Assembly: GCA_002424305.1 (NCBI GenBank)
Contig: DIQZ01000051.1
Location: 3,497-67,496, forward strand
Direction of reading: 5' to 3'
DNA: 64,000 nucleotides
From: Firmicutes bacterium UBA5449
GTDB taxonomy: Bacteria > Bacillota > SHA-98 > UBA4971
In this document: positions 1-64,000 of the stretch, in pieces
How positions within the stretch are numbered: the first letter of the stretch is position 1
Layout of the letters: every line of letters starts with the position of its first letter
Translations under genes and position numbers: made by a program
Notes under the pieces: model-generated
Databases searched by the model: none
Told to the model about the DNA's origin: nothing
Seen by the model: the letters and a program-made list of their open reading frames with translations, nothing else

Positions 1-416
1 CCGCCCGTCATCCCCTGCTTTTCCCCGATATAACCTGCACCAACCATGTGACCTGCTTGTCCTCGGACTCGTATCAAGCCTCCTGACATACCTGCGCCGG
101 GGAAACCTCCGACGTCTCCGTCCACTCGGATCTCTCCACCGGTCATACCTGCACCAAGGTGCATTCCCGCCGGGCCGGCAACAGTAAGAAGGCCTGAAGC
201 CATGTTATGTCCAAGGTATTTCACCTTGGACAGGTTCCCTTCAACATGTATATGCAGTTCAGCTCCGGAGCCGCTGACTTTCACATCAAAGAAATCATCT
301 ATTTGCATCGTTTCATTACCGTATAACAGGGGTAGCTCTTGAATTTCCTTCTCCGATTTGCCCAGCAAGACAGCAGGGCTAATGCTCTCAGCTTCAAGAG
401 GGACTTGTGGTAACAC
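1..416 (-). CDS. fwdC: Formylmethanofuran dehydrogenase subunit C, N-terminal part (3' end of the gene lies beyond the window start)
   Basis: The reverse-complement of 1..416 translates in one open frame. A GTG start at 416..414 lies a few nt after the fwdA stop. The product begins MLPQVPLEAESISPAVLLGKSEKEIQELPLLYGNETMQIDDFFDVKVSG. It continues with glycine-rich repeats (GPAGMHLGAGMTGGEIRVDGDVGGFPGAGMSGGLIRVRGQAGHMVGAGYIGE) typical of the FwdC/GltB-C beta-helix. The six-frame track does not list it because it is truncated by the window edge. Confidence 0.75.
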   Translation of the reverse strand, partial: MLPQVPLEAESISPAVLLGKSEKEIQELPLLYGNETMQIDDFFDVKVSGSGAELHIHVEGNLSKVKYLGHNMASGLLTVAGPAGMHLGAGMTGGEIRVDGDVGGFPGAGMSGGLIRVRGQAGHMVGAGYIGEKQGMTG

Positions 417-418
417 TT

Positions 419-2053
419 TTAGTCCGAAATATACGGTGGGCATGGAACCACCTCACAAGGCATAAACTTATCTCTTGCTACAGGGTAATTTTCCAAAGCA
501 ATACTATAGAACTGACTGAACTTAGGCTTGAGCCACTCAATAATATCTTCATCTTCCTCTAGATCCGCGACATACGTCTTGCCGACTGTCTCAGACAGTA
601 TTTCTCCTTCTCTTACTACAACCTCTCCGCCTTTTAGGACATAGACAGCTTCTCGAAACATTGCCTCATAATCACTGTTCGGCCTGTAAACGGCGATATC
701 TGCGTCAGCTCCAATCCCAAGATGTCCCTTGTTTGCAAGGCCCAACGTTTTTGCAGGTCCTGCCCGGGTGATTATTGCGATCTCTTCCAGCGTATATTCC
801 CTGGTAAGCTCCGGAAGCTCGCTGGAGCCAAGCGCCCTCTTGCTTACTGTTTGTGCTGTTTCTTCCCGGTAATCACGATCCATAAGAAGCTTGATGACCC
901 ATGGATATGAAGTGAACGGCCCACCGTTGGGGTGATCCGTTGTAAGAGAGATCTGCCACGGATTTTCCACCGTCAAGAACAACTCCAGCCCGGCAATCCA
1001 CTGTATAGCACCGGCATAAGTCCTCTTTCTGTAGTTGAGAGGCACAATACCTGACTGGGTTTCCATCTCTACCTCTTTACTTACCCATCGCTCCTTTGTT
1101 AACCTGTGCAAACTGTGTTGAAGAGGAGCGTCTGCAGTCATGGTGACTGCAGGACCAAACACAACTTGGCCCACATCCATGGTGATATTGGGGTTGGCAT
1201 TGACATACTCTGCCAACTTCCTGGCAGAAGACGCGAAAGGCCTTCCCTTTTTAGGGCCATATGCACCAAACTGCATGTGTGTAATATGGAGCCGTCTGCC
1301 TTCAGCCAATGCCATGGTTTCCAGGGTCGTCTCTCCGCTGGTGGGTTGTCCCAGGTTATTGCAGTGAAGGTGTAGAGGATGAGGCAATCCTAAGGCTTCA
1401 TTGACGTCAATCAGGGCATCAATGATCTCGCGGGGAGTAACTCCATACCCAACCGCTTCATCGTCGAGGCTGTTGACATTGCCACGTTTTCTCCAGTTCG
1501 CGCCTCCCCCCGGATTAACCGCTTTGATCCCGTATCCACCGGATGCCCTAATGAGGAAGGCAACATAGTCCCTAAGTCTCTCGAACTCACCATCCCGAAT
1601 GAGGCTTAAGACAAAGTGATTGCTACCCATCAGAACCAACATACCTTTATCGACAATGGGGATATCAGCCAGTTCCTCGTGGACATGACGCGCTTCAAGA
1701 GGAGGAGCTGCCGCTTCTGTAACATACGTGTAACCCATCCGGGCATATCGATGGCCTGTTATGAATGTGGACGGAACTACATGGCCTACGCCGCTCCTGG
1801 TAGTCGCAGTGCGCGGTACAGGGTCAGTACGGTGATCCTCGGGACAAAGCACACGGCCTACATTGACCTTGGGACCTGCGATATGCGAATGTATATCAAC
1901 TCCACCCGGCATCACTATAAGGCCCTTAGCGTCTATTACGCGGGCTCCCGAAGACGAGGGTACTATTTTGCCGTCTGAGACGTAAATATCCCCTACCTCT
2001 CCGGCTTTGCCGTTCAATGGGTCATAGATAGAGCCACCTTGTATGCAAAGCAC
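419..2053 (-). CDS. fwdA: Formylmethanofuran dehydrogenase subunit A (amidohydrolase-fold)
   Basis: 544 aa. N-terminus MLCIQGGSIYDPLNGKAGEVGDIYVSDGKIV...MPGGVDIHSHIAG is the FwdA/FhcA amidohydrolase signature, with an HxH metal site. It lies in operon context with fwdB, fwdD, ftr and fwdC. Confidence 0.8.
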   Translation of the reverse strand: MLCIQGGSIYDPLNGKAGEVGDIYVSDGKIVPSSSGARVIDAKGLIVMPGGVDIHSHIAGPKVNVGRVLCPEDHRTDPVPRTATTRSGVGHVVPSTFITGHRYARMGYTYVTEAAAPPLEARHVHEELADIPIVDKGMLVLMGSNHFVLSLIRDGEFERLRDYVAFLIRASGGYGIKAVNPGGGANWRKRGNVNSLDDEAVGYGVTPREIIDALIDVNEALGLPHPLHLHCNNLGQPTSGETTLETMALAEGRRLHITHMQFGAYGPKKGRPFASSARKLAEYVNANPNITMDVGQVVFGPAVTMTADAPLQHSLHRLTKERWVSKEVEMETQSGIVPLNYRKRTYAGAIQWIAGLELFLTVENPWQISLTTDHPNGGPFTSYPWVIKLLMDRDYREETAQTVSKRALGSSELPELTREYTLEEIAIITRAGPAKTLGLANKGHLGIGADADIAVYRPNSDYEAMFREAVYVLKGGEVVVREGEILSETVGKTYVADLEEDEDIIEWLKPKFSQFYSIALENYPVARDKFMPCEVVPCPPYISD

Positions 2054-3315
2054 TCTACCACCCCCTTGTCAATGGCAAGCAGAATATCGCAATCAGTGGG
2101 ATACTTTGAGTCAATCACTTTCTTTAGAGGCAGAGGAACCTGGTCCATCCTGTATGCGGTTCCGGAAGCTGCCACCCCAATAGGCGCCGAGGGCAGGAAT
2201 ACTCGAGCAAACTTTGCTGTAGCTGAGTAGTTGGGATCTATGACTATCGTCGGTATCTTACCTAGATATTCACCTGCACGGGCAGGCAGAGTCGCCGCAG
2301 GGTCTGACGCTACAACCAACGCTGCGTCTACTTCCTCACGACAGAGAAGGTCCGTCACTGTGAACTCACCCGGACCATACCTTGGATATCCACGGCTGAA
2401 GTTGATACCAAATGGATAGCCGGTCTGCCAAGTCAGGACTGTCTCAGCTCCTGCCACATTCCCGTGACCACGCATAGGTATAACAGTGAACGCTGTCTTC
2501 TCATTTAGGTCATGCACAAGGGACAGAGCTTGTTGTACGTTGTAATGGGTCCCACGAGTCATGGTAAGTCCCATTCCGAAAAAGAACACCCCGTATTCAG
2601 CATCTTGGAGCACGCTTGAGGTATTTAGAATCTCGTCCCGACTGATCCCTCCAAAAGTATCTCCTCTGAGTTCATTGCCGGAAAGGACAGCTCTTAGTGC
2701 TGTCAAGACTTGAAAATCTCCGTTTGGTTCCACTTGCAAAAAGATGTCTGCAGCTTTTGCAGTAGCAGTTCTCCTCACATCTGCAACAATTATCCTGCGG
2801 TCACGTCTACCCCCTTCTGTGTTGAGTCCCTTTGCTTGAACTGAATAGCGACTGAAATGCCTGGGATGAGCTTCTACCGGGTTACAGCCCCAGAAGACTA
2901 CCACATCCGCCCTGTTCTTGACTTCACCAAGTGTACATGTGGATAAACCTACAAGCTGTTTTGCCACTGTGCCCGGGCCATGGCATACTGAGGATGTAGA
3001 ATCAATGCTTGCCCCAAGAGTCTCCCCGAGCTTGACAGCAGCAGCTTGAGCTTCACTGCCTGCGCTGGACAACCCATATATAAGTGGATGTCTGGCTTTC
3101 GCCAGTATCTCAACGGCAGCGTCCAGAGCTTCGGAGAAATCCACCTCTTTCCCGTCAACAAGTGGCACTTCATTATCTATCGGGCTCAAGAACTTGCTTC
3201 GGGAAATAGCGCAGCCTCCCCTCACCTTGGAGATTGTGTTTCCCTCAATCTCCAGCACAATGTCGTCGCAAAGGGAACCACAAAAAGAACAGACAATATT
3301 TTCAAGTCTTCTCAT
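2014..3315 (-). CDS. fwdB: Formylmethanofuran dehydrogenase subunit B (molybdopterin/tungstopterin oxidoreductase fold)
   Basis: 433 aa. An N-terminal Cys cluster (CSFCGSLCDD...GGC) is consistent with a [4Fe-4S] site. An SSVCHGPG motif is consistent with a Cys metal ligand (a Cys codon, not Sec). Size and fold are typical of FwdB. It overlaps the fwdA start by 40 nt. Confidence 0.8.
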   Translation of the reverse strand: MRRLENIVCSFCGSLCDDIVLEIEGNTISKVRGGCAISRSKFLSPIDNEVPLVDGKEVDFSEALDAAVEILAKARHPLIYGLSSAGSEAQAAAVKLGETLGASIDSTSSVCHGPGTVAKQLVGLSTCTLGEVKNRADVVVFWGCNPVEAHPRHFSRYSVQAKGLNTEGGRRDRRIIVADVRRTATAKAADIFLQVEPNGDFQVLTALRAVLSGNELRGDTFGGISRDEILNTSSVLQDAEYGVFFFGMGLTMTRGTHYNVQQALSLVHDLNEKTAFTVIPMRGHGNVAGAETVLTWQTGYPFGINFSRGYPRYGPGEFTVTDLLCREEVDAALVVASDPAATLPARAGEYLGKIPTIVIDPNYSATAKFARVFLPSAPIGVAASGTAYRMDQVPLPLKKVIDSKYPTDCDILLAIDKGVVECFAYKVALSMTH

Positions 3316-3666
3316 CTATGTCTTGCGCCTCCTGACCTTACATGGGATGCCCTTAAATCCGGGCATACCACTTCCTTCAGTTGCGTCCCGTGTTAGTCTA
3401 TTTGCGGGAGGACCGTACGGTATAAAGATAATACCTTCCGGCAGATCTCCTTTGCGACATAAGAATCGACCGACACCAAAGTCTGTAGATATCTCAACAG
3501 AGTCTCCATGTTTGAGGCCAAGCATCTCCATGGTGGATGAACTTAACTCAACCAGACTCGTCTCCTTCTTATACACGTCAGAATCCTTACCGTCTGCGAC
3601 ACCGACTCCCTGCCTCAAGGTTCGACCTGTGATAAGAATGGCGTGGATTTCCGGAATAAAGGCCAC
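3316..3666 (-). CDS. fwdD: Formylmethanofuran dehydrogenase subunit D (molybdopterin dinucleotide-binding domain)
   Basis: 116 aa small subunit located directly upstream of fwdB; its stop abuts the fwdB start. The sequence (ILITGRTLRQGVGV...GIIFIPYGPPANRL) matches the molydop_binding/FwdD small-subunit pattern. Confidence 0.7.
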   Translation of the reverse strand: MAFIPEIHAILITGRTLRQGVGVADGKDSDVYKKETSLVELSSSTMEMLGLKHGDSVEISTDFGVGRFLCRKGDLPEGIIFIPYGPPANRLTRDATEGSGMPGFKGIPCKVRRRKT

Positions 3667-3772
3667 CTCCTACCCTGATGCCTCTCTGATACCCTTCTAT
3701 GATGCTAATACCTTCAAGCAATCCTTGATAAAAAGTTGCAGGCGCTTTCGGCGCCTGCAACTTTAGCAGATC

Positions 3773-4666
3773 TTACTTCAACACGTCATATAGGCGAATA
3801 TGGTGTTTCCCGAGCTTATCTCCGTAATTACCGGCTGTAATCTCTACAATCCCAGGGATACAAGCTGCTCTTATTCCAAGCTTCATAGCTTCTTTGACTG
3901 ATTCCATATTCAGGCCGTTTATTACGATTTCATATACGCATGTAACACCGGGTGGGACTAAAGTGTCCTCAACCTTGTCACGAACAGTGGGACAGAATCT
4001 TTGATTGCTTGAAGCAGGAAGGAAGTCGTAATTCACCCCACCAATCTTACTACCGGAGCGGACTACTCCCTTTGGAAACGGAAGAAGCACGCCTGGCACC
4101 TTCCCGGCAGCTTCCACAGCTTTGACAGCAGCCTCAAGACACGCCTTCCTGTCCTTACCGAGTATGATGAAATTGCCTCCGCCGATCCCTTCAGCTACCC
4201 CATAAGTGCCTTCGATGATGAATTCTCCGTCCATCATAGGCACATGCCAGTAAGTAGCTCCATTCTTTTCCTCGCTGTACTCATAGCCATCACCGAAGTA
4301 ACGCAACATTTCACCTGTTTCAACCTTGTTTTCACTCTTAAGGCCATTGAATGCGGATGTAGTGGCACAAGTCAATACACACATCCCGACACGTCCAAAG
4401 AGCTGGTCATGGAGTTTCTCCTTATCCAGGGCAAAGATTAGTATGGACACACCGGGCCTTCCGTCCGGGGTGTCTTTGACCTCCCCTTCAATGCCTGCTT
4501 CTCCCCCACAACCAATGATTGAAGTGCCCATTCCTACAGCTTCTCTTGCAGCTTCCATCGCCCAGTCCATAGTATCGGCGGTCACAATCACTCGTGTCCC
4601 AAGAAAATCAAAAGCCTCTGCATACGTGTCCTTGATGGGAACGCCATTGATAATCAACAAGATCAC
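3773..4666 (-). CDS. ftr: Formylmethanofuran:tetrahydromethanopterin N-formyltransferase
   Basis: 297 aa, the expected size for Ftr/FhcD. The N-terminus MILLIINGVPIKDTYAEAFDF and overall composition match Ftr. It is the first biosynthetic-pathway gene upstream of fwdDBAC in the same operon. Confidence 0.8.
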   Translation of the reverse strand: MILLIINGVPIKDTYAEAFDFLGTRVIVTADTMDWAMEAAREAVGMGTSIIGCGGEAGIEGEVKDTPDGRPGVSILIFALDKEKLHDQLFGRVGMCVLTCATTSAFNGLKSENKVETGEMLRYFGDGYEYSEEKNGATYWHVPMMDGEFIIEGTYGVAEGIGGGNFIILGKDRKACLEAAVKAVEAAGKVPGVLLPFPKGVVRSGSKIGGVNYDFLPASSNQRFCPTVRDKVEDTLVPPGVTCVYEIVINGLNMESVKEAMKLGIRAACIPGIVEITAGNYGDKLGKHHIRLYDVLK

Positions 4667-4735
4667 TCCTTATAATGATTTATGATTCATAGGACTCTCG
4701 TTACCTTATGTGGCACATCCTGATAATCGATGACA

Positions 4736-5923
4736 TCATCCGGTTCGGCGCACATTTGCAAGCACCCAAGCTTGCTGCTTTTCAAGGGCGGCAAGACACC
4801 CATCCCGTGACTTGGCTTTCGCAAATACCGTGCATAACGGCGTCTCAGCCGGAATTTCCTCACCAGGCTGTGGAATATCACGAATTCCCCTGTCGAACCA
4901 CGCATTGGTGTCGACTGTCACCAGATCCCACGGAGCATAAACGATTGTCTTACCCCAGCATGAACCTGAATAACCCGGGTTCTCTTCAAAAAGTGAATGC
5001 CTATTCGGCAACCTATTTTGAAAGGCTTCCACGTGTAGCCCGAAAATATCAAGTCCGTATGCCTTTCGATAAAGCTCCATGGAGGAAGAATAGCGTGGGT
5101 TTACCTCTAGAAACAACACATTTCCTTCATCCGTGACAAGAAAGTCTATGCCATTTACGCCTATGAGACCGCATTTCGCAGTGATAACATTGACCATTCT
5201 TCTGACTTTTGCCAGCACCTGCTCTCTTACTGAGCTGGAACTGTTACAGTGTGAAAAGGTCAGTGGCACAATATTCCCGCAGTAGAGAAAAGGTTTGGCT
5301 GCAAACTTTTCCAATCCGCAAAGCTGTTCACTTAACCCGAGTATCACAGCATCTGTTCCATTTGCGACAAAAGACACTGACGCCGGTGTAGCTTGACAGA
5401 ACTCCTGTAACATGTACCCGTCAGGTACAGGGATATCGGGCAAAGCCCGGACTATCCTATTGCCACCGCCTGAGTCATGGGGTTTGCACAACCAATCACC
5501 CGGCGGAGGCGAACCCCTCCAAACGTGCAAGGTTTTTGGATAATTGATGTCTACCTTCTGTAACAGGTGATGTAGCCGTTGAAAATCCCTGGCTGCCATG
5601 ACTGTCTGGGCAGAGTTCCCCAAGAGCTTCTTGTGCTCTGCAAGATGTCTTATGATCTCCGGGTGGTTTTCCACACTCGACGTATAAGCAACAGCTTCAT
5701 GGCTGACCCCGGTCGCCTCGAGCTTGTGCAGCGCTTCAATAACTATCTCAGGACTGAAACTTGAGGTCAGGAAGTCACGTCTTAGCGAGTAACTCCTGCC
5801 CCATCTCTTCTGATCCATATCGCCGAAATAGTCCAACGTAGTAATGGAATATCCGGCATTACGGCTTAATGCAGCGCATTCTGCCAAGCCTCGAGTGCTA
5901 AAACCCAGTATCAGCAGGTTCAC
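4736..5923 (-). CDS. ATP-grasp domain ligase, probably cofactor (H4MPT or methanofuran) biosynthesis
   Basis: 395 aa. An EVNPRYSSS motif and overall architecture indicate the ATP-grasp fold. It is the first gene of the ftr-fwd operon, with AGGAGG 7 nt upstream of the ATG. Comparable ATP-grasp genes accompany H4MPT-pathway clusters. Confidence 0.55.
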   Translation of the reverse strand: MNLLILGFSTRGLAECAALSRNAGYSITTLDYFGDMDQKRWGRSYSLRRDFLTSSFSPEIVIEALHKLEATGVSHEAVAYTSSVENHPEIIRHLAEHKKLLGNSAQTVMAARDFQRLHHLLQKVDINYPKTLHVWRGSPPPGDWLCKPHDSGGGNRIVRALPDIPVPDGYMLQEFCQATPASVSFVANGTDAVILGLSEQLCGLEKFAAKPFLYCGNIVPLTFSHCNSSSSVREQVLAKVRRMVNVITAKCGLIGVNGIDFLVTDEGNVLFLEVNPRYSSSMELYRKAYGLDIFGLHVEAFQNRLPNRHSLFEENPGYSGSCWGKTIVYAPWDLVTVDTNAWFDRGIRDIPQPGEEIPAETPLCTVFAKAKSRDGCLAALEKQQAWVLANVRRTG

Positions 5924-5960
5924 ATTGCATTTCCTCCTTGTATTCCCCTATTGTCATTAT

Positions 5961-5979
5961 GATGCAAGTTTCGTGCCTG
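5961..5979 (-). promoter_or_regulatory. Sigma-54 (-24/-12) promoter for the ATP-grasp/ftr/fwd operon
   Basis: The minus strand reads CAGGCACGAAACTTGCATC. This is GGCACG-N4-TTGCA with the canonical GG-N10-GC spacing. The predicted transcription start lies about 30 nt upstream of the ATP-grasp ATG. A sigma-54 enhancer-binding protein gene lies immediately upstream. Confidence 0.55.
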
Positions 5980-6050
5980 GAGATTGTAGATGCGTGAGAT
6001 TTCAGATTAGGCCAGCTAGAGTCGTTTCTCCTTGATCATAACGGGAAACA

Positions 6051-6065
6051 CTGAACCACATTCAG
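6051..6065. promoter_or_regulatory. Inverted repeat CTGAA-N5-TTCAG, candidate enhancer (UAS) site
   Basis: Seen directly in the sequence, about 75-90 bp upstream of the sigma-54 promoter. Confidence 0.25.
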
Positions 6066-6179
6066 CAGGAAGATTCGTGGGACTGTATCGATTTGAAACG
6101 CTCTTGCTTTCAAGCCCGGGAATGCATTTTCCATATCAAAACAGGGATTTAGTGGGAAACTATAACTGTTATTGAGCAG

Positions 6180-6198
6180 ATGTCCCAACCTGGGACAT
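6180..6198. promoter_or_regulatory. Perfect palindrome ATGTCCCA-N3-TGGGACAT, candidate enhancer (UAS) site
   Basis: An 8-3-8 perfect inverted repeat lies about 200 bp upstream of the sigma-54 promoter, between the EBP gene stop and the promoter. Confidence 0.35.
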
Positions 6199-6232
6199 GT
6201 ATCATAGTGCTACGATTATCATAACTTTGACT

Positions 6233-8173
6233 CTAGAAGTTCTCTTCGCGCAAGGACGCAAGGTCAATACTGTACTTCTCCAGTTTCCTGTATAGAGTCG
6301 TTCTGCCTACCCCCAACTGCTTGGCAGCAGCGCTCATGTTACCCCCATACAAGGCAAGAGCATTTAAGATCGCATCCCTCTCAACCTCATCGAGGCTTCG
6401 TGGATACGCGTTCAAGGGACGTGTATCCACAGGGAGAATATGCCCATCGGCCCCTGGATCCGATTGCCTTGCGATTCGAGTAGGAAGGTGCTTGAGGCTC
6501 AGAACGCTTCCTTCTAATAGATGATTCGCTTGCTCCATAACATTTTCCAGTTCTCTGACATTACCCGGCCAACTGTATTTCATAAGCACCGCTTCAACTT
6601 CAGGAGTCATTTCTATTGAATCAAGACCGCGTTGCTTTGCGAAGCGTTGAAGGAAACACGTAGCCAGAATCAAGATATCTTCGCCTCTGTCGCGAAGAGG
6701 AGGTATAACCACGTTCACAACGCTGAGACGATAATAAAGGTCCAACCTGAAATGGCCTTCTTTGACTAAACGTGCAATATCCTTGTTCGTTGCAGCAATT
6801 ACCCGTATCTGAACGGGAATAGGCGTATGTCCGCCAATCCTGACTACTTGTTTGTCTTGTAACACCCTCAACAGGCTACTCTGAGTCTCTAAGGGAATAT
6901 CACCTATTTCATCCAAGAACAGTGTGCCCCCGCTGGCAAGTTCGAACTTTCCCGGCCTCCCGCCCCTCCTTGCCCCGGTGAAAGCACCTTCCTCATATCC
7001 GAAAAGTTCACTTTCAACTAAGTCTCTGGGCAACGCTGCGCTGTTTACAGCCACGAACGGGCCGTTCCTGCGCGGACTGGCATTATGGATAGCCTGAGCA
7101 AAAAGCTCTTTACCTGTCCCGCTTTCACCTACCAGAAGGACTGTGGAGTCTGATCTGGCAACCCGGCGGGCCATGTCAATTTTTTCAAGGAATTTCGGAT
7201 CTTCCCCGATAAGGTCGGAAAACGTAAACCTGGCCTGTGCTCCTACCATTCGTGTAACAAGGCGCTGCACTGACTTCATCTCTCTAAATGTTAGAACAAT
7301 CCCGAAAACCCGGCCTTGTTGAGAGCAAATTGCCCTACTGGTAACAGTCACATGCACCCTGCGATTATTCAAGGTCACAGCAAGTTCCCGGTCATTGAAA
7401 CCTTCTCTACCGGTCTTAATAGCCTGTAGCAGAGGAAGTGATTCCCGAAATATCTCATCTGCTCGCTGGCCAATGCAAGCCATAGGCTTGAGCCCGAAAA
7501 TCCTTCCTGCTACGTGATTCATGTGAGTAATAATACCATCATTGTTTATGGCGACCAGTCCGTCTGACATAGCTTGAACTACTGAATAAAGCTGCTCAGT
7601 TGTGCGTTCTAACTCGAGTTGATTTTCGATGGCTGCTGCGGCTGCCGCAACCATGCCAAGAGTATGGGGATGAGAGGCGTCTTTGGAGCCGACAACCCCA
7701 AGAATACCGAAAAAAGCCCCCTCAGGACTTGAGATAGGGGCTGCAGCTCCGGCTAAATCATGATATGCCTTCAGGTAGTGTTCATCACCTATGACCTGAC
7801 AAGGCTTTCTCTCACTAAGCACAAGGCTGATGGCATTGGTGCCATGCTGTTCTTCACTCCATAAAGTCCCTACTTCAAGAGGTACACAAGAAAGTTGTGA
7901 GAGCCTGGACTCCCCGGTGACTGAAATCAAATAACCTTCAGAATCACCTAAGAATACCTGCCGATTAGCTGACACAAAAGAAGCGATTCTTTCCATAAAA
8001 GGGTGGGCTACTCTCGCCATTGAAAGAGAAGGTTTTAGATGACTTTCCAACTCCTTACCGACAAGCTTCACTGAAGTAGGCTCCTGATCTGAATTCATAC
8101 CTCGATTGCAACAGCGATCCCAGGATGCTGCAACTATTGAATTCATGGTATTCTTTCGTGTAACCCTGTCCAT
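6233..8173 (-). CDS. Sigma-54-dependent transcriptional activator (GAF/PAS sensor, AAA+ domain, Fis-type HTH)
   Basis: 646 aa. It has a GESGTGKE Walker A, a GAFTGA-like region (EEGAFTGAR), and a C-terminal HTH (AAAKQLGVGRTTLYRKL). The N-terminal part is sensor-like, with an HMNHVAGRIFG PAS-type segment. Confidence 0.85.
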   Translation of the reverse strand: MDRVTRKNTMNSIVAASWDRCCNRGMNSDQEPTSVKLVGKELESHLKPSLSMARVAHPFMERIASFVSANRQVFLGDSEGYLISVTGESRLSQLSCVPLEVGTLWSEEQHGTNAISLVLSERKPCQVIGDEHYLKAYHDLAGAAAPISSPEGAFFGILGVVGSKDASHPHTLGMVAAAAAAIENQLELERTTEQLYSVVQAMSDGLVAINNDGIITHMNHVAGRIFGLKPMACIGQRADEIFRESLPLLQAIKTGREGFNDRELAVTLNNRRVHVTVTSRAICSQQGRVFGIVLTFREMKSVQRLVTRMVGAQARFTFSDLIGEDPKFLEKIDMARRVARSDSTVLLVGESGTGKELFAQAIHNASPRRNGPFVAVNSAALPRDLVESELFGYEEGAFTGARRGGRPGKFELASGGTLFLDEIGDIPLETQSSLLRVLQDKQVVRIGGHTPIPVQIRVIAATNKDIARLVKEGHFRLDLYYRLSVVNVVIPPLRDRGEDILILATCFLQRFAKQRGLDSIEMTPEVEAVLMKYSWPGNVRELENVMEQANHLLEGSVLSLKHLPTRIARQSDPGADGHILPVDTRPLNAYPRSLDEVERDAILNALALYGGNMSAAAKQLGVGRTTLYRKLEKYSIDLASLREENF

Positions 8174-8178
8174 TTTCC

Positions 8179-9183
8179 TCAGTCTTCCCCTTCCGACTCT
8201 ACGCAGACTCCTTGATTACATGCCCTGAGACAACGAACTTGAGCTCGAGCACCTGACTCCTCCAGGTACTTATGAAGATGTGCTTCGATGTTCCAGGCGG
8301 CTTTCTCCCCTTCCACTATCCCATAGACCGTTGGCCCCCACGAACTCTGCCCTGCTCCGGTAGCACCGGAATTCAGAAGCAGTCGAACGATTCCCTCTGC
8401 GGACGGATGACTGTACAATCCCCCTTGCACAGAGGCGAATTGCTTGCCGATAGTCCACTGGATCTCTGTCAACGCTTGCCCAAAAGATTCAACGTTCTTC
8501 TCCAGAAGCGCCGGGAGGAGCTGCATGACAAGAAGTCTGCAAATCAGCCCCACGTCCTCAGGAGGTATGGGAGGTAAAATCTCTAAAGATATGTTTTTCC
8601 GTTTTGCCCTAAATTCAGTGGCGGTTTCGGGTGTGACAACAATGAAGTACCAATCCTCAGGAAACGGATGTCTGAATATGATGGGAGGTGTGCAGAACTC
8701 AGCGTCAGGCCTGTCAAATGTTCTCGGTATTCCGCTGGCAACGACAAAGCCCCCGTATTTGAAGATTCCTAAACATGCGTCGGTCCTATACCCTCGTAAG
8801 GCGATATCGGCTATATCTTCAATCGTATAGTCAATACTGTAAAGGCTTGCGAGAGCTGTTCCCACCGCCAGTCTCAGTTGGACGGATGAGCCGAGGCCGA
8901 CGTGAACCGGAATCGCCTCGTCAATCTGTAGCCGCGCTCCACCTCTTATACCGATCCTTATGAGAAAATCTCGGGCAATAGCCTTGACTCTCCTGCTATC
9001 ATAGCCTTGGACAGTTAATTCATCGGCCTCTTCAGCCAATATGACAATCTTCGGACCTTTAAGGGCCACCCCTATACCCCCATACATGCGCCCCAGAGAA
9101 CCATTGAGGTCAAGCTGTCCTAAGTGCAAGCGGGATGGGGATTCGACCCTTAACATCCAAGTCACCAGCCTTCCATAGTGCAA
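8179..9183 (-). CDS. mptG: GHMP-kinase-family protein, probable beta-ribofuranosylaminobenzene 5'-phosphate synthase (H4MPT biosynthesis)
   Basis: 334 aa. It has an N-terminal SRLHLGQLDLNGSLGR motif and the GHMP motif VGLGSSVQLRLAVGTALA. Size and motifs match the beta-RFAP synthase family. It is co-directional with the EBP and the ftr/fwd operon. Confidence 0.55.
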   Translation of the reverse strand: MHYGRLVTWMLRVESPSRLHLGQLDLNGSLGRMYGGIGVALKGPKIVILAEEADELTVQGYDSRRVKAIARDFLIRIGIRGGARLQIDEAIPVHVGLGSSVQLRLAVGTALASLYSIDYTIEDIADIALRGYRTDACLGIFKYGGFVVASGIPRTFDRPDAEFCTPPIIFRHPFPEDWYFIVVTPETATEFRAKRKNISLEILPPIPPEDVGLICRLLVMQLLPALLEKNVESFGQALTEIQWTIGKQFASVQGGLYSHPSAEGIVRLLLNSGATGAGQSSWGPTVYGIVEGEKAAWNIEAHLHKYLEESGARAQVRCLRACNQGVCVESEGED

Positions 9184-9377
9184 AACTGACGCCTTACATC
9201 TATCCTATAACTCTGACATCAAGGCATGACACGATCAACCTAATTCTTACATAATCGGCATAGGTTGTAAAGCTTCAGGGAAACACGATGTTCTCATGCT
9301 TGACGTAAAAAAACTTGTGTGCTATTCTGTAGATACGCTAATTATGTAGTTTGAACCAAATAATTGTTTGTTCATGT

Positions 9378-9454
9378 GGTAGATGTAGCTCAATGGTGAG
9401 AGCGCTGGACTGTGGCTCCAGAGGTTGCGGGTTCGAGCCCCGTCATCTACCCCA
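9378..9454 (+). tRNA. tRNA-His (anticodon GTG) with encoded G-1
   Basis: Manual fold: an 8-bp acceptor stem including a G-1:C73 pair (GGTAGATG/CATCTACC), a D-stem GCTC/GAGC, an anticodon stem CTGGA/TCCAG with loop CTGTGGC (anticodon GTG), and a T-arm GCGGG-TTCGAGC-CCCGT. The 3' CCA is encoded. Confidence 0.85.
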
Positions 9455-9510
9455 TTTTTATGCCAATATGGAACAGCAAGCAAACACATCACGCTTCAAA
9501 TAATCCTCAA

Positions 9511-10881
9511 TCAATGCGCCTCAGGAACCTTTTCTGTAGATCTGAAGAAACAATAGAACATTGAAGTGCTTATCAAGTAACAAACTGCAGTCATTGAAAA
9601 TGCCAGAGGAAAACCACCCTTGACCTGCAGAATACCGCTGATCAACGGTGCAAGCCCACCCCTGACCAAGCTGTCAAGTACCCCCCTGACACTGTGCAAA
9701 GTCGCACGTTGCTCTTCCCTCACCTGTTCAAGGAAGAAGGTTGTCTCCACAGGCCCACACATGTTCATAAAGGCGTGACGGAAGTAGTATGAGGCCACAA
9801 CTGCCGGGAGATTCAACGAATGAGCAAGGGTAAGAAGGAACGGTATGGACGCAAGTCGAGTGACTGCTATTAGCTTCACTTTTCCAAACCTCTTAGCTAA
9901 GAGAGGCGCAGCTAACGTCACAACGCCGCTGACAATTCCTGAAAACGCGAAAATAGCGCCGATAGGTGCAGTGGACAGATTGAATCTCAAACTAAAGAAT
10001 AACTGAAAAAACGGAACCATTGCGCCTGCACCCAAAGCAGTCACTATGGTCGGCAAAAGGACCTTTGCAAAGACAAAGATATCTTCCTTATCCTGGGGCA
10101 ACGCCATGATAAGAGACGAATACGAAGCCTGCCTCGATGCACCTCTACGCTCCTCCTTCAACAGAGTGAGCGGAACTATCGATATTACAATGAATAATAC
10201 AGACATGAAAAGAGCGACTCGAAGAGGCAAGATATCTTTAGGCGACACGGACACAATCCTACCGACAACTTGTGGAACCAGGCCTCCCATGATGCTCCCC
10301 AAGAAAGCAGAACCCATTTGCAGAGCAGAGTTTACTGAAAAGAGAAAGACCCTGTCATTGTCGTCGCTGTAGCGCATCAGGAGCGGAACTCCCACAGCCC
10401 AAATAAAAGTAGCGCCTATCCCGTCAAGAAGACGAAAGATCAAAAGCAACATCTTGGAATTCACTAACGGGATTCCAAGGAGTCCGACAATACTTAAGAT
10501 TCTACCGATAATAGCAGGCTTCTTGTACCCTGCTCGGTTTACGGCAAAAGACGCAGGTAGCGCAAACAACAGCATCGCGAGAGAAGGTATTCCGTTCAAA
10601 TATCCAATAAAGTCCTGATGATACCCTAATTCATAGACGTAGAGATTGAAAGCCACCTGAAAAATGGAACGGGCAATGGCTGCCGTAAAGCCACATAAGA
10701 GATAGTGCTTAGCATTGGGGTGAAATTCCCTGACCCCTCTGAGATACCTATGCACCAGAGATTCGCTACGTAAGATTGCTTCATGAGATACAGGTTTACC
10801 TTTCATATCAAATGAGTATTCTACTTTTAAGCTGGGTTTCCCTTCAGATCCCCCATTCTGAACATAATCCTGCCAATCCAA
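9511..10881 (-). CDS. MFS-type transporter (multi-pass membrane protein)
   Basis: 456 aa, highly hydrophobic with about 12 predicted transmembrane segments. The architecture is typical of MFS transporters. Confidence 0.55.
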   Translation of the reverse strand: MDWQDYVQNGGSEGKPSLKVEYSFDMKGKPVSHEAILRSESLVHRYLRGVREFHPNAKHYLLCGFTAAIARSIFQVAFNLYVYELGYHQDFIGYLNGIPSLAMLLFALPASFAVNRAGYKKPAIIGRILSIVGLLGIPLVNSKMLLLIFRLLDGIGATFIWAVGVPLLMRYSDDNDRVFLFSVNSALQMGSAFLGSIMGGLVPQVVGRIVSVSPKDILPLRVALFMSVLFIVISIVPLTLLKEERRGASRQASYSSLIMALPQDKEDIFVFAKVLLPTIVTALGAGAMVPFFQLFFSLRFNLSTAPIGAIFAFSGIVSGVVTLAAPLLAKRFGKVKLIAVTRLASIPFLLTLAHSLNLPAVVASYYFRHAFMNMCGPVETTFFLEQVREEQRATLHSVRGVLDSLVRGGLAPLISGILQVKGGFPLAFSMTAVCYLISTSMFYCFFRSTEKVPEAH

Positions 10882-10903
10882 GTCAATTCCATTAATGGAA
10901 GGA

Positions 10904-10927
10904 AGGGAGCCTTATTGCCGGCTCCCT
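10904..10927 (-). terminator. Candidate terminator hairpin downstream of the permease gene
   Basis: AGGGAGCC-ttattgcc-GGCTCCCT forms an 8-bp stem. The downstream tract on the minus strand is only moderately T-rich. Confidence 0.2.
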
Positions 10928-10985
10928 GTCAGTCAGATAATATTCTATGAAGGCAAAAGCAAATCAGGAAGAAGAAAGAGTGTGT

Positions 10986-12224
10986 TTACGACTGGGTTTT
11001 CGGAAGAATCTGGTTGAGAATTATACCGAGTATGGCTGCAAGGCCCATACCGCCAAGCTGGGCGTTGCCCCATAGTGTGATAATTGCACCGCCGATACCG
11101 ACAACCAAAATGACACTTGCAACAAGTAAGTTTCTGGAATCCTTCAGGTCGACTTGGTTCTCCACCATAGTCCTTACGCCAATAGCTGCGATCATACCGA
11201 AAAGCACAATGGAGATTCCTCCAATAACCGGAGCAGGAATAGTTCTGATAATCGCGCCAAGTTTTCCCACAAATGCCATAATTACGGCTATCACTGCAGC
11301 TATCCTCATTACCTCAGGTTTCCACACTTTTGTCAGAGCTAATACACCGGTATTTTCGGAATAGGTAGTGTTGGCAGGTCCGCCAAGCAAACCTGCAAGT
11401 GATGTGGCAAAGCCGTCTCCGAAGAGGGTTCTTGTCAGGCCCGGGTCTTCTATGAAGTCATCTTCAACTGTTGCGCCTACTGCCAGAATATCCCCTACGT
11501 GTTCCACCATGCTAGCAAAGGCTGCGGGAGCTATAAGCCCGATAGCGGCTGCATCAAAAACCGGCAATGTAAATTGAGGTATTCGTATCCACGCTGCTTG
11601 CACCACCGGAGTCGTATCCACTATGCCTGCAAACAGACACATGATATAACCAACAACAATCCCGGAGATAACCGGTAGTAGCCTGAGGAAGCCTTTGACA
11701 TACAGACTGACAAAAGCAACTGTGGCAAGAACGATGAGCGCTATCGGCCAGTTCTGACTGGCGCTCTCGATAGCAACCGGGGCAAGGTTTAACCCTATGA
11801 CCATAATAATCGGTCCCGTGACCACAGGTGGGAGTATCCGTTGCATAAACTCAGTACCAAGAAAATGAATAAGAATTCCGAAAACAAGGTAAAGCAAGCC
11901 GGCTACAATGATTCCGCCCTGAGCTGCGGGAATTCCCATGTCTGTAACTACCATGGCCACCGGCGCAATAAACGCGAATGACGATCCTAAAAATACCGGA
12001 ACTCTTCCTTTAGTAACCAAATGAAACCATAGAGTGCCGATTCCTGCTGTGAACAAAGCTACATTTACATCAAGGCCGGTTAGGAGCGGAACAAGAATTG
12101 TAGCACCAAACATTGTAAACGCATGCTGGAGACCGAGTACGAGTAATTGGTATGTAGGCAGATAATCTCCAGGCCTAATCGGCCCCACAACCCTGCCCTT
12201 AACCGTCCCTTTACTACTAGCCAA
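10986..12224 (-). CDS. NCS2-family nucleobase permease (uracil/xanthine permease-like)
   Basis: 412 aa. The N-terminus YQLLVLGLQHAFTMFGATILVPLLTGL and overall pattern match UraA/PbuX-type NCS2 transporters. Confidence 0.8.
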   Translation of the reverse strand: MASSKGTVKGRVVGPIRPGDYLPTYQLLVLGLQHAFTMFGATILVPLLTGLDVNVALFTAGIGTLWFHLVTKGRVPVFLGSSFAFIAPVAMVVTDMGIPAAQGGIIVAGLLYLVFGILIHFLGTEFMQRILPPVVTGPIIMVIGLNLAPVAIESASQNWPIALIVLATVAFVSLYVKGFLRLLPVISGIVVGYIMCLFAGIVDTTPVVQAAWIRIPQFTLPVFDAAAIGLIAPAAFASMVEHVGDILAVGATVEDDFIEDPGLTRTLFGDGFATSLAGLLGGPANTTYSENTGVLALTKVWKPEVMRIAAVIAVIMAFVGKLGAIIRTIPAPVIGGISIVLFGMIAAIGVRTMVENQVDLKDSRNLLVASVILVVGIGGAIITLWGNAQLGGMGLAAILGIILNQILPKTQS

Positions 12225-12495
12225 CGTTTTTCCCCCTTTCGTGCTCTTTCGCTAGCTCAACGACGAGCAGTTAGCGAACGGATGCACGCTGCGGTCCGTC
12301 TTCTTTAGGACCTCTGCAAAATTGAATGGTACCTCACTTAGTGCATAAGCTGCAATAACGATTCTACAACTAACATAAGATGGATTCAAGGGTAACATGT
12401 TCTCATATTGTCAGATAGATTGCAGATTGCTTCTATATAGAATTAATCCATTTTTGGGGGGCATTCTTACCTACGTAATAAGGTAGCACATCACA

Positions 12496-13881
12496 TCATA
12501 TATGTATCGACTTTCCGTGCACAGCCTCAGCCGCCTCAACCAGTGCTTCTGCAAGCGTAGGATGGGCGTGTATTGTATTTGTGAACTCACGTACTGTCAT
12601 CTGAGTTCGAACTGCAGCTGTAGGCTCGGGAATAAGCTCAGTTACGCTTGGCCCCACCATATGAACACCAAGTATTACATCACTGCTTGCATCAGCGATG
12701 ACCTTGACAAAGCCATCAGTTTGGCCCATAGCCAAAGCCTTACCGCTTGCCATGAAAGGGAACTTACCAATCTTCACCTCAAGACCCTGTTCTTTGGCCT
12801 GACCTTCATTTAGCCCGACACCGGCTACCTCAGGCCTGGTAAATATGGCACTGGGAACAGCACTATAATCCATACAGCGCTTGTCGCCTGCAATATTATG
12901 GGCAGCCACAATCCCTTCTGCAGACGCGACATGCGCAAGCATAATATTGCCTACTGCATCACCGATAGCATATATGTTAGGGATATTTGTGACCATTTCC
13001 TCATTAACCACTATCTCGCCGCGCTCATTGACCTCAACCCCCAACTCTTCCAAGCCAATTCCTTCGGAGTTGGCTCTTCGGCCAACAGATAGGAGGGCTT
13101 TCTTTGCAACAAGCTGTTCGCCTGAGTCAAGAATAGCCGTAATCTCTCTGTTATTCTCTTCAATTCTCTCGATTTTCACACCGCATTTGACGTTAACCCC
13201 ATGCTTTCTAAGGGAAGCTTGAATTGTTTTTGAGATATCCGGGTCTTCCATAGGAAGCACAGTGGGCATAATATCCACAACCGTCACCTTGCTGCCAAGG
13301 CAAGTAAAGATGAAAGCTAACTCACATCCGATAACACCACCACCAACAACAAGAAGACTTTCAGGCACTTCCTCTAAATCCAAGGCTTCACTGCTGGTAA
13401 TAACAGTATCCCCGTTGTAACCGAATGCCGGAAATACCAGTGGCCTTGAACCGGTGGCAATGATTATGTTCTCGGCCCTTATATCATCAAAGCCTTCTTC
13501 TAAGTCTACCGTGATTCTCCCCGGAGCCACAAGCCTGCCTGTTCCTTTCACAACCTTAATTTTGCCTCTCTTGAGGAGAAATTTCACACCTGCTCTCAGA
13601 CGGGAGACTATCTTGTTCTTCCGTGCGATCATCTTAGCAAAATTCGCAGATACATGAGGAGCTTCTACCCCAAACTCCTCCAAACGTTGTGCCAGCATAA
13701 ATGCTTCCATGCCGGCAACCAGAGACTTAGTGGGGATACAGCCTCTGTTTAGGCATGTCCCACCAAGTAGGTCTTTCTCAACAAGGCACACACTCTTTCC
13801 TAGTTGAGCAGCTCTAATAGCAGCAACGTATCCTCCCGGCCCTCCTCCAAGCACTGCAACGTCAAACTCAAACACAAACAT
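12496..13881 (-). CDS. lpdA: Dihydrolipoyl dehydrogenase
   Basis: 461 aa. It has the FAD motif GGGPGGYVAAIRAAQLG, a redox-active disulfide region GGTCLNRGCIPTK, and a C-terminal HAHPTLAE dimerization motif. Confidence 0.9.
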   Translation of the reverse strand: MFVFEFDVAVLGGGPGGYVAAIRAAQLGKSVCLVEKDLLGGTCLNRGCIPTKSLVAGMEAFMLAQRLEEFGVEAPHVSANFAKMIARKNKIVSRLRAGVKFLLKRGKIKVVKGTGRLVAPGRITVDLEEGFDDIRAENIIIATGSRPLVFPAFGYNGDTVITSSEALDLEEVPESLLVVGGGVIGCELAFIFTCLGSKVTVVDIMPTVLPMEDPDISKTIQASLRKHGVNVKCGVKIERIEENNREITAILDSGEQLVAKKALLSVGRRANSEGIGLEELGVEVNERGEIVVNEEMVTNIPNIYAIGDAVGNIMLAHVASAEGIVAAHNIAGDKRCMDYSAVPSAIFTRPEVAGVGLNEGQAKEQGLEVKIGKFPFMASGKALAMGQTDGFVKVIADASSDVILGVHMVGPSVTELIPEPTAAVRTQMTVREFTNTIHAHPTLAEALVEAAEAVHGKSIHI

Positions 13882-13932
13882 ACACTCCTTCTTGCTCTTC
13901 GTCTGTTCCTGGTAGTCCGGCTCCGAATTTAG

Positions 13933-15081
13933 CTACATCTCAGGCAGATAGACGCGGGGAACTCGCTTACTTATCCCACAGAGGACTTCATGGGTTACAG
14001 TGCCAAGTTTCTCTGCAACTTCTTCTGCGACAATCTCTTCCGCACCTTGCTTACCGATGGCAACAACCTCATCCTCCATATCCAATTCCAAGTCACCTGC
14101 ACACACCATGCATTCATCCATACATACTCGTCCAACCACCGGAAGTTTCATCCCTCTGATAAGCACTTCCCCTTGGTTGGAAAGACCTCGCGGAAAACCG
14201 TCCGCATAGCCGATTGGCAACGTTGCAATGATACAGTCTCTTTCCGTGACGTACGTGGCACCATAACCTATTGGAGTGCCTGCTTGACATCGCTTCACAA
14301 AAACAACCCTTGTCCTAAAGGACAGAGCGGGCATAATACCTAGTTCCGCTCTAATCTTCCCGGCTCTTTCACCATAAAGCGGAGTCAACCCATACATAAG
14401 AATCCCGGGTCTCACAATATCAAACCTAGCCTCAGGGACAGTTACTGCGGCTATGCTGTTAGCTGCATGATAATACTGTGCCTCAATACCATTACTGCTA
14501 AGAGCCTCAATTGCATCATTGAACAGGGAAAGTTGCTGATTGAGAAATGTCCTGTCCTCGTCTTCCGCAGTAGCCAGGTGTGTGAAGATGCCTTCAATCT
14601 CAATGTTGGGAAGCATGGCAATATGCCTCACAAAACTTACTATCTGACTTGGGTATAAGCCTATGCGCCCCATACCGGTATCAACCTTCACATGACACTT
14701 AGCTTTTTTCCCTTCTTTTACGGCAGCATTGGACAGAGCCTCAGCGAACTCATAGGTTGCCACTGCGCAGGATAGATTGTAACGCAGAGCTGCCTGCGCC
14801 TGAGCAGGAAATAGCTGGGCAAGAACTAGAATTGGAGCAATAATCCCGGATCTTCTGAGAGCTATGCCTTCCTCAACCAACGCAACTCCCAGCCAAGTTG
14901 CTCCATTATTCAGGGCCGTGCGTGCTACAGGTATCGCCCCATGACCATAGGCGTCTGCCTTCACCACTCCGAGGATCTCACGACCCTGTCCTACGAGCTT
15001 ACGGATGGCCTGTATGTTGCGGGCTATACATGCAAGATCAATTTCAGCTACGGTGGGTCTATCTCGACGACCATCCCACAT
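13933..15081 (-). CDS. alr: Alanine racemase
   Basis: 382 aa. It has the PLP-lysine motif VVKADAYGHGA and the overall Alr pattern. Confidence 0.9.
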   Translation of the reverse strand: MWDGRRDRPTVAEIDLACIARNIQAIRKLVGQGREILGVVKADAYGHGAIPVARTALNNGATWLGVALVEEGIALRRSGIIAPILVLAQLFPAQAQAALRYNLSCAVATYEFAEALSNAAVKEGKKAKCHVKVDTGMGRIGLYPSQIVSFVRHIAMLPNIEIEGIFTHLATAEDEDRTFLNQQLSLFNDAIEALSSNGIEAQYYHAANSIAAVTVPEARFDIVRPGILMYGLTPLYGERAGKIRAELGIMPALSFRTRVVFVKRCQAGTPIGYGATYVTERDCIIATLPIGYADGFPRGLSNQGEVLIRGMKLPVVGRVCMDECMVCAGDLELDMEDEVVAIGKQGAEEIVAEEVAEKLGTVTHEVLCGISKRVPRVYLPEM

Positions 15082-16609
15082 GTCTCTCGCCTCTTTCCAC
15101 TGTCAGTCTATGTAAGGCCTCCGGTACGCTCTCCAGGATATCCGTTGCGGTAACACTCATCTCGCCCAATCTTGCTGCCGCAATATCACCGGCAAGTCCG
15201 TGCATATAAACACCTAACACAGCTGATTCCAAAGATCCTATACCTTGGGCTAAAAGCCCGGCAATAACCCCGGTGAGCACGTCCCCGCTGCCTGCGGTCG
15301 CCATTCCGGGATTACCTGTTGGGTTAACGTAAGCTATTCCCGACGGATCGGCAATTATTGTCCGAGCCCCTTTTAGAACCATAATCTTTCCCCAGTGAGA
15401 CGCTGCTCGACGAGCCACATTAAGTCTGTCGCGCTTGACCTCTTGGATAGAAAGGCCTGTCAGCCTCGCCATTTCGCCGGGATGAGGAGTAAGCACAATT
15501 GGTGCCTTCGTTGTCTTTAAAGTGCCTGGATCCTGGGCGATAGCATTAATCCCATCAGCATCTAACACAATCGGAACAGAAGTTGTCATAACCATGTTCC
15601 TTACCAACTGAGCGGTTTCACTGTGAGTGGACAACCCGGGTCCGATAGCTAATGCAGCAGCGCCACGAGTAATGCCGTCTATTAAGGGTTGAGCTTGCAA
15701 ACTTATGCTTCCTGATTCTGTTTCAGGAAGTCCGCGAGTCATGACTTCAGTAAGTTTTGAGTTCATGACACCATGTAAGCCAAGAGGCACACCAAGAGTT
15801 ACCAGACCTGCACCTACTTTCAAGACTGCGGTGCTTGTGAGAGCAGCAGCGCCTGCCATATTAGGTGAGCCGGCAATCACAAAGGCCTTTCCAAAAACCC
15901 CTTTATGGGAATCTTCATCGCGCACAGGGATCCAATGTCTGACATTGTCAGCCACAGAAAGATTCAACTTAAGGCCTTCATCAACCAAAAAAGATCTGGG
16001 AAGACCAATATCAGCAACGGTTAATTCGCCTACGTAACCTGCACCCGGATAAAGAAGGAGCCCTACCTTAGGAAGGCCGAACGTCACTGTATGGGTAGCA
16101 TTGATACAACTGGAGCTGACCCTGCCTGTGGTGGAATCCAGTCCTGAAGGAACGTCAACTGCAACAATAGGCCGTCCGGACTCATTGATAGTATCAATAA
16201 CATGACTGATATATCCTTCAACTTCTCCCTTGAATCCGGTTCCAAATACAGCATCGACTACTAAATCCGACATGGACATTGCCACCCTGGCAGTGGGAAG
16301 TCCGTCTGCATATAATTCTTCTGCTTCTATTCCCATACACGCGAGGATATCCATGTTGATTCTGGCGTCACCTTGTACTTGGTCAGCATTACCGAGAAGA
16401 AACATTTTTACTCTCACCTGCGAGTTTGCCAGGTGTCTGGCAACTACAAACCCATCCCCTCCGTTGTTACCCTTACCGGCAAATATGCATACACGCGGAC
16501 CTACCACATCCTCCAGGAGCTTCTTTACAGTGTCAGCCACAGCTCGCCCTGCATTCTCCATCAGGACAACACCGGGAATACCTACTACTTCAATAGCGCT
16601 TCTGTCTAT
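15059..16609 (-). CDS. nnr: Bifunctional NAD(P)H-hydrate repair enzyme (epimerase/dehydratase, YjeF family)
   Basis: It has a YjeF N-terminal segment (EEMREIDRSAIE...LMENAGRAV) and a C-terminal carbohydrate-kinase-like domain (GPGLS, GSGDVLTG). The track ORF extends to 16816 but would overlap acpS. The ATG at 16609..16607 (MREID...) lies just downstream of the acpS stop and is the likely start; a TTG at 16633 is an alternative. Confidence 0.75.
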   Translation of the reverse strand: MDRSAIEVVGIPGVVLMENAGRAVADTVKKLLEDVVGPRVCIFAGKGNNGGDGFVVARHLANSQVRVKMFLLGNADQVQGDARINMDILACMGIEAEELYADGLPTARVAMSMSDLVVDAVFGTGFKGEVEGYISHVIDTINESGRPIVAVDVPSGLDSTTGRVSSSCINATHTVTFGLPKVGLLLYPGAGYVGELTVADIGLPRSFLVDEGLKLNLSVADNVRHWIPVRDEDSHKGVFGKAFVIAGSPNMAGAAALTSTAVLKVGAGLVTLGVPLGLHGVMNSKLTEVMTRGLPETESGSISLQAQPLIDGITRGAAALAIGPGLSTHSETAQLVRNMVMTTSVPIVLDADGINAIAQDPGTLKTTKAPIVLTPHPGEMARLTGLSIQEVKRDRLNVARRAASHWGKIMVLKGARTIIADPSGIAYVNPTGNPGMATAGSGDVLTGVIAGLLAQGIGSLESAVLGVYMHGLAGDIAAARLGEMSVTATDILESVPEALHRLTVERGERHVGWSSR

Positions 16610-16622
16610 TTCTCGCATCTCT

Positions 16623-17078
16623 TCAGCAGTTACGACTTTCAAGACTTCCACCTCCGATGGCAACTGCAAAGGCCATGGCAAGAGCGTCGGTATGGGATAT
16701 GCTGACAAGAACAGCCTTAACACCTCGCCCCTTAGCAAGTTCTTCAGCCCGGCCGAGCAAGCGTACATAAGGTTTTCCGGAAGGTTCGTTACGAATCTCG
16801 ATCTCATTCCACCCAATTCCGGATATTCCCTGCCCTAACGCTTTAGCTACAGCCTCCTTCGCCGCAAATCTACCGGCTAGTTTGTCATAACGTCCTCCCG
16901 TTGCAACATCCATCTCAATATCTGTAAATACCCGCCCATGGAGCCTGTCACCTTTACGCTCCATCAGGTCACGAATTCTACTTACCTCGATAATATCGAC
17001 ACCGATACCAATTACTTGACCCTCACAGTCTGTCAAATCCGGAAATCCCTCCACGAAAGGCCTGTCAGACTGCCCCAT
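16623..17078 (-). CDS. acpS: Holo-[acyl-carrier-protein] synthase
   Basis: It has the GIGVDIIEVSRI motif. Its start overlaps the glmM stop as TAATG. It may carry a short N-terminal extension relative to the canonical AcpS. Confidence 0.8.
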   Translation of the reverse strand: MGQSDRPFVEGFPDLTDCEGQVIGIGVDIIEVSRIRDLMERKGDRLHGRVFTDIEMDVATGGRYDKLAGRFAAKEAVAKALGQGISGIGWNEIEIRNEPSGKPYVRLLGRAEELAKGRGVKAVLVSISHTDALAMAFAVAIGGGSLESRNC

Positions 17079-18454
17079 TAATCCCTACTCAGCTCTTCCC
17101 TTACAACTTTTACGACCTCAGATACAGCAGTTCTTACCATCGCTTCATCCGCACCCTCGCCTAAAACACGAATCAAAGGCTCTGTCCCTGAAGGACGCAC
17201 AAATATCCGCCCCTCTTCGCCTACCAAAGCATTAGCCCGCTCAATAGCTCGACCTACTCTCGAGTTGGAGAAGAAGCTTTCCTTGTTACTGACCTCAACA
17301 TTGACAAGAGTCTGCGGGTAGACTTCCATCCATGAGGCTAGCTCCGATAGTCTCTGACCTGTTGTACGAAGGACCGATAGAAGGGCGAGAGCGGTGATTA
17401 TTCCATCCCCTGTTGTATTACGGTCAAGAAAGATTATGTGTCCTGACTGTTCTCCGCCTAGGACGACACCGAGCTTCCTCATTTCTTCCAGGACATATCT
17501 GTCGCCATTTTGAGTAATAACTACATTACCGCCTTCACGCTTGAAGGTCTTGACCAACCCCAAATTACTGTATACGGTAGCGACTATGGTCTTCTTTGGA
17601 AGCTTCCCCTTTCGCAGAAGATCCAGACCGCAAATAGCCATAATATGGTCACCGTTAACCACATGTCCCCTCTCATCAACTGCTATCAACCTGTCAGCGT
17701 CACCGTCGTGAGCAAGACCCAAATCCGCTCCTGTCCGGACAACCAGCTCACCTATGACTTGAGGATGAATGGATCCGCACTTGAGATTGATATTAGTTCC
17801 GTCAGGCTTATCATTTACCGTTATTACATGAGCTCCAAGATCCTCCAACAGCCTCGGCGTGTATGATGAAGCTGCGCCATTTGCGCAGTCCACAACTACT
17901 TTCAGACCTTCCAGACTAACATTCACTGTACTCTTGGCATACCTCATATATCTCTCCCCGGCATTTTGAAGCCTGCAAATCTTTCCGACTCCGCCTCCTG
18001 CCGGCCTTGGAAAATCGTCATAAACACCAAAACGGACGATTCCTTGCTCATCGAAGGAGATATATTCCTCAATTTCCTGCTCTTCTTCATCTGAAAGCTT
18101 AAACCCGTCACCGGAAACAAACTTAATACCGTTATATTCCATGGGATTATGGGATGCTGAGATAATGATGCCTGCATCCGCCGGGAGATCCCTCACAAGG
18201 AATGCCACCCCGGGGGTGGGAATGACACCGATTGTCACCGCTTGTCCCCCAACTGATGCTATCCCTGAAGCTACCGCAGCTTCCAGCATATCCCCGGAGA
18301 GTCTCGTATCACAACCTACAATAATCGTAGGCTGCCTCCTTAGTCTCCTTGCGATAATTCCGGTTCCAACTCGACCTAATGTAAATGCCAGCTCAGGCGA
18401 GAGAAATGTATTGGCAATCCCTCGTACCCCATCAGTTCCAAACAGTCTCGCCAT
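17078..18454 (-). CDS. glmM: Phosphoglucosamine mutase
   Basis: 458 aa. It has the active-site motif ISASHNPMEYNGIKF, and an N-terminus MARLFGTDGVRG typical of GlmM. Confidence 0.9.
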   Translation of the reverse strand: MARLFGTDGVRGIANTFLSPELAFTLGRVGTGIIARRLRRQPTIIVGCDTRLSGDMLEAAVASGIASVGGQAVTIGVIPTPGVAFLVRDLPADAGIIISASHNPMEYNGIKFVSGDGFKLSDEEEQEIEEYISFDEQGIVRFGVYDDFPRPAGGGVGKICRLQNAGERYMRYAKSTVNVSLEGLKVVVDCANGAASSYTPRLLEDLGAHVITVNDKPDGTNINLKCGSIHPQVIGELVVRTGADLGLAHDGDADRLIAVDERGHVVNGDHIMAICGLDLLRKGKLPKKTIVATVYSNLGLVKTFKREGGNVVITQNGDRYVLEEMRKLGVVLGGEQSGHIIFLDRNTTGDGIITALALLSVLRTTGQRLSELASWMEVYPQTLVNVEVSNKESFFSNSRVGRAIERANALVGEEGRIFVRPSGTEPLIRVLGEGADEAMVRTAVSEVVKVVREELSRD

Positions 18455-18500
18455 ATCCTGTTCCTCCTGATCAATATAACATTCGCATGAAACAATGGAT

Positions 18501-19271
18501 CTATTCAGGTAATGGTGCTACTTTATCAACCTGCTCAATTGACTCTGTAGATGCCTCGTCGGCTATCTCTTCGTCAGATTGCGTGGTTGGTATTTCACTT
18601 ATAGGCACAAATACGCGAACAGTTTGCGGATGAGCACTCAAATCCTGGACAAGGTTGCCTCCGGTGTCTACCGGACTCACCTTTACACTCCTTGAGATAG
18701 CGGACGTAATACCGGATACGTCAATGTAAGCCACGACCGTGTCTATCAACTCCACCTGGCTCCTTGGTCCGATAACGGTAACCAAACCAGGAGATGCTTC
18801 GGGCTGGAACGGAACTTTGCTGTCTCCCGGATATCCTATTATCCCTACCTGGACCGGGAAGTCTACACTGACAATGGCATCCATCTTCACGCCTACCGAC
18901 GCCGGGATAATCTCGACCACTTGGACACCTTCAGGAGCTGATACCTGAACCCGTGCGGCATACTCCCCTTCACCTCGTCCGGCTACAGATACGAATGCTT
19001 GAACTTTCGAGCCATCAAGCGGTTCTACCAGATACTTCGGACCGCGCACCCGAACCTCCACGTCTCTTGGCCTGGTCTCAACTGCGAAGTCGGACGGCGC
19101 GCCTGAGACGTCAACGCCTGCTGTAACAAACCTCTCGGCGGTATCAACCTGGTTTTTGTTGATCTCTGCGCCCGCCACGAACCAAATAACAATCGCCAGA
19201 AGAACGGCTGCTATTTTAAGATATATTTCTCGAGGGACACGGAACGTCACATTACATGCCCCCTTAACCAA
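18501..19271 (-). CDS. cdaR: YbbR-domain protein (CdaR-like regulator of diadenylate cyclase)
   Basis: 256 aa with an N-terminal transmembrane segment and repeated YbbR-like beta-rich segments. It sits in the conserved cdaA-cdaR-glmM position. Confidence 0.65.
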   Translation of the reverse strand: MVKGACNVTFRVPREIYLKIAAVLLAIVIWFVAGAEINKNQVDTAERFVTAGVDVSGAPSDFAVETRPRDVEVRVRGPKYLVEPLDGSKVQAFVSVAGRGEGEYAARVQVSAPEGVQVVEIIPASVGVKMDAIVSVDFPVQVGIIGYPGDSKVPFQPEASPGLVTVIGPRSQVELIDTVVAYIDVSGITSAISRSVKVSPVDTGGNLVQDLSAHPQTVRVFVPISEIPTTQSDEEIADEASTESIEQVDKVAPLPE

Positions 19272-20098
19272 GCCGGAATACCCTGACGGAGCTTACTTGC
19301 GTGCAGTAGTTCTATCAATCTCTCCTTCAGAGCGCTTTCATCAAGATAACGCATTAACTTCCCGTTGCTTGCTATCGAGATGACTCCCGTCTCTTCTGAG
19401 GCCACTATACACACAGCGTCAGATTGCTCCGACAAGCCTAACGCTGCGCGGTGTCTGGTTCCAAGTGTCTTACTGATATTCGGATTCTCAGATAGGGGAA
19501 GGTAGCAGCCTGCAGCCATTATTCTGCTGCCTCGGATTATGGTGGCACCATCATGCAGTGGTGAATTAGGCATGAATATGTTAATAAGGAGCTCTGTTGA
19601 AACAACAGCGTCGATTTTGGTGCCTGTCTCCATCAACTCCGCAATACCGCTGTCACGTTCAACAACAATAAGAGCCCCGATTTTGTCTCTGGCCATCACC
19701 GTTGCAGCTCTGGTAATATCAGAAACCAAAATCATTGTGTCCTCTTTCTCCAGCAGTCCTAATGGACCTGTAAATATGCCACCACGACCTATTTGCTCCA
19801 GAGCTCTTCTGAGTTCAGGCAAGAATACTATGGGCAGACCGACAAAAAGCACAGTAATCGTCTTCTGTAGAAGCCAATTTACTGTGCGCAGTTTAAGCAA
19901 ATCACTGACCATAGTGGCAATAAAGATAACTGCAATGCCCTTGAGAAGTGACACTGCTCTTGTTCCCCTAATGATAACCAGGAGTTTATAGATAACATAA
20001 GCAACAATAAGAATATCCACCATGGAGCGGATTGCATTTGTCGCGTTTACTTTAGCCAAGCTTTCCGTAAGCCTTGCTATGGTTAAATCAAACGGCAT
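19247..20098 (-). CDS. cdaA: Diadenylate cyclase (c-di-AMP synthase), membrane-anchored
   Basis: 283 aa. It has N-terminal transmembrane helices and a DAC domain with DGATIIRG...RHRAALGLSE motifs. Confidence 0.85.
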   Translation of the reverse strand: MPFDLTIARLTESLAKVNATNAIRSMVDILIVAYVIYKLLVIIRGTRAVSLLKGIAVIFIATMVSDLLKLRTVNWLLQKTITVLFVGLPIVFLPELRRALEQIGRGGIFTGPLGLLEKEDTMILVSDITRAATVMARDKIGALIVVERDSGIAELMETGTKIDAVVSTELLINIFMPNSPLHDGATIIRGSRIMAAGCYLPLSENPNISKTLGTRHRAALGLSEQSDAVCIVASEETGVISIASNGKLMRYLDESALKERLIELLHASKLRQGIPAWLRGHVM

Positions 20099-20224
20099 GT
20101 GTCTCCCCCTTGGATCCCTCCGAACGCAGCCTCTACCACAAATATATACTATACATTAATGGAATCCGATGCAAGGCTGTTAACTCATTATTATAGAGAT
20201 AGACGTTAGCTTTGCCGAAAAACC

Positions 20225-21430
20225 CTATGCCCCAAATTTGCCCAGTTTCAAAGCATTTGCAAGGGCTAAGGGTAAAGCACCGAGTGAAGGAAAGACTCCG
20301 AGATTCCCCTGAGCACACATGGACTCGCCAAATCCCGGGGCCCCCTGGGGTCTCACCCACCGGGAATGAATGAGGAATGGTACCGGATGCCAACTGTGGC
20401 CTTTCAGCACCGCCGGAGTAGAATGATCTCCTGTCACAATGAGAACATCAGGCTCCAGATGGAGGATTTCGGGAACATAGCTGTCAAATTCCTCGAGAAC
20501 TCTAACCTTACCTGTGCAGTCACCGTCTTCGCCGCAGCTATCTGTTTCTTTGACGTGAACATAGAGAAAATCATAATCCTCAAAATGAGTCTTGAGCGTG
20601 TTAACTTCGTCTTGGATTGTCAATCCTGTTTCCAGAATTTCCATACCTACAAGGCTGGCAAGGCCACGGTACATAGGATAGCCGGCTATAGCGGCAGGCG
20701 TCAATTTAAATGCCTGAGACATTGTGGGTATCTCAGGAAGGCTGGCAAGACCGCGGAGGAGCACCATATTCGCAGGACGTTCGTTCTTCAATACCTCTCT
20801 CGCCCCGGCAATCCATTTATTTACAATGTCTGCAGTGCGAGACGCTTCAGGGCTGCGTGCAACCGCGTTCTTCGGCCTCTCACCAACATGTTGAGGGTCA
20901 GTGTCCTCTATATCCCCGGACAGACCCTGCCCCCGGAAAACCACGACAAAGCGATGAAACTTCCCCGGCTCAAGAATGACTTCAACACCTTCCATAGTTA
21001 CTGAACGAAGCATCTCAACAAGTTGCCTGTTCTTCTCAGTAGGGATCCTTCCTGCTCGCCTGTCAGTGATAATACCGGATTCATCTACTGTGCAGAAGTT
21101 CCCCCTGGCTGCAACATCAGAAGGTCCCAGTTTCAGGCCGACTCCCAAAGCCTCCAGGATCCCCCTGCCTATCTCATATTCCAGTGGGTCATATCCGAAC
21201 AGAGCCAAATGTGAAGGTCCGCTCCCGGGTGTAATACCAAGAGCTACAGGCTCTACTAAACCACAACTGGAGATAGCTGCTAAGTTATCCAGGTTCGGGG
21301 TATTTGCGGCTTCTAAAGCTGTTCGTCCAATATCAGGATTCGGTAATCCTCCTATACCATCCACTACCACCATAACGATTTTTGTTTCTGTTTTCTGGCT
21401 GAGTTTTTTTACGAGTTCAATATTCACCAC
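20225..21430 (-). CDS. apgM: 2,3-bisphosphoglycerate-independent phosphoglycerate mutase, archaeal-type (ApgM family)
   Basis: 401 aa. Its N-terminus KIVMVVVDGIGGLP... and overall length match the ApgM family rather than GpmI (about 510 aa) or GpmA. Confidence 0.75.
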   Translation of the reverse strand: MVNIELVKKLSQKTETKIVMVVVDGIGGLPNPDIGRTALEAANTPNLDNLAAISSCGLVEPVALGITPGSGPSHLALFGYDPLEYEIGRGILEALGVGLKLGPSDVAARGNFCTVDESGIITDRRAGRIPTEKNRQLVEMLRSVTMEGVEVILEPGKFHRFVVVFRGQGLSGDIEDTDPQHVGERPKNAVARSPEASRTADIVNKWIAGAREVLKNERPANMVLLRGLASLPEIPTMSQAFKLTPAAIAGYPMYRGLASLVGMEILETGLTIQDEVNTLKTHFEDYDFLYVHVKETDSCGEDGDCTGKVRVLEEFDSYVPEILHLEPDVLIVTGDHSTPAVLKGHSWHPVPFLIHSRWVRPQGAPGFGESMCAQGNLGVFPSLGALPLALANALKLGKFGA

Positions 21431-21604
21431 GTTGCTGTATCCCCCTTTGACTTCTACACAACTTTCAACCTAATTCATATTCGATATATCTTTGTGTTAT
21501 CCTCCCCAATGATGTTACCGGGACATACTACAATCAGGCAATCACCTGCACCCGACGCACATATGCAAACGTAGAATCGATACATGGTCGATACGTGACA
21601 GAAG

Positions 21605-23638
21605 GTGGTATGTAAGGTGAGCATCAGCGCCGACGGAAAGCAAAACTACCGTAAAAAGCCGGGTCAAACCCAAAGGTGGCGTTGGGTGGTAGTTCTCCTT
21701 GCTGCCTTCATCCTTTTAGTCGCGCTCATTACAAGCGTCAGACCTATCCCTGCTGTAAGAGGCGGAAGTGTTTTCTACGATATTCACGGCGATGTAATAG
21801 CGTCAACTGATGCCCCCGGCAGACTTGAAGTGTCCCTGTCTGATATGGCCCCTAACCTTCGGTATGCGTTCATCGCTGTGGAGGATTCTCGCTTTTATCG
21901 ACACCCGGGAATCGATCCTGTAGGAATAGCAAGGGCCTTCGCACGTAATGTTCGCGCAAGGCGGATCGTTGAAGGGGGAAGCACAATTACTCAGCAGTTG
22001 GCAAAGAACATGTACCTGCCTGCAAAGCGCACTGTCGGAAGAAAACTGGCTGAGGCAGTTCTCGCCATGTACCTGGAAGTCAAGTTCACCAAGGACGAAA
22101 TCCTTGAGCGCTACCTGAATCTAGTGTATCTGGGACATGGAGCGCATGGTGTGGAAGCCGGTGCAAAGCTCTACTTCGGGAAGCAAACTTCCGGCCTTTC
22201 CCTTGCGGAAGCCTCCATGTTGGCAGGCATCACCAGGGCACCGTTTTACTACTCACCATATAGAGATATGGATGCCGCTGTCAGGCGAAGAAAGACCGTA
22301 CTTGATAGGATGGTCACCGCAGGCTACATTTCTCAAACTGAGGCAGACGCAGCTTCAGAGGAAGCAGTTGAGCTTGTAGGTCTCGGCAGACGGGAAACTA
22401 AGGCTGCCCCGTATTTTATGGATTATGTCACTGACGAAGCTCTAAAACTTTTGGGTGATGAAGGCATGCTGCTCTATTCAGGCAACCTGAAGATTTATAC
22501 CTCCCTGGATCTGACCTTTCAAGAAGCTGCTGAAAAGTCATTCGCAAAAGGACTTGACACCCTTACGCCCCGTGATGGTTCAGAGGATTCCGACTCTAAG
22601 GTAAAACAGCCAATTCAACCACAGGGCGCACTGGTGGCTTTAGATCCCGAAACCGGGCATGTGAAGGCTCTCATCGGCGGAAGAAGCTACTCTGAAACTC
22701 AGTTTAACCGTGCATTGCAAGCCATGCGACAACCAGGCTCTTCCTTCAAACCATTCTTCTACGCAGCAGCGCTGGATAATGGGTTTACCGCTGCGTCTGT
22801 TTTGCCTTGTGAACCTGTGACATTCCGGACGCAGAGGCTCCCTTACACCCCCACTGATTACGGTAAATTCCAGTATCATTTCAGGTTCCTGACCTTAAGA
22901 GAGGCACTGGTCACTTCGTGCAATGTGGTATCTGTACAACTTGCCAACATTATAGGTCCGGAAAAGGGCATAGAGTACGCGAAGCAGCTTGGTATAAGAA
23001 GTCCGCTTGGAGCTAACCTTTCTCTGGTCCTTGGCACCTCAGAAGTTACCCCGTTTGAAATGGCTTTCGCTTTTGCGCCTTTCGCAAATGGAGGCAGACA
23101 GGTTCAGCCAATATTCATAACTTCCATCAAGGATAGGCGCGGAAGAGAATTATATCGTGCTCAGGTAGTGTCGCGACAGGTCCTTGATCCGCGAACGGCA
23201 TTTATTATGACAGATATACTAAAGCAAGTTGTCAGTGAATGGGGCACTGCAGGAGCAATCTCGTCTCAACTTAAACGGCCGGTGGCTGCCAAAACCGGAT
23301 CTACACAGAACTATACTGACGCATGGTTCGTAGGATACACCCCGGACTTGGTATGCTCAGTGTACGTTGGTAACGACGACCCCGGTATCCCTTTAGGCAA
23401 ATCGGGAGGGTCGGCTGCAGGGCCGATATTCGCGAACTTCATTGAAGCCGCGCTTGAGAGCAAACCTGCACTGTCGTTTCAAATACCCGGTGGAATAGTC
23501 CGAACGGAGATATGTCATGAGACAGGATATCTTGCATCGCCTGCCTGCCCCGGCACGCGTTGGGAACTGTTTAAGAGCGGCACTCAGCCAACCTACGAGT
23601 GCCCATGGCACGGTGCATTTCCTGTCTATTCACCCTGA
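21605..23638 (+). CDS. mrcA: Class A penicillin-binding protein (transglycosylase/transpeptidase, PBP1A-like)
   Basis: 677 aa. It has the GT51 motifs EDSRFYRHPGIDP and RRIVEGGSTITQQL, and a transpeptidase SxxK-type domain (QPGSSFKPF, KTGS). Confidence 0.85.
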   Translation: MVCKVSISADGKQNYRKKPGQTQRWRWVVVLLAAFILLVALITSVRPIPAVRGGSVFYDIHGDVIASTDAPGRLEVSLSDMAPNLRYAFIAVEDSRFYRHPGIDPVGIARAFARNVRARRIVEGGSTITQQLAKNMYLPAKRTVGRKLAEAVLAMYLEVKFTKDEILERYLNLVYLGHGAHGVEAGAKLYFGKQTSGLSLAEASMLAGITRAPFYYSPYRDMDAAVRRRKTVLDRMVTAGYISQTEADAASEEAVELVGLGRRETKAAPYFMDYVTDEALKLLGDEGMLLYSGNLKIYTSLDLTFQEAAEKSFAKGLDTLTPRDGSEDSDSKVKQPIQPQGALVALDPETGHVKALIGGRSYSETQFNRALQAMRQPGSSFKPFFYAAALDNGFTAASVLPCEPVTFRTQRLPYTPTDYGKFQYHFRFLTLREALVTSCNVVSVQLANIIGPEKGIEYAKQLGIRSPLGANLSLVLGTSEVTPFEMAFAFAPFANGGRQVQPIFITSIKDRRGRELYRAQVVSRQVLDPRTAFIMTDILKQVVSEWGTAGAISSQLKRPVAAKTGSTQNYTDAWFVGYTPDLVCSVYVGNDDPGIPLGKSGGSAAGPIFANFIEAALESKPALSFQIPGGIVRTEICHETGYLASPACPGTRWELFKSGTQPTYECPWHGAFPVYSP

Positions 23639-23674
23639 CCCCTTCTAATCCGCGCTGATATCCACCCTTGAGCT

Positions 23675-24643
23675 CTATTCGAGGTAGATCTGACGTTCCA
23701 GTCTCTTGTGGTACGAGGTCCATCCGCCTTCAGCTTCACGGCTCTCCTCTACTATTTCAGAAAACTGGGCCACAGACGCGTCTGCATAGTCTGCCAAGTG
23801 AAGAGCCATTGCTTCCAAAGTCTTTGGACGCTTCGGTGAACCCCACTCGAGCTTTCCGTGGTGACTCAGGATCATATGACGCAGTTTGAGTGCTAACGTT
23901 TGAGGGAAGTCTAAAATCCCCTCCATTGCTTGGGCAACCATGCGTTCGCCGATGATGACGTGACCGACAAGTTTGCCTTCATTACTTAAGTCAAAAGGAC
24001 CGTCATAGGTATACTCAACTATCTTGCCGATATCATGAAGAATAGCACCTGTGACCAGAAGCTCACTGTCAATTACCGGGTAGAGTTGAGACATGGTCTC
24101 ACACAGCATTACTACATTGGCAGTATGCTCTATCAGCCCGCCGAGAACAGCGTGATGGATAGATTTTGCAGCCGGAGCTTGCACGAATGCACCGGCAAAC
24201 TCAGGGTTATCAAGGAATTCTAAAACAAGCTGCCGGAGACAGACGTTTGTGAAGGCTTCTGCTCTCCCCTGCAACTCGTAGAGCAATCTTGTGACATCCT
24301 CTTTGGTGCGGGGAAGAAAGAGGGACAAATCATAGTCAGCACGCGTGCACTTATGCAGAGCTTCAACGGTGATTTGAGGTGTTCCCCGGTACTCTGTGAC
24401 ATGACCCTCTACACGCACTACATCTCCGTCTTCAAATATGCTGTACGTGCCGTCGCCGTCATCCCACACAATAGCCTTGATTTCACCTGTCTTATCAAAA
24501 AGCGTAAGTGTCAAGTAACGGCCTGGCTTTGAAGCAAAATCTGAAAGCTGTTTATATTTCGCCATGAAGACGCTTCTTACTGCCTGTCCCACTTGAAGCT
24601 CAACTACTCGCTGCCCTCTGAAGTCCGGATCTCTATCTGACAT
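23675..24643 (-). CDS. yhaM: OB-fold + HD-domain 3'-5' exoribonuclease, YhaM-like
   Basis: It has an OB-fold N-terminus (LQVGQAV...LTLTLFDKTGEIKAIVWDD) and an HD domain (HHAVLGGLIEHT...LHDIGK). The track ORF starts at 24667. The ATG at 24643 (MSDRD...) or the downstream MAKYKQ may be the real start. Confidence 0.65.
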   Translation of the reverse strand: MSDRDPDFRGQRVVELQVGQAVRSVFMAKYKQLSDFASKPGRYLTLTLFDKTGEIKAIVWDDGDGTYSIFEDGDVVRVEGHVTEYRGTPQITVEALHKCTRADYDLSLFLPRTKEDVTRLLYELQGRAEAFTNVCLRQLVLEFLDNPEFAGAFVQAPAAKSIHHAVLGGLIEHTANVVMLCETMSQLYPVIDSELLVTGAILHDIGKIVEYTYDGPFDLSNEGKLVGHVIIGERMVAQAMEGILDFPQTLALKLRHMILSHHGKLEWGSPKRPKTLEAMALHLADYADASVAQFSEIVEESREAEGGWTSYHKRLERQIYLE

Positions 24644-24752
24644 GACTCGTCCAACCCCTAACCACAAAAGATATCAGGATGACATTGGCTGTGCAATTCT
24701 TCCTGTCATTCCTGATTCTACATTACGAAGGGCGAGTCCTTCAAGAGCAGTG

Positions 24753-25571
24753 TCAACTGTTCAAGACAAACCTGTTTATCGCCTCTACAACCCCGTCTCC
24801 GTTTACTCCTTCAGTGACATAATCGGCTGCTTCTTGAACCTTGTTGTTGGCGTTACCTACAGCGACACCAATTCCGGCATAAGATAGCATAGATATGTCA
24901 TTTTCACTGTCACCGATAGCCATAACCTGATCGCGCTGAATATCTAAGTGTTTAGATAACGCAGCAAGAGCTGAACCTTTAGTCACGTTTTCACCTGTAA
25001 ACTCAATATATCCAGGTAACGACCGCGCTACATGTGCTTTTGCTCCGAATTTCTCCTCCAACTCAGGCAAAACCCTTTCAACGATTTTCGGTTCTGCCAT
25101 CATTAGAAGTTTCGTCGGGGGTTTACTGAGAAACCTCAGAAGATTCCCTACAGGTTTTGCTTCAACGTTAACGTGAGCCATATAACGACGGGCTTCCTCA
25201 TTCAAACTTTCAACATAAAGCTCGTCATCGACATAAAGATTCGTGTGATAGCCAAAAGCCTGTGTGTACTCTAATATTTCCTTAGCATCTTCAATCGGAA
25301 TCGGCTTGTGCCAATAAACCTCCTGGGTCTTGGCGGTTTTCACCAAGGCACCGTCATACGTTATGAGAGGAACGTCAAGACCCAGCTCCTCCGCAAAAGG
25401 CACTGCGGCCTGATACATTCGTCCGGTAGCCAAAGTGACTCTGCCCCCCACATCTATGGTGGCATTTATAGCCTGCTTTGTTCTGTTGCCTATTTTAAGA
25501 TCACTACCAATCAAGGTGTGGTCTATATCAATAGCGATAAGTTTGATTTGTCCGCACCCCAAATCTGTCAC
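24753..25571 (-). CDS. Cof-type HAD-IIB phosphatase
   Basis: 272 aa. It has the DIDHTL motif I near the N-terminus and a C-terminal GDSENDISML motif. Confidence 0.75.
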   Translation of the reverse strand: MTDLGCGQIKLIAIDIDHTLIGSDLKIGNRTKQAINATIDVGGRVTLATGRMYQAAVPFAEELGLDVPLITYDGALVKTAKTQEVYWHKPIPIEDAKEILEYTQAFGYHTNLYVDDELYVESLNEEARRYMAHVNVEAKPVGNLLRFLSKPPTKLLMMAEPKIVERVLPELEEKFGAKAHVARSLPGYIEFTGENVTKGSALAALSKHLDIQRDQVMAIGDSENDISMLSYAGIGVAVGNANNKVQEAADYVTEGVNGDGVVEAINRFVLNS

Positions 25572-25930
25572 CGATCTTGCACCACCCAGCTTATGATACT
25601 ACTTCCTATCGAGAGAAGTATGGACGCGAGCACAGCGGGCCAAAACCCGGATATGTAAAACCCCTGCACTATTCCGGATACTATCCACAACATGAAACCG
25701 TTTACTATAAATGTGAAAAGGCCAAGAGTAAGTAATTGTATAGGGAGAGAAAGGACAATTAAAATAGGCCGTATGAGCGCATTCACAATCCCTAATATGA
25801 ATGCTGCCAAGAACGCGGGGACAATTCCGGCAACTTGCACCGCAGGCCCCATAAGGTATGGTATCATTAGAAGGACGACAGCGTTTGCCAACCACCTGAT
25901 GATAAATGTGCGCCTTTGCACTACCGACAC
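25568..25930 (-). CDS. DUF360 / phage-holin-family 4 membrane protein (YvlD-like)
   Basis: 120 aa with three or four transmembrane helices. The pattern matches YvlD/DUF360 proteins. It overlaps the HAD gene start as ATGA. Confidence 0.55.
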   Translation of the reverse strand: MSVVQRRTFIIRWLANAVVLLMIPYLMGPAVQVAGIVPAFLAAFILGIVNALIRPILIVLSLPIQLLTLGLFTFIVNGFMLWIVSGIVQGFYISGFWPAVLASILLSIGSSIISWVVQDR

Positions 25931-26037
25931 CCCCTTAGTTGAAATGTTATCTCTTACACAAATAAGCTAGTCTGAATACATGGAACCAGGACGCCCTTGA
26001 GGAGGGCGCCCCGGTAGATGTTGTCAACTGGGTCAAT

Positions 26038-26460
26038 TCAGACAAAACGCACTGCAATACTTACACCTGATGACCCCTCTGATACCTCCAACAGAGTAAA
26101 CCTTCCATAAGAACGTAGTCCTCTTACCAGCTTAAACGCTACGTCCAGTGCTACTGTGATATCAAAGTCTTCACTGCAGGGAAAGACATCTTTCAAGTTT
26201 CTCATACTACGCTTAACTTTCCTTCTTAATGAAGGAACGAAAAACCCGACGATTCTAACAGCAGAAGCTGTTGATTCCAAAAGATCCTCCAAAATGAACA
26301 ATGGAATCACAATTGGAACCGCAAATCGCATGTGTGGCAACTTCAGCGTGAATATAATGAAAAACGATGGGACAGGCGGAACATGAAATAGCCTTCGCGC
26401 TTGCGTCCCGGATTCTACTCCATTACAAAAATCACGCACGTGAATATTCCCTGTCAGCAT
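26038..26460 (-). CDS. Hypothetical protein
   Basis: 140-aa ORF with no recognisable motif. The real start may be the internal MRFAVPIVIP. Its position inside a co-directional module supports it being genuine coding sequence. Confidence 0.3.
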   Translation of the reverse strand: MLTGNIHVRDFCNGVESGTQARRLFHVPPVPSFFIIFTLKLPHMRFAVPIVIPLFILEDLLESTASAVRIVGFFVPSLRRKVKRSMRNLKDVFPCSEDFDITVALDVAFKLVRGLRSYGRFTLLEVSEGSSGVSIAVRFV

Positions 26461-26474
26461 CGTTACCGCCGCCC

Positions 26475-26876
26475 CTACTCAACGTAGATCTCTACTTTTG
26501 CATCCTCACTGTCTATGTCAACGATTTTGCCCGAACTGGCTTCAGTAATAGTGGAAAGAAGCTCGTCAAGGTCAATATTCTCACTTTCAAGTTCCTTAGA
26601 TACATCTTTGGGAATAAACTTCATTGCGACTTTAGCAAGGGCAAGGGGTAGATTAACATTGACTTTCGTGTTGTCTTCAGTGTCAAACACGCGTATCCGA
26701 AGCATTCTCCCACGATGTCCACCGTGGTGTCCCGGTGCTACTGTTCCACCTTGGCCAGGAGTATCCAAAGCCTCCAGCAGCTTCAGACCTTCATCTATTG
26801 AAACCTTTCCTTCTTGAACAAGGTTCAGGACCTGTCTCTTCTCTTCAGACATTAGGGTTCCCCTCCCATTGAGCAT
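26475..26876 (-). CDS. Small protein with an N-terminal SHOCT-like helix, paralogous to the N-terminus of the adjacent DUF4097 protein
   Basis: 133 aa. Its N-terminus (VLNLVQEGKVSIDEGLKLLEAL) parallels ILKMLEEGKITAEQAASLIEAI of the 415-aa neighbour. The C-terminal half is acidic. Confidence 0.45.
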   Translation of the reverse strand: MLNGRGTLMSEEKRQVLNLVQEGKVSIDEGLKLLEALDTPGQGGTVAPGHHGGHRGRMLRIRVFDTEDNTKVNVNLPLALAKVAMKFIPKDVSKELESENIDLDELLSTITEASSGKIVDIDSEDAKVEIYVE

Positions 26877-26888
26877 ACTTGATTAATA

Positions 26889-28136
26889 CTAACCATACAT
26901 AATACGTACCTGACCGTTAGATGTCCGCGCCTTGATTCTTAACCTGTCACTGTTCTCAGAAAACCCTGATGTCTCAGCAATTACTTCCCTTCGCATAGCA
27001 CCTTCATCCCTTATCTGGTAGACCAGGTCAGGGAGATCAAGCACGATGCGTCCCAGGCTTGTTTTGGCGTCTATATGATAGCCTACCTTTTCAGCGTCTG
27101 CAAGCTGTACCTGTATCGTTCCGTTGGAGGTCATTAGATCATACTCTGATTCCGCTGATATCTCCCGAGATACTACAGTTATCCTACCGTTTGACGTTCT
27201 TGCGTTGAGTCTCTGAGTGACTCCGCTGAAGTCAATTGTACCGTTAGAGCTTTCAAGCTCAGCTATGACTCCGCAAGTATTGTCCAGTTCTATCCGACCG
27301 TTTGATGTTTCTACTTTGATCATTCTGCACTTGAAATCCCCAAGGCTCACCCTACCGTTTTGTGTCTTGAGATCCAGGTCGTATAGAGACTCCTTTGGCA
27401 ATCTCACCTTGAGAGAGGCTCCGGCCAAAGCTTTTCTGTGGACAGCCTTGATCTTAAGTGAATCATCGCTTGAATCATACTGCAAAAGCTCTTCCAGCAT
27501 GCCCTTGGCTGATTCACAATCTGCTCCGGGGTCCTTTATCGTAGCCGTTACATTAATGCGAAAGCCCGGTTCGTCCCACGGTTCAACCGTTATGCTTCCA
27601 TTCAATGTAGAAAGTTCCACGTCAATCTTCTTGTCAGGTTCCCCTGTGAAACTTCCGTCTATCACCTTCTCTACCCTGATGCCGTGGGCGAACATACTCT
27701 GAAGGGGCTCAGCAATCACTTTCGACCAACGCGAGACCAGGGCATCGTCAGTGTCAGATTCATCAGTCCGATATCTGTCTCTTGCTTCTTGCTGAATTCG
27801 ACCGATGGCTTCGTCTGTGCTCTTTATCGCACTTTCCACAGTATCCCGAATCTTCTCAGCCAAGCCTTCAAATGCTGTTGTATCCACTACATCAGCAAGA
27901 TCAGAAAGCCTATCAACCAATCCTTTCACACCTCTTATGTCAACTCTTCCGGGAGGAGACAAGGACTCCGGTTGCACAGGTTCATCGCTGTCACTGTCGG
28001 GAATCAATGAAGATTCCTCCGGAGTGTAGAGCCCGACAGCTTCGTTAATAGCTTCAATTAATGAAGCCGCCTGCTCAGCAGTGATCTTGCCTTCTTCAAG
28101 CATTTTTAAGATCATCATAACTTCTTCACGCATCAT
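26889..28136 (-). CDS. DUF4097 beta-helical (adhesin-like, LiaG/YvlB-like) protein
   Basis: 415 aa. An N-terminal SHOCT-like helix is followed by at least seven [TS][SQ/L]NG-x-[IV] repeats (STLNGSITV, KTQNGRVSL, ETSNGRIEL, ESSNGTIDF, RTSNGRITV, MTSNGTIQV, RTSNGQVRI), which are diagnostic of DUF4097. Confidence 0.65.
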   Translation of the reverse strand: MMREEVMMILKMLEEGKITAEQAASLIEAINEAVGLYTPEESSLIPDSDSDEPVQPESLSPPGRVDIRGVKGLVDRLSDLADVVDTTAFEGLAEKIRDTVESAIKSTDEAIGRIQQEARDRYRTDESDTDDALVSRWSKVIAEPLQSMFAHGIRVEKVIDGSFTGEPDKKIDVELSTLNGSITVEPWDEPGFRINVTATIKDPGADCESAKGMLEELLQYDSSDDSLKIKAVHRKALAGASLKVRLPKESLYDLDLKTQNGRVSLGDFKCRMIKVETSNGRIELDNTCGVIAELESSNGTIDFSGVTQRLNARTSNGRITVVSREISAESEYDLMTSNGTIQVQLADAEKVGYHIDAKTSLGRIVLDLPDLVYQIRDEGAMRREVIAETSGFSENSDRLRIKARTSNGQVRIMYG

Positions 28137-28183
28137 TCACCCTCCTTGTAACTTCTGCTTGATCTATTTTACTTAAAGAAGCG

Positions 28184-28570
28184 TTACATCTTTTGCTTCA
28201 GAAGCTTTACAGCCTCATCTGCACTGAGTTCTCCCTTCGCAAGAGAATCAAGGACTTCTCTCCGCCTACCTGCAATCTCGGCTTCGTCTTCCCCGTCACA
28301 CTCAACCGGAAAACCGAGAGCCTGGATCACTGTGTCCAGCCGACCACGGACCGTAGGATAGGATATTCCAAGCTCTCTCTCAACTTCCTTTATGTTCCCG
28401 CGACATCTAACGAATGTCACCGCAAAATCCCGTTGCTCATCAGTCATCTGACAAAACTTGCATGTTTCAAAGCGCCCGCCGATTGAAGTATCGCACCTGG
28501 GACACGAGAGCTTTGTAACTTCCAGCGATCCACCACAAATAGGACATCTACCAAGAGCTCTGTGCCTCAC
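28184..28570 (-). CDS. DUF2089-type zinc-ribbon plus HTH protein (putative regulator)
   Basis: 128 aa. It has an N-terminal CPICGG...CPRCDT zinc ribbon, then CKFC, an HTH-like segment (ELGISYPTVRGRL), and a C-terminal SHOCT-like LSADEAVKLLKQ. Confidence 0.55.
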   Translation of the reverse strand: MRHRALGRCPICGGSLEVTKLSCPRCDTSIGGRFETCKFCQMTDEQRDFAVTFVRCRGNIKEVERELGISYPTVRGRLDTVIQALGFPVECDGEDEAEIAGRRREVLDSLAKGELSADEAVKLLKQKM

Positions 28571-28729
28571 ATTATCACCTCCCTCAATATCATTGATAGC
28601 AACATTAATAATATAAAGCTATGCGTTAATATTATAAAGCCCCTTATAAAAGAATGTCAATAGATCTTGCATAATTTTGTCATAGACTTTACTTAAAGGT
28701 GAATTATTAGGAGACACTGCTCGAAATCC

Positions 28730-30583
28730 TCAACTGTTGCCTGTTAAGACTTGCTTGACCCGTTCGGCGAGTTTATGGTTTATTCCCGGGACATTCGCGA
28801 TCTCCTCGACTTCTGCACTACGTATGCCTCTCACTGACCCAAACGCCTTAAGGAGGGCCTGAAGTCGTTTCTTGCCGATACCGGGGATTTCTTCAAGGGC
28901 TGAAAGAGTAGATCTTTTCGTCCTGAGCTTCCTGTGGTATGAGATGGCAAATCTATGTGCCTCATCACGAATGTGCCGAAGAAGAAGGAGGGCTTTTGAA
29001 TCCCTTGGAAGAACAATCGGTTGTTCTTGACCTTCAACGAAGATCAATTCATCTGATTCTGCAAGACTTATAACTGGAATGCCTTGGACGTCTAATTCAC
29101 AAAGTGCATTAAGTCCTGCATTGAGCTGACCCTTGCCTCCGTCAATAACAATGAGGTCAGGCAGGTGTCTTTCTTTCTGATCGTGCTCTGGAATCTTCTT
29201 GTACCGCCTGGAAATTATCTCATGCATCATGGCATAGTCGTCTTGGCCTTCCACTGTTCTAATCTTGAAGCGGCGGTACGAAGACTTCGCAGGACGCCCG
29301 CGATCGAATACTACCATCCCGCCAACAGCATCAGTGCCCTGGATAGTGGATATATCAAATGCTTCAATTCTTACGGGAAGTGTAGGAAGATCCAAGGCTT
29401 GCTGCAGCTCAAGCAAGGCAGCGTCTTTAAGTACTGCATCCTGTACGGCCTTGGTTTTCGCATCCTCCAGACTGAGTCTTGCGTTGTCAGTTGTCATATC
29501 AATAAGATGCTTCTTATCGCCGCGCTGAGGTACATGAATGCTAACCTTACGACCTTTTTTCTCCCGCAGCCACATGCTGATGGCCTCTTTATCCTCAGGT
29601 TCGATAGGAAGCAAAACCTCATCCGGAATAAAGGTAGCCTCAGAATAGTATTGCTTTACAAAAGCTGTCAGCATCTCACAGTCAGGCATATCATCAATGT
29701 TAGTTATAAAAAACCGTTCCCGTCCGATGAGTTTTCCGGAACGAATGAAAAACACCTGAGCACATGAGTCAGCCTCATCGCGAAAACAGCCGATTACATC
29801 AATGTCGCTGCGCGACTGCAAGACTATCTTCTGCCGCTCAGTCACACGTTCAATAGCTCTGACAGCATCCCTAATAGACGCAGCCCTCTCGAAATCAAGA
29901 GAGTCTGAGGCTTCTTGCATCTGTGTTTTCATTGCACGTATTACTTGGTCTTGACGCCCTTCCAGAAAGAGCATAATCTGGCTTATCAGCTCCATATAGG
30001 CTTCCTTGGATACCCTTCCCGAGCAGGGAGAAAGGCATTTCCTTATGTGGTAGTTCAAGCATGGCCTGAGCTTCGGCTCCTCGTCCTCAGATATCTTCTT
30101 CGAGCAATTCCGAATAGGGAAAAGACGCCTCAAGAAGCGAAGCGTCTCGCGCATTGCGCCGACATCAGCATATGGTCCGAAGTAACGGCTCCCGTCTTGC
30201 TGAAGCCTTCTGGTCACGATCACCCTGGGAAACTCTTCTTCCAGAGTAATCTTGATAAAGGGGTAGGTCTTGTCATCCCTCAACTGCACGTTGAACCAAG
30301 GACGATGTTTCTTTATCAAATTATTCTCAAGAATTAGTGCTTCGACCTCTGAATCAGTGACAATATACTCGAAATCCGCGATGCGTTCTACAAGCAATTG
30401 AGTCCGCCTGGGTAACCCCGCAGGCGACTGGAAGTAGGAACGAACCCTGTTTTTCAGAGACGAAGCCTTACCCACATATATGACCTGACCGGCAAAATCC
30501 TTCATTACGTAGACTCCGGGTCTGTCAGGGAGCTCTTTGACTCTTTCAACCAGTCGGACTCTCAGGTCGGAACTCATCAACAA
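28730..30583 (-). CDS. uvrC: Excinuclease ABC subunit C
   Basis: 617 aa. It has an N-terminal GIY-YIG domain ([25 protein letters not shown]) and a C-terminal HhH. Its start overlaps the uvrA stop. Confidence 0.9.
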
Positions 30584-33405
30584 AGTACCTTTCTAAGAAA
30601 TCGGCCTGTATAGGACGTCTCCACTTCTGCGACTTCTTCAGGAGTTCCGCATGCAACAACTGTTCCGCCTCTTTCGCCACCTTCAGGTCCTAAGTCAATA
30701 ACATAGTCCGCGGTCTTTATCACATCAAGGTTGTGCTCAATAACAAGGACGGTGTCACCCTCTTCCACAAGGCGTCCAAGAACCTCAAGTAACCTATGGA
30801 TGTCAGCAAAGTGAAGCCCGGTTGTGGGCTCATCCAGCATGTACAGAGTTCTGCCGTTACTACGACGGCCTAACTCCGTAGCAAGCTTGACTCTCTGGGC
30901 TTCCCCACCTGATAAGGTTGTAGCAGGTTGTCCAAGTTTTATATATCCGAGCCCCACGTCATACAGTGTCTCCAACCTGCGCCTGATACGAGGAATATTC
31001 CGGAAGAATTCAAGAGCCTCATCCACTCTCATGTCCAATACGTCCGCTATTGTCTTTCCCTTGTACTTAATCTCTAAGGTCTCTCTATTGTACCGTTTTC
31101 CCCTGCATACCTCACATGGAACGTAGACGTCAGGAAGGAAGTGCATCTCAATTCTTATGATACCATCGCCACGGCATGCTTCGCACCTGCCACCCTTTAC
31201 ATTAAAACTGAATCTGCCGGGACGGTACCCGCGAGCCCTGGCCTCTGCAGTCAGAGCAAAGGTCTGCCTGATAATGTCAAACGTTCCAGTGTATGTGGCC
31301 GGATTGGATCTGGGGGTTCTGCCAATAGGTGATTGATCTACATTGATGACACGATCCAGGTGTTCAAGTCCTAAGAGAGCATCGTGAGCTCCGGACTTAA
31401 CTGATGCCCTGTTCAAGTCGTGTGAGAGCCTCTTGTATAAGATCTCGTTTATCAGCGTGCTCTTCCCTGACCCTGAAACTCCAGTCACACACAAGAAAAC
31501 TCCCAGTGGGATCTCTACATCAATCCCTTTAAGGTTATGTTCTCTTGCCCCTTTAATCAGCAAGGATTTTCCGTTTGGAGAGCGACGATTGGGCGGGACA
31601 GGTATTTTCTCTTTTCCGGAAAGGTAAACCCCGGTCAATGAGTTCTCACAGGAGACTATGTCATCAAGTGTTCCCGAAGCCACTACATGCCCACCTTCAG
31701 CGCCTGCTCCCGGGCCTACGTCAATAATATGATCTGCAGATCTAATAGTCTCTTCATCATGTTCTACCACAATGACAGTGTTCCCCAAGTCACGGAGGTT
31801 CTTTAACGTGCTTATCAAACGCATGTTATCGCGTTGATGAAGCCCGATACTGGGTTCGTCGAGTATATAGAGAACCCCGACAAGACTTGAACCAATCTGG
31901 GTGGCAAGTCGTATACGTTGAGCCTCCCCGCCTGCCAGCGTGCCTGCGGGTCTATCAAGCGTAAGATAATCAAGGCCTACGTTGACTAGGAACCCCAGAC
32001 GTTCCCGTATTTCCTTCAGGACTTGTCCGGCAATAAGCAGGTCTCGATCTGTCAGTTCCAGGGTTTCAAAGAAATCGCAAGCATCTTGGCATGACAGTGC
32101 CGTGATCTCTATTATTGACTTGCCGCCGACGGTTACAGCGAGACTCTCAGGCCTAAGCCTTTTGCCATCACATTCAGGGCAGATTCTGGCTGCTATGAAG
32201 GTTTCAATTTCTCTGCGTATCCCTTGTGAGCGGGCATCTCTGTACCTACGCTCCAAATACGGTAATAGCCCTTCATATCCGGCCTCTCGTGATACCAGAT
32301 TGCCGGAAAAATCATGGTACTTAAATCTGAATCTTTCTTTTCCTGCACCATAAAGCAGTATCTTCCGATGTTCCGAAGACAGTCGATTTACCGGGACGGT
32401 TTCATCAATTCCAAAACGCTTACACACTGCCATGACTCTGTTTGCAAAGAAATCACTGCGTGTCCCTTCCCAGGATCTTTGCCAAGGCACCAACGCGCCT
32501 TCCACTATGCTTTTGTCTGTGTCCAGGACAAGCACAGGATCAATTTCTTCTTTGGTTCCCAGTCCTGCACATTCAGGACATGCTCCGTACGGGCTGTTGA
32601 ATGAGAACATCCTTGGCGTAAGTTCTTCGAAATTGATTCCACATTCAACACAAGCAAATTTCTCACTGAAGACCAGGTCTTCTTTGTCCAGCACACTAAT
32701 GACAGTAATCCCGCCACTGCGTTTCATAGCCAGCTCTATTGAGTCAGCCAAACGTTTTTCTATTCCTTCTCGGATTACCAAGCGGTCAACTACTATCTCA
32801 ATGGTATGCATCTTGTATCTGTCCAACGAAATACCTTCATCGACTCGGTGCATCTCGCCGTTGACTCGTACCCTGACAAATCCGTCTTTTCTGATATCCT
32901 CAAAGACTTTCTCATGTTCACCTTTCTTCCCACGAATAACAGGGGCTAATACCTGCACCCTTGTGTTTTCACCGAGGGCGATTACCCGATCCACAATTTG
33001 CTGTACTGTCTGCTGAGTGATAGGTCGCCCGCATTTCGGACAATGAGGCTTGCCTATTCTTGCAAAAAGAACCCTCAAATAATCGTATATCTCCGTTACC
33101 GTCCCCACCGTGGATCTGGGGTTTCTGCTCCCGCTCTTCTGGTCAATGGCTATGGCAGGCGATAAGCCTTCGATGTAGTCTACATCAGGTTTGTCCATTT
33201 GGCCGAGAAACTGCCGCGCATAGGAGGAAAGAGACTCTACATAGCGCCTCTGGCCTTCAGCGTAAATAGTATCAAATGCCAGAGACGATTTTCCCGAGCC
33301 ACTAATCCCGGTGATAACCACAAGTTTATCCCTGGGTATCTTAACACTTATATTTTTCAGGTTGTGCTGTCTGGCACCCCTGACAACTATGAAATCTTTG
33401 CTCAC
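30577..33405 (-). CDS. uvrA: Excinuclease ABC subunit A
   Basis: It has two ABC ATPase modules ([24 protein letters not shown]) and zinc-finger CxxC pairs. The track ORF reaches 33528 and would overlap uvrB by 100 nt. A GTG at 33405..33403, preceded by GGAGGA-N6, gives the canonical N-terminus [19 protein letters not shown]. Confidence 0.9.
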
Positions 33406-33427
33406 AATATCTCCTCCGGAGACCCCA

Positions 33428-35401
33428 CTACTTAACAAACCTTTTGCGGAGGTCTCGTATCTTGTCGCGTAGCTCTGCTGCATGCTCAAACTCAAGGACC
33501 TGAGCTGCCTTATACATCTCATCTTCAAGAGACCTTATGAGTTCAGCAACCTCCTTATGGGACATGGCAGTCTCATCCAGGTCGTAGCTTGGCTTGTCTT
33601 CCGCGACTTTCATAAATTCAGCGATGTCATGAATTGCTTTTTTCACAGACTCCGGTGTTATACCATGTTGTTTATTATGCTCAACCTGAATCTCACGTCG
33701 TCGAGACGTCTCGTCAATAGCCTTTCGCATAGATTCAGTGATGTTATCAGCATACATTATGACCTGACCGTTAACGTTACGTGCAGCTCGACCAATAGTC
33801 TGAATCAGCGAAGTCTCAGAGCGCAGAAAACCTTCTTTGTCCGCATCCAAAATTGCAACAAGAGAAACCTCAGGAAGATCCAGGCCTTCCCTGAGAAGGT
33901 TAATTCCCACCAGAACATCAAACTCGCCAAGACGTAAGTCTCTTAAGATCTCCACTCGCTCCAAGGTGTGTATTTCCGAATGTAGATATCTGGCCTTCAC
34001 CCCTACTTCCAGTAGATAGTCAGTGAGGTCTTCAGCCATCTTCTTGGTGAGTGTCGTCACCAGGACTCTCTCATTTACATTTACCCGATCTTGGATTTCG
34101 GCTAAGAGGTCATCGATTTGATGCCGCGTGGGACGCACCAGAATTTCCGGATCAACAAGACCTGTGGGTCTGATAATCTGCTCCACCACTTGGTTGCTGA
34201 CTTCAAACTCATATCGTCCCGGTGTCGCCGAAGCGAAAATTGCCTGGTTCACGCGTGCCTCAAACTCATCGAACGTCAGCGGCCGATTGTCATAGGCTGA
34301 AGGCAATCTAAACCCGTATTCAACGAGGTTGTGTTTGCGCGACCTGTCCCCTGCATGCATAGCGTGTAACTGGGGGAGAGTCACGTGAGATTCGTCAATG
34401 ATTATGAGGAAATCCTGGGGAAAGTAGTCCAAGAGTGTTGCCGGTGGCTCACCCGGTTGTCTCCTTGTCAAGTGACGCGAGTAATTCTCAATGCCCTGAC
34501 AATATCCCACTTCACGCAGCATCTCCAGATCGTACCTGGTTCTTTGCTCAAGTCGTTGGGCTTCCAGGAGTTTTCCGGATGCCTGCAAAATACCAAGTCT
34601 CTCCTCAAGTTCTTCTTGAATACTGACAATCGCCTGCTTTAGTTTCTCCTCATTGGTTACGAAGTGTGTCGCCGGGAAAATCGTTACGGATTCTCGCTCC
34701 GCTAATATCTCTCCGGTGATGGGATCCAGCGTCATTATACGGTCAACTTCATCACCGAAAAACTCAATTCGAATTACGTTTTCTTCATAGGCAGGGATTA
34801 TCTCAACGACATCACCGCGGACCCGGAACGTCCCTCTGGCAAATCCTATGTCGTTGCGTACGTACTGAATCCTTACCAAGTCTCTTAGAATACCGTCTCT
34901 GTCAGTCTCCTGCCCGAGCCTTAATGCGACCATCATTTCTTGGTAGTCTTCAGGAGAACCAAGTCCGTAGATACACGACACACTGGCGACTATGAGTACA
35001 TCTTGTCGCTCCAGGAGAGCGCTGGTAGCCCTATGCCGCAACCTATCAATCTCATCATTTATGGATGCATCCTTTTCAATGTATGTGTCAGACTGTGGCA
35101 CATAAGCTTCAGGCTGGTAGTAATCGTAATAACTGACGAAGTATTCTACGGCGTTATCAGGAAACAACGTACGAAACTCGCTACAAAGTTGAGCTGCCAA
35201 TGTCTTATTATGGGCAATGACCAGCGTAGGCTTTTGCACTTCCTGAACTACCAGAGCATCAGTGAAAGTCTTGCCGGTTCCTGTAGCACCAAGCAGAGTC
35301 TGAAACCTATACCCGGATATTATGCCTTCCCTCAACTTAAGGGCAGCTTCAGCTTGGTCACCCTTAGGTGTTAAGTCTGTTCGCAACTTAAATTCGCTCA
35401 A
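33428..35401 (-). CDS. uvrB: Excinuclease ABC subunit B
   Basis: 657 aa. It has helicase motifs ([12 protein letters not shown]) and a C-terminal UVR domain ([12 protein letters not shown]). Confidence 0.9.
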
Positions 35402-35646
35402 CAGTTGAGCCTCCTATTTGATGTCTTAAAGCCTATTGATCATTCTAGAACACCCTTAGCAATACTGCAATATGCCATGACCAAGGCCAAATTGGCGGGT
35501 TTTTGCAGGAACCGCTTGCCTACGAACATACATTCGGCGCAGGTGAAGTATCTCCTTCCTGCTCGCAGGGAAATAATGAAATTATGTCTGTGAATAATGT
35601 ATGGTCATGATTATTTGAGGTTTGCAGGCGGGTAATTTCCAAATCG

Positions 35647-36924
35647 TCACGATCGAATCTTCCTGATCCATCTAACCAGTGGTCCTTCCAGAGACGCCAT
35701 AGGCACCTTTGCATGTGCATCATCATCAGGCGAAGGCGAAGGAATGAGTCCAATCCTCTCTACTGTGCCGGAGATGGACCGCGAGAAACGCTCTTTGGTA
35801 CCGTCAGTGCGGAATCGTTCAGCCTCAATGTAATACCAAGGAACATACGCCCCAAAAGCCGTCCTGAGCTCTTCAGGACTCCTTATCTGCCTGCCGTTTA
35901 TGGAAATAATTAAGTCCCTGCTCTTGAAGCCGACATTAGCAGCAGGCGAATCAGGTACAACATCAAGCACAACTAAACCTCTGGGATTCGTTGAGAAAAG
36001 CGGTGGTCCCACAATCTCTCCGCGTCTTCCTGATGCTATGACCAGTTCATGCCCTACAGGAGCAAAGATTGCAGCTATCCATTGAATGGGCGGAAACGGA
36101 ATGGAGGCTAACGCCAATCCCAAAAGCACCAGACTAAATACTAAGAGATCCCGCGCTGTACGGGCACTCCTCTCTTCGGGACTTCTCGCAATAGCAAAAT
36201 CCCCATAACCAAGAGCTGCCGGGATCAAGAACATGGCAAATAAAAGCTCGTGGCCTTCCGGCGGCACGATTCCGGGTTTTATAAGAGGCCACCAATCCGG
36301 CATAGTTATTAGGCCGCCTGCTACACTGTGCAATTCACTTGCCGGGGGAGTCACCAACAGCATGCTGATGATAGGCATAGGCCAGAACTTCTGTAATACG
36401 AACCCCCCTACTACCTGTCCTTCCTGCGTTTTCATATAAAGGGGAAGCGCCCCTTGACTGCCTGTAAAGCGTATCAGCAATCCTTCAACCAAGTGAAGCA
36501 CTGCCACAAGAATCATGATGTCTGTAACCCCTACTTCAGGCCAGCCAAATATCAGGCTGGACAAGGAGACCAATCCCCCGGCGTATGAGAAACACAAGAA
36601 TCGTTGATCAATAAGCATAAGAATAACTGCAATCGGAAGGATGAACGAGACTCCTGCCCTGGTTACAGTAACCCCTACGAGTATTAGGATGAGGCTTGCG
36701 AAAAAACCTCCGATAACACCAAGCAGAATAGACGTGAGAACACGAGAAATCAGTGTCTCGCCGGCCTTCCCGTATACGTTAGCCTCAATTCTGGCAGCAC
36801 GGGAATACTGGGCAGCAACAAGCGCTATAATCACCCAAAAGATCGGATGGAGCACTGCTTGTGGAATCAACATTAGGATCGTGACAATTATCTTCCCGAA
36901 AGGAAACATTAAGGCCACTCCCAT
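35647..36924 (-). CDS. Polytopic membrane protein with a C-terminal PDZ domain
   Basis: 425 aa. The N-terminal two-thirds is hydrophobic. The C-terminus has a PDZ-type segment (VLDVVPDSPAANVGFKSRDLIISINGRQIRSPEEL). No HExxH motif was seen. Confidence 0.5.
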   Translation of the reverse strand: MGVALMFPFGKIIVTILMLIPQAVLHPIFWVIIALVAAQYSRAARIEANVYGKAGETLISRVLTSILLGVIGGFFASLILILVGVTVTRAGVSFILPIAVILMLIDQRFLCFSYAGGLVSLSSLIFGWPEVGVTDIMILVAVLHLVEGLLIRFTGSQGALPLYMKTQEGQVVGGFVLQKFWPMPIISMLLVTPPASELHSVAGGLITMPDWWPLIKPGIVPPEGHELLFAMFLIPAALGYGDFAIARSPEERSARTARDLLVFSLVLLGLALASIPFPPIQWIAAIFAPVGHELVIASGRRGEIVGPPLFSTNPRGLVVLDVVPDSPAANVGFKSRDLIISINGRQIRSPEELRTAFGAYVPWYYIEAERFRTDGTKERFSRSISGTVERIGLIPSPSPDDDAHAKVPMASLEGPLVRWIRKIRS

Positions 36925-36953
36925 TTAACGCGCAAACTACTATTCATTATACG

Positions 36954-38207
36954 TCACCCTGCAACTTGGTTTGACTCCTGTTTTTCCAATTGCGCTTTTA
37001 GGATCTCAATAGCGGCCTGGACCTGCGCATCTGTAAGATCATCTTCAGAGTCCTCAGACATCTCAGAGAGTTCCACTACTATATCAGGCTCTATACCCTT
37101 CTTATCAATTAAATGCTCACCTGCAGTAAGATACTTATGAGTCGTTACCGAAATAGCAGAACCGTCAGACAGCGGATAGATGGTTTGAACTGACCCTTTA
37201 CCGAATGTCTTGACCCCTACTATAGTGGCGCGCCCCATATCTTTCAGCGCGCCTGCGACAATTTCCGATGAGCTTGCGCTTGCTTCGTTGACCAGCACGA
37301 CCATGGGGACATCTACCTTCGCTCCGGGGCCTGCATGATAAGTAACCCGACGCCCGCCCTTACCCACCATATGCACGACAGGGGTTCCTGCAGGTAGGAA
37401 CTTAGTTGCTACTTGAACTGCCAGATCCACGGAGCCTCCCGGGTTCAGCCGAAGATCCAGGATAAGACCTTTCATGTTCTGTTCCAGCAGATTCTGAATC
37501 TCTTCCATCATCTCTTCTGCTGTATGCTCACCAAAGAACGAAGCTAAGTGGACATGTCCTATTCCATCGTCCAGCATTTCGCAGCCAATGCGCGGAATTG
37601 CTATAGTATCTCTGACGATACTCACGTCAAAATTGCTTGTCGTCTCATTCTCCGCTCTTTCTATTCCCAAGACAACAGTAGTGCCTTTCTTTCCTTTCAT
37701 CAAAGAGACAGCATACTCCAAAGCCATGTCTTGCGTGGTTCTGCCGTCGATATGCTTAATCCTGTCCAGAGGCAGCAAACCTGCACGCTCCCCAGGGGTA
37801 TCTTTAATGGGAGATACGATAGTCAGTTCCCCGTCAAGGATTCCTACGACTATGCCTATGCCGTCAAAGGAGCCCTTCATATCGTCCATAAAAGTGCGAA
37901 ACTGCGACTTGTCCATAAACTTTGAGTAAGGGTCATCCAAGGCCTTAACCATGTCCTCTACGCGTTGCTCCCGGCTATATGCTTCGAGCAACACAGCGTC
38001 ATCAACAGGGTGCAGGTAAAAGTGCTTCAATATGTAGAGCGCCTCCAGAGCAGCTTCAGCACTTTCTGCCTGAGAACTTTCAGACGTATCAGATGTTTCA
38101 TTTGCAGCTCCTGCAATAGGACTGTAGACATAGCCTCCCCAAAACAGCACTCCAGCAATTGCCATGAGCGCCACAATCAAGCATACCTGACGAAGGCACT
38201 TCCTCAT
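36954..38207 (-). CDS. ctpA: Carboxyl-terminal processing protease (S41 family)
   Basis: 417 aa. It has a signal/transmembrane N-terminus, a PDZ domain (GIVVGILDGELTIVSPIKDTPGERAGL), and an S41 catalytic region (VVLVNEASASSSEIVAGALKD). Confidence 0.85.
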   Translation of the reverse strand: MRKCLRQVCLIVALMAIAGVLFWGGYVYSPIAGAANETSDTSESSQAESAEAALEALYILKHFYLHPVDDAVLLEAYSREQRVEDMVKALDDPYSKFMDKSQFRTFMDDMKGSFDGIGIVVGILDGELTIVSPIKDTPGERAGLLPLDRIKHIDGRTTQDMALEYAVSLMKGKKGTTVVLGIERAENETTSNFDVSIVRDTIAIPRIGCEMLDDGIGHVHLASFFGEHTAEEMMEEIQNLLEQNMKGLILDLRLNPGGSVDLAVQVATKFLPAGTPVVHMVGKGGRRVTYHAGPGAKVDVPMVVLVNEASASSSEIVAGALKDMGRATIVGVKTFGKGSVQTIYPLSDGSAISVTTHKYLTAGEHLIDKKGIEPDIVVELSEMSEDSEDDLTDAQVQAAIEILKAQLEKQESNQVAG

Positions 38208-38248
38208 ATCTTTTCACCAGTTTCTATATTATTTCCCAAGTCTTATCT

Positions 38249-39472
38249 CTACTTCAACCATTGCCATGGATTCACCGGAGCACCTTGATCTCGCACTTCA
38301 AAATGAACGTGAGAACCTGTGGATACTCCTGTGCTTCCGGCCTTTGCTATAGTATCACCTTGGAGCACAGCCTGACCTGTCTTCACAACAAGGGAAGAAT
38401 TGTGGCCATAAAGAGTGGAGAGCCCGCCTCCATGGTCAATGATAACAGTATTACCGTATCCAGTTACCCATCCACTATGGATAATGATCCCATCGGCCGC
38501 TGCACGCACAGGAGTCCCGGTAGGAATCCCTATATCGATACCTGCATGGAGTCTGTACCTCTTAAGAATAGGATGATACCTGTTTCCGAAATCTGAAGAT
38601 ATCCTTCCCTGCACAGGCATGATAAACTTCCCGGTCCATCTGGGGATACCCTTCCCTTCTCGAATGTCTCGAGTTTGATGGTCCCGTATAACCCTTTCCA
38701 GCTCCCTGCTGGTCTCTTCCAGCTCATCTAAGGCCCTTTCATACCGGGCCCTGTCACCCTGTAATTTGGTAAGTTGTGTCTCTCTTTCTTTCACCTGGAG
38801 TCCCAACTGTTTCTCCTGACCTGTGTACTCAGATTTCATGGAAGCAAGCTTCACACGTTCTTTCTCAAGAGAAACCTTCTTTTGCTCTACCTCTTCTATC
38901 TGATCAGCAAGTGCTTGGATTTCCAGCTCAATCTCATTTAGGCACTGAGCGTCATTCCTCACAAGCATCCTCAAATAATCATATTTTCCAATAAAATCTG
39001 CAAAACTCGAAGCTGTGCAAAGTGCCTCCAGGTAATCGCCTGGACCCCACATATACATAGCTCTCAGCCTGTTTCTTAGTAAAGCAAGCCTCTCCTCAAG
39101 GCGTCCCTTGGCGATACCCAATTCCCTCTCAGAAACAGCCAAGTCTTGCTCAGCCTCTCCAATGCGCTTCCCTATGGTCTTGACTTGCTGAGTGAGGGAA
39201 ATCAGACGGGTCTTGGTCCTCTCCAGTTTCATCTCAGTTGCATCGAGTTCGCTCAAAACTCCCTTTTCCTGCTTCTTGATTGTGAAAAGCTGTTTCTTGG
39301 TCTGGTCAACTTGGCCGGAAAGCTCCTGAAGTTGATTGCGTTTCGCCGCAACGTCAGATGCCGGCTCTCCAAGGGCGGACGGAGAGACCGCACCATACGC
39401 CAAACCAACAATAAGAAGAAGGATAAGAGCTTTAGGTTTCCAGGTACTTCCTGATGAATACTCCACCCGCAA
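38249..39472 (-). CDS. envC: Murein hydrolase activator, EnvC-like (coiled coil + M23/LytM domain)
   Basis: 407 aa. It has a long coiled-coil N-terminal region and a C-terminal M23 domain (HAGIDIGIPTGTPVRAAADG...GHNSSL). Confidence 0.8.
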   Translation of the reverse strand: MRVEYSSGSTWKPKALILLLIVGLAYGAVSPSALGEPASDVAAKRNQLQELSGQVDQTKKQLFTIKKQEKGVLSELDATEMKLERTKTRLISLTQQVKTIGKRIGEAEQDLAVSERELGIAKGRLEERLALLRNRLRAMYMWGPGDYLEALCTASSFADFIGKYDYLRMLVRNDAQCLNEIELEIQALADQIEEVEQKKVSLEKERVKLASMKSEYTGQEKQLGLQVKERETQLTKLQGDRARYERALDELEETSRELERVIRDHQTRDIREGKGIPRWTGKFIMPVQGRISSDFGNRYHPILKRYRLHAGIDIGIPTGTPVRAAADGIIIHSGWVTGYGNTVIIDHGGGLSTLYGHNSSLVVKTGQAVLQGDTIAKAGSTGVSTGSHVHFEVRDQGAPVNPWQWLK

Positions 39473-40295
39473 GAACCCCCATTAAGACACCGAGTAAGAT
39501 AAGAGAGACACAAAGTCTTACCACAGGGCCGGTTTCTACGATTAGCGGAATGAAAGGTGCGACTGACCCAAGTCTACCTATACACGCCCGATAGCTGGCA
39601 TAGAGGCATAATCCTGAGACAGAAGATCCTATAAAACCTACGATCATCCCTTCAATTAGAAACGGCCACATGATAAACCAGTCAGTTGCACCTACCAACT
39701 TCATCACTTCAATCTCGCGAGCACGGGAAACCAGTGAGAGCCGTACAGTATTTCCCACAATAAACACAACTGCGCCTACAAGTATGACTGCAAGGACTAG
39801 ACCAATTACAGCAATAAACCGCGTGGCCGCCACAAAGTTCTCAGTAAACCCCTGTCCGTAATTGACACCAATAACATGAGGCAAGCCGGAAATTATGGAA
39901 GCAATATCTGAAGTGGTGTCGGGATTCAGCACTCGCACATCAAAGGCATCAGGAAGCGGGTTTTCTCCCAGGATATCTACAAGTCCCGCCTTATCCCCAA
40001 GCTGCCTTGTAAGACTGCCCAGACCTTCATCTTTACTGACGTACTTCACTTGGCCGACCCCATCGACACCCTCAATCTTCTGTTTCAAATCTTGTAAGCC
40101 TTGTCGAGTAAGATTGTCTTCGACATAAACCCTTATCTCAATGCCGGATCTAAGCTGATCATTAATATTGCTTAGATTCATCAAAACCAGGCCAAATATG
40201 CCCAGGACAAAAATGGCCACTACCATTGTCCCAAGAGAGATGAGACTTACATTCCGTTTAGCTGATTTCCAGCCCTCAGCCAGGAAGTACCGCAT
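39432..40295 (-). CDS. ftsX: Cell division permease FtsX
   Basis: It has four transmembrane helices and a large periplasmic loop. The canonical N-terminus MRYFLAEGWKSAKRN starts at the ATG at 40295. The track ORF starts at 40331 and overlaps ftsE. Confidence 0.8.
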   Translation of the reverse strand: MRYFLAEGWKSAKRNVSLISLGTMVVAIFVLGIFGLVLMNLSNINDQLRSGIEIRVYVEDNLTRQGLQDLKQKIEGVDGVGQVKYVSKDEGLGSLTRQLGDKAGLVDILGENPLPDAFDVRVLNPDTTSDIASIISGLPHVIGVNYGQGFTENFVAATRFIAVIGLVLAVILVGAVVFIVGNTVRLSLVSRAREIEVMKLVGATDWFIMWPFLIEGMIVGFIGSSVSGLCLYASYRACIGRLGSVAPFIPLIVETGPVVRLCVSLILLGVLMGVLAGGVFIRKYLET

Positions 40296-41004
40296 CGCGC
40301 TCAGCCTCACCCTCGTAGATTCCCCTCTCATCGTCTCTAATAATTCTGCCTTTATCCAACTCGATCACGCGTCTCCTCAATCCGTCCACTATTAATGCAT
40401 TGTGTGTAGACATGATAACTGTAGTGCCTCTCTTATTAATCCGTAGGAGGACCTCCATAATATCCCATGATGTTTCCATGTCAAGATTGCCGGTAGGCTC
40501 GTCCGCCAGAAGAATAGTGGGATTCCCCACAATAGCTCTGGCTATTGAGACTCTCTGTTGTTCGCCACCGGATAGCTCGCCCGGATGCATCATTGCTTTA
40601 CTCTCAAGCCCTACAAGTTGCAGAGCCTCCTTAACAAGAGGAAGAATCTGTTTCCTTGGTTTTTCAGTCACCAACAACGCAAAAGCCACATTATCACGGA
40701 CAGTCTTGTTGGGAAGGAGTTTATAGTCCTGAAATATCATCCTTACACTTCTTCGTAAATAAGGCACTTCATTAGGCCTTAATCTGGTGATATTGCGTCC
40801 TTTCAAAAGCACCTGACCACGTGTGGGTATAAGCTCCCTTGTCAGGAGCTTCAAGAAGGTAGTCTTTCCGGCGCCGCTTGGACCAACCAGAAAGACAAAC
40901 TCTCCTTGCCTAATAAAGGTGTTCACAGAAAAAAGCCCTGTAGCACCACTGGGATAAACCTTGGTTACGTCGTAGAAGCGAATCAACACAATCACTTCCT
41001 GCAA
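40276..41004 (-). CDS. ftsE: Cell division ABC ATPase FtsE
   Basis: 242 aa. It has Walker A GPSGAGKTT, the ABC signature LSGGEQQRVSIARA, and Walker B ILLADEPTGNLD. Confidence 0.9.
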   Translation of the reverse strand: MQEVIVLIRFYDVTKVYPSGATGLFSVNTFIRQGEFVFLVGPSGAGKTTFLKLLTRELIPTRGQVLLKGRNITRLRPNEVPYLRRSVRMIFQDYKLLPNKTVRDNVAFALLVTEKPRKQILPLVKEALQLVGLESKAMMHPGELSGGEQQRVSIARAIVGNPTILLADEPTGNLDMETSWDIMEVLLRINKRGTTVIMSTHNALIVDGLRRRVIELDKGRIIRDDERGIYEGEAERDAVLPG

Positions 41005-41075
41005 TTAGTGGATAGCGACTTCATCACTAATATTTCGATGATATAGGACTAAAACCCTCCTCCTTTCACCAAGAA

Positions 41076-42029
41076 CTATGTTCCATTTCGTTCTATAGCC
41101 CTAACTGCAGCGCGTACAATGTCATCTGCAGTCAAAGAATACACCTTCATGAGTTCATCCGGCGTACCTGATTGCCCGAAAACATCGCGAACACCGATTC
41201 TCTCTACAGGGACAGGGCACATCTCACCTACAACCTCAGATACTGCACTCCCTAACCCCCCGATGATGCTATGCTCTTCAGCAGTGACCAGGGCACCGGT
41301 TTCCTCAGCCGCTTTAACTACTGCTTCAACGTCAATCGGTTTTATCGTAGCCATGTTAAGCACCCTTGCTGAAACCCCTTGTCCGCACAGGATATCAGCT
41401 GCCTCAAGGCTTGCACTTAGCATTACACCACAGGCAATTATCGTAACGTCGTTACCTTCACACACAGTGGCGGCCTTTCCTATTTCAAACTTGTATCCTT
41501 CATCAAACACTATCGGCACAGCACTCCTACCTGTACGTATGTAAACAGGCCCTTCATGGCGCGCTGCAGCGAATACCGCCTGCTCTGTTTCAATGGCATC
41601 CGCAGGAACAATCACCGTCATTCCAGGGATTACTCTCATAAGAGCCACATCCTCTATGGATTGGTGGGATGCCCCATCTTCACCTACAGTTATTCCCCCA
41701 TGACTGGCTCCTATTTTGACGTTTAATCTACAATATCCCGCCGTCTGCCGCACCTGGTCATATGCTCTGCCCGACGCAAATATCGCAAACGAGCTCGCAA
41801 ACGGGATTTTACCTGACGCTGCAAGGCCCGCAGCAGTCCCCATCATGTCAGCTTCTGCTATTCCCATATCAAAAAACCTCTCAGGGAATTTCTTGGCAAA
41901 AGCATCTGTCCTCGTAGATTTGGAAAGGTCTGCGTCAAGGACTACTACATCACGGTTTATCTCGCCAAGCCTCACCAAGGCCTTACCGTATGCAGCCCGT
42001 GTCGCTATCTTCTGTGGCACATCTGCCAT
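41076..42029 (-). CDS. Transketolase, C-terminal (pyrimidine-binding) subunit
   Basis: 317 aa, a split transketolase B subunit. It sits directly downstream of the N-terminal subunit. Confidence 0.85.
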   Translation of the reverse strand: MADVPQKIATRAAYGKALVRLGEINRDVVVLDADLSKSTRTDAFAKKFPERFFDMGIAEADMMGTAAGLAASGKIPFASSFAIFASGRAYDQVRQTAGYCRLNVKIGASHGGITVGEDGASHQSIEDVALMRVIPGMTVIVPADAIETEQAVFAAARHEGPVYIRTGRSAVPIVFDEGYKFEIGKAATVCEGNDVTIIACGVMLSASLEAADILCGQGVSARVLNMATIKPIDVEAVVKAAEETGALVTAEEHSIIGGLGSAVSEVVGEMCPVPVERIGVRDVFGQSGTPDELMKVYSLTADDIVRAAVRAIERNGT

Positions 42030-42112
42030 GATATCTTATCCCCCTTGTCTATATATACATTGATTTAGGTTCCATATTGACAAATTTGGCAATGTACGCC
42101 CTAACGCAGCAG

Positions 42113-42952
42113 CTACATAAGGGAACCAAGCACAGCTTCAATATGACCTATAGCTTCTTCCGCCTGTTCTCCTGACGGTGCTTTACCGTGCCAGTCCACA
42201 ATGTTCTCCATGAATGGGACACCTTTGCCTTTGACTGTGTGAGCGACTACCAACGTTGGTCTCCCTTTAGTCGCTCTCGCTTCCTCACAAGCGTCATAGA
42301 TAGCCTCAATATCATGACCGTCTATCTCAAGCACATGCCAACCGAATGCCTCCCACCTGGCCGCCGGATTCGTAAACGATTTCACATCCACTATAGTGCC
42401 GTCAATTTGCAGGCCATTGTAATCGAGAAATACCATGAGATTATCCAGCTTTCGGTGGACGGAAGTCATGGATGCCTCCCATATCTGACCTTCTTGCGAC
42501 TCTCCGTCACCAATGATCACGTATACTCTCGTAGGCCTGTTGTCAAGCTTCGCAGCAATCGCCATACCGTTGGCTGCAGACAGCCCCTGTCCCAGAGACC
42601 CTGTGGACATCTCCACACCGGGAACCTGCCTCATACTGGGATGACCCTGCAATCTACTTCCCAATTTTCTAAGTGTAATCAGTTCCTCCTTGGGAATATA
42701 GCCTGCCTCAGCCAAAGTCGCATATAGAGCAGGAGCTGCATGGCCTTTTGACATGACGAATCTGTCCCTGTCAGGCCACGTGGGATCCTTTGAGTCAATC
42801 CTCATTACCTTGAAGTAAAGTGTTGTCAGAATATCAGCAACTGAAAGGGATCCACCGGGATGTCCGGAGCCTGCGGCTGTTATGGATTTCACCACACTTA
42901 ATCTGATATTCTGAGCAATACGTTGCAACTTTTTTGCCTCTTCTTGTGTCAA
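42113..42952 (-). CDS. Transketolase, N-terminal (thiamine diphosphate-binding) subunit
   Basis: 279 aa. It has GHPGGSLS and GDGESQEGQIWE ThDP-binding motifs. Confidence 0.85.
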   Translation of the reverse strand: MTQEEAKKLQRIAQNIRLSVVKSITAAGSGHPGGSLSVADILTTLYFKVMRIDSKDPTWPDRDRFVMSKGHAAPALYATLAEAGYIPKEELITLRKLGSRLQGHPSMRQVPGVEMSTGSLGQGLSAANGMAIAAKLDNRPTRVYVIIGDGESQEGQIWEASMTSVHRKLDNLMVFLDYNGLQIDGTIVDVKSFTNPAARWEAFGWHVLEIDGHDIEAIYDACEEARATKGRPTLVVAHTVKGKGVPFMENIVDWHGKAPSGEQAEEAIGHIEAVLGSLM

Positions 42953-43002
42953 TTACCTCACTCCCTGATGCCAAAGTATATCCTAATGAAGTCATGCAGG
43001 CA

Positions 43003-43728
43003 TTACGTCAGTTTCTCTCGAAGCACTCTTATGACAAACCGAGGTAAGGCCAGCATGCGCACAAACCTGCTTGGTTGACAGACAAGCCGATACAACCACT
43101 CCAGCCCACATTGCCCCATCCAATCCGGTGCCCGCTTCACCTTACCTGCTAAAACGTCAAAACTGCCTCCTACGCCTATACATACGGCACCTTTTATGCG
43201 CGTCTTATTTCGTGCGATCCAAAAATCCTGCCTCGGTGCACCCATCCCGACAAAGAGAAGACGAGCTCCTGACAGATTAACCTCATCAATTACGGCAGAC
43301 TCTTCTCCTTCATCAAAGAATCCGTCACGAGTGCCTGCTACAATAAGCCCCGGCACTCTCCTCTTTGCACATTCAGCTGCTTCTTGCGCTACACCGGGTT
43401 CCGCTCCCAAGAAAAATACTGACCGGTTGTTCTTAGCTGCGCATATGAGTAATTCCTGCATCAAATCAAATCCGGCTACCCGTTGAGGAAGTGGAAACCC
43501 GAGAACTCTGGAAGCCCAGACAACACCGACACCGTCAGGAACCACCAGATCCGCTTCGCAAATAACATCCCTGAGCTCAGCATCTTCCTGTGCCATCATG
43601 GCAATTTCTGAATTCAGCGTCACTACCTGACACGTCCTGTCTCTTGCGACCAATTCCTCGACACGCGAGACAGCCTCTGGCATGTCTACCTTGTCCACCG
43701 GGAGGCCAAGGATGCTAACACGTTCCAC
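43003..43728 (-). CDS. WecB/TagA/CpsF-family glycosyltransferase (N-acetylmannosaminyltransferase-like)
   Basis: 241 aa. Its N-terminus ILGLPVDKVDMPEAVSRVEELV and overall pattern match the WecG/TagA family. Confidence 0.8.
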   Translation of the reverse strand: MERVSILGLPVDKVDMPEAVSRVEELVARDRTCQVVTLNSEIAMMAQEDAELRDVICEADLVVPDGVGVVWASRVLGFPLPQRVAGFDLMQELLICAAKNNRSVFFLGAEPGVAQEAAECAKRRVPGLIVAGTRDGFFDEGEESAVIDEVNLSGARLLFVGMGAPRQDFWIARNKTRIKGAVCIGVGGSFDVLAGKVKRAPDWMGQCGLEWLYRLVCQPSRFVRMLALPRFVIRVLREKLT

Positions 43729-43741
43729 TATACCACCTCAG

Positions 43742-44848
43742 TCATGGGCTTGACTTTTCCCTTGCGGTTTCAACTGCAAGGTAGGCCGCGTCTTTCGCTG
43801 ATTCCGCGAGCTTAGGAGCGAGCGTAGTAAGACTTGTCTTCATGTCTCCCCGCCTACGCCAAGCGTCCTTAACATAGTCAGCGAAAGAATCAACATCACG
43901 TCGGTCCGCTGAAAGTCCCGGCGTCTCGCCTACGATTGAAAGAAGCCCGTCCACTTTCGGATCGTATGATAAAGCAGCAAAAGGAGTCGCGGTAGCTACT
44001 GCAAAAACCAGCGAATGATATCTCATGGTGATGGCAAAATCGGCCTCCTCCATGACAGACAGGATTTCTTGTGGCAAGAAATCGCCATCCAACATATGTG
44101 CACGCTCCTGCATTAACTCAATACATGCCCTGCATATGGTGACATCTTGAACCCTATGGAATGGAACATATACAACCACTGCGCCATGGGTCTTCACCAG
44201 ATCATCGCAGGCTTCAGCCACAGCTTCCATATACCCCGGCACCGCCGGCCAGGGGCGTACGGAGACTATGACCAAAGGGTTCTCTTGTACGGGAATTTCG
44301 TGTGCAAGTAGGAGGTCACGACCGTTTACCATTCCATGAACGAGCTTAAGCCCGAACGCCGGATCCGCTACAACCTGTATTTCAGGTCTGTTGACACCCA
44401 GTGATTTCAAGAGTCCTTGTGACGGCTCATCCCGAACAGTAATCGCATCCACGGAATTACCTACTGTCCTTACGAGAAACTTGCTTAACGCAAGATTCAA
44501 AGGCCCAATCCCTTGAGCATAGAAGAAAACAGGCTTTTTCATGACCTTCGCCAATGTTGCCAGGCCCAGATAATATGGGACTGACCGAGGACTTGTCACA
44601 TCCTGGAGAAGGCTTCCGCCACCGCTAATGAATAGATCTGCGTCAGCAAGCTCCCTGCATAGCCCTGGGATATCCATCCTATTAATGGCATGCACGTTGT
44701 GAAGCTTCTTTGTCAGTACGGGATCATGTGATAAGACTACTATCTCAGAGCCATGAGATATCTCCCTCAAGTGTTGAATCATGGCAGTCAGAATAGCTTC
44801 ATCACCTATGTTTTGAAACCCAAAATAACCGGAGACAACAAACTTCAT
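43742..44848 (-). CDS. csaB: Polysaccharide pyruvyl transferase CsaB
   Basis: 368 aa. Its N-terminus MKFVVSGYFGFQNIGDEAIL is characteristic of the CsaB/pyruvyl-transferase family. Confidence 0.8.
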   Translation of the reverse strand: MKFVVSGYFGFQNIGDEAILTAMIQHLREISHGSEIVVLSHDPVLTKKLHNVHAINRMDIPGLCRELADADLFISGGGSLLQDVTSPRSVPYYLGLATLAKVMKKPVFFYAQGIGPLNLALSKFLVRTVGNSVDAITVRDEPSQGLLKSLGVNRPEIQVVADPAFGLKLVHGMVNGRDLLLAHEIPVQENPLVIVSVRPWPAVPGYMEAVAEACDDLVKTHGAVVVYVPFHRVQDVTICRACIELMQERAHMLDGDFLPQEILSVMEEADFAITMRYHSLVFAVATATPFAALSYDPKVDGLLSIVGETPGLSADRRDVDSFADYVKDAWRRRGDMKTSLTTLAPKLAESAKDAAYLAVETAREKSSP

Positions 44849-46863
44849 TCTGAATCCACTCTGATCTTTCTATGGTAGTAGATGAATACCAAACTGATTA
44901 CAATTCCGACTATTCCACCGAGTATCAGCCCATACAGAGTCCTAAGAAGAGTCGCCTTGATTGGTGTGTGTATATGCGAAAATGTATTTACCATGGATAT
45001 CTGCCCTATACAACCTGCAAGTGCAATTGGCAGACCGACTCTCCAATAACCTGAAAGTGTCACTACAGCCGCAAATATCAACAAAGGATGCCCTATGAGA
45101 AATTCTTTGGTTCTTGGACGAAACACCAACACATTCTCGAGAAATCGCCTCATTCCCTCGTCAAATTGGGGAATGGGCAGACCGAAATAGATGTTACCTG
45201 TCCGCAAAATATACACTAGGCCTCCTAATGCCACAACACCCAGAGCAACAATATGCCATACACGTAGAGGCGCCTTGAGAAAATCGCCAAGTGCTTTGAG
45301 GACTCCTCCGTTTGAGCCCTCCTCAAAGCGCTCCCATTCCACCAGATAACGCCAACATATGATGGCCGCCAAAAATATGGGTAGAGTGTGAGCAGCCTTT
45401 ACCCCGATGAACTTGTCAAGTGACAACATGAAGCTTCCGCTTGACAGGGTGCCTGCAACTAAAAGCCCCCCTATAACAGATATACCTGACGCCTCAAGCC
45501 ATAACAAGATAGCATCTTTTAACTGCAAAGTCTTGTCTGTGTGCGCTTTCCACAGCGATTTGGAGTACAGTGCGCTCACTGCAAGTATAGGAAACACTAT
45601 CGCGCCACCGAAGGCAACCAGTTGTCTCGCGAGGGTTTCCAGTCCGGTTGACAATAGAGCAGCATAAGCCACAATTCCCAGCACAAACATGCCCAACTCG
45701 AGAACAGGAGAAAGCGAAAACAATGCATCAATTAAAATAAATGCGGATGCCAGAATACCGAGGCCAACTACAATAACCAGATATCTGCTGGGAGTGTACT
45801 GTTTGAATGGCCGGGCCTCGCCTATAGAAAACCCTGATGCCTCCAGTTCATCCCGGATAGCCTGAATGTAGTTGAGGTTTATGTCAATACCGTCAACATC
45901 TCCGATTGCAGCAGGAAAGGGACGAATGTACATGACTCTCATATTGCGCTCACGGGCTGCGCGGGCAAATCTGTCCACAGCCTTGTCAAAGGGGATCTTC
46001 TCCATCTCGCGTTCAGTAATGCTGTGAACCCGTATCACGTTCAGATCCATGAGACGTGCAAATTCGCTGTCTCCTTTTTGAACAGCGAACTCCACCTGTC
46101 CGAAGTTCATAGAATCCATTAACAGCAAGTCCGCAACATCACCCATATGGCCGGGATATCCAAGGGTCTCCATGCCTTCGAAGATCATGAGACTGATATC
46201 GTCCTTAGCAGGTATCCGGTTGAATAGAAAATGAATTTTTTCACGAGTCACAGCCGGATAATTCCTGAGCCGTGCTACGATATGAAGCTCTGCCTCAATG
46301 ACTTCACGCGACTCATCCGGATCCAGTCCGATATTGACTTTTTCGAGGTCGCGGATGCTTCTGGCTGTCTCAATAAACAGCCCAAGGCGTTGAGATGAAA
46401 ATGTGGAAACCCGCTCCCCCTCAAGCCTTACAGGAAGAATCTCCACCAAGTTCTGAAAAACAAGCTCGTCCCTGGGAAACACATAAGAATTACCTGTGAG
46501 CAAACGATCTTCGTCTATCATCTGCCTGAGAACAGGATCCGTTACAGGTGCTAATTTATCGTAGTCAAGAATTTGCCTGCCGCTGAACAAATAAGCTTGT
46601 CCTGCATCTGCAATATCCTTAATAGTAACCTCGTTGAGAGCGACAGACGTAAGCCCCGCGTCTCGTGCCTGTCTAAGGAAGGTATCCAGTGGATAGCTCA
46701 TAGATTGACATAACAACTTAGCTGCTTTATAGTCCATAACCAACTCTACGGTATCATTGGACTTCTCAACTTGTGCTCGTCCCCATAATATACCCGTAGC
46801 AGAGACTAACGCTGCAACTAACATCCATACCCAAAGGTTCTTGATACGCCTGGGTCCGGCCAC
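44845..46863 (-). CDS. Large membrane protein frequently linked to csaB (DUF5693-like)
   Basis: 672 aa. It has an N-terminal signal/transmembrane segment and a soluble domain. The C-terminal half has about 10 transmembrane helices. It overlaps the csaB start as ATGA. Confidence 0.45.
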   Translation of the reverse strand: MAGPRRIKNLWVWMLVAALVSATGILWGRAQVEKSNDTVELVMDYKAAKLLCQSMSYPLDTFLRQARDAGLTSVALNEVTIKDIADAGQAYLFSGRQILDYDKLAPVTDPVLRQMIDEDRLLTGNSYVFPRDELVFQNLVEILPVRLEGERVSTFSSQRLGLFIETARSIRDLEKVNIGLDPDESREVIEAELHIVARLRNYPAVTREKIHFLFNRIPAKDDISLMIFEGMETLGYPGHMGDVADLLLMDSMNFGQVEFAVQKGDSEFARLMDLNVIRVHSITEREMEKIPFDKAVDRFARAARERNMRVMYIRPFPAAIGDVDGIDINLNYIQAIRDELEASGFSIGEARPFKQYTPSRYLVIVVGLGILASAFILIDALFSLSPVLELGMFVLGIVAYAALLSTGLETLARQLVAFGGAIVFPILAVSALYSKSLWKAHTDKTLQLKDAILLWLEASGISVIGGLLVAGTLSSGSFMLSLDKFIGVKAAHTLPIFLAAIICWRYLVEWERFEEGSNGGVLKALGDFLKAPLRVWHIVALGVVALGGLVYILRTGNIYFGLPIPQFDEGMRRFLENVLVFRPRTKEFLIGHPLLIFAAVVTLSGYWRVGLPIALAGCIGQISMVNTFSHIHTPIKATLLRTLYGLILGGIVGIVISLVFIYYHRKIRVDSE

Positions 46864-46882
46864 AGACCTTCACCCCACTTTC

Positions 46883-47659
46883 TCAACCTCTCTCTTCTAT
46901 GTCACCCGGCGTCCTCCCGACAATACGTACGACATTATCTTCAACGCTTATCTCGCTGATGATGACAGGAACTGGAAGATCGGACATGTCCAACGAAAAG
47001 TCAAGACTACTTATCAGCCCGTCAGTGATGATTGAAGGAAGCTTAGTATTACCGACTTGAACATTATGAATTGCGTACCTGATGCCTGAACCGTCTCCTT
47101 TAGCGAGGAATGTCCCGTCAAGGCTCACATTGATATCTATCCCGGCTACATTAACACTACCTGTGACTTTTGCTATGCCGGGATCCAACTGAATTCGAAT
47201 CGACTCAGGCATGTTCTCCATACCATGAACATACCGGTTGAGATCGTCCTCAGTAAGCACTACTTCAGCTCTACCTTGCTCAATACGAGATAAAGCCAGA
47301 CGTCCTTCCTCAGTCAAAGCCTGCATATCAATGAGGATACCACTTGCGCGAACCATAAGAGTATCAATCCTAAGACCGTTTGAGCAAAGACCTTTGCAGT
47401 CAATATTCATGGAATTCACACTGCCGGAAGAAATCAAGTTGATTACAGGAAACGTTCTCAGACGGACTCTGACAGATTCAATGCTATCCACATCAGATGC
47501 TATTGCATTTTCCAATCGAGACCCGATTACACGGGGAATGACTAACTCAAAAACTAAGAGAACACATATGACAACCGTGAGACCGGGTATGAGCAATGGA
47601 AAGCCTTCTCTTCTCCGATACTTCAACCCCACAACGTCAACTCCCTTGTCACGACGCAC
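46883..47659 (-). CDS. DUF2993 (LmeA-like) family protein
   Basis: 258 aa. An N-terminal transmembrane anchor is followed by a beta-rich domain matching DUF2993. Confidence 0.45.
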   Translation of the reverse strand: MRRDKGVDVVGLKYRRREGFPLLIPGLTVVICVLLVFELVIPRVIGSRLENAIASDVDSIESVRVRLRTFPVINLISSGSVNSMNIDCKGLCSNGLRIDTLMVRASGILIDMQALTEEGRLALSRIEQGRAEVVLTEDDLNRYVHGMENMPESIRIQLDPGIAKVTGSVNVAGIDINVSLDGTFLAKGDGSGIRYAIHNVQVGNTKLPSIITDGLISSLDFSLDMSDLPVPVIISEISVEDNVVRIVGRTPGDIEERG

Positions 47660-48759
47660 TCATTTTTGCCGCGACCCTAAGATATGTTTCGATGAACTCG
47701 TTAATATCACCGTCCATGACTGCCTGAACATTGCCTGTTTCAAGCCCGGTACGATGGTCTTTGACCATAGTGTAAGGTTGGAATACATATGACCTTATCT
47801 GACTTCCCCAGGCAATCTCTCTTTGCTCGCCTTGGAGCGCATCGAGTTTCTTTTCCTTTTCAGCCTCCAGATGTTCAAATAGCCTTGCCTTGAGGATCCT
47901 CATTGCCGTGATCCTGTTCTGATGCTGAGACCGTTCATTTTGGCATTGCGCAATTATCCCAGTGGGTATGTGAGTTATCCTCACAGCAGACTCTGTCTTG
48001 TTTACATGTTGCCCTCCTGCTCCACCTGATTTGTACGTATCTGTTTTCAAGTCATCAGGGTTTATCTCAACATCCACATCCTCAGGAATATCAGGGATCA
48101 CATCAACAGACGCAAATGACGTATGCCGTCTGGCATTAGCATCGAAAGGCGAGATTCTGACGAGGCGATGTACTCCTTTCTCAGCCTTTAGGTACCCGAA
48201 ACAGTTCTTTCCGCTTACCAGAAATGTGACACTCTTGATTCCTGCTTCGTCTCCCGGAAGAGAATCAGTGATCTCAGTCTTGTACCCGCATTTTTCAGCC
48301 CATTTTAGGTACATACGAAGAAGCATCTCTGCCCAATCCTGGGACTCTGTTCCCCCTGCCCCGGAGTGTATTGATACAATAGCATCAGATCCGTCGTACT
48401 CACCACTCAGCAAGTGAGCGACCTCAAGCTGTGAGACAACTCTCCCCAAAGACTCAACGCCTTGTTCAATCTCGTCATCAACCGAATCGTCTCCCTCTTC
48501 TATCGCAAGATTCAAAAGAGTCCAAAGATCCTCAGCTTGAGCCATTGTTTTTTTCCAAGATTCAACGTCTTCTTTAAGCCTGCTCGCTCGCTGCAGTGTT
48601 TTCTTGGCATCTTCCGGCTCATCCCAGAAACTCGAATCAGCCATTGTATTTTCAAGCTCTTTGAGTTGCGCTAGTTTCTCTTCAACTTCAAAGATAACCC
48701 CTCATCTTCTCTACTCTGGTCTTAAGCTCTGCTAAGACCGGCTTAATTTCAGTGAGCAT
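47649..48759 (-). CDS. prfB: Peptide chain release factor 2, with programmed +1 ribosomal frameshift
   Basis: Frame 0 starts at the ATG at 48759 and encodes MLTEIKPVLAELKTRVEKMRGYL. It ends at the classic shift site AGG GGT TAT CTT TGA C. CTT is at 48693..48691 and TGA at 48690..48688. The +1 frame then continues EVEEKLAQLKELENTMADSSFW... into the 331-aa track ORF, which has the GGQ motif SGAGGQHVNKTESAVRITH. Confidence 0.85.
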
Positions 48760-48764
48760 GTTAG

Positions 48765-51461
48765 CTACACTCCCTTTCCGCAGCACTTCTTATATTTCTT
48801 TCCACTGCCACATGGACAGGGATCGTTTCTCCCAACCTTTTTCGCTCGCCGTTGCTTAGGTTTCGGCGGAGCGTCTTCTCCACTTCCGCCCATCGTCATA
48901 ATAGAAGTGACCCGTTTCGCCCTTGACTGTCTGTCTCCGCGTTCATCACTTACCGTAACTCTTGGCATCCATGCAACAACATCATCGCGGATATTGGCCT
49001 TCAGATCTTCAAACATTTGCCAGCTTTCCAACTGATACTCAAGGAGCGGATCTTTCTGCCCATATGCTCTGAGTCCAATCCCTTCCCTGAGATCATCCAT
49101 GGCCTGGAGATGATCGATCCACTTGGAATCGATAACTCTTAACATAACGAGTTTCTCCAGAACTCTCATACGTTCTGAGCCTATTGCTTCCTCGCGAGCG
49201 TCATAGGACTTGGAAGCAATAGTCATTACGAAATCGGCAAGTTCAGGGCGCGTCTTTCCTTCTAAGTCAGCCAATCCGATGGGAAAATGAAACATGAACG
49301 TCTGATTCAGTCGGCCTGCAAGCCCGCGGAGATCCCATTCCTCTTGGAATACTTTCTCGTTAGCGTAAACATCCAAGATCTCTGTGATGACCTGAGACAT
49401 CATTTCCATAATTCTGTCTTTTAAGTTTTCCCCTTGAACAACTCTGCGCCTGTCATCATACATGACCTCACGCTGTTTATTCATAACGTCATCATATTCA
49501 AGGACTTGCTTTCTGATATCAAAGTTATGTCCTTCAACCCGCTTCTGCGCAGTCTCAATAGAGCGTGCTATACGCTGATGCTCTATGGGCATGTCCTCTT
49601 CCCATCCAAGACGGTCCATTATTCCGGTAATGAACTCCCCGCCGAACAGTCTCATGAGATCATCTTCCAATGAAACATAGAACCTGGAAGCCCCGGGGTC
49701 GCCCTGCCTCCCTGAACGCCCTCTAAGCTGGTTATCAATTCTACGACTCTCATGACGTTCTGTTCCAATAATAAACAGCCCACCAAGCTCCACGACTTTT
49801 TCATATTCTCCGGCGGATTCAGCCTTAGCGTCCTCGAGAAGCTCCCGGTATTCCTTCCTGGCTTCAAGCACTTCCGGATCCTCTGTGGGGAAATGCTCTG
49901 CAGCTTCAGCTACTATCTCACCGGAATACCCGTTTGCGCGTAGTTTCTGCTTTGCGGCATACTCGGGGTTACCACCTAAGACAATGTCCGTGCCTCTTCC
50001 TGCCATGTTCGTGGCAATAGTGACTGCCCCTAATCTACCTGCCTGTGCCACGATCTCAGCTTCACGTTCATGATGTTTCGCATTAAGAACCTGATGCCGA
50101 ACACCCCTGCGCTTCAGCATGTCACTTAAGCGCTCTGACCTCTCTATGGACACAGTCCCTACAAGGACAGGCTGGCCCGGCTTGTGTATCTCCTCGATTT
50201 CATCAACAATCGCAGCAAACTTAGCCCCCTCCGTCTTGTAGATGACATCAGGATAGTCCTCACGAATCATAGGTAGGTGAGTGGGAAGGATTACAACATC
50301 AAGCCCATATATCTTCTGGAATTCCTCTTCTTCCGTAGCTGCTGTCCCAGTCATGCCGGCTAGCTTATGGTACATACGAAAGTAGTTCTGGAAAGTGATT
50401 GTGGCCAGGGTCAAGCTTTCTCGCTCTACCTTAACACCTTCCTTTGCCTCAATAGCCTGATGAAGTCCGTTACTGTACCGTCTCCCAAACATAAGCCTTC
50501 CGGTAAATTCGTCAACTATGATTGCTTGGTCGTCTTTGACGATATAGTCTCTGTCACGACGCATGAGTGCGTGAGCGCGAAGCGCCTGATTTAAATGATG
50601 CATCAGCTCTATGTTAGACTCATCCGAGAGATTATCCAACCCAAGCATACGCTCTGCTCTCTCTACACCTTCGTCAGTCAGGGCTACCGTGTTAGCTTTT
50701 TCGTCAACAGCATAGTCCTCATCCCTCTTTAACCTTGGGACAAGCCTGGCAAATTCACGGTATAAGTCAGTAGACTCCTCTGCCTGTCCGGAAATAATCA
50801 GAGGCGTTCTGGCCTCATCTATCAAGATACTGTCGACCTCATCCACAATGGCATAGTTCAGCTCTCGTTGCACCATTTCGTCCCGAGAGGTAACCATGTT
50901 ATCACGGAGGTAATCGAAGCCGAACTCGTTATTAGTCCCATAAATAATATCTGATGCATATGCCCCTCTGCGCTCAGCATAATCAAGACCGTGGACTATA
51001 ACACCTACCTTGAGTCCGAGGAACTTATAGATTGTACCCATCCATTCCGAGTCACGCCTGGCCAAGTAGTCATTTACCGTAACAATGTGAACGCCCTTTC
51101 CGGTTAGAGCGTTAAGATACGCAGGCAGAGTCGCAGCAAGTGTCTTACCTTCCCCTGTCTTCATTTCTGCGATCCGACCTTCATGGAGGACTACTCCTCC
51201 CATGATCTGCTCGTCGAAATGACGCTGACCCAGCACTCTGACTGCAGCTTCGCGAACCACAGCGAACGCTTGGGGAAGAAGTTCATCCAGTGTCTCGCCG
51301 TTATCAAACCTTGTCCTAAACTCCAAGGTCTTGGCTGTAAGTTCAGGGTTAGAAAGCCTGGAAACCTCCGGCTCTAAAGCAGAGACGGAGTCAGCTATGG
51401 CCCTGAGCCTTCTGAGTTCTCTTTCGTTGGTATCAAAAACCTTTTTCAGGAACCCAAGCAC
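48765..51461 (-). CDS. secA: Preprotein translocase ATPase SecA
   Basis: It has DEAD-like motor motifs and a C-terminal zinc-binding tail ([14 protein letters not shown]). The track ORF starts at 51548. A GTG at 51461..51459 gives the canonical N-terminus [10 protein letters not shown]. Confidence 0.9.
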
Positions 51462-51551
51462 TAACCTATCCCCTCTTCCTCTAAAATGCGAGTCAATTAT
51501 ATCATTTACGTTTTTAAGCAGCAACTGCGCGCCACGCAACAAGCGCATGCA

Positions 51552-52673
51552 TCACAGGTTGAGACTTTCCCTCTGACATGTCAGTGAATCTGTAAGAACC
51601 CTTAATCCTCCTGACACCAGCGAGTGCCCGCCGGGAACAATAGGAATCTCAGATGAAAGGAGACAAGCCGTGACCTCACGGGCGACTGCATCATCAATAG
51701 CCTCCGGACGCAAGAGGTCAGAGTTAAACCTGTCTTTTGCAGATAGATCCAGACGAAGATGATGAAAAAGAACCCTCGTATCTATTAGGGCAGCATCAGC
51801 CACGTTCTCAAGGGCACGAACAAAACCTTTGAACCCTACTTCCTGCGCAAGATAGCCCAGAAGAGAGACCACCCGGTGTTGATCCTCCCGCCCCAAAGCC
51901 TTCATGCCTCTTTCTTCAGAAAAAACCCTCATTCTGCATTGGAGTCTCTCATTAACATATAGCACAGCGCCGGGGCTTACCCGCCCGATAACGCAGATCT
52001 CTGAAAGAGGTGTTCCCATGAACTCTCGAACCTTGTTGAGACGTGAGTTAGCAGGTTCAAAGTCTAGCCTTTTGAGCACAGCTCTTACATGCGGACCCAC
52101 TGAGGGATGTAGTCCTAAGACCATGATGTCTGCGGGAGTATCCACATCAAAAAGAGAGCCTATCGTCTCAGGCAACTTTCTATGACAAAGAAATGAAAGG
52201 GCCATGGCAAGGGCGTTGTCAGATGTCGGCAAATCCGCTACCCCAAGCAACGTTGAAGCAGGGGTAAAGCCAACAATATCACTGGAGAAGATATTGTTGG
52301 CAAACATGCAATCATCGGAGCTGGCAAGATTCTTTGCAAGAGAGCTAATTTCACAAGGCGCCATAAGAGCACCGGAAGCCCCTCCCATATATATGACAGC
52401 TTCCAACCCACGGGTCTTTATGACCCTGGCTAAGGCCTCTCCGAAACGAAACTCCTTACGCGCAGGCATGACCCGGACTTCCACCCCATAGTCCGTTGCA
52501 GCTTCAGCCAGATCTTCATAAGTCGTATAGAGAAGTATTTTGTCAAGTTCCGGCAACTGTGAGAATTTCTTGAGGTTATCAAGAACCACTGCCTTTCTTA
52601 CAGTAGTTACCAGTTCCTCTACATGGGTTTCCGGTATTCCACCCTCGAAAATAACCAGCGACACCTTGTTCAT
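51552..52673 (-). CDS. Hypothetical protein (possibly Rossmann-like/nucleotidyltransferase-like; family not recognised)
   Basis: 373-aa ORF in the same orientation, immediately upstream of secA. It has a YMGGASGALMAP segment and no clear family match by eye. Confidence 0.35.
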   Translation of the reverse strand: MNKVSLVIFEGGIPETHVEELVTTVRKAVVLDNLKKFSQLPELDKILLYTTYEDLAEAATDYGVEVRVMPARKEFRFGEALARVIKTRGLEAVIYMGGASGALMAPCEISSLAKNLASSDDCMFANNIFSSDIVGFTPASTLLGVADLPTSDNALAMALSFLCHRKLPETIGSLFDVDTPADIMVLGLHPSVGPHVRAVLKRLDFEPANSRLNKVREFMGTPLSEICVIGRVSPGAVLYVNERLQCRMRVFSEERGMKALGREDQHRVVSLLGYLAQEVGFKGFVRALENVADAALIDTRVLFHHLRLDLSAKDRFNSDLLRPEAIDDAVAREVTACLLSSEIPIVPGGHSLVSGGLRVLTDSLTCQRESLNL

Positions 52674-52763
52674 ATAAATAGCCCGGCCCCCTACGTGTCA
52701 AAGGGTTGCCCGTGACAGGCAACCCTTTCTGTAATTTACGAGATCTCTGCCTCTAGTTGAATT

Positions 52764-53309
52764 TCAAAACTCAGGTTCAATCAGACCATAGTTCCCGTCT
52801 TTACGGCGATATACTACGTTAACCTCATCTGTATCACTATTAGAGAAAACAAAGAAGTCGTGGCCAAGCAGCTCCATCTGCATTACGGCTTCTTGAGTTG
52901 ACATAGGCTTCATGGCAAATCGCTTTGTTTTAACAATACGTGCTTCTTCCCGGCGTTCCTCCAAGTTGGCAATTCCCGGGGAAAACTCTGCTTCTGTAAG
53001 CTTTGTCCCTGTTTGACGCAGTCTACGATTGATCTTGGTCTTATACTTACGAATTTGTCTCTCGATCTTATCCACTGCCCCATCCACTGACGCAAAGAGA
53101 TCCCCGGTCTTTTCCTCACCGCGTAGGAGAAGGCCGTTTACCTGAATCGTGACCTCAGCAATCTGAAGCCCTTTCTCAGCACTGATGACCACCTGAGCAT
53201 TTACTGAATCTCCTTCGAAGAACCTCTGGAGCTTATGTACCTTTTTTTCAGCGTAATCTCTGAGAGCTTTTGACAGTTCAACGTTTTTGGTTTTCATGGT
53301 GATATTCAT
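52764..53309 (-). CDS. hpf: Ribosome hibernation promoting factor (long form)
   Basis: 181 aa. It has an N-terminal RaiA/HPF domain (MNITMKTKNVELSKALRDYAEKKVHKLQRFF) and a C-terminal dimerisation extension. Confidence 0.85.
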   Translation of the reverse strand: MNITMKTKNVELSKALRDYAEKKVHKLQRFFEGDSVNAQVVISAEKGLQIAEVTIQVNGLLLRGEEKTGDLFASVDGAVDKIERQIRKYKTKINRRLRQTGTKLTEAEFSPGIANLEERREEARIVKTKRFAMKPMSTQEAVMQMELLGHDFFVFSNSDTDEVNVVYRRKDGNYGLIEPEF

Positions 53310-53389
53310 TCTTACCAGCTCCTTTCGGGAAAATCAGAGTTAGGCTTCTTAACACATTACTTCCTTACGGCACAACGAAATCCTGCCTC

Positions 53390-54997
53390 TCACAAGCACG
53401 GATCCTCCCATCTTATATCAGTGGCTGTATCATAGATCAGAGATGGTATAGGCTCGATATCAGAGACTCTAATTCTGTCACGAAGGTAACGCGTGACATC
53501 ATTTACATTCTCGGAAGGTAGTTTGAGAGTTGAGAGGATATCTGTACCCCGAAAACCCGATCGATCCATTTGCGAACTCAAAGACCAGGTAATCTCAACA
53601 TCTAGAGGGCTCAACCATGTTACACACGCAGGAAGCTTCCCTGGACGATTGTCAATCCCATCCTCAACACCTACCGAGCCTTGTGCTTGTTGAAGCACAT
53701 ACACCCCGCCATGACCACGTTCTAAGAATCGTATGTATGACAATGCAAAGGCAAGATCCCCTGAAGCTACGGATTCAATCACGAAGATTGAAGCGGGAAC
53801 TTCCTCTAGCCGGTGGCGATATGCCTCCCAAAGCACACGGGGAACTAAAATTGTGGGAGTCACTCTGTTTACAAGATGTATCCCAAAACGCCCGGTACCA
53901 TAGATTCCGTCAGCCATGCCCTGACTTGTCGATGATGCTGTCAAATCAATCCATAACCTGGCATCACCGGGTATCGGTGAAAGTACAGTCTCCCTAAAAA
54001 CCACTCCATCCGACGACAACGTTGATTCAAGGGGCACGCCTGCCAATTGCGATATGAAATCCGCAATGATATACTGACCGCCTGAAACCGGATAGAAATG
54101 GGAGCTCTTCGCCCAAACGAGCTTCGCATCGTGAAAGGTCTCGGCTGCCCGCAGCACCTCATTGATGGGGAAGATCACATCCAAAGTCCCATTTAGCATG
54201 AGGACAGGTCTTGGCCATATGTCAGGCAAAGCAGCAGGATCAACTAAGGTCAAGGTATCTGCAGCCTCTGCAATGTCTGCAATTCCAATCTTTGAAAGGA
54301 GTCGGAAATTCTTTACTACAGGATTATCGCTGTGAACAAGTATGTCACGAAACCCTCCACCGGCAACCAGAAAAACGCCGCCTTTGAATCTCGGGTCAGC
54401 TTTATGTGTCAACATAGAAACCATACCGCCAAGGCTTGCCCCTGTAATATAGATGCGTTCCGGATCCACATTATCCCTGGATATCAACCAGTCCAGTGCA
54501 CGGCGCATGTCAATTACCGCACGTCTGAAATTGTCACGCACTGCCAAAGGCGGCGCAACCACCATTTTCTGCCCTGAAATCACCTGAAAGCCTTTAGAAC
54601 GTCTGTGATGATACGGTAGGCTTGGCATCAAGACAGCAAATCCACGCTTTGCTGCAAAGTCCGCCACATGCCAAAATTGGTCCTCATCTTCTGAAAACAT
54701 ACCATGAATTCCTATTACAGCAGGTATCTTTCCCGACATTTTCGGCTCGAAGTATGCAGCATATACTGTATCGCCTTCACTCTTATATGTCAGCTCATAT
54801 CTGCGATACCACTGGTTTTCTGATTTCAAGGTGAGTTTCGCTAGGAGAGGCTGACTTCTGTCGTACGAATAGAACTCTATTACTTCGAGGGGATCAACAA
54901 TAGGTGTCTGAGGACTTGAACTTGCAGAGCCTGTGGGAGAGACAAATATGACTGATAGGAGGGTACCTAATAGGAGTATACCTATGAGCCGGCGCAT
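53390..54997 (-). CDS. Secreted alpha/beta-hydrolase (serine hydrolase, GASLGG nucleophile elbow)
   Basis: Starting at the ATG at 54997, it has a signal peptide (MRRLIGILLLGTLLSVIFVSPTGSASS) and a GxSxG motif (ITGASLGGMVSM). The track ORF extends to 55120, but that upstream part lacks a signal peptide. Confidence 0.55.
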   Translation of the reverse strand: MRRLIGILLLGTLLSVIFVSPTGSASSSPQTPIVDPLEVIEFYSYDRSQPLLAKLTLKSENQWYRRYELTYKSEGDTVYAAYFEPKMSGKIPAVIGIHGMFSEDEDQFWHVADFAAKRGFAVLMPSLPYHHRRSKGFQVISGQKMVVAPPLAVRDNFRRAVIDMRRALDWLISRDNVDPERIYITGASLGGMVSMLTHKADPRFKGGVFLVAGGGFRDILVHSDNPVVKNFRLLSKIGIADIAEAADTLTLVDPAALPDIWPRPVLMLNGTLDVIFPINEVLRAAETFHDAKLVWAKSSHFYPVSGGQYIIADFISQLAGVPLESTLSSDGVVFRETVLSPIPGDARLWIDLTASSTSQGMADGIYGTGRFGIHLVNRVTPTILVPRVLWEAYRHRLEEVPASIFVIESVASGDLAFALSYIRFLERGHGGVYVLQQAQGSVGVEDGIDNRPGKLPACVTWLSPLDVEITWSLSSQMDRSGFRGTDILSTLKLPSENVNDVTRYLRDRIRVSDIEPIPSLIYDTATDIRWEDPCL

Positions 54998-55176
54998 ACT
55001 GGTTCTCCCCAGTGATGTACGCAACCTTTCACCCCCGTTTAATGTCCCTCTATTATATTCTGACGAGAAAGTCATCTCTAGAGTTCCCATTTTTACCTCA
55101 AAAAGATCTCTCTCTATCATTATTGGTTTCCCTTATACCATTTAATATTTCAAATGGGAAGTCCTCTTTCCGCATT

Positions 55177-55211
55177 GGAAGAAAAAGAAGAGCGCGGCCA
55201 TAAGCCGCGCT
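55177..55211 (-). terminator. Rho-independent terminator downstream of the zinc-ribbon gene
   Basis: A perfect 8-bp GC-rich stem AGCGCGGC-cataa-GCCGCGCT is followed on the minus strand by CTTCTTTTTCTTCC. Confidence 0.5.
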
Positions 55212-55281
55212 GTTGTTAGCGTCTGGAAATGCCGCGCCTGACGCTGTCTCGCATGACCAAGTTAAGTGTGACTTCCTCTAC

Positions 55282-55572
55282 TTATGCGCCCCAGGATGAT
55301 TTCTGGGCTTCAAAACACTCCCGGCAGTATACAGGCCTGTCTTCGCGCGGCTTAAAGGGCACTTCTGTGTCTTTTCCGCAAGCTGAGCAGACAACTGGAT
55401 ACATTTCTCTCGGGCCATCATTGCGCTGACGTTTCCGGGCCATACGGCAGTCCCTACAGCGAACAGGCTCATGCTGGAACCCTTTCTCAGCGTAAAACTC
55501 TTGCTCACCGACAGTAAATACAAACTCTGCACCGCAGTCGCGACACGTTAGAACCTTGTCTTTGAACTCCAT
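55282..55572 (-). CDS. Small zinc-ribbon protein (four CxxC pairs)
   Basis: The sequence contains CRDC...CRDC...CSAC...CREC. The likely start is MEFKDKVLTCRDCG at 55572; the track ORF starts at 55635. Confidence 0.45.
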   Translation of the reverse strand: MEFKDKVLTCRDCGAEFVFTVGEQEFYAEKGFQHEPVRCRDCRMARKRQRNDGPREMYPVVCSACGKDTEVPFKPREDRPVYCRECFEAQKSSWGA

Positions 55573-55761
55573 GTAAGTTGATCTCCTCACTTTGGTGGTA
55601 ATTGCCTGCTTGCTCAGAAAACCTGTCGCACCCACGGCACTCGTCTTTTACATTTATCTTACGTGCCTATAGCCCGCGGCTAGCCCAGAGTGTACAAAAC
55701 GAACCTGAACAAGTGTGGCTGACTCCATTCTACTCGGAGGTAACGCTAAATGCAAGCATTA

Positions 55762-58632
55762 TTACGTGCCAAGCGCTTTAATGATTTCCCCAAGAATAAT
55801 AGGGGACATGGACATTAAAGCAACATAGCCCCATTCACCGAGAGTCAATGGCACTACATCAAAAATCAAACGGAGGCCCGGTATCGCTAGAACCATGACT
55901 TGTAAGGCGGTAGACACAGTCCATGCCAACACCATGTACCGATTGGTTACGAGACCGAGACGGAATATGGATCTTGTTGTTGAGCGCAGATTGAACGCAT
56001 GGAAAAGCTGACTCAGCGACATCGTCGCAAAAGCCATGGTTCTCGCGGTAAGGAGCATATCCCTTCCTGCACAGATTGCCTGGTGCGTCCGCATTCCCAA
56101 CCAGAAAGAAAAAAGAGTGAGACCTGCTATGAAAATACCGTAAATACCAACGCGGATTGACCCCCCTGCACTAAAGATGGACTCACGCCGACTTCGAGGA
56201 AGGCGCTTCATTGTGCCCGGCTCCGGAGGTTCCACCCCAAGAGCAAGGGCGGGCAGACTATCTGTGACAAGGTTCACCCACAGTATCTGGATAGGCGTAA
56301 GAATCCTGAAACCGCCTACTGCAATCCCTGTAAATACTGCGATAATCTCCCCTATGTTGCAGGACAATAGGTATGCGATAGCTTTTCTGATATTATCAAA
56401 AATCGTCCTTCCTTGTTTGACCGCTTCGACAATGGTGGCAAAATTATCATCAGCGAGTACCATGTCAGCTGCGCCTTTAGCTACATCTGTACCGGTTATG
56501 CCCATAGCACAACCAATATCTGCACGCTTCAACGCAGGGGCGTCATTGACTCCGTCGCCTGTCATGGCTACTACATGTCCTTGACTCTGAAGCGCATCAA
56601 CGATACGAACCTTATGTTCCGGTGACACGCGAGCGTAGACTGTCACCCTCTTAACGGCTTCATTAAGCTCTTCATCTGACATGTTTTCCAATTCCCTGCC
56701 GGTCAAGACCGGAACCTGACCGCCCTGTGGCTTACCCTCGAGACTCAGGCCAATAGCCCTCGATATGGCCAGAGCAGTATCTTTATGATCCCCTGTGATC
56801 ATAATGGGAGTTATCCCTGCTCCCCGACATGTGGCAATGGCTTCTGCAGCTTCAGGTCTTGGTGGGTCCATCATACTCACGAGGCCTACGAAAACAAGGC
56901 CTTCTTCAACCTCATCCGCTTCAGGGTCTGCAGGCATCGCACCTAAGATTCGATAGGCGCAAGCCAGTACGCGGAGAGCGTGGGAAGCCAGGTCTGCATT
57001 AACCTGCATAATTTCATCCCGCTCTGCCTGATCCAGTTCGTGTATCGTTCCGTCTCGAAGCACGAATTCACATCTTGAGAGGATAGAATCAGGCGCACCT
57101 TTCACAAGAGCTACAACATTCCCGTCAGGGAATCGATGGATGGTACTCATTCGCTTTCTGACAGAGTCAAACGGCATCTCTCCGATACGAGGGGTATTCA
57201 GCCCCTGTTCCTCACTGAATCCCGCCTTACGGGCAGCTACGATAAGCGCCCCTTCCGTGGGATCCCCTACGATAAACCACTCGCCTGTCTCAGCATTCTT
57301 TCGCAGCTCCGAATTATTGCACAATGATGCGATCCTAGCCAACATCTCCAGATGCGGGTCAAGCACATCGAGAATCTCACCGCCACCGGACACTTTGATC
57401 GGCTCTGAATCCGGCGATGACTCTGTCCGGAACTCGCCCTCAGGACTATATCCCTGACCTGTAACTTGAAGCAGAGTTCTATTCAAATAAGCTTTGACCA
57501 CTGTCATCTCGTTCTGGGTGAGTGTTCCTGTCTTGTCTGAGCAAATCGCAGTAGCGCTCCCCAGAGTCTCCACTGCAGGGAGTCGCCTTATTATCGCTTT
57601 GTGCCTGGCCATTCTTTGAACACCGATGGCCAAGACTACAGTAACAATTGCAGGCAGTCCCTCAGGAATAGCAGCAACAGCAAGACTTACTGCAGTCAGA
57701 AACATCTCAAAGACGTTTATTCCTCGAAACAGACCTGTGACAAACATGATACCGCACAGCCCGAGAGCTGCACCGCCCAACCATTTCCCCAGGTCTTCCA
57801 GTCTCTCCTGAAGTGGTGTGCGCTTATCCGGCGAAGCTCCGATCAAGCCTGCGATATGCCCTACTTCCGTATTCATCCCTGTGGCATATGCAACTCCTCG
57901 CCCTCGGCCATGCACGCACACAGTGGACATGTGAAGGACGTTTGATCTGTCACCTAACGGAATATCCCCGTCAACTACTCGGGGAATAGCCCTTGCGTGT
58001 TTCTCTACAGGCACCGATTCTCCGGTAAGAGCAGATTCATCAACTTTGAGGGCAATAGAGTTTATCACACGGATATCCGCAGGAATGTGGTCCCCTTCTT
58101 CGATCAGAACTAAATCGCCGGGCACAAGTTGACTTGCGGGGATTACTACTGTGTTACCGTCCCGCCTAACCCTGGCGTGAGGAGCAGCCATTTTCTTCAG
58201 GGCAAGGAGTGCCTTTTCAGCCTTGCTTTCTTGGGTCATCCCGAGAATCGAATTAAGCAAGACTATCGCCATGATTACAACGCCTTCCGCAATTTCACCC
58301 AAAACAGAAGATACTATGGCAGCTACGATAAGCACAAAAACAAGAGGCTCCATGAATTGCCTAAGAAACATCTGGAGCATGCCGGGACCGGTCTCTTCCT
58401 TCAGCTCATTTGGACCGAACATTTTGAGGCGTTGTCTTGCATTATCTGAACTCAAGCCTGCGGTTAGATCTGTCTTGAGAGCCTTCTCAACATCTTCAAC
58501 GCTATTGTAGTAGTGTCTACTATGTTCTTGTGGCAGCTCATCATCGTCAACCAACATCTCTGTATTGGCTTGTGCCGAACTGTAATTCTTACTCATTACA
58601 GATACCTTCTTTATGTAGAATCTATTATGCAA
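55762..58632 (-). CDS. P-type cation-transporting ATPase (type IIA, Ca2+-ATPase-like)
   Basis: 956 aa. It has the phosphorylation motif CSDKTGTLTQN and the hinge TGDGVNDAPALKRADIGCAMG. There are 10 transmembrane helices, and the PEGL motif (IPEGLPAIVT) in TM4 is typical of the Ca/SERCA clade. Confidence 0.85.
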   Translation of the reverse strand: MHNRFYIKKVSVMSKNYSSAQANTEMLVDDDELPQEHSRHYYNSVEDVEKALKTDLTAGLSSDNARQRLKMFGPNELKEETGPGMLQMFLRQFMEPLVFVLIVAAIVSSVLGEIAEGVVIMAIVLLNSILGMTQESKAEKALLALKKMAAPHARVRRDGNTVVIPASQLVPGDLVLIEEGDHIPADIRVINSIALKVDESALTGESVPVEKHARAIPRVVDGDIPLGDRSNVLHMSTVCVHGRGRGVAYATGMNTEVGHIAGLIGASPDKRTPLQERLEDLGKWLGGAALGLCGIMFVTGLFRGINVFEMFLTAVSLAVAAIPEGLPAIVTVVLAIGVQRMARHKAIIRRLPAVETLGSATAICSDKTGTLTQNEMTVVKAYLNRTLLQVTGQGYSPEGEFRTESSPDSEPIKVSGGGEILDVLDPHLEMLARIASLCNNSELRKNAETGEWFIVGDPTEGALIVAARKAGFSEEQGLNTPRIGEMPFDSVRKRMSTIHRFPDGNVVALVKGAPDSILSRCEFVLRDGTIHELDQAERDEIMQVNADLASHALRVLACAYRILGAMPADPEADEVEEGLVFVGLVSMMDPPRPEAAEAIATCRGAGITPIMITGDHKDTALAISRAIGLSLEGKPQGGQVPVLTGRELENMSDEELNEAVKRVTVYARVSPEHKVRIVDALQSQGHVVAMTGDGVNDAPALKRADIGCAMGITGTDVAKGAADMVLADDNFATIVEAVKQGRTIFDNIRKAIAYLLSCNIGEIIAVFTGIAVGGFRILTPIQILWVNLVTDSLPALALGVEPPEPGTMKRLPRSRRESIFSAGGSIRVGIYGIFIAGLTLFSFWLGMRTHQAICAGRDMLLTARTMAFATMSLSQLFHAFNLRSTTRSIFRLGLVTNRYMVLAWTVSTALQVMVLAIPGLRLIFDVVPLTLGEWGYVALMSMSPIILGEIIKALGT

Positions 58633-58799
58633 CTTATTCTATTGCTATTCGCAGACATTCCTTTTGAACATCCGGGACATTACATAGCCTAACCCGTCTT
58701 CTTGACCCCTTTTGGCTTACTAATAGATTCTCCTAAATCCGGCCTATTGTTTCAAGCCCGGCGCATAGGCTGTAAACCAACCGATTCATCGACTGCAAA

Positions 58800-59795
58800 C
58801 TATATCACTCGGATTGCAAATTCGGGACACGCAGGAGTGCAATAGCCGCACAGCAAACACTTACTCCTATCAACAGAAGACTTTCCGTCCACCATTGAGA
58901 GTGCTCCGGAAGGACACGCATCCACACACCTACCACAGCCTTTGCAGTAGGCCTCGACTATTTTCAGGTGCTTTTGTCTAAATGCGATTTCCCGTTCCTT
59001 AGGAGGGATGGTCTCACCCGAAAATATCCTGCAGTTCATATCTACTTCCGCCTCAGATACCATGCCTACCACCACAGCATCAATCCCCGGCAGCGTCATG
59101 ACGAACTTAAATGCTTCATCCATTCTCTCCAAAAGACTCCCGCCTGCCAGCGCTTTCATGGCATAGATACCTTTTCCGCGTTGAGAAGAGGCTTCTATTG
59201 CAGAGGCCATATTCTCTACGGTTCCTCCAAGAATTCCTGTGCCGATTACATTTATCAGGGGATGAATGACATCGACATCTTCTCGCTGTCCCGCAACTCT
59301 TACAGTGCCTACATGATGAGTGGATACCCCAATCGCCTTGATTAGCCCCTTCTCCTTATAGTCACACAGGCATTGATATGCCCCGGCTCTCTCACGGAAG
59401 ACATTTTCCCCTGCGCGGGCAGCATGCAAGAGCATAATATCAAGACTCTCTAAGTCAAGGGCCTCAAGAGCGTAGTTTATGTGTCTTTCAGCCTTTTCAT
59501 AATCAGAAGCAGGTGTCTTTGTAGCAATTACGAGTTCTTCTTTCCAGTCTTTTTTAGCCTTACGGATATGCTCATATGTACCATAGACATGAGCTGTGTC
59601 AATAAAGGAAATTCCTTTCTCAAGAGCCTTCCTAATCACTTTCGCGCCCTCTTCAGGGGACATATTGGCCTGCATGGATCCCATTACAAGGGCTCCGAAT
59701 CCGAGCTTCGTCACTTCGATACCTGTCCTACCAAGAGTAGTTTTAGATAACATGCCTTGTCCTCCTCTTCTATCTGTCAAAACCCACGTTGTCAA
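58800..59795 (-). CDS. Aldo/keto reductase fused to a C-terminal 2x[4Fe-4S] ferredoxin domain
   Basis: It has an AKR N-terminus (TLGRTGIEVTKLGFGAL) and C-terminal CKGCGRCVDACP...CLLCGYCTPACP motifs. Confidence 0.7.
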   Translation of the reverse strand: MTTWVLTDRRGGQGMLSKTTLGRTGIEVTKLGFGALVMGSMQANMSPEEGAKVIRKALEKGISFIDTAHVYGTYEHIRKAKKDWKEELVIATKTPASDYEKAERHINYALEALDLESLDIMLLHAARAGENVFRERAGAYQCLCDYKEKGLIKAIGVSTHHVGTVRVAGQREDVDVIHPLINVIGTGILGGTVENMASAIEASSQRGKGIYAMKALAGGSLLERMDEAFKFVMTLPGIDAVVVGMVSEAEVDMNCRIFSGETIPPKEREIAFRQKHLKIVEAYCKGCGRCVDACPSGALSMVDGKSSVDRSKCLLCGYCTPACPEFAIRVI

Positions 59796-59972
59796 GATCC
59801 GTGCGCCGCGAAACTAACCTCTTACAGCCTCGTCCACCGATATGTCAATATCAATTATACACTGATTAGGTTGATCTGGAGTCAACTCAAAGCTAGAATG
59901 TAGAAGGGTATTGAATCCTTATATAGAATCTACATTCAACATCCTCTTACTAAAACCTAGGGAGGTCTTGAG

Positions 59973-60881
59973 GTGAGAATCCGAAAAGTCGCTATTATTG
60001 GCGCAGGTACCATGGGATGTAGCATTGCAGAAAATATCGGAGAAAAAGGCTTTGCAGTTTTCCTCGTGGACCGCACTGATGAACTTTTAGAGGACGCTAA
60101 ATGCCGTATTGAGCTTAGCTTGAACAAGCGTCTGGAGAAATGGGGAATCACTGAAGCTGAAAAACGAATTACGCTAAGTCGTATTCTTTTTACATCGAAG
60201 CTGGATGACGTAGCAACCTGTGATCTGATTATCGAAGCAGTCCAAGAAGATCCTATTGTCAAGAAGAGTGTTTTATGTGACCTTGACAGACTTTGTCATC
60301 CAAAGGCAATTCTCGCATCTAACACATCAACTCTCAGTATTACTGAACTTGCAGCAGCAACGAAGCGACCTGAAAGAGTTATTGGTCTCCACTTCCTAAG
60401 TCCGGTTGTACGAGTTGAAGTCGTGGAAATCGTGCGAGGTCTCAAATCATCAGAAGAGACTTTTGAAGCAGTAAGAAGATTTGTGAAAAGCCTGGACAAG
60501 GTTGGGGTAGAAGTCCATGACTCTCCCGGATTCGTGACCACTCGACTAATCAGCCCCTTTCTTAACCAAGCCATGAATGCGCTGATGGAAGGCGTAGCAT
60601 CTGCCTCTGATATTGATACAGCGATAAGACTCGGCTTCGGCCTACCCAGGGGACCCCTGGAAATGGCTGACCGTATGGGGCTCGATACAGTCCTCACTTC
60701 CATGGAGGGATTGTTCCGAGATCTTGGCGATTTCTCCTTCAGACCGTGTCCGCTCCTTCGAAAGCTGGTCAGAGGAGGTCATCTGGGAGTCAAGACAGGT
60801 CAGGGCTTTTTCAAGTATGACGAAGAAGGAAACATTGTCGAGCAAGAGGAAAACCTTGTGTATCAGGGGGCAAGAGGATGA
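59973..60881 (+). CDS. hbd: 3-hydroxyacyl-CoA (3-hydroxybutyryl-CoA) dehydrogenase
   Basis: 302 aa. It has an N-terminal Rossmann VAIIGAGTMGCSIA and an HFLSPV motif (compare HFFNP). Length matches Hbd. Confidence 0.8.
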   Translation: MRIRKVAIIGAGTMGCSIAENIGEKGFAVFLVDRTDELLEDAKCRIELSLNKRLEKWGITEAEKRITLSRILFTSKLDDVATCDLIIEAVQEDPIVKKSVLCDLDRLCHPKAILASNTSTLSITELAAATKRPERVIGLHFLSPVVRVEVVEIVRGLKSSEETFEAVRRFVKSLDKVGVEVHDSPGFVTTRLISPFLNQAMNALMEGVASASDIDTAIRLGFGLPRGPLEMADRMGLDTVLTSMEGLFRDLGDFSFRPCPLLRKLVRGGHLGVKTGQGFFKYDEEGNIVEQEENLVYQGARG

Positions 60882-62086
60882 AAGTATTTGTTCTGAATTG
60901 CGGAAGTTCATCTGTAAAATACCAGTTATTCAATATGGAAGACGAATCAGTAATGGCAAAAGGGCTTGTGGAACGGATCGGATCAGACGATGCAATCCTG
61001 ACTCACACGCCAACCGGACGATCCAGCGTAAAGCGGGTATCCAGCATCCTGGATCATACGACTGCAATAGGTCAGGTCCTGGACATGCTTGTCCATCCTG
61101 AACATGGGGTCATCAAGGATATTGGGGAGATTCGCGCTGTAGGCCACCGCGTGCTCCATGGTGGTCCTACTTTCACCCAATCAGTCCTTATTAATAATGA
61201 GGTGAAAACGGCGATACGAGATTGCATTCCCCTGGGCCCACTCCATAATCCTGCTAACCTCATGGGAATATTAGCTGCTGAATCTAATATTCCCGGTGTG
61301 CCGCAGGTTGCAGTGTTTGATACGGCATTTCATCAAACAATGCCTAAACACGCTTTCCTTTATCCCCTCCCCTACGTCCTGTATGAGCGTCATAAGCTGC
61401 GACGGTACGGTTTTCACGGGACATCACACAGATATATTTCGCGTAGAACTGCTGAGATGCTCGGGAGGCCATCTGCCGGGCTCAAGATTATCAGTTGCCA
61501 CCTGGGCAACGGAGCAAGCATAGCTGCAGTGAAGGACGGCAAGTGTATGGATACCAGTATGGGCCTTACACCTCTTGAAGGTCTCATGATGGGCACCAGA
61601 TCCGGAGATATTGACCCTGCAGTCGTTTTCTACGTGATGGAGCACGAAAACCTTACAAAAGGCGAAATGGACTCTATGCTTAACAAGCACAGCGGGCTTC
61701 TCGGGGTCTCAGGAATCAGCGGAGACATGAGGGAAATTGAAGCAGCAGTGAAAGACGGTAATGAACGTGCTACAGTTGCATTTGACATATATGAATATCG
61801 GATCAGGAAGTATATCGGTGCATATGCCGTTGCTCTGGACGGAGTCGACGCTATTGTGTTTACAGCCGGCATAGGCGAGAACTCTCCCTTCCTTAGACAG
61901 CGGGTTTGTGAGGGACTTGGTTTCCTCGGGGTAACCATTGACCTTGAGAAAAACAAATCAAGGGGTAAAGAAGTGGATATCACCGGGGAAAACTCTAAGG
62001 TCAAGGTCCTGATAATTCCCACTAACGAGGAATTGGTAATTGCAAGGGATACCTTGGAGATCGTATCAGCCGCAAAGAGCCTCTGA
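60878..62086 (+). CDS. ackA: Acetate kinase (acetate/propionate kinase family)
   Basis: 402 aa. Its N-terminus MKVFVLNCGSSSVKYQLF and the HLGNG/GTRSGDIDP motifs match AckA. It overlaps the hbd stop as ATGA. Confidence 0.85.
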   Translation: MKVFVLNCGSSSVKYQLFNMEDESVMAKGLVERIGSDDAILTHTPTGRSSVKRVSSILDHTTAIGQVLDMLVHPEHGVIKDIGEIRAVGHRVLHGGPTFTQSVLINNEVKTAIRDCIPLGPLHNPANLMGILAAESNIPGVPQVAVFDTAFHQTMPKHAFLYPLPYVLYERHKLRRYGFHGTSHRYISRRTAEMLGRPSAGLKIISCHLGNGASIAAVKDGKCMDTSMGLTPLEGLMMGTRSGDIDPAVVFYVMEHENLTKGEMDSMLNKHSGLLGVSGISGDMREIEAAVKDGNERATVAFDIYEYRIRKYIGAYAVALDGVDAIVFTAGIGENSPFLRQRVCEGLGFLGVTIDLEKNKSRGKEVDITGENSKVKVLIIPTNEELVIARDTLEIVSAAKSL

Positions 62087-62156
62087 CGTTCTCCCCTGCT
62101 CTTGTCAGGTATTCGCCTATCCGCCGGACAAGCGCTGAAGCGAAAAACTAGTACTA

Positions 62157-62200
62157 ATAAACGCTACAGTCCCTCTTCTGTTGGGTTTGTAGCGTTTATT
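62157..62200. terminator. Inverted repeat between the convergent ackA and MinD-ferredoxin genes (possible bidirectional terminator)
   Basis: AATAAACGCTACA-N18-TGTAGCGTTTATT forms 13-bp perfect arms. It is AT-rich and has a long loop, so it is not a textbook terminator. Confidence 0.3.
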
Positions 62201-63104
62201 GTTCACAAAGTCTATATACTTCATCCCACAACTGTTCAACAGCGCGAGCTGCAGGGCTCTTCGAATCCTCATCAGTGTGCTCAGGTGAAATGATTGGCTC
62301 CCCTTTGACGAGAGCTTTGACTACTTCCTCATCAAACGGAACCTTCCCTGCGACAGCAATGTTGCGCGCATCACAGTACTCTTCAATCTCCGCTGAAACC
62401 TCATAGTCCAAGTCGTACTTATTAATACATACCATTACCTCAATATCAAAACCACAAGCGAGAGCATAAAGCCTTTCCATGTCATGGACGCCTGCAACTG
62501 TAGGTTCTGTTACAATAAGAGCTAAATCCACCCCGGACATTGAAGATATCACAGGGCAACCTATTCCCGGAGGCCCGTCAGAGATGATAAGGCGTGATTC
62601 AATGGTTTCAGCGATACGGCGTGCCTCTCGCCTCACCTCCATCACCAGCTTACCCGAGTTTTCTTCAGCTATGCCAAGCTTGGCATGAACAAGCGGCCCG
62701 TAAGGGGTATCAGATACAAACCAGTGACCTGCCACAACATCTTCCATTGATATGGCATGCTTAGGACAGATATGTGAGCATACTGCGCAGCCCTCACACG
62801 AGATAGGCTCTATTTCAACAGATTCTTCATGCGCAGTGATGGCATCAAAGCGGCATACATCTACACACGCTCGGCAGTTGTCACATTTCGTTGGATCCAG
62901 AGCAGCCTTCTTGAGGCCGAGAAATTCTTTCGTTTCCCTTATGCTCGGCTTTAATATGAGATGAAGATCTGCTGCATCTACATCGCAATCCGCGAGCACT
63001 GTGTCGTTGGTGAGGGACGAAGCCTTAGCCAGACTTGCAAAAGCTCCGACTATAGTAGTTTTTCCGGTGCCTCCTTTGCCGCTGATAACAAGCAATTCTT
63101 TCAT
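62196..63104 (-). CDS. MinD/ParA-superfamily P-loop ATPase with an inserted 2x[4Fe-4S] ferredoxin domain (COG1149-like)
   Basis: 302 aa. It has a deviant Walker A GKGGTGKTT, and an internal CDNCRACVDVC...CEGCAVCSHICP cluster pair. Confidence 0.7.
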   Translation of the reverse strand: MKELLVISGKGGTGKTTIVGAFASLAKASSLTNDTVLADCDVDAADLHLILKPSIRETKEFLGLKKAALDPTKCDNCRACVDVCRFDAITAHEESVEIEPISCEGCAVCSHICPKHAISMEDVVAGHWFVSDTPYGPLVHAKLGIAEENSGKLVMEVRREARRIAETIESRLIISDGPPGIGCPVISSMSGVDLALIVTEPTVAGVHDMERLYALACGFDIEVMVCINKYDLDYEVSAEIEEYCDARNIAVAGKVPFDEEVVKALVKGEPIISPEHTDEDSKSPAARAVEQLWDEVYRLCEQ

Positions 63105-63970
63105 GGCAATTTCGTCCCTTCAGGTGCTGTAGCACAAATTGTCTGCCATAGGCTTTGAAATGCTTCCTTCATCTCGGGAAACTCCTCTACAAGGCGTCCA
63201 CCTTTCGCATAGCATGCAGCATATTTTCGCTCAAATGGGATTTCAGCAAGCATAGGTATATTTTTCGCCTTACAATAATTCACCAATCCGCCATTCCCTA
63301 AACCCGCTCTGTTGATCACGACACCGAACGGAACCTGCAACGCTCTCACCATATCAACTGCAAGTGTAAGATCATGGAGTCCAAACGGGGTAGGCTCTGT
63401 AACAAGCAAGCAGAAATCGCTGTCACTCACTGAAGCCACAACCGGACATGAAGTCCCGGGAGGGGCATCAATGATAGAGATGGTGCCTTCAGGCATATTT
63501 TGATTGCGGTTTTTTACCGCTTTTACAATTGGGGGGGCAAGTGGACTGCCAATTTTCAGCCTGCCATGTGTATGAGATATTGATCCCGCATGACCCCATT
63601 CAACTACCCCGATTTCCAACGGTTCTTCTCGAATAGCACCTGTTGGACAAAGCAATGTACATCCGCCGCATCCGTGGCATAGCTCAGGGAAGGTTAATAT
63701 GTGATTTCCCAAGGGCAGGATCGCATTGAAAGCGCAGATTTCTCCGCACCGTCCACATCTGTTACACTGCTCCTCGTCTACAATAGGTATAGGCACAGTT
63801 ACTTGGGCAGAACCCTCAAGTACAGGTTTAAGAAATAGATGGGCGTTAGGCTCTTCCACATCACAATCCATAAAACAGACAGATTCTGTTTCAGCAAGAG
63901 TCAGAGCCAAATTTATTGCGATGGTAGTTTTGCCTGTTCCACCCTTTCCGCTGGCTATTGATATAATCAT
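63101..63970 (-). CDS. MinD/ParA-superfamily P-loop ATPase with an inserted 2x[4Fe-4S] ferredoxin domain, a paralogue of the downstream gene
   Basis: 289 aa. It has Walker A GKGGTGKTT and CNRCGRCGEIC...CHGCGGCTLLCP motifs. It overlaps the next gene as ATGA. Confidence 0.7.
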   Translation of the reverse strand: MIISIASGKGGTGKTTIAINLALTLAETESVCFMDCDVEEPNAHLFLKPVLEGSAQVTVPIPIVDEEQCNRCGRCGEICAFNAILPLGNHILTFPELCHGCGGCTLLCPTGAIREEPLEIGVVEWGHAGSISHTHGRLKIGSPLAPPIVKAVKNRNQNMPEGTISIIDAPPGTSCPVVASVSDSDFCLLVTEPTPFGLHDLTLAVDMVRALQVPFGVVINRAGLGNGGLVNYCKAKNIPMLAEIPFERKYAACYAKGGRLVEEFPEMKEAFQSLWQTICATAPEGTKLP

Positions 63971-64000
63971 GCGACATCCCCACTTAAAGCTATTTAATCT

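Follow-up and report, generated by a model that had tools for sequence, protein, structure and literature searches.

A probable sigma-54-regulated operon for redox-type formylmethanofuran dehydrogenase in an uncultured Bacillota bacterium from anaerobic digesters

Positions 1 to 9,183 of the window, by which we mean the whole 64,000-nucleotide stretch of DNA analyzed here, quite probably make up the upstream two-thirds of a sigma-54-regulated operon, 13 kb long, of an uncultured Bacillota bacterium from anaerobic digesters. Its product would be a formylmethanofuran dehydrogenase, FwdABCD, that is redox-competent, carries Mo/W-bis-pterin, is of the cysteine type, and does without FwdF/G. Formylmethanofuran dehydrogenase fixes CO2 as a formyl group without ATP. 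The eight-gene minus-strand order given in the preliminary description is confirmed: a beta-RFAP-synthase-family gene, a sigma-54 activator, an ATP-grasp ligase, ftr, fwdD, fwdB, fwdA, and an fwdC cut by the window edge, with curated cutoffs exceeded by the FwdA, FwdB, FwdC, and Ftr models. That description also called the module complete-looking, which overstates the case: fwdE, fwdF, and fwdG are missing, and the cluster, unlike those of its nearest relatives, is without mch, mtd, and further cofactor genes. At least two species have all 12 operon ORFs intact, and comparison with the sister species reveals purifying selection on every one of them (dN/dS 0.04-0.27), ftr being the most constrained (0.037).

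The subunits argue for the redox type of enzyme rather than the methylotroph Fhc hydrolase, as the preliminary description had proposed. FwdB, the Mo/W-pterin catalytic subunit of the Cys type (3315..2014, minus strand; 433 aa; TIGR03129 522 bits, cutoff 327.8), scores 433 bits against M. wolfeii FwdB (5t5i_B) versus 61 bits against M. extorquens FhcB (6s6y_B). Its C111, H112, and R282 align to M. wolfeii Cys118/His119/Arg288, where position 118 is Cys or Sec in redox-active Fwd/Fmd, and these catalytic residues are kept in 86 of the 86 fetched loci, six of which come from the window's own species; the [4Fe-4S] cysteines C9/C12/C16/C35 are likewise present, and kept in 56/56 aligned homologs. 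In Fhc, FhcB is without the catalytic Cys/His/Arg and the FeS domain, and there is no D subunit (PMC6926001; Hemmann 2019). Here fwdD, whose product caps the pterin site in redox-active Fwd/Fmd, lies directly upstream of fwdB (3666..3316, minus strand) and encodes a 116-aa molybdopterin-dinucleotide-binding 'fourth domain' subunit (Molydop_binding PF01568, 51.9 bits) that matches A. fulgidus FwdD-2 at 77.6 bits and M. wolfeii FwdD (5t5i_D) at 72.8 bits, and that scores 84 bits with the curated model NF042908, below its cutoff of 175.

The amidohydrolase subunit FwdA (2053..419, minus strand; 544 aa; TIGR03121 721 bits, cutoff 392.75) scores higher against 8rja_A (528 bits) and M. wolfeii FwdA (511 bits) than against FhcA (414 bits). 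Its metal-ligand motifs are intact (HSH 55-57, GIK 175-177, HLH 228-230, HITH 256-259, TTDH 371-374) and match the binuclear-metal set of HxH, carboxylated Lys (177), two His, and Asp (373). The fwdC ATG at 443 overlaps the fwdA stop; the N-terminal 147 codons within the window (443..1, minus strand) score 148 bits with TIGR03122 (cutoff 130.65), and the full-length FwdC of 272 aa on the full contig (locus L001) scores 248.5 bits, the match by which it is a beta-helix (GXGXG) subunit. Beyond the window edge, the full contig carries mobA and fdhD at the operon end; their products, a molybdenum cofactor guanylyltransferase and a sulfurtransferase, lend indirect support to the predicted Mo or W bis-pterin guanine dinucleotide. 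Neither FwdF/FwdG polyferredoxin subunits nor fwdE were found in the operon or the 10-kb extension, and no electron-transfer subunit or ferredoxin gene lies inside the operon. The FwdF/FwdG pair is not universal among archaeal isoenzymes. Fer4 motifs occur in the window solely at 58.8-64 kb, within unrelated genes.

Ftr, the formylmethanofuran:H4MPT formyltransferase (4666..3773, minus strand; 297 aa; NF002554 397 bits, cutoff 297), is matched in both lobes (PF01913 180.6 bits, PF02741 195.7 bits) and scores 315 bits against the A. fulgidus Ftr and 277 against FhcD; its Glu246 aligns with M. kandleri Glu245, which we take to be the catalytic residue. Its counterpart by orthology in locus L090 is the upstream Ftr1 (71%) and not the canonical Ftr2 (43%). 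The ATP-grasp_3 ligase that would be gene 1 of the operon (5923..4736, minus strand; 395 aa; PF02655 69.9 bits) scores 28 bits with the MfnD model, and orthologs adjoin fwdD on its upstream side in about 18 of 80 scanned loci from Desulfobacterota, Synergistota, Chloroflexota, and Bacillota, and at the same place in loci L089 and L091; it is probably an MfnD/MyfA-like cofactor-tail ligase. A RimK-type ATP-grasp gene on L001, outside the window, encodes a protein that passes the RimK family model TIGR00768 and reaches 274 bits with the MptN equivalog NF040720 (cutoff 350), MptN and MyfB being indistinguishable here. The beta-RFAP synthase family GHMP protein (9183..8179, minus strand; 334 aa) passes TIGR00144 (195 bits, cutoff 113.5), falls below the cutoff of the equivalog model NF040726 (207 bits, cutoff 328), and has 69 bits to the solved beta-RFAP synthase 8aoz. 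The preliminary description spoke of adjacent H4MPT-biosynthesis genes; beyond this MptG-like gene and the ligases, the cluster has no further genes for making H4MPT or methanofuran. MyfA/MyfB ligases build the glutamyl tail of methanofuran/methylofuran (PMC8141765), and a MyfA/MyfB-like role for the two ligases seems just as likely as one in H4MPT synthesis.

The claim of a dedicated sigma-54 regulator is borne out by an AAA+/GAFTGA/HTH protein and backed by a conserved -24/-12 promoter. The activator (8173..6233, minus strand; 646 aa; GAF-PAS-AAA+-HTH architecture, with PF00158 at 230 bits, HTH_8, PAS, and GAF) carries its GAFTGA motif at residue 396 and its Walker A motif at 349. The putative promoter, AGGCACGAAACTTGCA (5978..5963, minus strand), is a consensus match and the sole one-mismatch match to TGGCACG-N4-TTGCW across the 64 kb, ending 40 nt upstream of the ATP-grasp start, and equivalent boxes are kept in L087, L090/L009, L091, and L095, the box being conserved in five lineages. 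Orthologs of the activator flank the fwd clusters of L087 (81%), L090 (63%), and L091 (71%, measured on the 374 C-terminal residues that this locus covers). By sequence comparison, then, the predicted promoter and its activator are conserved and specific to the window's lineage and its Bacillota-clade relatives. A palindrome read from the sequence, ATGTCCCA-GGT-TGGGACAT (6180..6198, minus strand), is kept in L087 and L090 immediately after the activator gene and is a candidate activator binding site, or could alternatively be a transcript hairpin.

The genomic setting is bacterial, as had been described: uvrABC, secA, PBP1A, and cdaA lie in the rest of the window, and the flanks as a whole (cdaA-ybbR-glmM, alr, PBP1A, uvrABC, a PcsB-like M23 peptidase, secA) consist of housekeeping genes typical of Bacillota. 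Judged by SecA, the closest cultured relatives are Moorella, Thermanaeromonas, and Pelotomaculum, at about 65%. In neighbour-joining trees of a limited sample, FwdB falls within a Bacillota clade (bootstrap 90-100) that is itself part of a bacterial clade (bootstrap 97) apart from the archaea. Neither refuting condition of the preliminary description applies: FwdB does not belong to the alphaproteobacterial FhcB type, and an archaeal or chimeric contig is excluded by the evidence given below.

The cluster differs from those of its relatives in gene order and in gene content. Sister clades have the order fwdA-ftr-fwdC-mch, versus fwdA-fwdC-rimK in the window's lineage, where the junctions are clean and overlapping and ftr has been relocated upstream of fwdD. 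Furthermore, neither the window nor its 10-kb extension nor the locus of the sister species has mch, mtd, or most of the cofactor-biosynthesis genes, and no Mch, methylene-H4MPT dehydrogenase, or Mer was found in the window, in loci L001-L006, or in the sister-species loci; the best 120 matches of a search of 5.8 billion proteins include no Mch assignable to the lineage. The relatives' clusters hold an Mpt_N (PF09176) dehydrogenase, MCH, and pterin biosynthesis genes.

These observations bear on three readings that compete with a functional redox-type enzyme. The module might be a truncated remnant, decaying or merely tolerated after loss of mch and the canonical ftr broke the pathway; the altered gene order and the lack of a lineage Mch among those 120 matches are consistent with this, yet the 12 of 12 intact ORFs, the low dN/dS values (ftr above all), the conserved promoter and activator, and the retained mptG-like gene make it quite unlikely. 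Retention of the mptG-like gene points to cofactor synthesis with its remaining steps encoded elsewhere, and mch could equally be elsewhere. It is less likely still that the complex is a non-redox formyltransferase/hydrolase like FhcABCD, with FwdB/D as a mere scaffold and free formate as product: ftr does share an operon with fwdABC, as in fhc clusters, and a RimK-type ligase related to MptN/MyfB adjoins (PMC8141765), but the Cys/His/Arg and [4Fe-4S] domain lost in FhcB (PMC6926001) are kept here, FwdD is present and conserved, mobA and fdhD are co-located, and FwdB reaches just 61 bits with FhcB. That archaeal DNA was wrongly joined to a bacterial contig, or came over from a methanogen very recently, can be practically dismissed, even though the host lives among methanogens in digesters and the proteins share about 53-55% identity with archaeal ones, which are thus about as near as many bacterial ones. 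At least six assemblies (NCBI, ENA, JGI), several of them independent, show this gene order and the two junctions, on contigs up to 192 kb; these shared junctions and the Bacillota flanks speak against an archaeal or chimeric contig. GC is uniform (0.49-0.51 in the module, ~0.48 elsewhere in the window), the sigma-54 activator and promoter within the module are of bacterial type, FwdB groups inside the Bacillota clade of the bacterial radiation, and the sister species keeps the module (FwdB 84% identity).

For a functional redox-type enzyme we propose the following mechanism. By homology with the M. wolfeii enzyme, FwdB/D would interconvert CO2 and formate at the metallopterin site, electrons passing via the single N-terminal [4Fe-4S] cluster, probably straight to or from ferredoxin; FwdA would condense formate with methanofuran, or hydrolyse the product, at its binuclear metal site, and Ftr would swap the formyl group with H4MPT. 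The adjacent GAF-PAS activator would turn the operon on upon some small molecule, with transcription starting from the -24/-12 promoter upstream of the ATP-grasp gene, and besides the enzyme the operon encodes Ftr, the two ATP-grasp ligases, a CitG-like protein, the beta-RFAP-synthase-family protein, and, past the window edge, mobA and fdhD. We lean slightly toward oxidation of formaldehyde-level C1 units to CO2 as the direction of flux, because the relatives' clusters carry the Mpt_N methylene-H4MPT dehydrogenase and Mch and no Mer; Mpt_N we take to be the family to which the NAD(P)-linked methylotroph enzymes MtdA/MtdB belong. CO2 reduction is a clearly less likely direction, and a slightly smaller share again of the weight is left undecided. 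The specific proposal that Fwd reduces CO2 at the start of an H4MPT-type Wood-Ljungdahl methyl branch, serving acetogenesis or, in reverse, syntrophic acetate oxidation, is doubtful. The enzyme is reversible in archaea, the habitat is an anaerobic digester, and the cultured relatives nearest by SecA include acetogens and syntrophs; against this, neither the window nor the clusters examined in relatives contain mer, F420-type mtd, or CODH/ACS, and the relatives' dehydrogenase, where present, is the Mpt_N protein. It is also rather unlikely, even with its variants counted jointly, that the Fwd-Ftr pair acts without Mch as a self-contained ferredoxin-linked CO2/formyl-pterin module. Among these variants, the relocated Ftr might pass the formyl group to a non-classical acceptor such as a folate-type pterin, which, if true, would open a route that needs no ATP in place of formate dehydrogenase plus formyl-THF synthetase; the cofactors might be salvaged from neighbouring methanogens; or, more broadly, the bacterial operons may represent a 'missing link' from archaeal Fwd to methylotroph Fhc, redox-active, with Ftr bound and a polyglutamylated methanofuran tethered.

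The locus adds no new kind of system, since bacterial redox-type Fwd operons are common and already reported. Relatives of its redox-type fwdB occur in at least 591 species genomes, spread over Bacillota, Chloroflexota, Actinomycetota, Desulfobacterota, Synergistota, NC10, Planctomycetota, Gammaproteobacteria, Gemmatimonadota, and Acidobacteriota, and Firmicutes with fwdD were listed by Chistoserdova in 2016 (PMC5020050), so the earlier view that such genes are normally found in methanogens, anaerobic methanotrophic archaea, methylotrophic Proteobacteria, Planctomycetes, and NC10 is outdated. Nor is an order that includes fwdD the peculiarity it was taken for, fwdD-fwdB-fwdA-ftr-fwdC being the usual bacterial layout among the fetched loci. 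Genomics has known of Fwd genes in non-methylotroph bacteria for a decade, and their role there has been called 'enigmatic' (PMC5020050); the redox-active Fwd enzymes studied biochemically or structurally are all archaeal, and among bacterial relatives only the non-redox Fhc has a structure (PMC11656701, PMC6926001). A 2024 review lists four homologous systems whose structures are solved, none of them a bacterial redox-type Fwd (PMC11656701). The present locus is a compact, well-delimited example in an abundant digester organism: its sigma-54 switch could be used to find the inducing substrate, and, as a natural variant without mch in the cluster, it makes the destination of the formyl group directly testable.

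Of the characterized systems, the tungsten FwdABCDFG of M. wolfeii (PDB 5T5I) shares FwdA, B, C, and D, the catalytic and [4Fe-4S] residues of FwdB, and the metal ligands of FwdA; the operon described here differs in having no FwdF/G or fwdE, an ftr within the operon, a bacterial host, sigma-54 control, and an FwdB of the bacterial clade. Methylorubrum extorquens FhcABCD (PDB 6S6Y) resembles it in the bacterial host, in an Ftr encoded with the A, B, and C subunits, and in an MptN/MyfB-like RimK ligase and another ATP-grasp ligase nearby, whereas FhcB is without the Cys/His/Arg, FeS domain, and FwdD partner (PMC6926001) that are all present in the window's module. Going by its description as cited in PMC7325909, the fwdDBAC of Methanosarcina acetivorans is a four-subunit Fwd without FeS subunits and with a proposed role in carboxydotrophic growth; so described, it shares the D-B-A-C order and the lack of a polyferredoxin subunit, and, unlike the window's operon, is archaeal and without linkage to ftr. 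Further counterparts are the fwdDBA-ftr-fwdC clusters of other non-methylotrophic bacteria, namely Hakubella (PMC7325909), Clostridiales bacterium PH28_bin88, Acetomicrobium, Desulfobacterota, and Anaerolineae, which share the four Fwd subunits and the redox residues, have RimK-type genes downstream (with a CitG-like gene too in most), and in most cases an ATP-grasp gene upstream of fwdD, although not adjoining it in the Hakubella or Anaerolineae locus. Compared with these, the window's lineage has no canonical ftr between fwdA and fwdC, no mch after fwdC, and no mtd or pterin biosynthesis genes; it has ftr upstream of fwdD and mobA and fdhD appended, and with the Bacillota clade among them it shares the sigma-54 activator.

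The eight genes at the left end of the window all lie on the minus strand, in the order listed by the preliminary description: a beta-RFAP synthase family GHMP protein (9183..8179), a GAF-PAS-AAA+-HTH sigma-54 activator (8173..6233), an ATP-grasp_3 ligase (5923..4736), ftr (4666..3773; NF002554, 397 bits), fwdD (3666..3316; directly upstream of fwdB, 72.8 bits to M. wolfei FwdD), fwdB (3315..2014; TIGR03129, 522 bits), fwdA (2053..419; TIGR03121, 721 bits) and fwdC (443..1), which is cut by the window edge, scores 148 bits to TIGR03122 on the fragment, and has an ATG that overlaps the fwdA stop. Curated models are passed by four of the eight proteins (FwdA, FwdB, FwdC and Ftr); the GHMP protein exceeds the cutoff of the subfamily model TIGR00144 (195 bits versus 113.5) but not that of the equivalog model (207 versus 328). 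On L001, a longer public copy of this contig, fwdC is followed past the left window edge by a RimK-type ligase (274 bits to the MptN model, under its cutoff), a CitG-like protein, mobA and fdhD; the last two serve in the maturation of Mo/W-bis-PGD enzymes. Downstream of fdhD, L001 has three ~355-aa paralogues (17377-20758), also kept in the sister species (L088), with an N-terminal membrane or signal segment, an HExxH motif and no Pfam or NCBIfam match; they lack FeS motifs, so we rejected them as electron carriers, and their sequences suggest secreted metallopeptidases of an uncharacterised family. Scans of 1-9600 for sigma-70 promoters and for terminators yielded only chance-level counts.

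Against M. wolfei FwdB (5t5i_B) the window FwdB reaches 433 bits, against M. extorquens FhcB only 61; Cys118/His119 and Arg288 of the M. wolfei protein are matched in it by C111/H112 and R282, and its cluster motif comprises C9, C12, C16 and C35. FwdA, which keeps its metal-ligand motifs, gives 528 and 511 bits to archaeal FwdA versus 414 bits to FhcA, and Ftr retains the residue aligned with catalytic Glu245 in the M. kandleri protein. The preliminary description had named the non-redox Fhc hydrolase as the alternative. In FhcB, a Ser stands in place of Cys118, and both His119 and Arg288 are lost (Hemmann et al. 2019, PMC6926001); the protein also has no N-terminal [4Fe-4S] domain, and the Fhc complex has no FwdD (PMC6926001). 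The redox residues, the FeS motif and FwdD are all kept here, and by its sequence the window enzyme is a redox-type Fwd.

An archaeal or chimeric contig, the other explanation to be weighed, is excluded by shared junctions, uniform GC and SecA, and the bacterial backbone originally described stands. An identical FwdB is found on contigs of two NCBI MAGs (GCA_002398585.1, 192 kb; GCA_002426925.1, 140 kb), in several ENA assemblies and in one JGI metagenome, with the same neighbours on both sides throughout; GC content is uniform across the module and the rest of the window; and the nearest SecA proteins are those of uncultured Bacillota MAGs (66-88% identity), followed by Moorella, Thermanaeromonas, Pelotomaculum, Desulfofundulus and Limnochordales (~64-66%). 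The contig is neither archaeal nor chimeric. The remainder of the window consists of bacterial housekeeping genes (cdaA-ybbR-glmM, alr, PBP1A, uvrABC, a PcsB-like peptidase, secA), the cdaA-ybbR-glmM arrangement being typical of Firmicutes; amid the cell-envelope and housekeeping genes, 44845-46863 (-) encodes a 672-aa protein with a full-length DUF5693 match (534 bits). A sister species (GCA_900198705.1 and a 514-kb ENA contig) has the same 12-gene module, with FwdB 84% identical. The module is bordered by tRNA-His(GTG) at 9379-9454 (+) and an MFS transporter at 9511-10881 (-). Both are in the same place in the sister species, whose MFS protein is 80% identical and whose genes further out differ, but neither was seen beside the fwd clusters of other clades, and the transporter was therefore rejected as a module part. 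A literature lookup by accession returned no mention of GCA_002398585, GCA_002426925, GCA_900198705, DGZV01, DIOK01, FZPS01, ERZ724043, AS23ysBPME_252 or THP_Bin_8.

A pattern scan over one genome per GTDB species finds FwdB relatives in at least 591 genomes. The best 80 of these at least 591 come, among Bacteria, from Bacillota, Hakubella (Actinomycetota), Anaerolineae and other Chloroflexota, Desulfobacterota, Synergistota, Methylomirabilota, Gammaproteobacteria, Planctomycetota, Gemmatimonadota and Acidobacteriota and, among Archaea, from Hadarchaeia, Bathyarchaeia, Asgard lineages and others. The common bacterial layout is fwdD-fwdB-fwdA(-x)-ftr-fwdC; genes for Mch, a RimK-type ligase and a CitG-like protein usually come next. 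The proposed rarity of such modules in bacteria is thus contradicted by the number of genomes, the many bacterial phyla and the earlier literature, and the supposedly unusual order with fwdD is the common bacterial one; what survives of the initial interpretation is a genuine redox Fwd with Ftr in a bacterium, under a dedicated regulator. In a bootstrapped NJ tree of FwdB (Kimura-corrected p-distances), the window sequence falls in a Bacillota clade, grouping with its two congeners (bootstrap 100), two further digester lineages (100) and Clostridiales bacterium PH28_bin88 (90); this clade is nested in a bacterial clade (97), apart from the archaeal sequences.

The catalytic position is kept in 86/86 fetched loci (six from the window's own species), as Cys in 80 and, in the other 6, as an in-frame TGA that presumably encodes selenocysteine; 56/56 aligned homologs conserve the four cluster cysteines as well as His and Arg. 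The six loci with a putative bacterial selenocysteine-type FwdB (SL*HGP; L027, L030, L039, L058, L059, L078) belong to Caldilineaceae, another Chloroflexi MAG, Acidobacteriota and Planctomycetaceae, and five of them have fwdD-fwdB-fwdC without an adjoining fwdA.

The dedicated regulator is borne out by an orthologous activator and a conserved sigma-54 box. The single best sigma-54 consensus match in the 64 kb, AGGCACGAAACTTGCA at 5978..5963 (-), ends 40 nt upstream of the ATP-grasp start, and four related lineages (L087, L090/L009, L091 and L095) have a corresponding box ahead of their first structural gene; activator orthologs are 81% (L087), 63% (L090) and 71% (L091, part available) identical. 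Just after the activator gene is a conserved palindrome, ATGTCCCA-N3-TGGGACAT at 6198..6180 (-), a candidate activator binding site. By family, the activator best matches the DhaR and PrdR types, and a MimR_N domain is present in its relatives; because small carbonyl compounds are what regulators of the AcoR, MimR and DhaR group sense, one may reasonably guess, but no more than guess, at an aldehyde-like signal.

By homology to the M. wolfei structure, CO2 and formate would be interconverted at the FwdBD metallopterin (PMC6926001, PMC11656701), and formate would then be passed to FwdA, which would condense it with methanofuran or hydrolyse the product; formyl exchange with H4MPT would fall to Ftr. 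The operon has neither an FwdF/G nor a ferredoxin gene, and so the single FwdB cluster presumably exchanges electrons directly with a soluble ferredoxin. The only ferredoxin-type Cys motifs in the window belong to an aldo/keto reductase with a fused 4Fe-4S dicluster domain and to two adjacent ~300-aa ORFs (58800-59795, 62196-63104 and 63101-63970, all on the minus strand); all three genes are over 50 kb away from the fwd operon, with no sign that they are connected to it. The two ATP-grasp ligases, weakly assigned, may make the glutamyl tail on a cofactor of the methanofuran or methylofuran type; the methylotroph proteins Orf5 (MptN-like) and OrfY (MfnD-like) are MyfB and MyfA, respectively (PMC8141765). 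With moderate confidence we favour oxidation of formaldehyde-level C1 units to CO2 as the physiological direction, because the clusters of relatives place an Mpt_N dehydrogenase and Mch alongside Fwd, and Mer was not seen in them. In methylotrophs, the NAD(P)-linked MtdA/MtdB belong to the Pfam Mpt_N family.

Four Bacillota layouts can be compared. PH28_bin88 (L089) has afpA-like, pterin-binding DUF6513, DUF447, Mpt_N dehydrogenase, ATP-grasp, fwdDBA, ftr, fwdC, mch, RimK, CitG and mfnB; the digester lineage L091 has activator, DUF2193, Mpt_N, ATP-grasp, fwdDBA, ftr, fwdC, mch, RimK, CitG, mptA, DUF1464, folB and HPPK; the 65% identity clade L090 has mptG, activator, ATP-grasp, ftr1, fwdDBA, ftr2, fwdC, mch, RimK, CitG and fdhD, with mobA ~1 kb further on; and the window lineage has mptG, activator, ATP-grasp, ftr1, fwdDBA, fwdC, RimK, CitG, mobA and fdhD, the canonical ftr2 and mch being gone and the gene junctions overlapping. 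The ~500-aa DUF2193 protein of L091 (1422-2903), directly upstream of the Mpt_N dehydrogenase gene, has an equivalent ORF in the same position in Acetomicrobium (Synergistota; L021, 1498-3033), and could be a part of the H4MPT-linked pathway of bacteria that has gone unrecognised; the window has no such gene. The window Ftr is the ortholog of L090 ftr1 (71%), not of ftr2 (43-45%). L090 has its two Ftr genes in one operon (8567-9532 and 12909-13862), the copy flanked by fwdA and fwdC being very divergent, and looks like an intermediate before loss of the second copy in the window lineage. An archaeal origin of the upstream Ftr was considered when a first NJ tree joined it to A. fulgidus and Methanosarcinales Ftr (bootstrap 84%), and rejected when this grouping vanished once M. 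kandleri, M. barkeri and FhcD had been included and the alignment redone (deep nodes <35% support); the copy may have arisen by duplication or by acquisition.

Searches by tblastn with Mch, Mtd, AfpA, PterinBD, DUF447, MfnB, DUF2193 and MptA found none in the window, its extensions or the sister-species loci. The L090 Mch, the nearest available Bacillota copy, matched its own clade at 75-93% identity among 5.8 billion proteins, with next matches at 46% and 41%; the best non-self candidates, P0151, P0150 and P0152, were rejected as the window organism's Mch, their genes lying directly after fwdC in contexts of other lineages. Together, the window, extensions, sister loci and protein search suggest that mch is absent from this lineage; it could also be encoded elsewhere in the genome. 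The module is not decaying, since dN/dS against the sister species is 0.04-0.27 across all 12 genes (lowest for ftr, 0.037), rough values with dS near saturation, and the mptG-like gene kept under selection implies that other cofactor-biosynthesis steps are encoded elsewhere.

Redox-type bacterial Fwd is a genomically documented kind whose biochemistry is missing, and the window locus adds one member. It is already known because Chistoserdova 2016 (PMC5020050) lists Firmicutes, Synergistetes, Chloroflexi, Actinobacteria and Deltaproteobacteria among carriers, with a fwdD homolog retained in Archaea, Synergistetes, Firmicutes and NC10 and an 'enigmatic' role in non-methanogens/non-methylotrophs, and because Merino et al. 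2020 (PMC7325909) describe a fwdDBA-ftr-fwdC arrangement in Hakuba actinobacteria in which both Cys118 and the FeS domain are present. A 2024 review counts three further solved homologous systems besides the first M. wolfei structure, the sole bacterial one being the non-redox Fhc (PMC11656701). Worth noting here is the lineage-specific rearrangement: ftr placed upstream, a cluster without mch, mobA and fdhD added at its end, and sigma-54 control. Whereas the Fhc of M. extorquens has a B subunit without the Cys, His and Arg residues, no FeS domain and no FwdD, the window lineage has them all.

Follow-up and report, generated by a model that had tools for sequence, protein, structure and literature searches.

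Units made up of a sigma-54 promoter and its activator are textbook regulatory systems. AcoR controls the acetoin catabolism genes (acoABCL/acoXABC) via sigma-54 (SigL) in Bacillus subtilis and Cupriavidus necator, and MmoR is the sigma-54 activator that acts at the mmoX promoter of methanotrophs, where it gates a C1-metabolism operon. DhaR of Escherichia coli senses the partner proteins DhaK and DhaL, and acts at a sigma-70 promoter. What is known of the methanofuran/H4MPT C1 genes of bacteria comes mainly from aerobic methylotrophs, and how these genes are regulated is little understood.

Here we analyse a stretch of 64,000 nt from Firmicutes bacterium UBA5449 (GCA_002424305.1 DIQZ01000051.1:3497-67496), referred to below as the window, in which the gene of an AcoR/DhaR-like sigma-54 activator precedes a methanofuran/H4MPT C1 operon, the relevant genes all being on the minus strand. 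As judged from its sequence, the 309-nt gap between the two is very probably a complete sigma-54 control region, and the operon would be inducible through the adjacent activator. The target is new for a sigma-54 unit of the AcoR family. The preliminary description of this DNA had supposed that such control of a methanofuran/H4MPT C1 module was not previously described, and our full-text literature searches likewise found no sigma-54 account of it. Sigma-54 control of fhc is not described in the literature searched either, apart from a transcriptome hint, the only one that we found: in Paraburkholderia phymatum, an rpoN mutation lowers fhcA (Bphy_6505) by 3.5 log2 units (PMC5979394).

Results

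Gene order and operon content

The features of the locus are collected in Table 1. RFAP synthase carries out the first step of H4MPT synthesis, and its gene ends 5 nt upstream of the activator gene, the two genes being probably co-transcribed. Between an MFS transporter gene and this pair lies a tRNA-His gene (GTG; 9379..9454, plus strand), which sets the upstream limit of that transcription unit. It is the only Rfam match in the whole window, and no leader RNA was found in the gap.

The operon had been thought to start with ftr. The Pfam and NCBIfam matches correct this, placing the gene of an ATP-grasp protein first and ftr second. No NCBIfam model reaches its cutoff with the ATP-grasp protein, whose orthologues are found in all related loci and which probably has a role in cofactor biosynthesis. 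The window ends within fwdC; in identical contigs from anaerobic-digester metagenomes (L001, L002), fwdC is followed by genes for a RimK/MptN-like ligase and for CitG-like, MobA-like and FdhD proteins.

FwdB matches the FwdB of M. wolfeii (5T5I chain B) with an E-value of 7e-129 (433 bits) and keeps the metal-ligating Cys-His motif SVCHGP, while the match to a chain of 6S6Y, which we take to be the methylotroph Fhc complex, reaches 61 bits (E 8e-16). By sequence type, with FwdD present and the Cys-His pair of FwdB kept, we assign the formylmethanofuran dehydrogenase to the archaeal redox Fwd type, on the basis of window 2014..3315 and 3316..3666 and of L001 17731..21697.

Table 1 Features of the activator-operon locus and promoter elements of related loci. 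Site positions with a minus sign are relative to the predicted transcription start
Feature	Position	Strand	Remarks
RFAP synthase (beta-ribofuranosylaminobenzene 5'-phosphate synthase) gene	8179..9183	-	NCBIfam TIGR00144, 195 bits vs cutoff 113.5
Sigma-54 activator gene	6233..8173	-	646 aa; GAF-PAS-AAA+-HTH_8, AcoR/DhaR-like
Intergenic gap, activator/operon	5924..6232	-	309 nt; holds promoter and candidate enhancer sites
Distal candidate enhancer site 1	6198..6214	.	CGT-N11-ACA; centre 6206, ~-254; perfect TGT-N11-ACA in four orthologues
Distal candidate enhancer site 2 (palindrome)	6180..6198	.	ATGTCCCA-N3-TGGGACAT = TGT-N11-ACA; centre 6189, ~-237
Conserved block	6142..6159	-	TTTCCCACTAAATCCCTG; centre ~-198; six-species alignment
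Proximal candidate enhancer site	6084..6100	.	CGT-N11-ACA; centre 6092, ~-140; perfect TGT-N11-ACA, -138 to -141, in five orthologues
Conserved block	6011..6022	-	ACTCTAGCTGGC; centre ~-64; CTGG invariant, six-species alignment
Putative sigma-54 promoter	5963..5978	-	AGGCACGAAACTTGCA; GG -25/-24 (5977/5976), GC -13/-12 (5965/5964)
Shine-Dalgarno AGGAGG	5933..5938	-	9 nt before GTG start; GGAGG core kept in 5/6 aligned species
ATP-grasp protein gene	4736..5923	-	operon gene 1; 395 aa, GTG start; Pfam ATP-grasp_3 3.5e-19
ftr, formylmethanofuran:H4MPT formyltransferase	3773..4666	-	operon gene 2; NCBIfam NF002554, 397 bits vs cutoff 297
fwdD	3316..3666	-	Pfam Molydop_binding; NCBIfam FwdD E 9e-24
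fwdB	2014..3315	-	TIGR03129, 522 bits; active-site Cys-His retained
fwdA	419..2053	-	TIGR03121, 721 bits
fwdC	1..443	-	cut by window edge; continuation read from identical contigs L001, L002
Promoter element, L011			TGGCATAGACATTGCG
Promoter element, L095			TGGCATAGACATTGCA
Promoter element, L097			TGGCACAAATATTGCA
Promoter element, L099			TGGCATAAGCATTGCA
Promoter element, L040			TGGCATGGAAATTGCG
Promoter element, L100			TGGCACCATAGTTGCT

A putative sigma-54 promoter element facing the operon

The minus strand of the gap reads CCAGGCACGAAACTTGCATC, and the GG-N10-GC geometry reported for it in the preliminary description is exact. The element AGGCACGAAACTTGCA matches the consensus TGGCACGNNNNTTGCW at 15 of 16 positions, and is the sole match with at most one mismatch in the 64-kb window as well as the only GGCAY-N5-TTGC on either of its strands. 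The exception is position -26, with A instead of the consensus T, an A that is conserved in the clade. By chance, 0.54 matches with at most one mismatch are expected per 64 kb, and at least one was present in 41 of 100 shuffles. What makes the promoter significant is where it lies, which way it points and that relatives conserve it. It sits in the one gap after an activator gene and faces the operon, with the GC doublet 41 nt upstream of the GTG start.

The geometry of the promoter predicts a transcription start near 5952, which would give a 29-nt leader containing AGGAGG. This ribosome-binding motif had earlier been paired with an ATG as the start codon. The motif itself stands; the ATG (5930..5928) does not, as it follows AGGAGG by 2 nt, is out of frame and runs into a stop after 10 codons. 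The coding start is the GTG at 5923..5921, where five of the six aligned species share GTGAACCT and L017 has GTGGATCT.

A six-frame search of the 64-kb window found no RpoN box, a result that says nothing about the rest of the genome, and the conserved GAFTGA activators point to the presence of rpoN in it. In the related contig L007, a second activator gene (184..1539, minus strand) is divergent from a serine dehydratase alpha gene, which is preceded by TGGCACACTTCTTGCG at 1879..1894 (plus strand). This putative activator-promoter pair is independent evidence for the use of sigma-54 promoters in the lineage. The window also contains a gene for a long hibernation-promoting factor (52764..53309, minus strand), which adjoins secA and prfB and matches the Pfam family 'Sigma 54 modulation protein / S30EA'; that family name is historical, and the gene is therefore no evidence for rpoN.

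Conservation of the arrangement in related loci

Related loci (L numbers) were gathered with the sensor domain as query, and then more with DUF2193. Type A loci (L008, L009 Firmicutes bacterium UBA4981, L010 Bacillota bacterium AS08sgBPME_304, L015, L017) have the order of the window, that is, RFAP synthase, activator, gap, ATP-grasp, ftr and fwd. Identity with the activator of the window is 75-81%, except for L008, a low-coverage contig with frameshifts, and these five species together with the window make up the six-species alignment. In type B loci (L011, L007, L018 Clostridia bacterium DTU030; L095, L097), the activator is ~65% identical to that of the window, and RFAP synthase, activator and gap are followed by DUF2193-mtd-ATP-grasp-fwdD, the longer contigs L011 and L007 running on with fwdB, fwdA, ftr, fwdC and mch. 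Only the promoter and DUF2193 are visible in L099, a contig of 1950 nt. In the distant loci L040, from marine sediment, and L100/L101, the activator has the same architecture and stands before DUF2193-MIP, within islands of H4MPT/methanofuran biosynthesis and fwd/ftr/mch genes. All relatives retain the pairing of RFAP synthase and activator.

Nine related lineages and two that are more distant have the sigma-54 element in the corresponding position, and the succession of activator and promoter is kept in 11 of the 11 C1-linked lineages examined, despite rearranged target genes. In type A the promoter reads AGGCAyGArAyTTGCA, with 13 of 16 positions invariant, compared with 61 of the 310 other aligned window positions (20%), and its distance to the GTG is 40-42 nt in the six type A species. 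The gaps of type B and of the distant loci are not alignable with that of the window, yet each has a TGGCAY-N5-TTGC after the activator gene (Table 1). A second sigma-54-like element, CGGCATAATGTTTGCA, was seen 25 nt upstream of the main promoter in L010 (3591..3606, equal to L016 3085..3100); we rejected it as a general feature, since the window lacks it and L015 and L017 have only a degenerate form.

The source organism groups with UBA4981, AS08sgBPME_304 and DTU030, all uncultured anaerobic-digester bacteria. In GTDB, DTU030 has the rank of a candidate phylum, and it comes from anaerobic digesters (PMC11382960). We found no discussion of a complete methanofuran/H4MPT module in such bacteria in the literature searched. 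DUF2193, an Fe-S protein, is encoded first after the promoter in L011 (4775..6257), L040 (10054..11528), L095 (5003..6484), L097 (8001..9482) and L100 (2714..4195), and is followed by a MIP channel gene in L040 and L100/L101. Between these bacteria, together with Moorella, Sporomusa and Desulfitobacterium, and the group of Methanoperedens, ANME-2 and Methanosarcinales, the identity of this protein is 65-85%, which is unusually high across domains.

Candidate enhancer sites upstream of the promoter

The perfect 8-3-8 palindrome noticed in the gap, ATGTCCCAACCTGGGACAT, is present and exact. Two more sites of its TGT-N11-ACA type had been missed, the distal site 1 and the proximal site of Table 1. 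In the window, two of the three candidate sites start with CGT in place of TGT; in orthologues, a perfect TGT-N11-ACA occurs at -251 to -255 and at -138 to -141. The motif occurs 23 times in the window, so that 0.11 occurrences are expected per 309-nt gap, and the five orthologous gaps first examined contain 1, 1, 3, 2 and 1. The palindrome is conserved as sequence and shows no compensatory changes: substitutions in L009, L010 and L015 break pairs, and TGT...ACA is kept. No copy of it was found elsewhere in the window, and no regulon can therefore be defined from 64 kb.

We extended the comparison to paralogues, using 77 loci with activators of the same architecture (L012, L019-L094), in which the promoter lies directly 3' of the activator gene, and scanning the 270 nt upstream of 53 TGGCAY-N5-TTGC promoters. 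TGT-N11-ACA was observed 79 times against 4.6 expected (~17-fold), while spacers of N8-N10 and N12-N14 gave only 3 to 16 upstream of the same 53 promoters. The paralogues share a fixed layout: two distal sites, spaced by exactly 17 bp and typically located at -232/-215, and one proximal site at about -146 (range about -131 to -152). The window follows it, with sites at -254/-237, also 17 bp apart, and at -140. Its distal-to-proximal distance is 97 bp, compared with 68-69 bp in most paralogues, and the inner bases of its sites are G+C-rich (TGTCCCA...TGGGACA), compared with an A+T-rich family consensus. Our literature searches found no published description of this three-dyad TGT-N11-ACA layout. 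Paralogous promoters also have A+T-rich stretches at -90 to -60, which we read as IHF-like.

The preliminary description had named a 5-5-5 inverted repeat as a further upstream element. The repeat is there (CTGAA-TGTGG-TTCAG, 6065..6051), but the six-species alignment shows that it is not conserved, and so short a repeat is expected by chance; it was rejected as an enhancer.

The activator and its relatives

The gene upstream of the gap had been taken for a sigma-54 enhancer-binding protein (EBP) with a GAF/PAS sensor, and its product indeed has GAF, PAS, Sigma54_activat and HTH_8 domains and a GAFTGA loop. The Pfam matches are PF00158 (1.7e-68), PF02954 (8.9e-16, residues 594-634), PF00989 and PF01590, with AAA_lid in addition. 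The loop is intact (EEGAFTGA), and GAFTGA is conserved in the orthologues. The only solved structure that matches the sensor is the GAF-PAS structure of E. coli DhaR, 4LRX (E 2.8e-14, residues 11-310). DhaR is also the best full-length NCBIfam match, with 424 bits against a cutoff of 551 (PrdR, 417 against 795), and because the score is under the DhaR cutoff, the activator is not a DhaR equivalog. Since DhaR senses partner proteins, a small-molecule ligand should not be assumed for the sensor of the activator.

The closest non-orthologous relatives (L019, L020, L022) are 45-47% identical, 36-37% in the sensor domain, and precede sigma-54 promoters and acetoin-dehydrogenase-like E1 alpha/beta genes. 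Other paralogous activators precede genes for opine dehydrogenases, solute-binding proteins or MnhE, so that the activator family is an AcoR-like radiation with many targets.

In five paralogues, the activator stands directly before a sigma-54 promoter and the gene for MtaB, the methanol:corrinoid methyltransferase (L023 10798..12297, L024 10355..11731, L026, L034, L035), with a B12-binding protein gene between the activator and MtaB genes in L034. This suggests that bacterial methanol methyltransferase systems are under sigma-54 control. For the activator of L011, the closest non-orthologues are those of L040 (H4MPT island) and of L023 and L035 (MtaB), with 48% vs 46-47% identity, a gap too small to decide on a single C1-linked clade.

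Alternative explanations for the control region

The sigma-54 promoter might be real and be activated by a different EBP encoded elsewhere, the adjacent activator being a mere neighbour or having other targets. Activators can work in trans, and the related contig L007 does encode a second one; we nevertheless regard this as improbable, because the order of activator and promoter persists in all eleven C1-linked lineages while the target genes are rearranged, and because the upstream sites follow a motif and a layout specific to this activator family. It is less probable still that the -24/-12 match is non-functional and that most transcription of the operon is read-through of the RFAP synthase-activator transcript, or begins at a housekeeping promoter that escaped recognition. 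Such transcription would agree with the lack of a terminator-like site between the activator stop codon and the operon, with a weak sigma-70-like TTGGGA-18-TATAGT at 6188..6159, and with the expectation of a single near-consensus sigma-54 match per 64 kb about half the time. The -24/-12 element is, however, the best conserved block of the gap and recurs where the gaps are unalignable, whereas TTGGGA-18-TATAGT is not conserved and, with 9 of 12 matching positions, was rejected as a sigma-70 promoter. A search for -35/-10 hexamers with 16-18 bp spacing found no sigma-70-type promoter in 5924..5960, the interval that the preliminary description had singled out for a competing start. CATAAT at 5962..5957 was rejected as a -10 hexamer, being without a usable -35 and not conserved. 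Neither the gap nor the spaces between the operon genes yielded a conserved sigma-70-type promoter or any terminator.

In the explanation to which we give the least credence, the palindrome works at the RNA level, as a hairpin that terminates or stabilises the activator mRNA at its 3' end, and not as a DNA enhancer. The palindrome starts 35 nt after the stop codon, and an 8-bp hairpin is predicted for it. As an intrinsic terminator it was rejected: the hairpin is followed by CUGCUCAAUAAC and not by a U-tract, the terminator scan calls none in 5924..6232, and the folding of the region is no stronger than that of shuffled versions (z -1.4). The pair-breaking substitutions in the three type A species are uncompensated and spare TGT...ACA, and across the family the motif stands at fixed distances from sigma-54 promoters, also where its centre is not palindromic.

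Discussion

Enhancer-dependent control by the adjacent activator, as first proposed for this locus, is supported by the domains of the activator, the conservation of the promoter, the layout of the enhancer sites and the absence of a conserved competitor promoter. Under such control, the activator gene would probably be expressed together with that of RFAP synthase from an upstream housekeeping-type promoter, and activator dimers would bind the three TGT-N11-ACA-type sites near -254, -237 and -140. A signal to the GAF-PAS sensor would lead to the assembly of an active AAA+ ring, and the activator would then loop to the closed sigma-54 holoenzyme on AGGCACGAAACTTGCA and use ATP for promoter opening. 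Transcription is predicted to run from ~5952 through the ATP-grasp gene, ftr, fwdD, fwdB, fwdA and fwdC, and then through the MptN-like, CitG-like, MobA-like and FdhD genes. With a signal-gated promoter, the C1 module would be inducible and not constitutive, and, with no terminator between activator gene and operon, some read-through transcription may be added to it. An archaeal-type Fwd/Ftr module behind an ATP-dependent, signal-gated switch would imply that the pathway is used on demand.

It is conceivable, although we would not count on it, that these activators form a dedicated class of C1-signal sensors, responding to formaldehyde, methanol, a related small neutral molecule or a reporting partner protein. 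What they would switch on is a redox-active methanofuran/H4MPT pathway of archaeal type, with Fwd/Ftr (and Mtd/Mch), in uncultured bacteria that are strict anaerobes, the candidate phylum DTU030 among them; in sister lineages, the genes of the Fe-S protein DUF2193 and of a MIP channel would be driven by this promoter as well. If so, the activators would offer the first regulatory handle on the role of the H4MPT pathway in such bacteria, and the regulons of hundreds of uncharacterised AcoR-like activators, those linked to MtaB among them, could be predicted from the fixed three-site layout. The activator, with three defined candidate sites and a clean promoter, could serve as a reporter system for the inducer, and hence for the physiological role of the pathway, and the paralogue-wide enhancer layout offers a practical way of predicting, from sequence alone, which genes an AcoR-like activator controls. 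As regulatory logic the unit is nothing unusual; what makes the inducer, and the role of the pathway in anaerobic bacteria, directly testable are its module, its lineage and the enhancer layout.

Among the known systems, AcoR shares the GAF-PAS-AAA+-HTH_8 architecture with the activator of the window, and the paralogous loci linked to acetoin dehydrogenase carry TGT-N11-ACA sites. The target in the window is, in contrast, a methanofuran/H4MPT C1 operon and not acetoin dehydrogenase, and there are further differences in the sensor, in the G+C-rich interior of the sites and in the longer distance between distal and proximal sites. DhaR is alike as the best full-length match and sole solved sensor homologue, but the window protein falls under the DhaR cutoff, and has GAFTGA and a -24/-12 promoter, whereas DhaR acts at a sigma-70 promoter. 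MmoR differs from the activator of the window in having another type of sensor, soluble methane monooxygenase as its target and aerobic Proteobacteria as hosts. The fhcCDAB/H4MPT islands of aerobic methylotrophs resemble this locus in their homologues of Ftr, FwdA, FwdB and FwdC, and in their RFAP synthase, ATP-grasp, CitG-like and DUF447 genes. In the window, however, the enzyme is of the archaeal Fwd type, and the presence of FwdD and the retained SVCHGP motif of FwdB set it apart from the Fhc complex of the aerobic methylotrophs.

Follow-up and report, generated by a model that had tools for sequence, protein, structure and literature searches.

Do the six co-directional genes at 28570..24753 of our 64-kb window (the whole 64,000-nucleotide stretch of DNA analyzed here) form a genuine system, and what might that system do? 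An earlier note on this DNA described them as an uncharacterized envelope module that could serve in membrane-stress sensing or in phage defense. We reproduced the coordinates of all six open reading frames, which lie on the minus strand in an operon-like arrangement, and HMM searches recovered every domain that the note had called (DUF2089, DUF4097, DUF360, SHOCT-like and Cof) above Pfam gathering scores. The locus contains the following features:

28631..28660, minus strand: sigma-70-type promoter, TTGACA (28660..28655), 18-nt spacer, TATAAT (28636..28631), 12/12 consensus positions
28592..28630, minus strand: candidate operator for DUF2089, comprising four ATTAAT-like boxes just past the -10 element
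28184..28570, minus strand: g1, DUF2089 regulator, 128 aa (PF22747 and PF09862)
26889..28136, minus strand: g2, YvlB/LiaX-type protein, 415 aa (PF22746 and PF13349)
26475..26876, minus strand: g3, small protein with a SHOCT-like and an “X” domain, ORF of 133 aa (PF22746)
26038..26460, minus strand: g4, 140 aa, predicted member of an unnamed ~100-aa family (homologues, iterated HMM, hhalign)
25986..26014, minus strand: G+C-rich hairpin CCGGGGCGCCCT-cctca-AGGGCGTCCTGG in the g4–g5 gap
25568..25930, minus strand: g5, predicted DUF360/Phage_holin_4_2 multi-pass membrane protein (PF04020)
24753..25571, minus strand: g6, predicted Cof-type HAD-IIB phosphatase (PF08282 and TIGR00099)

The gaps from g1 through g5 measure 47, 12 (or 36), 14 and 107 nt, and g5 and g6 overlap by 4 nt; the note's “tightly spaced” therefore holds everywhere except between g4 and g5, where the 107-nt gap houses the hairpin. 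The start of g3 is more likely the ATG at 26852, which is preceded by GGGAGGGG and gives a 125-aa protein, and that of g5 more likely the GTG at 25921, which gives 117 aa; in identical public contigs the two genes are called at 125 and 117 aa. The g4–g5 hairpin is part of the MFE fold, has equivalents in two of the homologous loci (L008 and L009), and gave no match in an Rfam search. It is not a canonical terminator, because it lacks a T-run.

We examined conservation in 80 loci encoding the closest DUF2089 relatives (at least 48% identity), so that the resulting statistics apply to the window's DUF2089 subfamily only, and counted gene orders in 66 DUF2089-anchored loci, one per species. A SHOCT-like partner lies directly downstream of DUF2089 in 63 of the 66, in gene orders that include 1-3-4-5, 1-4-3-5, 1-2, 1-2-3 and 1-2-3-4-5. 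Two sub-modules emerge, the Toastrack gene g2 (downstream of DUF2089 in 28/66 loci) and the triad g3–g4–g5 (51, 33 and 36 loci, respectively), and the window carries both. Across Clostridia, Halanaerobiales, Symbiobacteriaceae, Limnochordia and Bacilli, the g1–g3–g4–g5 and g1–g2 groupings are found repeatedly, with varying orders and settings. Whole-region synteny in the closest MAGs was uninformative by itself; across the 66 anchored loci, the g1–g5 neighborhood that the earlier note had proposed to check for chance adjacency holds. The Cof phosphatase g6 (PF08282, 221 bits; TIGR00099 Cof, 196.9 bits) had been counted as a module member; it adjoins in only 6/66 loci and is a lineage-specific passenger, peripheral to the module, that a GTGA overlap couples to g5 in the window's lineage. 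Overall, g1–g5 make up a conserved operon that follows a strong sigma-70 promoter.

Among the 41 loci with DUF360, g3 is present in 40, g4 in 36, and the Toastrack gene in 8. DUF360 tracks g3 and g4, not Toastrack, which is new and makes the note's “DUF4097 plus DUF360” framing misleading. The genomic setting is core and envelope-rich (ftsEX, M23 peptidase, Ctp, PBP1A and cdaA-ybbR-glmM), and the flanks of the window's locus are core envelope and DNA-repair genes. In 20/66 loci the gene immediately upstream is uvrC, on the same strand; most loci lack it at this position. We found no endolysin, integrase or compositional anomaly at the locus.

The SHOCT-like two-helix module is common to the C-terminus of g1 and the N-termini of g2 and g3, and the note's claim that the 133-aa protein duplicates the N-terminal helix of the DUF4097 protein is borne out by the PF22746 helix pair in both. 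In g3 this match scores 37.9 bits (above the gathering score). An AlphaFold model (mean pLDDT 74.9) predicts two N-terminal helices, a disordered linker and then a folded domain, the X domain (residues 50-124; beta-beta-alpha-alpha-alpha-beta-beta), for which there is no covering Pfam model and for which a structure search returned no match pointing to an activity. The g3 protein has no detectable secretion signal. Its alignment with the LiaX model (positions 2-103, E 0.0055) is weak and lies mostly in the SHOCT-like part.

The 140-aa ORF, g4, had been reported to have no recognizable family. No match was found in Pfam, NCBIfam, PADLOC or PHROGs, in line with that statement, yet the gene is not an orphan. 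It has eight close homologues (53-99% identity), an iterated HMM collected 37 family members in DUF2089 loci, and a search of 1.84 billion proteins with a narrow profile returned 43 representative clusters. Aligning the g4 family to the g3 C-terminal domain with hhalign gave 94.7% probability (E 6.3e-8, 74 columns), versus at most 1.9% for the control alignments to the g1, g2 and g5 families. By these profile comparisons, g4 is a member of a new, conserved ~100-aa family without a Pfam model. It is a remote paralogue of the g3 X domain that lacks a SHOCT-like part and has a hydrophobic insertion as well as a lineage-specific N-terminal extension of ~30 aa. A predicted structure of g4 was unusable. 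Family members occur alongside g3 in 37/37 cases and g5 in 36/37, and in most loci g3 and g4 overlap by ~10 nt, amounting to translational coupling.

The regulator g1 comprises a zinc ribbon (PF22747, 53 bits; CPxC..CxxC, with CxFC as the third pair), an HTH (RGNIKEVERELGISYPTVRGRLD; PF09862 DUF2089-HTH, 83 bits) and the C-terminal SHOCT-like helix pair; the first two score above gathering thresholds, and PF22746 is sub-threshold at 20.3 bits in g1 and annotated in several close homologues. Three CxxC pairs, one beyond the zinc ribbon's need, are present in 75/79 homologues, and the other four have lost the third pair and kept the remainder. The region upstream of g1 (28571..28729) is AT-rich, as the note had said (69.8% A+T versus 51.7% in the whole window), and contains the consensus promoter and the g1 ribosome-binding site, GAGGGAGGTG at 28585..28576. 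Of 79 homologous loci, 52 have TTGACA upstream of g1 (z = 23.7 relative to Markov-1 shuffles), and the -35 and -10 elements are (near-)invariant in an alignment of the window with loci L008, L009 and L010. The sigma-W-type likeness suggested earlier fails, with no match to TGAAAC-N16-CGTA across the window.

In the window, the boxes read ATTAAC (28630..28625), cTTTATattATTAAT (28618..28604) and ATCAAT (28597..28592); their positions are kept in the same four-locus alignment, and the spacer sequence diverges. A paired box, TTAA[TG]N3ATTAA, reaches 5.7/kb upstream of g1 versus 0.019/kb elsewhere in the loci (~300-fold), and is 12.6-fold denser than in A+T-matched windows. The window's own pair is a degenerate version that departs from this motif at one position. 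When a single mismatch is allowed, the 64-kb sequence contains four matches, three of them within 28604..28639. ATTAAT-N3-ATTAAT arrays mark DUF2089 promoters in distant lineages, and the g1 HTH is invariant across 21 homologues, a constancy that matches that of the boxes. These boxes are thus likely the operator of the DUF2089 regulator, with g1 as the presumed binding protein.

The predicted architecture of g2 is that of YvlB/LiaX, with an N-terminal SHOCT-like module (residues 4-32; PF22746, 42.9 bits), joined by an acidic, helical linker to a C-terminal Toastrack domain (about 172-415; PF13349 DUF4097, 38.3 bits) carrying eight [ST]xNGxI rungs; both Pfam matches exceed gathering scores. 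We detected no transmembrane segment, signal peptide or hydrophobic segment in g2. The g5 protein matches PF04020 over its full length (113.6 bits), contains hydrophobic segments, and is predicted to be a YvlD/LiaZ-type DUF360 membrane protein; YvlD, LiaZ and Lmo2484, annotated “phage holin family”, belong to the same Pfam family (PMC12791056, PMC10269926).

How far does the module resemble known systems? Membrane-active peptides induce liaXYZ and lmo2487-2484, which protect against them; LiaZ is a DUF360-type protein, and the C-terminal Toastrack domain of LiaX inhibits LiaFSR signaling (PMC6936494, PMC11601895, PMC10269926, PMC12791056). YvlB has PspA, LiaH and Yvl membrane proteins as partners (PMC9239133). 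The likeness to yvlABCD and lia that the earlier note had drawn stands for g2 (sub-threshold LiaX and LiaG matches) and g5 (shared Pfam family), and falls short in the missing PspC. Like g2, LiaX of Enterococcus faecalis and faecium lacks a signal peptide and transmembrane segment and joins a SHOCT-like-led helical N-terminal part to a beta-rich Toastrack C-terminus; LiaZ, like g5 (~118 aa), is a “phage holin family” membrane protein, and each locus is a small operon whose envelope-associated products have obscure biochemistry. In NCBIfam, g2 scores 53.3 bits for LiaX and 43.9 bits for LiaG, both far under the cut-offs (350 bits for LiaX), so it is not a LiaX orthologue. Moreover, liaXYZ includes the PspC-domain protein LiaY, lacks g3 and g4, and is controlled by LiaFSR/LiaR, whereas the window's operon is apparently controlled by its own DUF2089 protein and ATTAAT boxes. 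The Psp-like Toastrack–PspC–DUF360 operons yvlABCD of Bacillus subtilis and lmo2487-2484 of Listeria monocytogenes likewise combine a YvlB-type SHOCT-like/Toastrack protein with a YvlD-type DUF360 protein in one Bacillota chromosomal operon, but the window's operon has neither YvlA nor a PspC protein (YvlC), its promoter is a sigma-70 and not a sigma-W one, and in the wider DUF2089 family DUF360 accompanies g3/g4 and seldom Toastrack. The resemblance to classical Psp (PspF–PspA–PspBC) is probably conceptual only, a proposed shared logic in which contacts with membrane-integrity-sensing partners set the regulator; PspA/ESCRT-III, the AAA+ activator PspF, sigma-54 and PspB/C are all missing here, and a Pfam search of the operon found neither of the Psp hallmarks PspC and PspA.

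The module is also less uncharacterized than the note had supposed. The passages on DUF2089 in Ravi et al. (mSystems 2024; PMC11237479) dissect the protein, as we do, into zinc ribbon, HTH and SHOCT-like parts, computationally link it to Toastrack and to “SHOCT-like+X” proteins, and propose that such contexts relay membrane signals to transcription in a lia-like manner. Their main “four-gene context” combines membrane-anchored Toastrack proteins with a sigma factor and an anti-sigma receptor of zf-HC2/HEAT type; none of these is present here. The words “holin” and “DUF360” do not occur in the main text of that paper, and the passages that a term search retrieved from it contain no g4 family, X-domain paralogy, g3–g4–DUF360 triad or ATTAAT operator.

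Overall, we consider it somewhat better than an even bet that the module is an autoregulated membrane (cell-envelope) stress system, a version of the Psp-like Yvl/LiaXYZ systems of Bacillota in which DUF2089 is in control; in the best reading PspC is absent and SHOCT-like helix pairs provide the wiring. A narrower form of this explanation, not contradictory to it, is dedicated immunity or tolerance to cationic membrane-active peptides (bacteriocins, antimicrobial peptides). In it, g3 would stand alone as a peptide-binding sentinel resembling the LiaX N-terminus, and g5 would alter the membrane. [quoted passage not shown] We regard such specialization as unlikely: the g3–LiaX match that would support it is weak and chiefly SHOCT-like, neither g2 nor g3 carries a secretion signal, and no bacteriocin, ABC exporter or immunity-type gene lies in or beside the operon. 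A non-membrane role, as a redox- or metal-sensing regulator or a DNA-damage function inherited with uvrABC, would accommodate the six conserved cysteines of g1 and the upstream uvrC; this seems quite improbable given the four homologues lacking the third CxxC pair, the operon's own consensus promoter, the loci without uvrC, and partners whose known relatives all point to the membrane.

We see very little room for a holin/antiholin-like lysis or abortive-infection cassette, a form of the phage-defense alternative raised in the earlier note, in which g3/g4 would hold a membrane-permeabilizing DUF360 toxin in check until DUF2089 switched it on upon infection. PF04020 is named after a mycobacteriophage holin, liaZ over-expression causes abnormal clumping, and LiaY may restrain LiaZ (PMC11601895). 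On the other side, g1–g5 (g5 included) have no match in PADLOC or PHROGs, the sole PADLOC hit being a weak AbiEi match on the peripheral g6 (E 0.0038); DUF2089 occurs in 0/50,697 phage records and 8/72,556 plasmids; and the locus has housekeeping neighbors, occupies the same core site following uvrC in many lineages, and shows no endolysin, integrase or anomalous composition. The lysis reading is already weakly refuted by these results. Chance adjacency of unrelated small genes, true for g6 only, has virtually no weight for g1–g5, where it is refuted by the recurrence described above.

For the favored membrane-stress system, we propose the following mechanism. The regulator g1 would bind the ATTAAT boxes, and since these lie between the -10 element and the ribosome-binding site in the window's lineage, it would repress its own operon; the boxes of many other lineages precede the -35 element, so the repression reading is not generalizable. 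SHOCT-like helix pairs may join g1 to g2 or g3, or to the inner membrane face, and g3 and g4 may pair through their paralogous X domains and dock on g5. Membrane perturbation would alter this g3–g4–g5 complex, leading to capture or release of the regulator and induction of the operon. [quoted passage not shown] In locus L008, an additional free-standing SHOCT-like ORF lies between g1 and g2.

The operon under study comprises six minus-strand genes, g1–g6, at exactly the coordinates reported in the earlier note. These and the adjoining features discussed here are:

28730..30583, same strand as the DUF2089 operon: uvrC, directly upstream of it
28570..28184, minus strand: g1, DUF2089 regulator, 128 aa
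28136..26889, minus strand: g2, SHOCT-like + Toastrack (DUF4097) protein, 415 aa
26876..26475, minus strand: g3, small protein with a SHOCT-like domain and a C-terminal domain termed X, 133 aa
26460..26038, minus strand: g4, X-like protein, 140 aa
25986..26014, minus strand: G+C-rich hairpin, CCGGGGCGCCCT-cctca-AGGGCGTCCTGG, within the g4–g5 gap (107 nt)
25930..25568, minus strand: g5, DUF360/Phage_holin_4_2 protein, 120 aa
25571..24753, minus strand: g6, Cof HAD, 272 aa
21605..23638, plus strand: class A PBP, an immediate neighbor of the module, as is yhaM

Intergenic gaps measure 47 nt (g1–g2), 12-36 nt (g2–g3), 14 nt (g3–g4) and 107 nt (g4–g5), and g5 and g6 overlap by 4 nt (GTGA). The g3 start is likely ATG 26852, preceded by GGGAGGGG, and the g5 start is likely GTG 25921, preceded by AAGGGGG; gene callers on public metagenome contigs identical to the window give 125 aa for g3 and 117 aa for g5.

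All domain calls of the earlier note were reproduced above Pfam gathering thresholds. The g1 protein belongs to the DUF2089 family, with an N-terminal CxxC..CxxC zinc ribbon (PF22747; 53.0 bits, cut-off 27.6) and an HTH domain (PF09862; 83.1 bits, cut-off 33.4), and its Cys and HTH residues are invariant in an alignment with 20 homologues. Its C-terminal SHOCT-like region (PF22746) scores 20.3 bits (E 4e-4), below the cut-off of 27, with the motif GELSADEAVKLLK visible, and the domain is annotated in several g1 homologues of 54-61% identity. A zinc ribbon needs four cysteines, and three CxxC pairs amount to one pair extra. Three pairs are found in 75 of 79 DUF2089 homologues (C9/C12, C23/C26 and C37/C40 in g1), and the remaining four lack the third pair alone; the extra pair in g1 possibly binds a second metal or responds to redox state.

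In g2, a SHOCT-like domain at residues 4-32 (PF22746; 42.9 bits) accompanies a Toastrack/DUF4097 domain (PF13349; 38.3 bits, gathering score 22.9) with eight [ST]xNGxI rungs across residues 177-410; a sequence search of the PDB returned no match. Because its scores against LiaX (NF038025; 53.3 bits, cut-off 350) and LiaG (NF049997; 43.9 bits, cut-off 285) fall far under the cut-offs, g2 shares the YvlB/LiaX architecture rather than being an orthologue, and judging by sequence its homology to LiaX and LiaG is confined to the Toastrack part. The g3 protein carries a SHOCT-like domain (PF22746; 37.9 bits), and its remaining ~75 residues matched no model. The g5 protein matches DUF360 (PF04020; 113.6 bits) over profile positions 2-105 of 105 and is a multi-pass membrane protein with hydrophobic segments as that family expects (~4 in ~115 aa); there are none in g1, g2 or g3, and one borderline segment in g4. 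Finally, g6 belongs to the Cof-type HAD-IIB proteins (221 bits; TIGR00099 subfamily, 196.9 bits, cut-off 137), and all its scores against substrate-specific equivalogs fall below cut-off.

The SHOCT-like module is common to three of these proteins (the g1 match being sub-threshold), and a free-standing copy occurs in L008, one of the three nearest relatives of the window in our promoter alignment. There, a small extra ORF between the DUF2089 and Toastrack genes (8409..8588, plus strand) encodes a free-standing SHOCT-like hairpin (…KRKAILESLANGEISVDKAVALLRQA), and a 51-aa gene at 6139..6294 in the homologous loci L004-L007 is of the same type. This ORF is absent from the window, where the g1–g2 gap is 47 nt. 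The hairpin in L008 looks like the fourth copy of this interaction module in a single operon.

We assembled 80 DUF2089 loci from contigs, taking one genome per species from Clostridia, Halanaerobiales, Symbiobacteriaceae, Fermentithermobacillaceae, Limnochordia and other lineages, and screened their ORFs using iterated HMMs that started from the window proteins. Architectures were counted as contiguous same-strand genes after DUF2089 in the 66 loci that extend 2.5 kb or more past it. Among these, g3 follows in 51, g5 in 36, g4 in 33, g2 in 28 and g6 in 6, and a SHOCT-like partner (g2 or g3) lies directly 3' of DUF2089 in 63. The commonest orders, by gene number, are 1-3-4-5 (n=19), 1-2 (n=9), 1-2-3 (n=7) and 1-4-3-5 (n=6); the window order 1-2-3-4-5(-6) is less common. 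Every one of the 37 loci with g4 has g3 and 36 have g5, while the 41 loci with g5 include g3 in 40, g4 in 36 and a Toastrack gene in only 8. This co-occurrence pattern indicates that the operon is two sub-modules fused and placed under a single regulator, one arm being the Toastrack gene (g2) and the other g3–g4–DUF360.

The census bears out the earlier note's view that these genes belong together as far as g1–g5 are concerned, and it revises two further proposals. DUF4097 plus DUF360 had been offered as the point of resemblance to the yvlABCD and liaG neighborhoods, and DUF360 is instead tied to the g3/g4 pair. The Cof HAD had been counted as a module member; since g6 is adjacent in only 6/66 loci, we reject it as part of the system, and it is a lineage-specific passenger. 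The string of DUF2089, SHOCT-like+X and a ~95-aa gene also occurs on large replicons of Paraclostridium bifermentans and Niallia taxi. On one Halothermothrix contig (JAENYK010000001.1), two DUF2089 operons lie ~36 kb apart (L034 and L054), one of type 1-2, whose Toastrack protein has 549 aa, and one of type 1-3-4-5, with ATTAAT boxes at both. This suggests that the two arms can run as separate units, possibly cross-talking.

The 140-aa g4 product, described in the earlier note as lacking a recognizable family, gave no match to Pfam, NCBIfam, PADLOC or PHROGs. A word-indexed search found only 8 close homologues (53-99% identity), suggesting an orphan, and this was corrected by HMM searches within DUF2089 loci, which recovered a family of 37 members of ~100 aa. 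A narrow g4 profile found 43 representative clusters among 1.84 billion proteins. The window protein has a ~30-residue, lineage-specific N-terminal extension, with the family core starting near residue 33. Aligned by hhalign, the g4 family matches the C-terminal domain of the g3 family end to end (94.7%, E 6.3e-8, 74 columns), the same queries gave at most 1.9% against the g1, g2 and g5 families, and the third gene of the Paraclostridium string matches the g3 profile directly (E 5.5e-7). The profile–profile match thus identifies g4 as a paralogue of the g3 X domain that lacks the SHOCT-like part and is more hydrophobic. The relationship is visible only by profile–profile comparison, as BLASTP of g3 against g4 found nothing (E 20). 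We also considered X as a Toastrack fragment and rejected this, as hhalign was negative against the Toastrack, DUF360 and DUF2089 families. Pfam searches of ten g3/g4 family members from other loci detected the SHOCT-like domain alone, and AlphaFold modelling of g4 on an alignment of 8 sequences gave too low a confidence to be of use (pLDDT 52). The g3 and g4 reading frames overlap by ~10 nt in most loci, as expected of subunits produced at a fixed ratio.

The gap 5' of g1 (28571..28729) is 69.8% A+T, compared with 51.7% for the window, and contains a sigma-70 promoter matching the consensus at 12/12 positions (TTGACA-18-TATAAT, 28660..28631), followed by a strong RBS. We scored hexamer enrichment over the 130 nt preceding g1 at 79 loci. 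The top hexamers were TTGACA (the -35 element; 52 loci), the Shine-Dalgarno sequence and TATTAA/ATTAAT/ATATTA, with 179 occurrences of TATTAA where 56 were expected (z = 16) and ATTAAT reaching z = 14. These boxes are paired as ATTAA[TG]-N3-ATTAA[TG], often as two pairs ~21 bp apart. The density of the strict pair is 5.7/kb upstream of g1 versus 0.019/kb in the rest of the same loci and is 12.6-fold above that of A+T-matched windows; the pair is also present in G+C-rich relatives, among them L010, L040 and L052. Relative to the -35 element, pairs form two groups, 37 sites at 20-60 bp upstream and 17 sites at 36-100 bp downstream. Four boxes stand 3' of the -10 element in the window and in the three relatives nearest to it, with positions kept and spacers diverged; the central pair of the window is degenerate (cTTTATattATTAAT), and of four one-mismatch pair matches in the 64 kb, three fall at 28604..28639.

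Since the HTH recognition region does not vary among the aligned homologues, we infer that the boxes are the candidate DUF2089 operator, and g1 probably represses its own operon in the window lineage. Boxes downstream of the -10 element are found in the window lineage, in L058, L077, L045 and L078 and in other loci, and boxes upstream of and abutting the -35 element in 1-3-4-5 operons of the Acetobacterium/Lachnospiraceae type. The regulator may repress in one promoter architecture and activate in the other.

To our knowledge, experimental work is limited to relatives of the DUF2089 operon (liaXYZ, YvlB and lmo2487-2484). The liaXYZ genes are under LiaR control; in LiaX, inhibition of LiaFSR resides in the C-terminal domain and binding of daptomycin and LL-37 in the N-terminal one, and LiaY (PspC) and the holin-like LiaZ have a part in phospholipid redistribution (PMC6936494, PMC11601895, PMC10269926). 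YvlB has PspA, LiaH and Yvl membrane proteins as partners (PMC9239133). Garvicin KS induces Listeria lmo2487-2484 (PMC12791056), and leaderless-bacteriocin clusters also contain DUF2089 genes (PMC10707071). Like liaXYZ and yvlABCD, the window operon combines a SHOCT-like+Toastrack protein (g2) with DUF360 (g5), and the envelope-stress reading of the earlier note therefore pointed to the right neighborhood. Unlike them, it has a sigma-70 consensus promoter and appears not to be under LiaR or sigma-W control. There is no PspC in the six proteins (E ≤ 0.01) or the flanking genes examined, no PspA in the operon, no two-component system among the flanking genes examined and no match to the sigma-W consensus within the window. 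The operon thus falls outside the yvlABCD/liaXYZ group while sharing two components with it.

Ravi et al. (2024; PMC11237479) already dissected DUF2089 into a zinc ribbon, an HTH and a SHOCT-like part, described YvlB as SHOCT-like+Toastrack, listed a Bacillus megaterium pair of DUF2089 followed by SHOCT-like+X, and proposed that DUF2089/Toastrack contexts act like the lia operon. Their main four-gene context comprises a sigma factor, a zf-HC2/HEAT anti-sigma receptor, a membrane-anchored Toastrack protein and DUF2089; the window operon differs from it in having no sigma or anti-sigma gene and no membrane anchor on g2. It does contain, as g1 and g3, their pairing of DUF2089 with a small SHOCT-like+unknown-domain gene, which recurs in 51/66 of our loci and on the Paraclostridium and Niallia replicons.

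Building on the observed operon conservation, domain identities, SHOCT-like module common to three proteins, g3/g4 paralogy and promoter-associated boxes, our best-supported model, which we give a little better than an even chance, is that the operon is an autoregulated membrane-stress module. In this model, g1 would bind the boxes, and SHOCT-like hairpins would couple it either to g2 and g3 or to the membrane. The g3 protein would pair with g4, and the pair would dock on g5. Membrane perturbation would then change regulator availability, with g2 serving as a scaffold and in feedback, and g5 as the effector. A broader proposal, possible but doubtful as a whole, is that DUF2089 operons represent a one-component signalling scheme of their own, widespread in Bacillota. 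Here, the zinc-ribbon/HTH regulator may be switched by SHOCT-like helix-pair exchange with its partners, which may be a Toastrack scaffold and a g3-X/g4 heterodimer docked on the DUF360 membrane protein; readout may run through arrays of ATTAAT-N3-ATTAAT operators; and X may be a new fold family, with the holin-like DUF360 protein, not PspC, as the membrane-sensing element.

The membrane-stress model has a narrower form, a peptide-specific immunity system, which we consider unlikely. A redox-, metal- or DNA-damage-linked function would draw on the third CxxC pair conserved in 75/79 homologues and on the frequent adjacency of uvrC (20/66 loci), and we judge it quite improbable. The earlier note had also entertained a phage-defense-like unit, and a holin-type lysis or defense cassette would suit the family name of g5; against this, g1–g5 have no match in PADLOC-DB 2.0, there is no PHROG or phage match, and the location is core chromosomal, leaving very little probability for it. 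The sole PADLOC-DB 2.0 match among all six proteins, of g6 to AbiEi, is weak (E 0.0038, 15 bits) and is regarded as chance. We likewise rejected g5 as a functional phage holin, given no PHROG match, no lysin-like neighbor and its core chromosomal setting. Chance adjacency is refuted for g1–g5 by their recurrence across the 66 loci and keeps a negligible probability.

Toastrack (YvlB/LiaX) and DUF360 (YvlD/LiaZ) proteins play a central part in the tolerance of enterococci and Listeria to daptomycin and bacteriocins, and the DUF2089 operon family is a simpler, self-contained version, with regulator, partners and membrane protein in one transcription unit. This kind of module has already been described computationally and is not a new category. 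What is new is the assignment of g4 to a family and its paralogy with the g3 X domain, the division of DUF2089 operons into two arms, the linkage of DUF360 to g3/g4, the exclusion of the HAD and a testable candidate operator; ~100-aa "hypothetical" proteins outside Pfam and NCBIfam models thereby gain a family identity. The module is widespread and bears on the LiaX/YvlB problem, and current expectations are not contradicted. Concrete predictions (the operator ATTAAT-N3-ATTAAT, and SHOCT-like to SHOCT-like and X to X' interactions) can be tested in cultivable relatives, for example Acetobacterium woodii, Ruminiclostridium papyrosolvens, Paraclostridium bifermentans or Priestia megaterium.

The locus sits in the core, envelope-rich chromosome of an uncultured Bacillota bacterium whose nearest species representatives are MAGs from anaerobic digesters. 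Upstream lie ftsE, ftsX, an M23/PcsB-like peptidase, a CtpB-like (S41) protease, a PDZ protein and uvrB-uvrA-uvrC; downstream lie yhaM, the class A PBP (opposite strand), apgM, cdaA, ybbR and glmM. The operon thus stands between two conserved envelope/cell-division blocks, 35647..41004 (ftsE-ftsX-M23-CtpB-PDZ) and 17078..21430 (apgM-cdaA-ybbR-glmM). The 20 loci with uvrC directly 5' on the same strand span many separate Bacillota lineages. In the window, no terminator-like site was found from uvrC to the operon promoter, and the adjacency could reflect ancestral synteny or read-through coupling.

On the window-identical contig of L001, the JGI call (5690..5953) shortens the DUF2089 gene to 87 aa, with loss of the zinc ribbon, because it missed the GTG start; ENA calls on the same sequence give the full 128 aa. 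This artefact would conceal the zinc ribbon from database searches. Scanning for terminators within and beyond the operon turned up no convincing candidate, and Rfam gave no match over 23400..29000 at E ≤ 1. The g4–g5 hairpin has neither a T-run nor an Rfam match and is conserved in the near relatives L008 (~10714..10740) and L009 (~10461..10487). The 107-nt gap that holds it is unusually long, versus 10-30 nt in most other lineages, and the hairpin could act in processing, in stability or in partial termination, setting the ratio of g3/g4 to g5.
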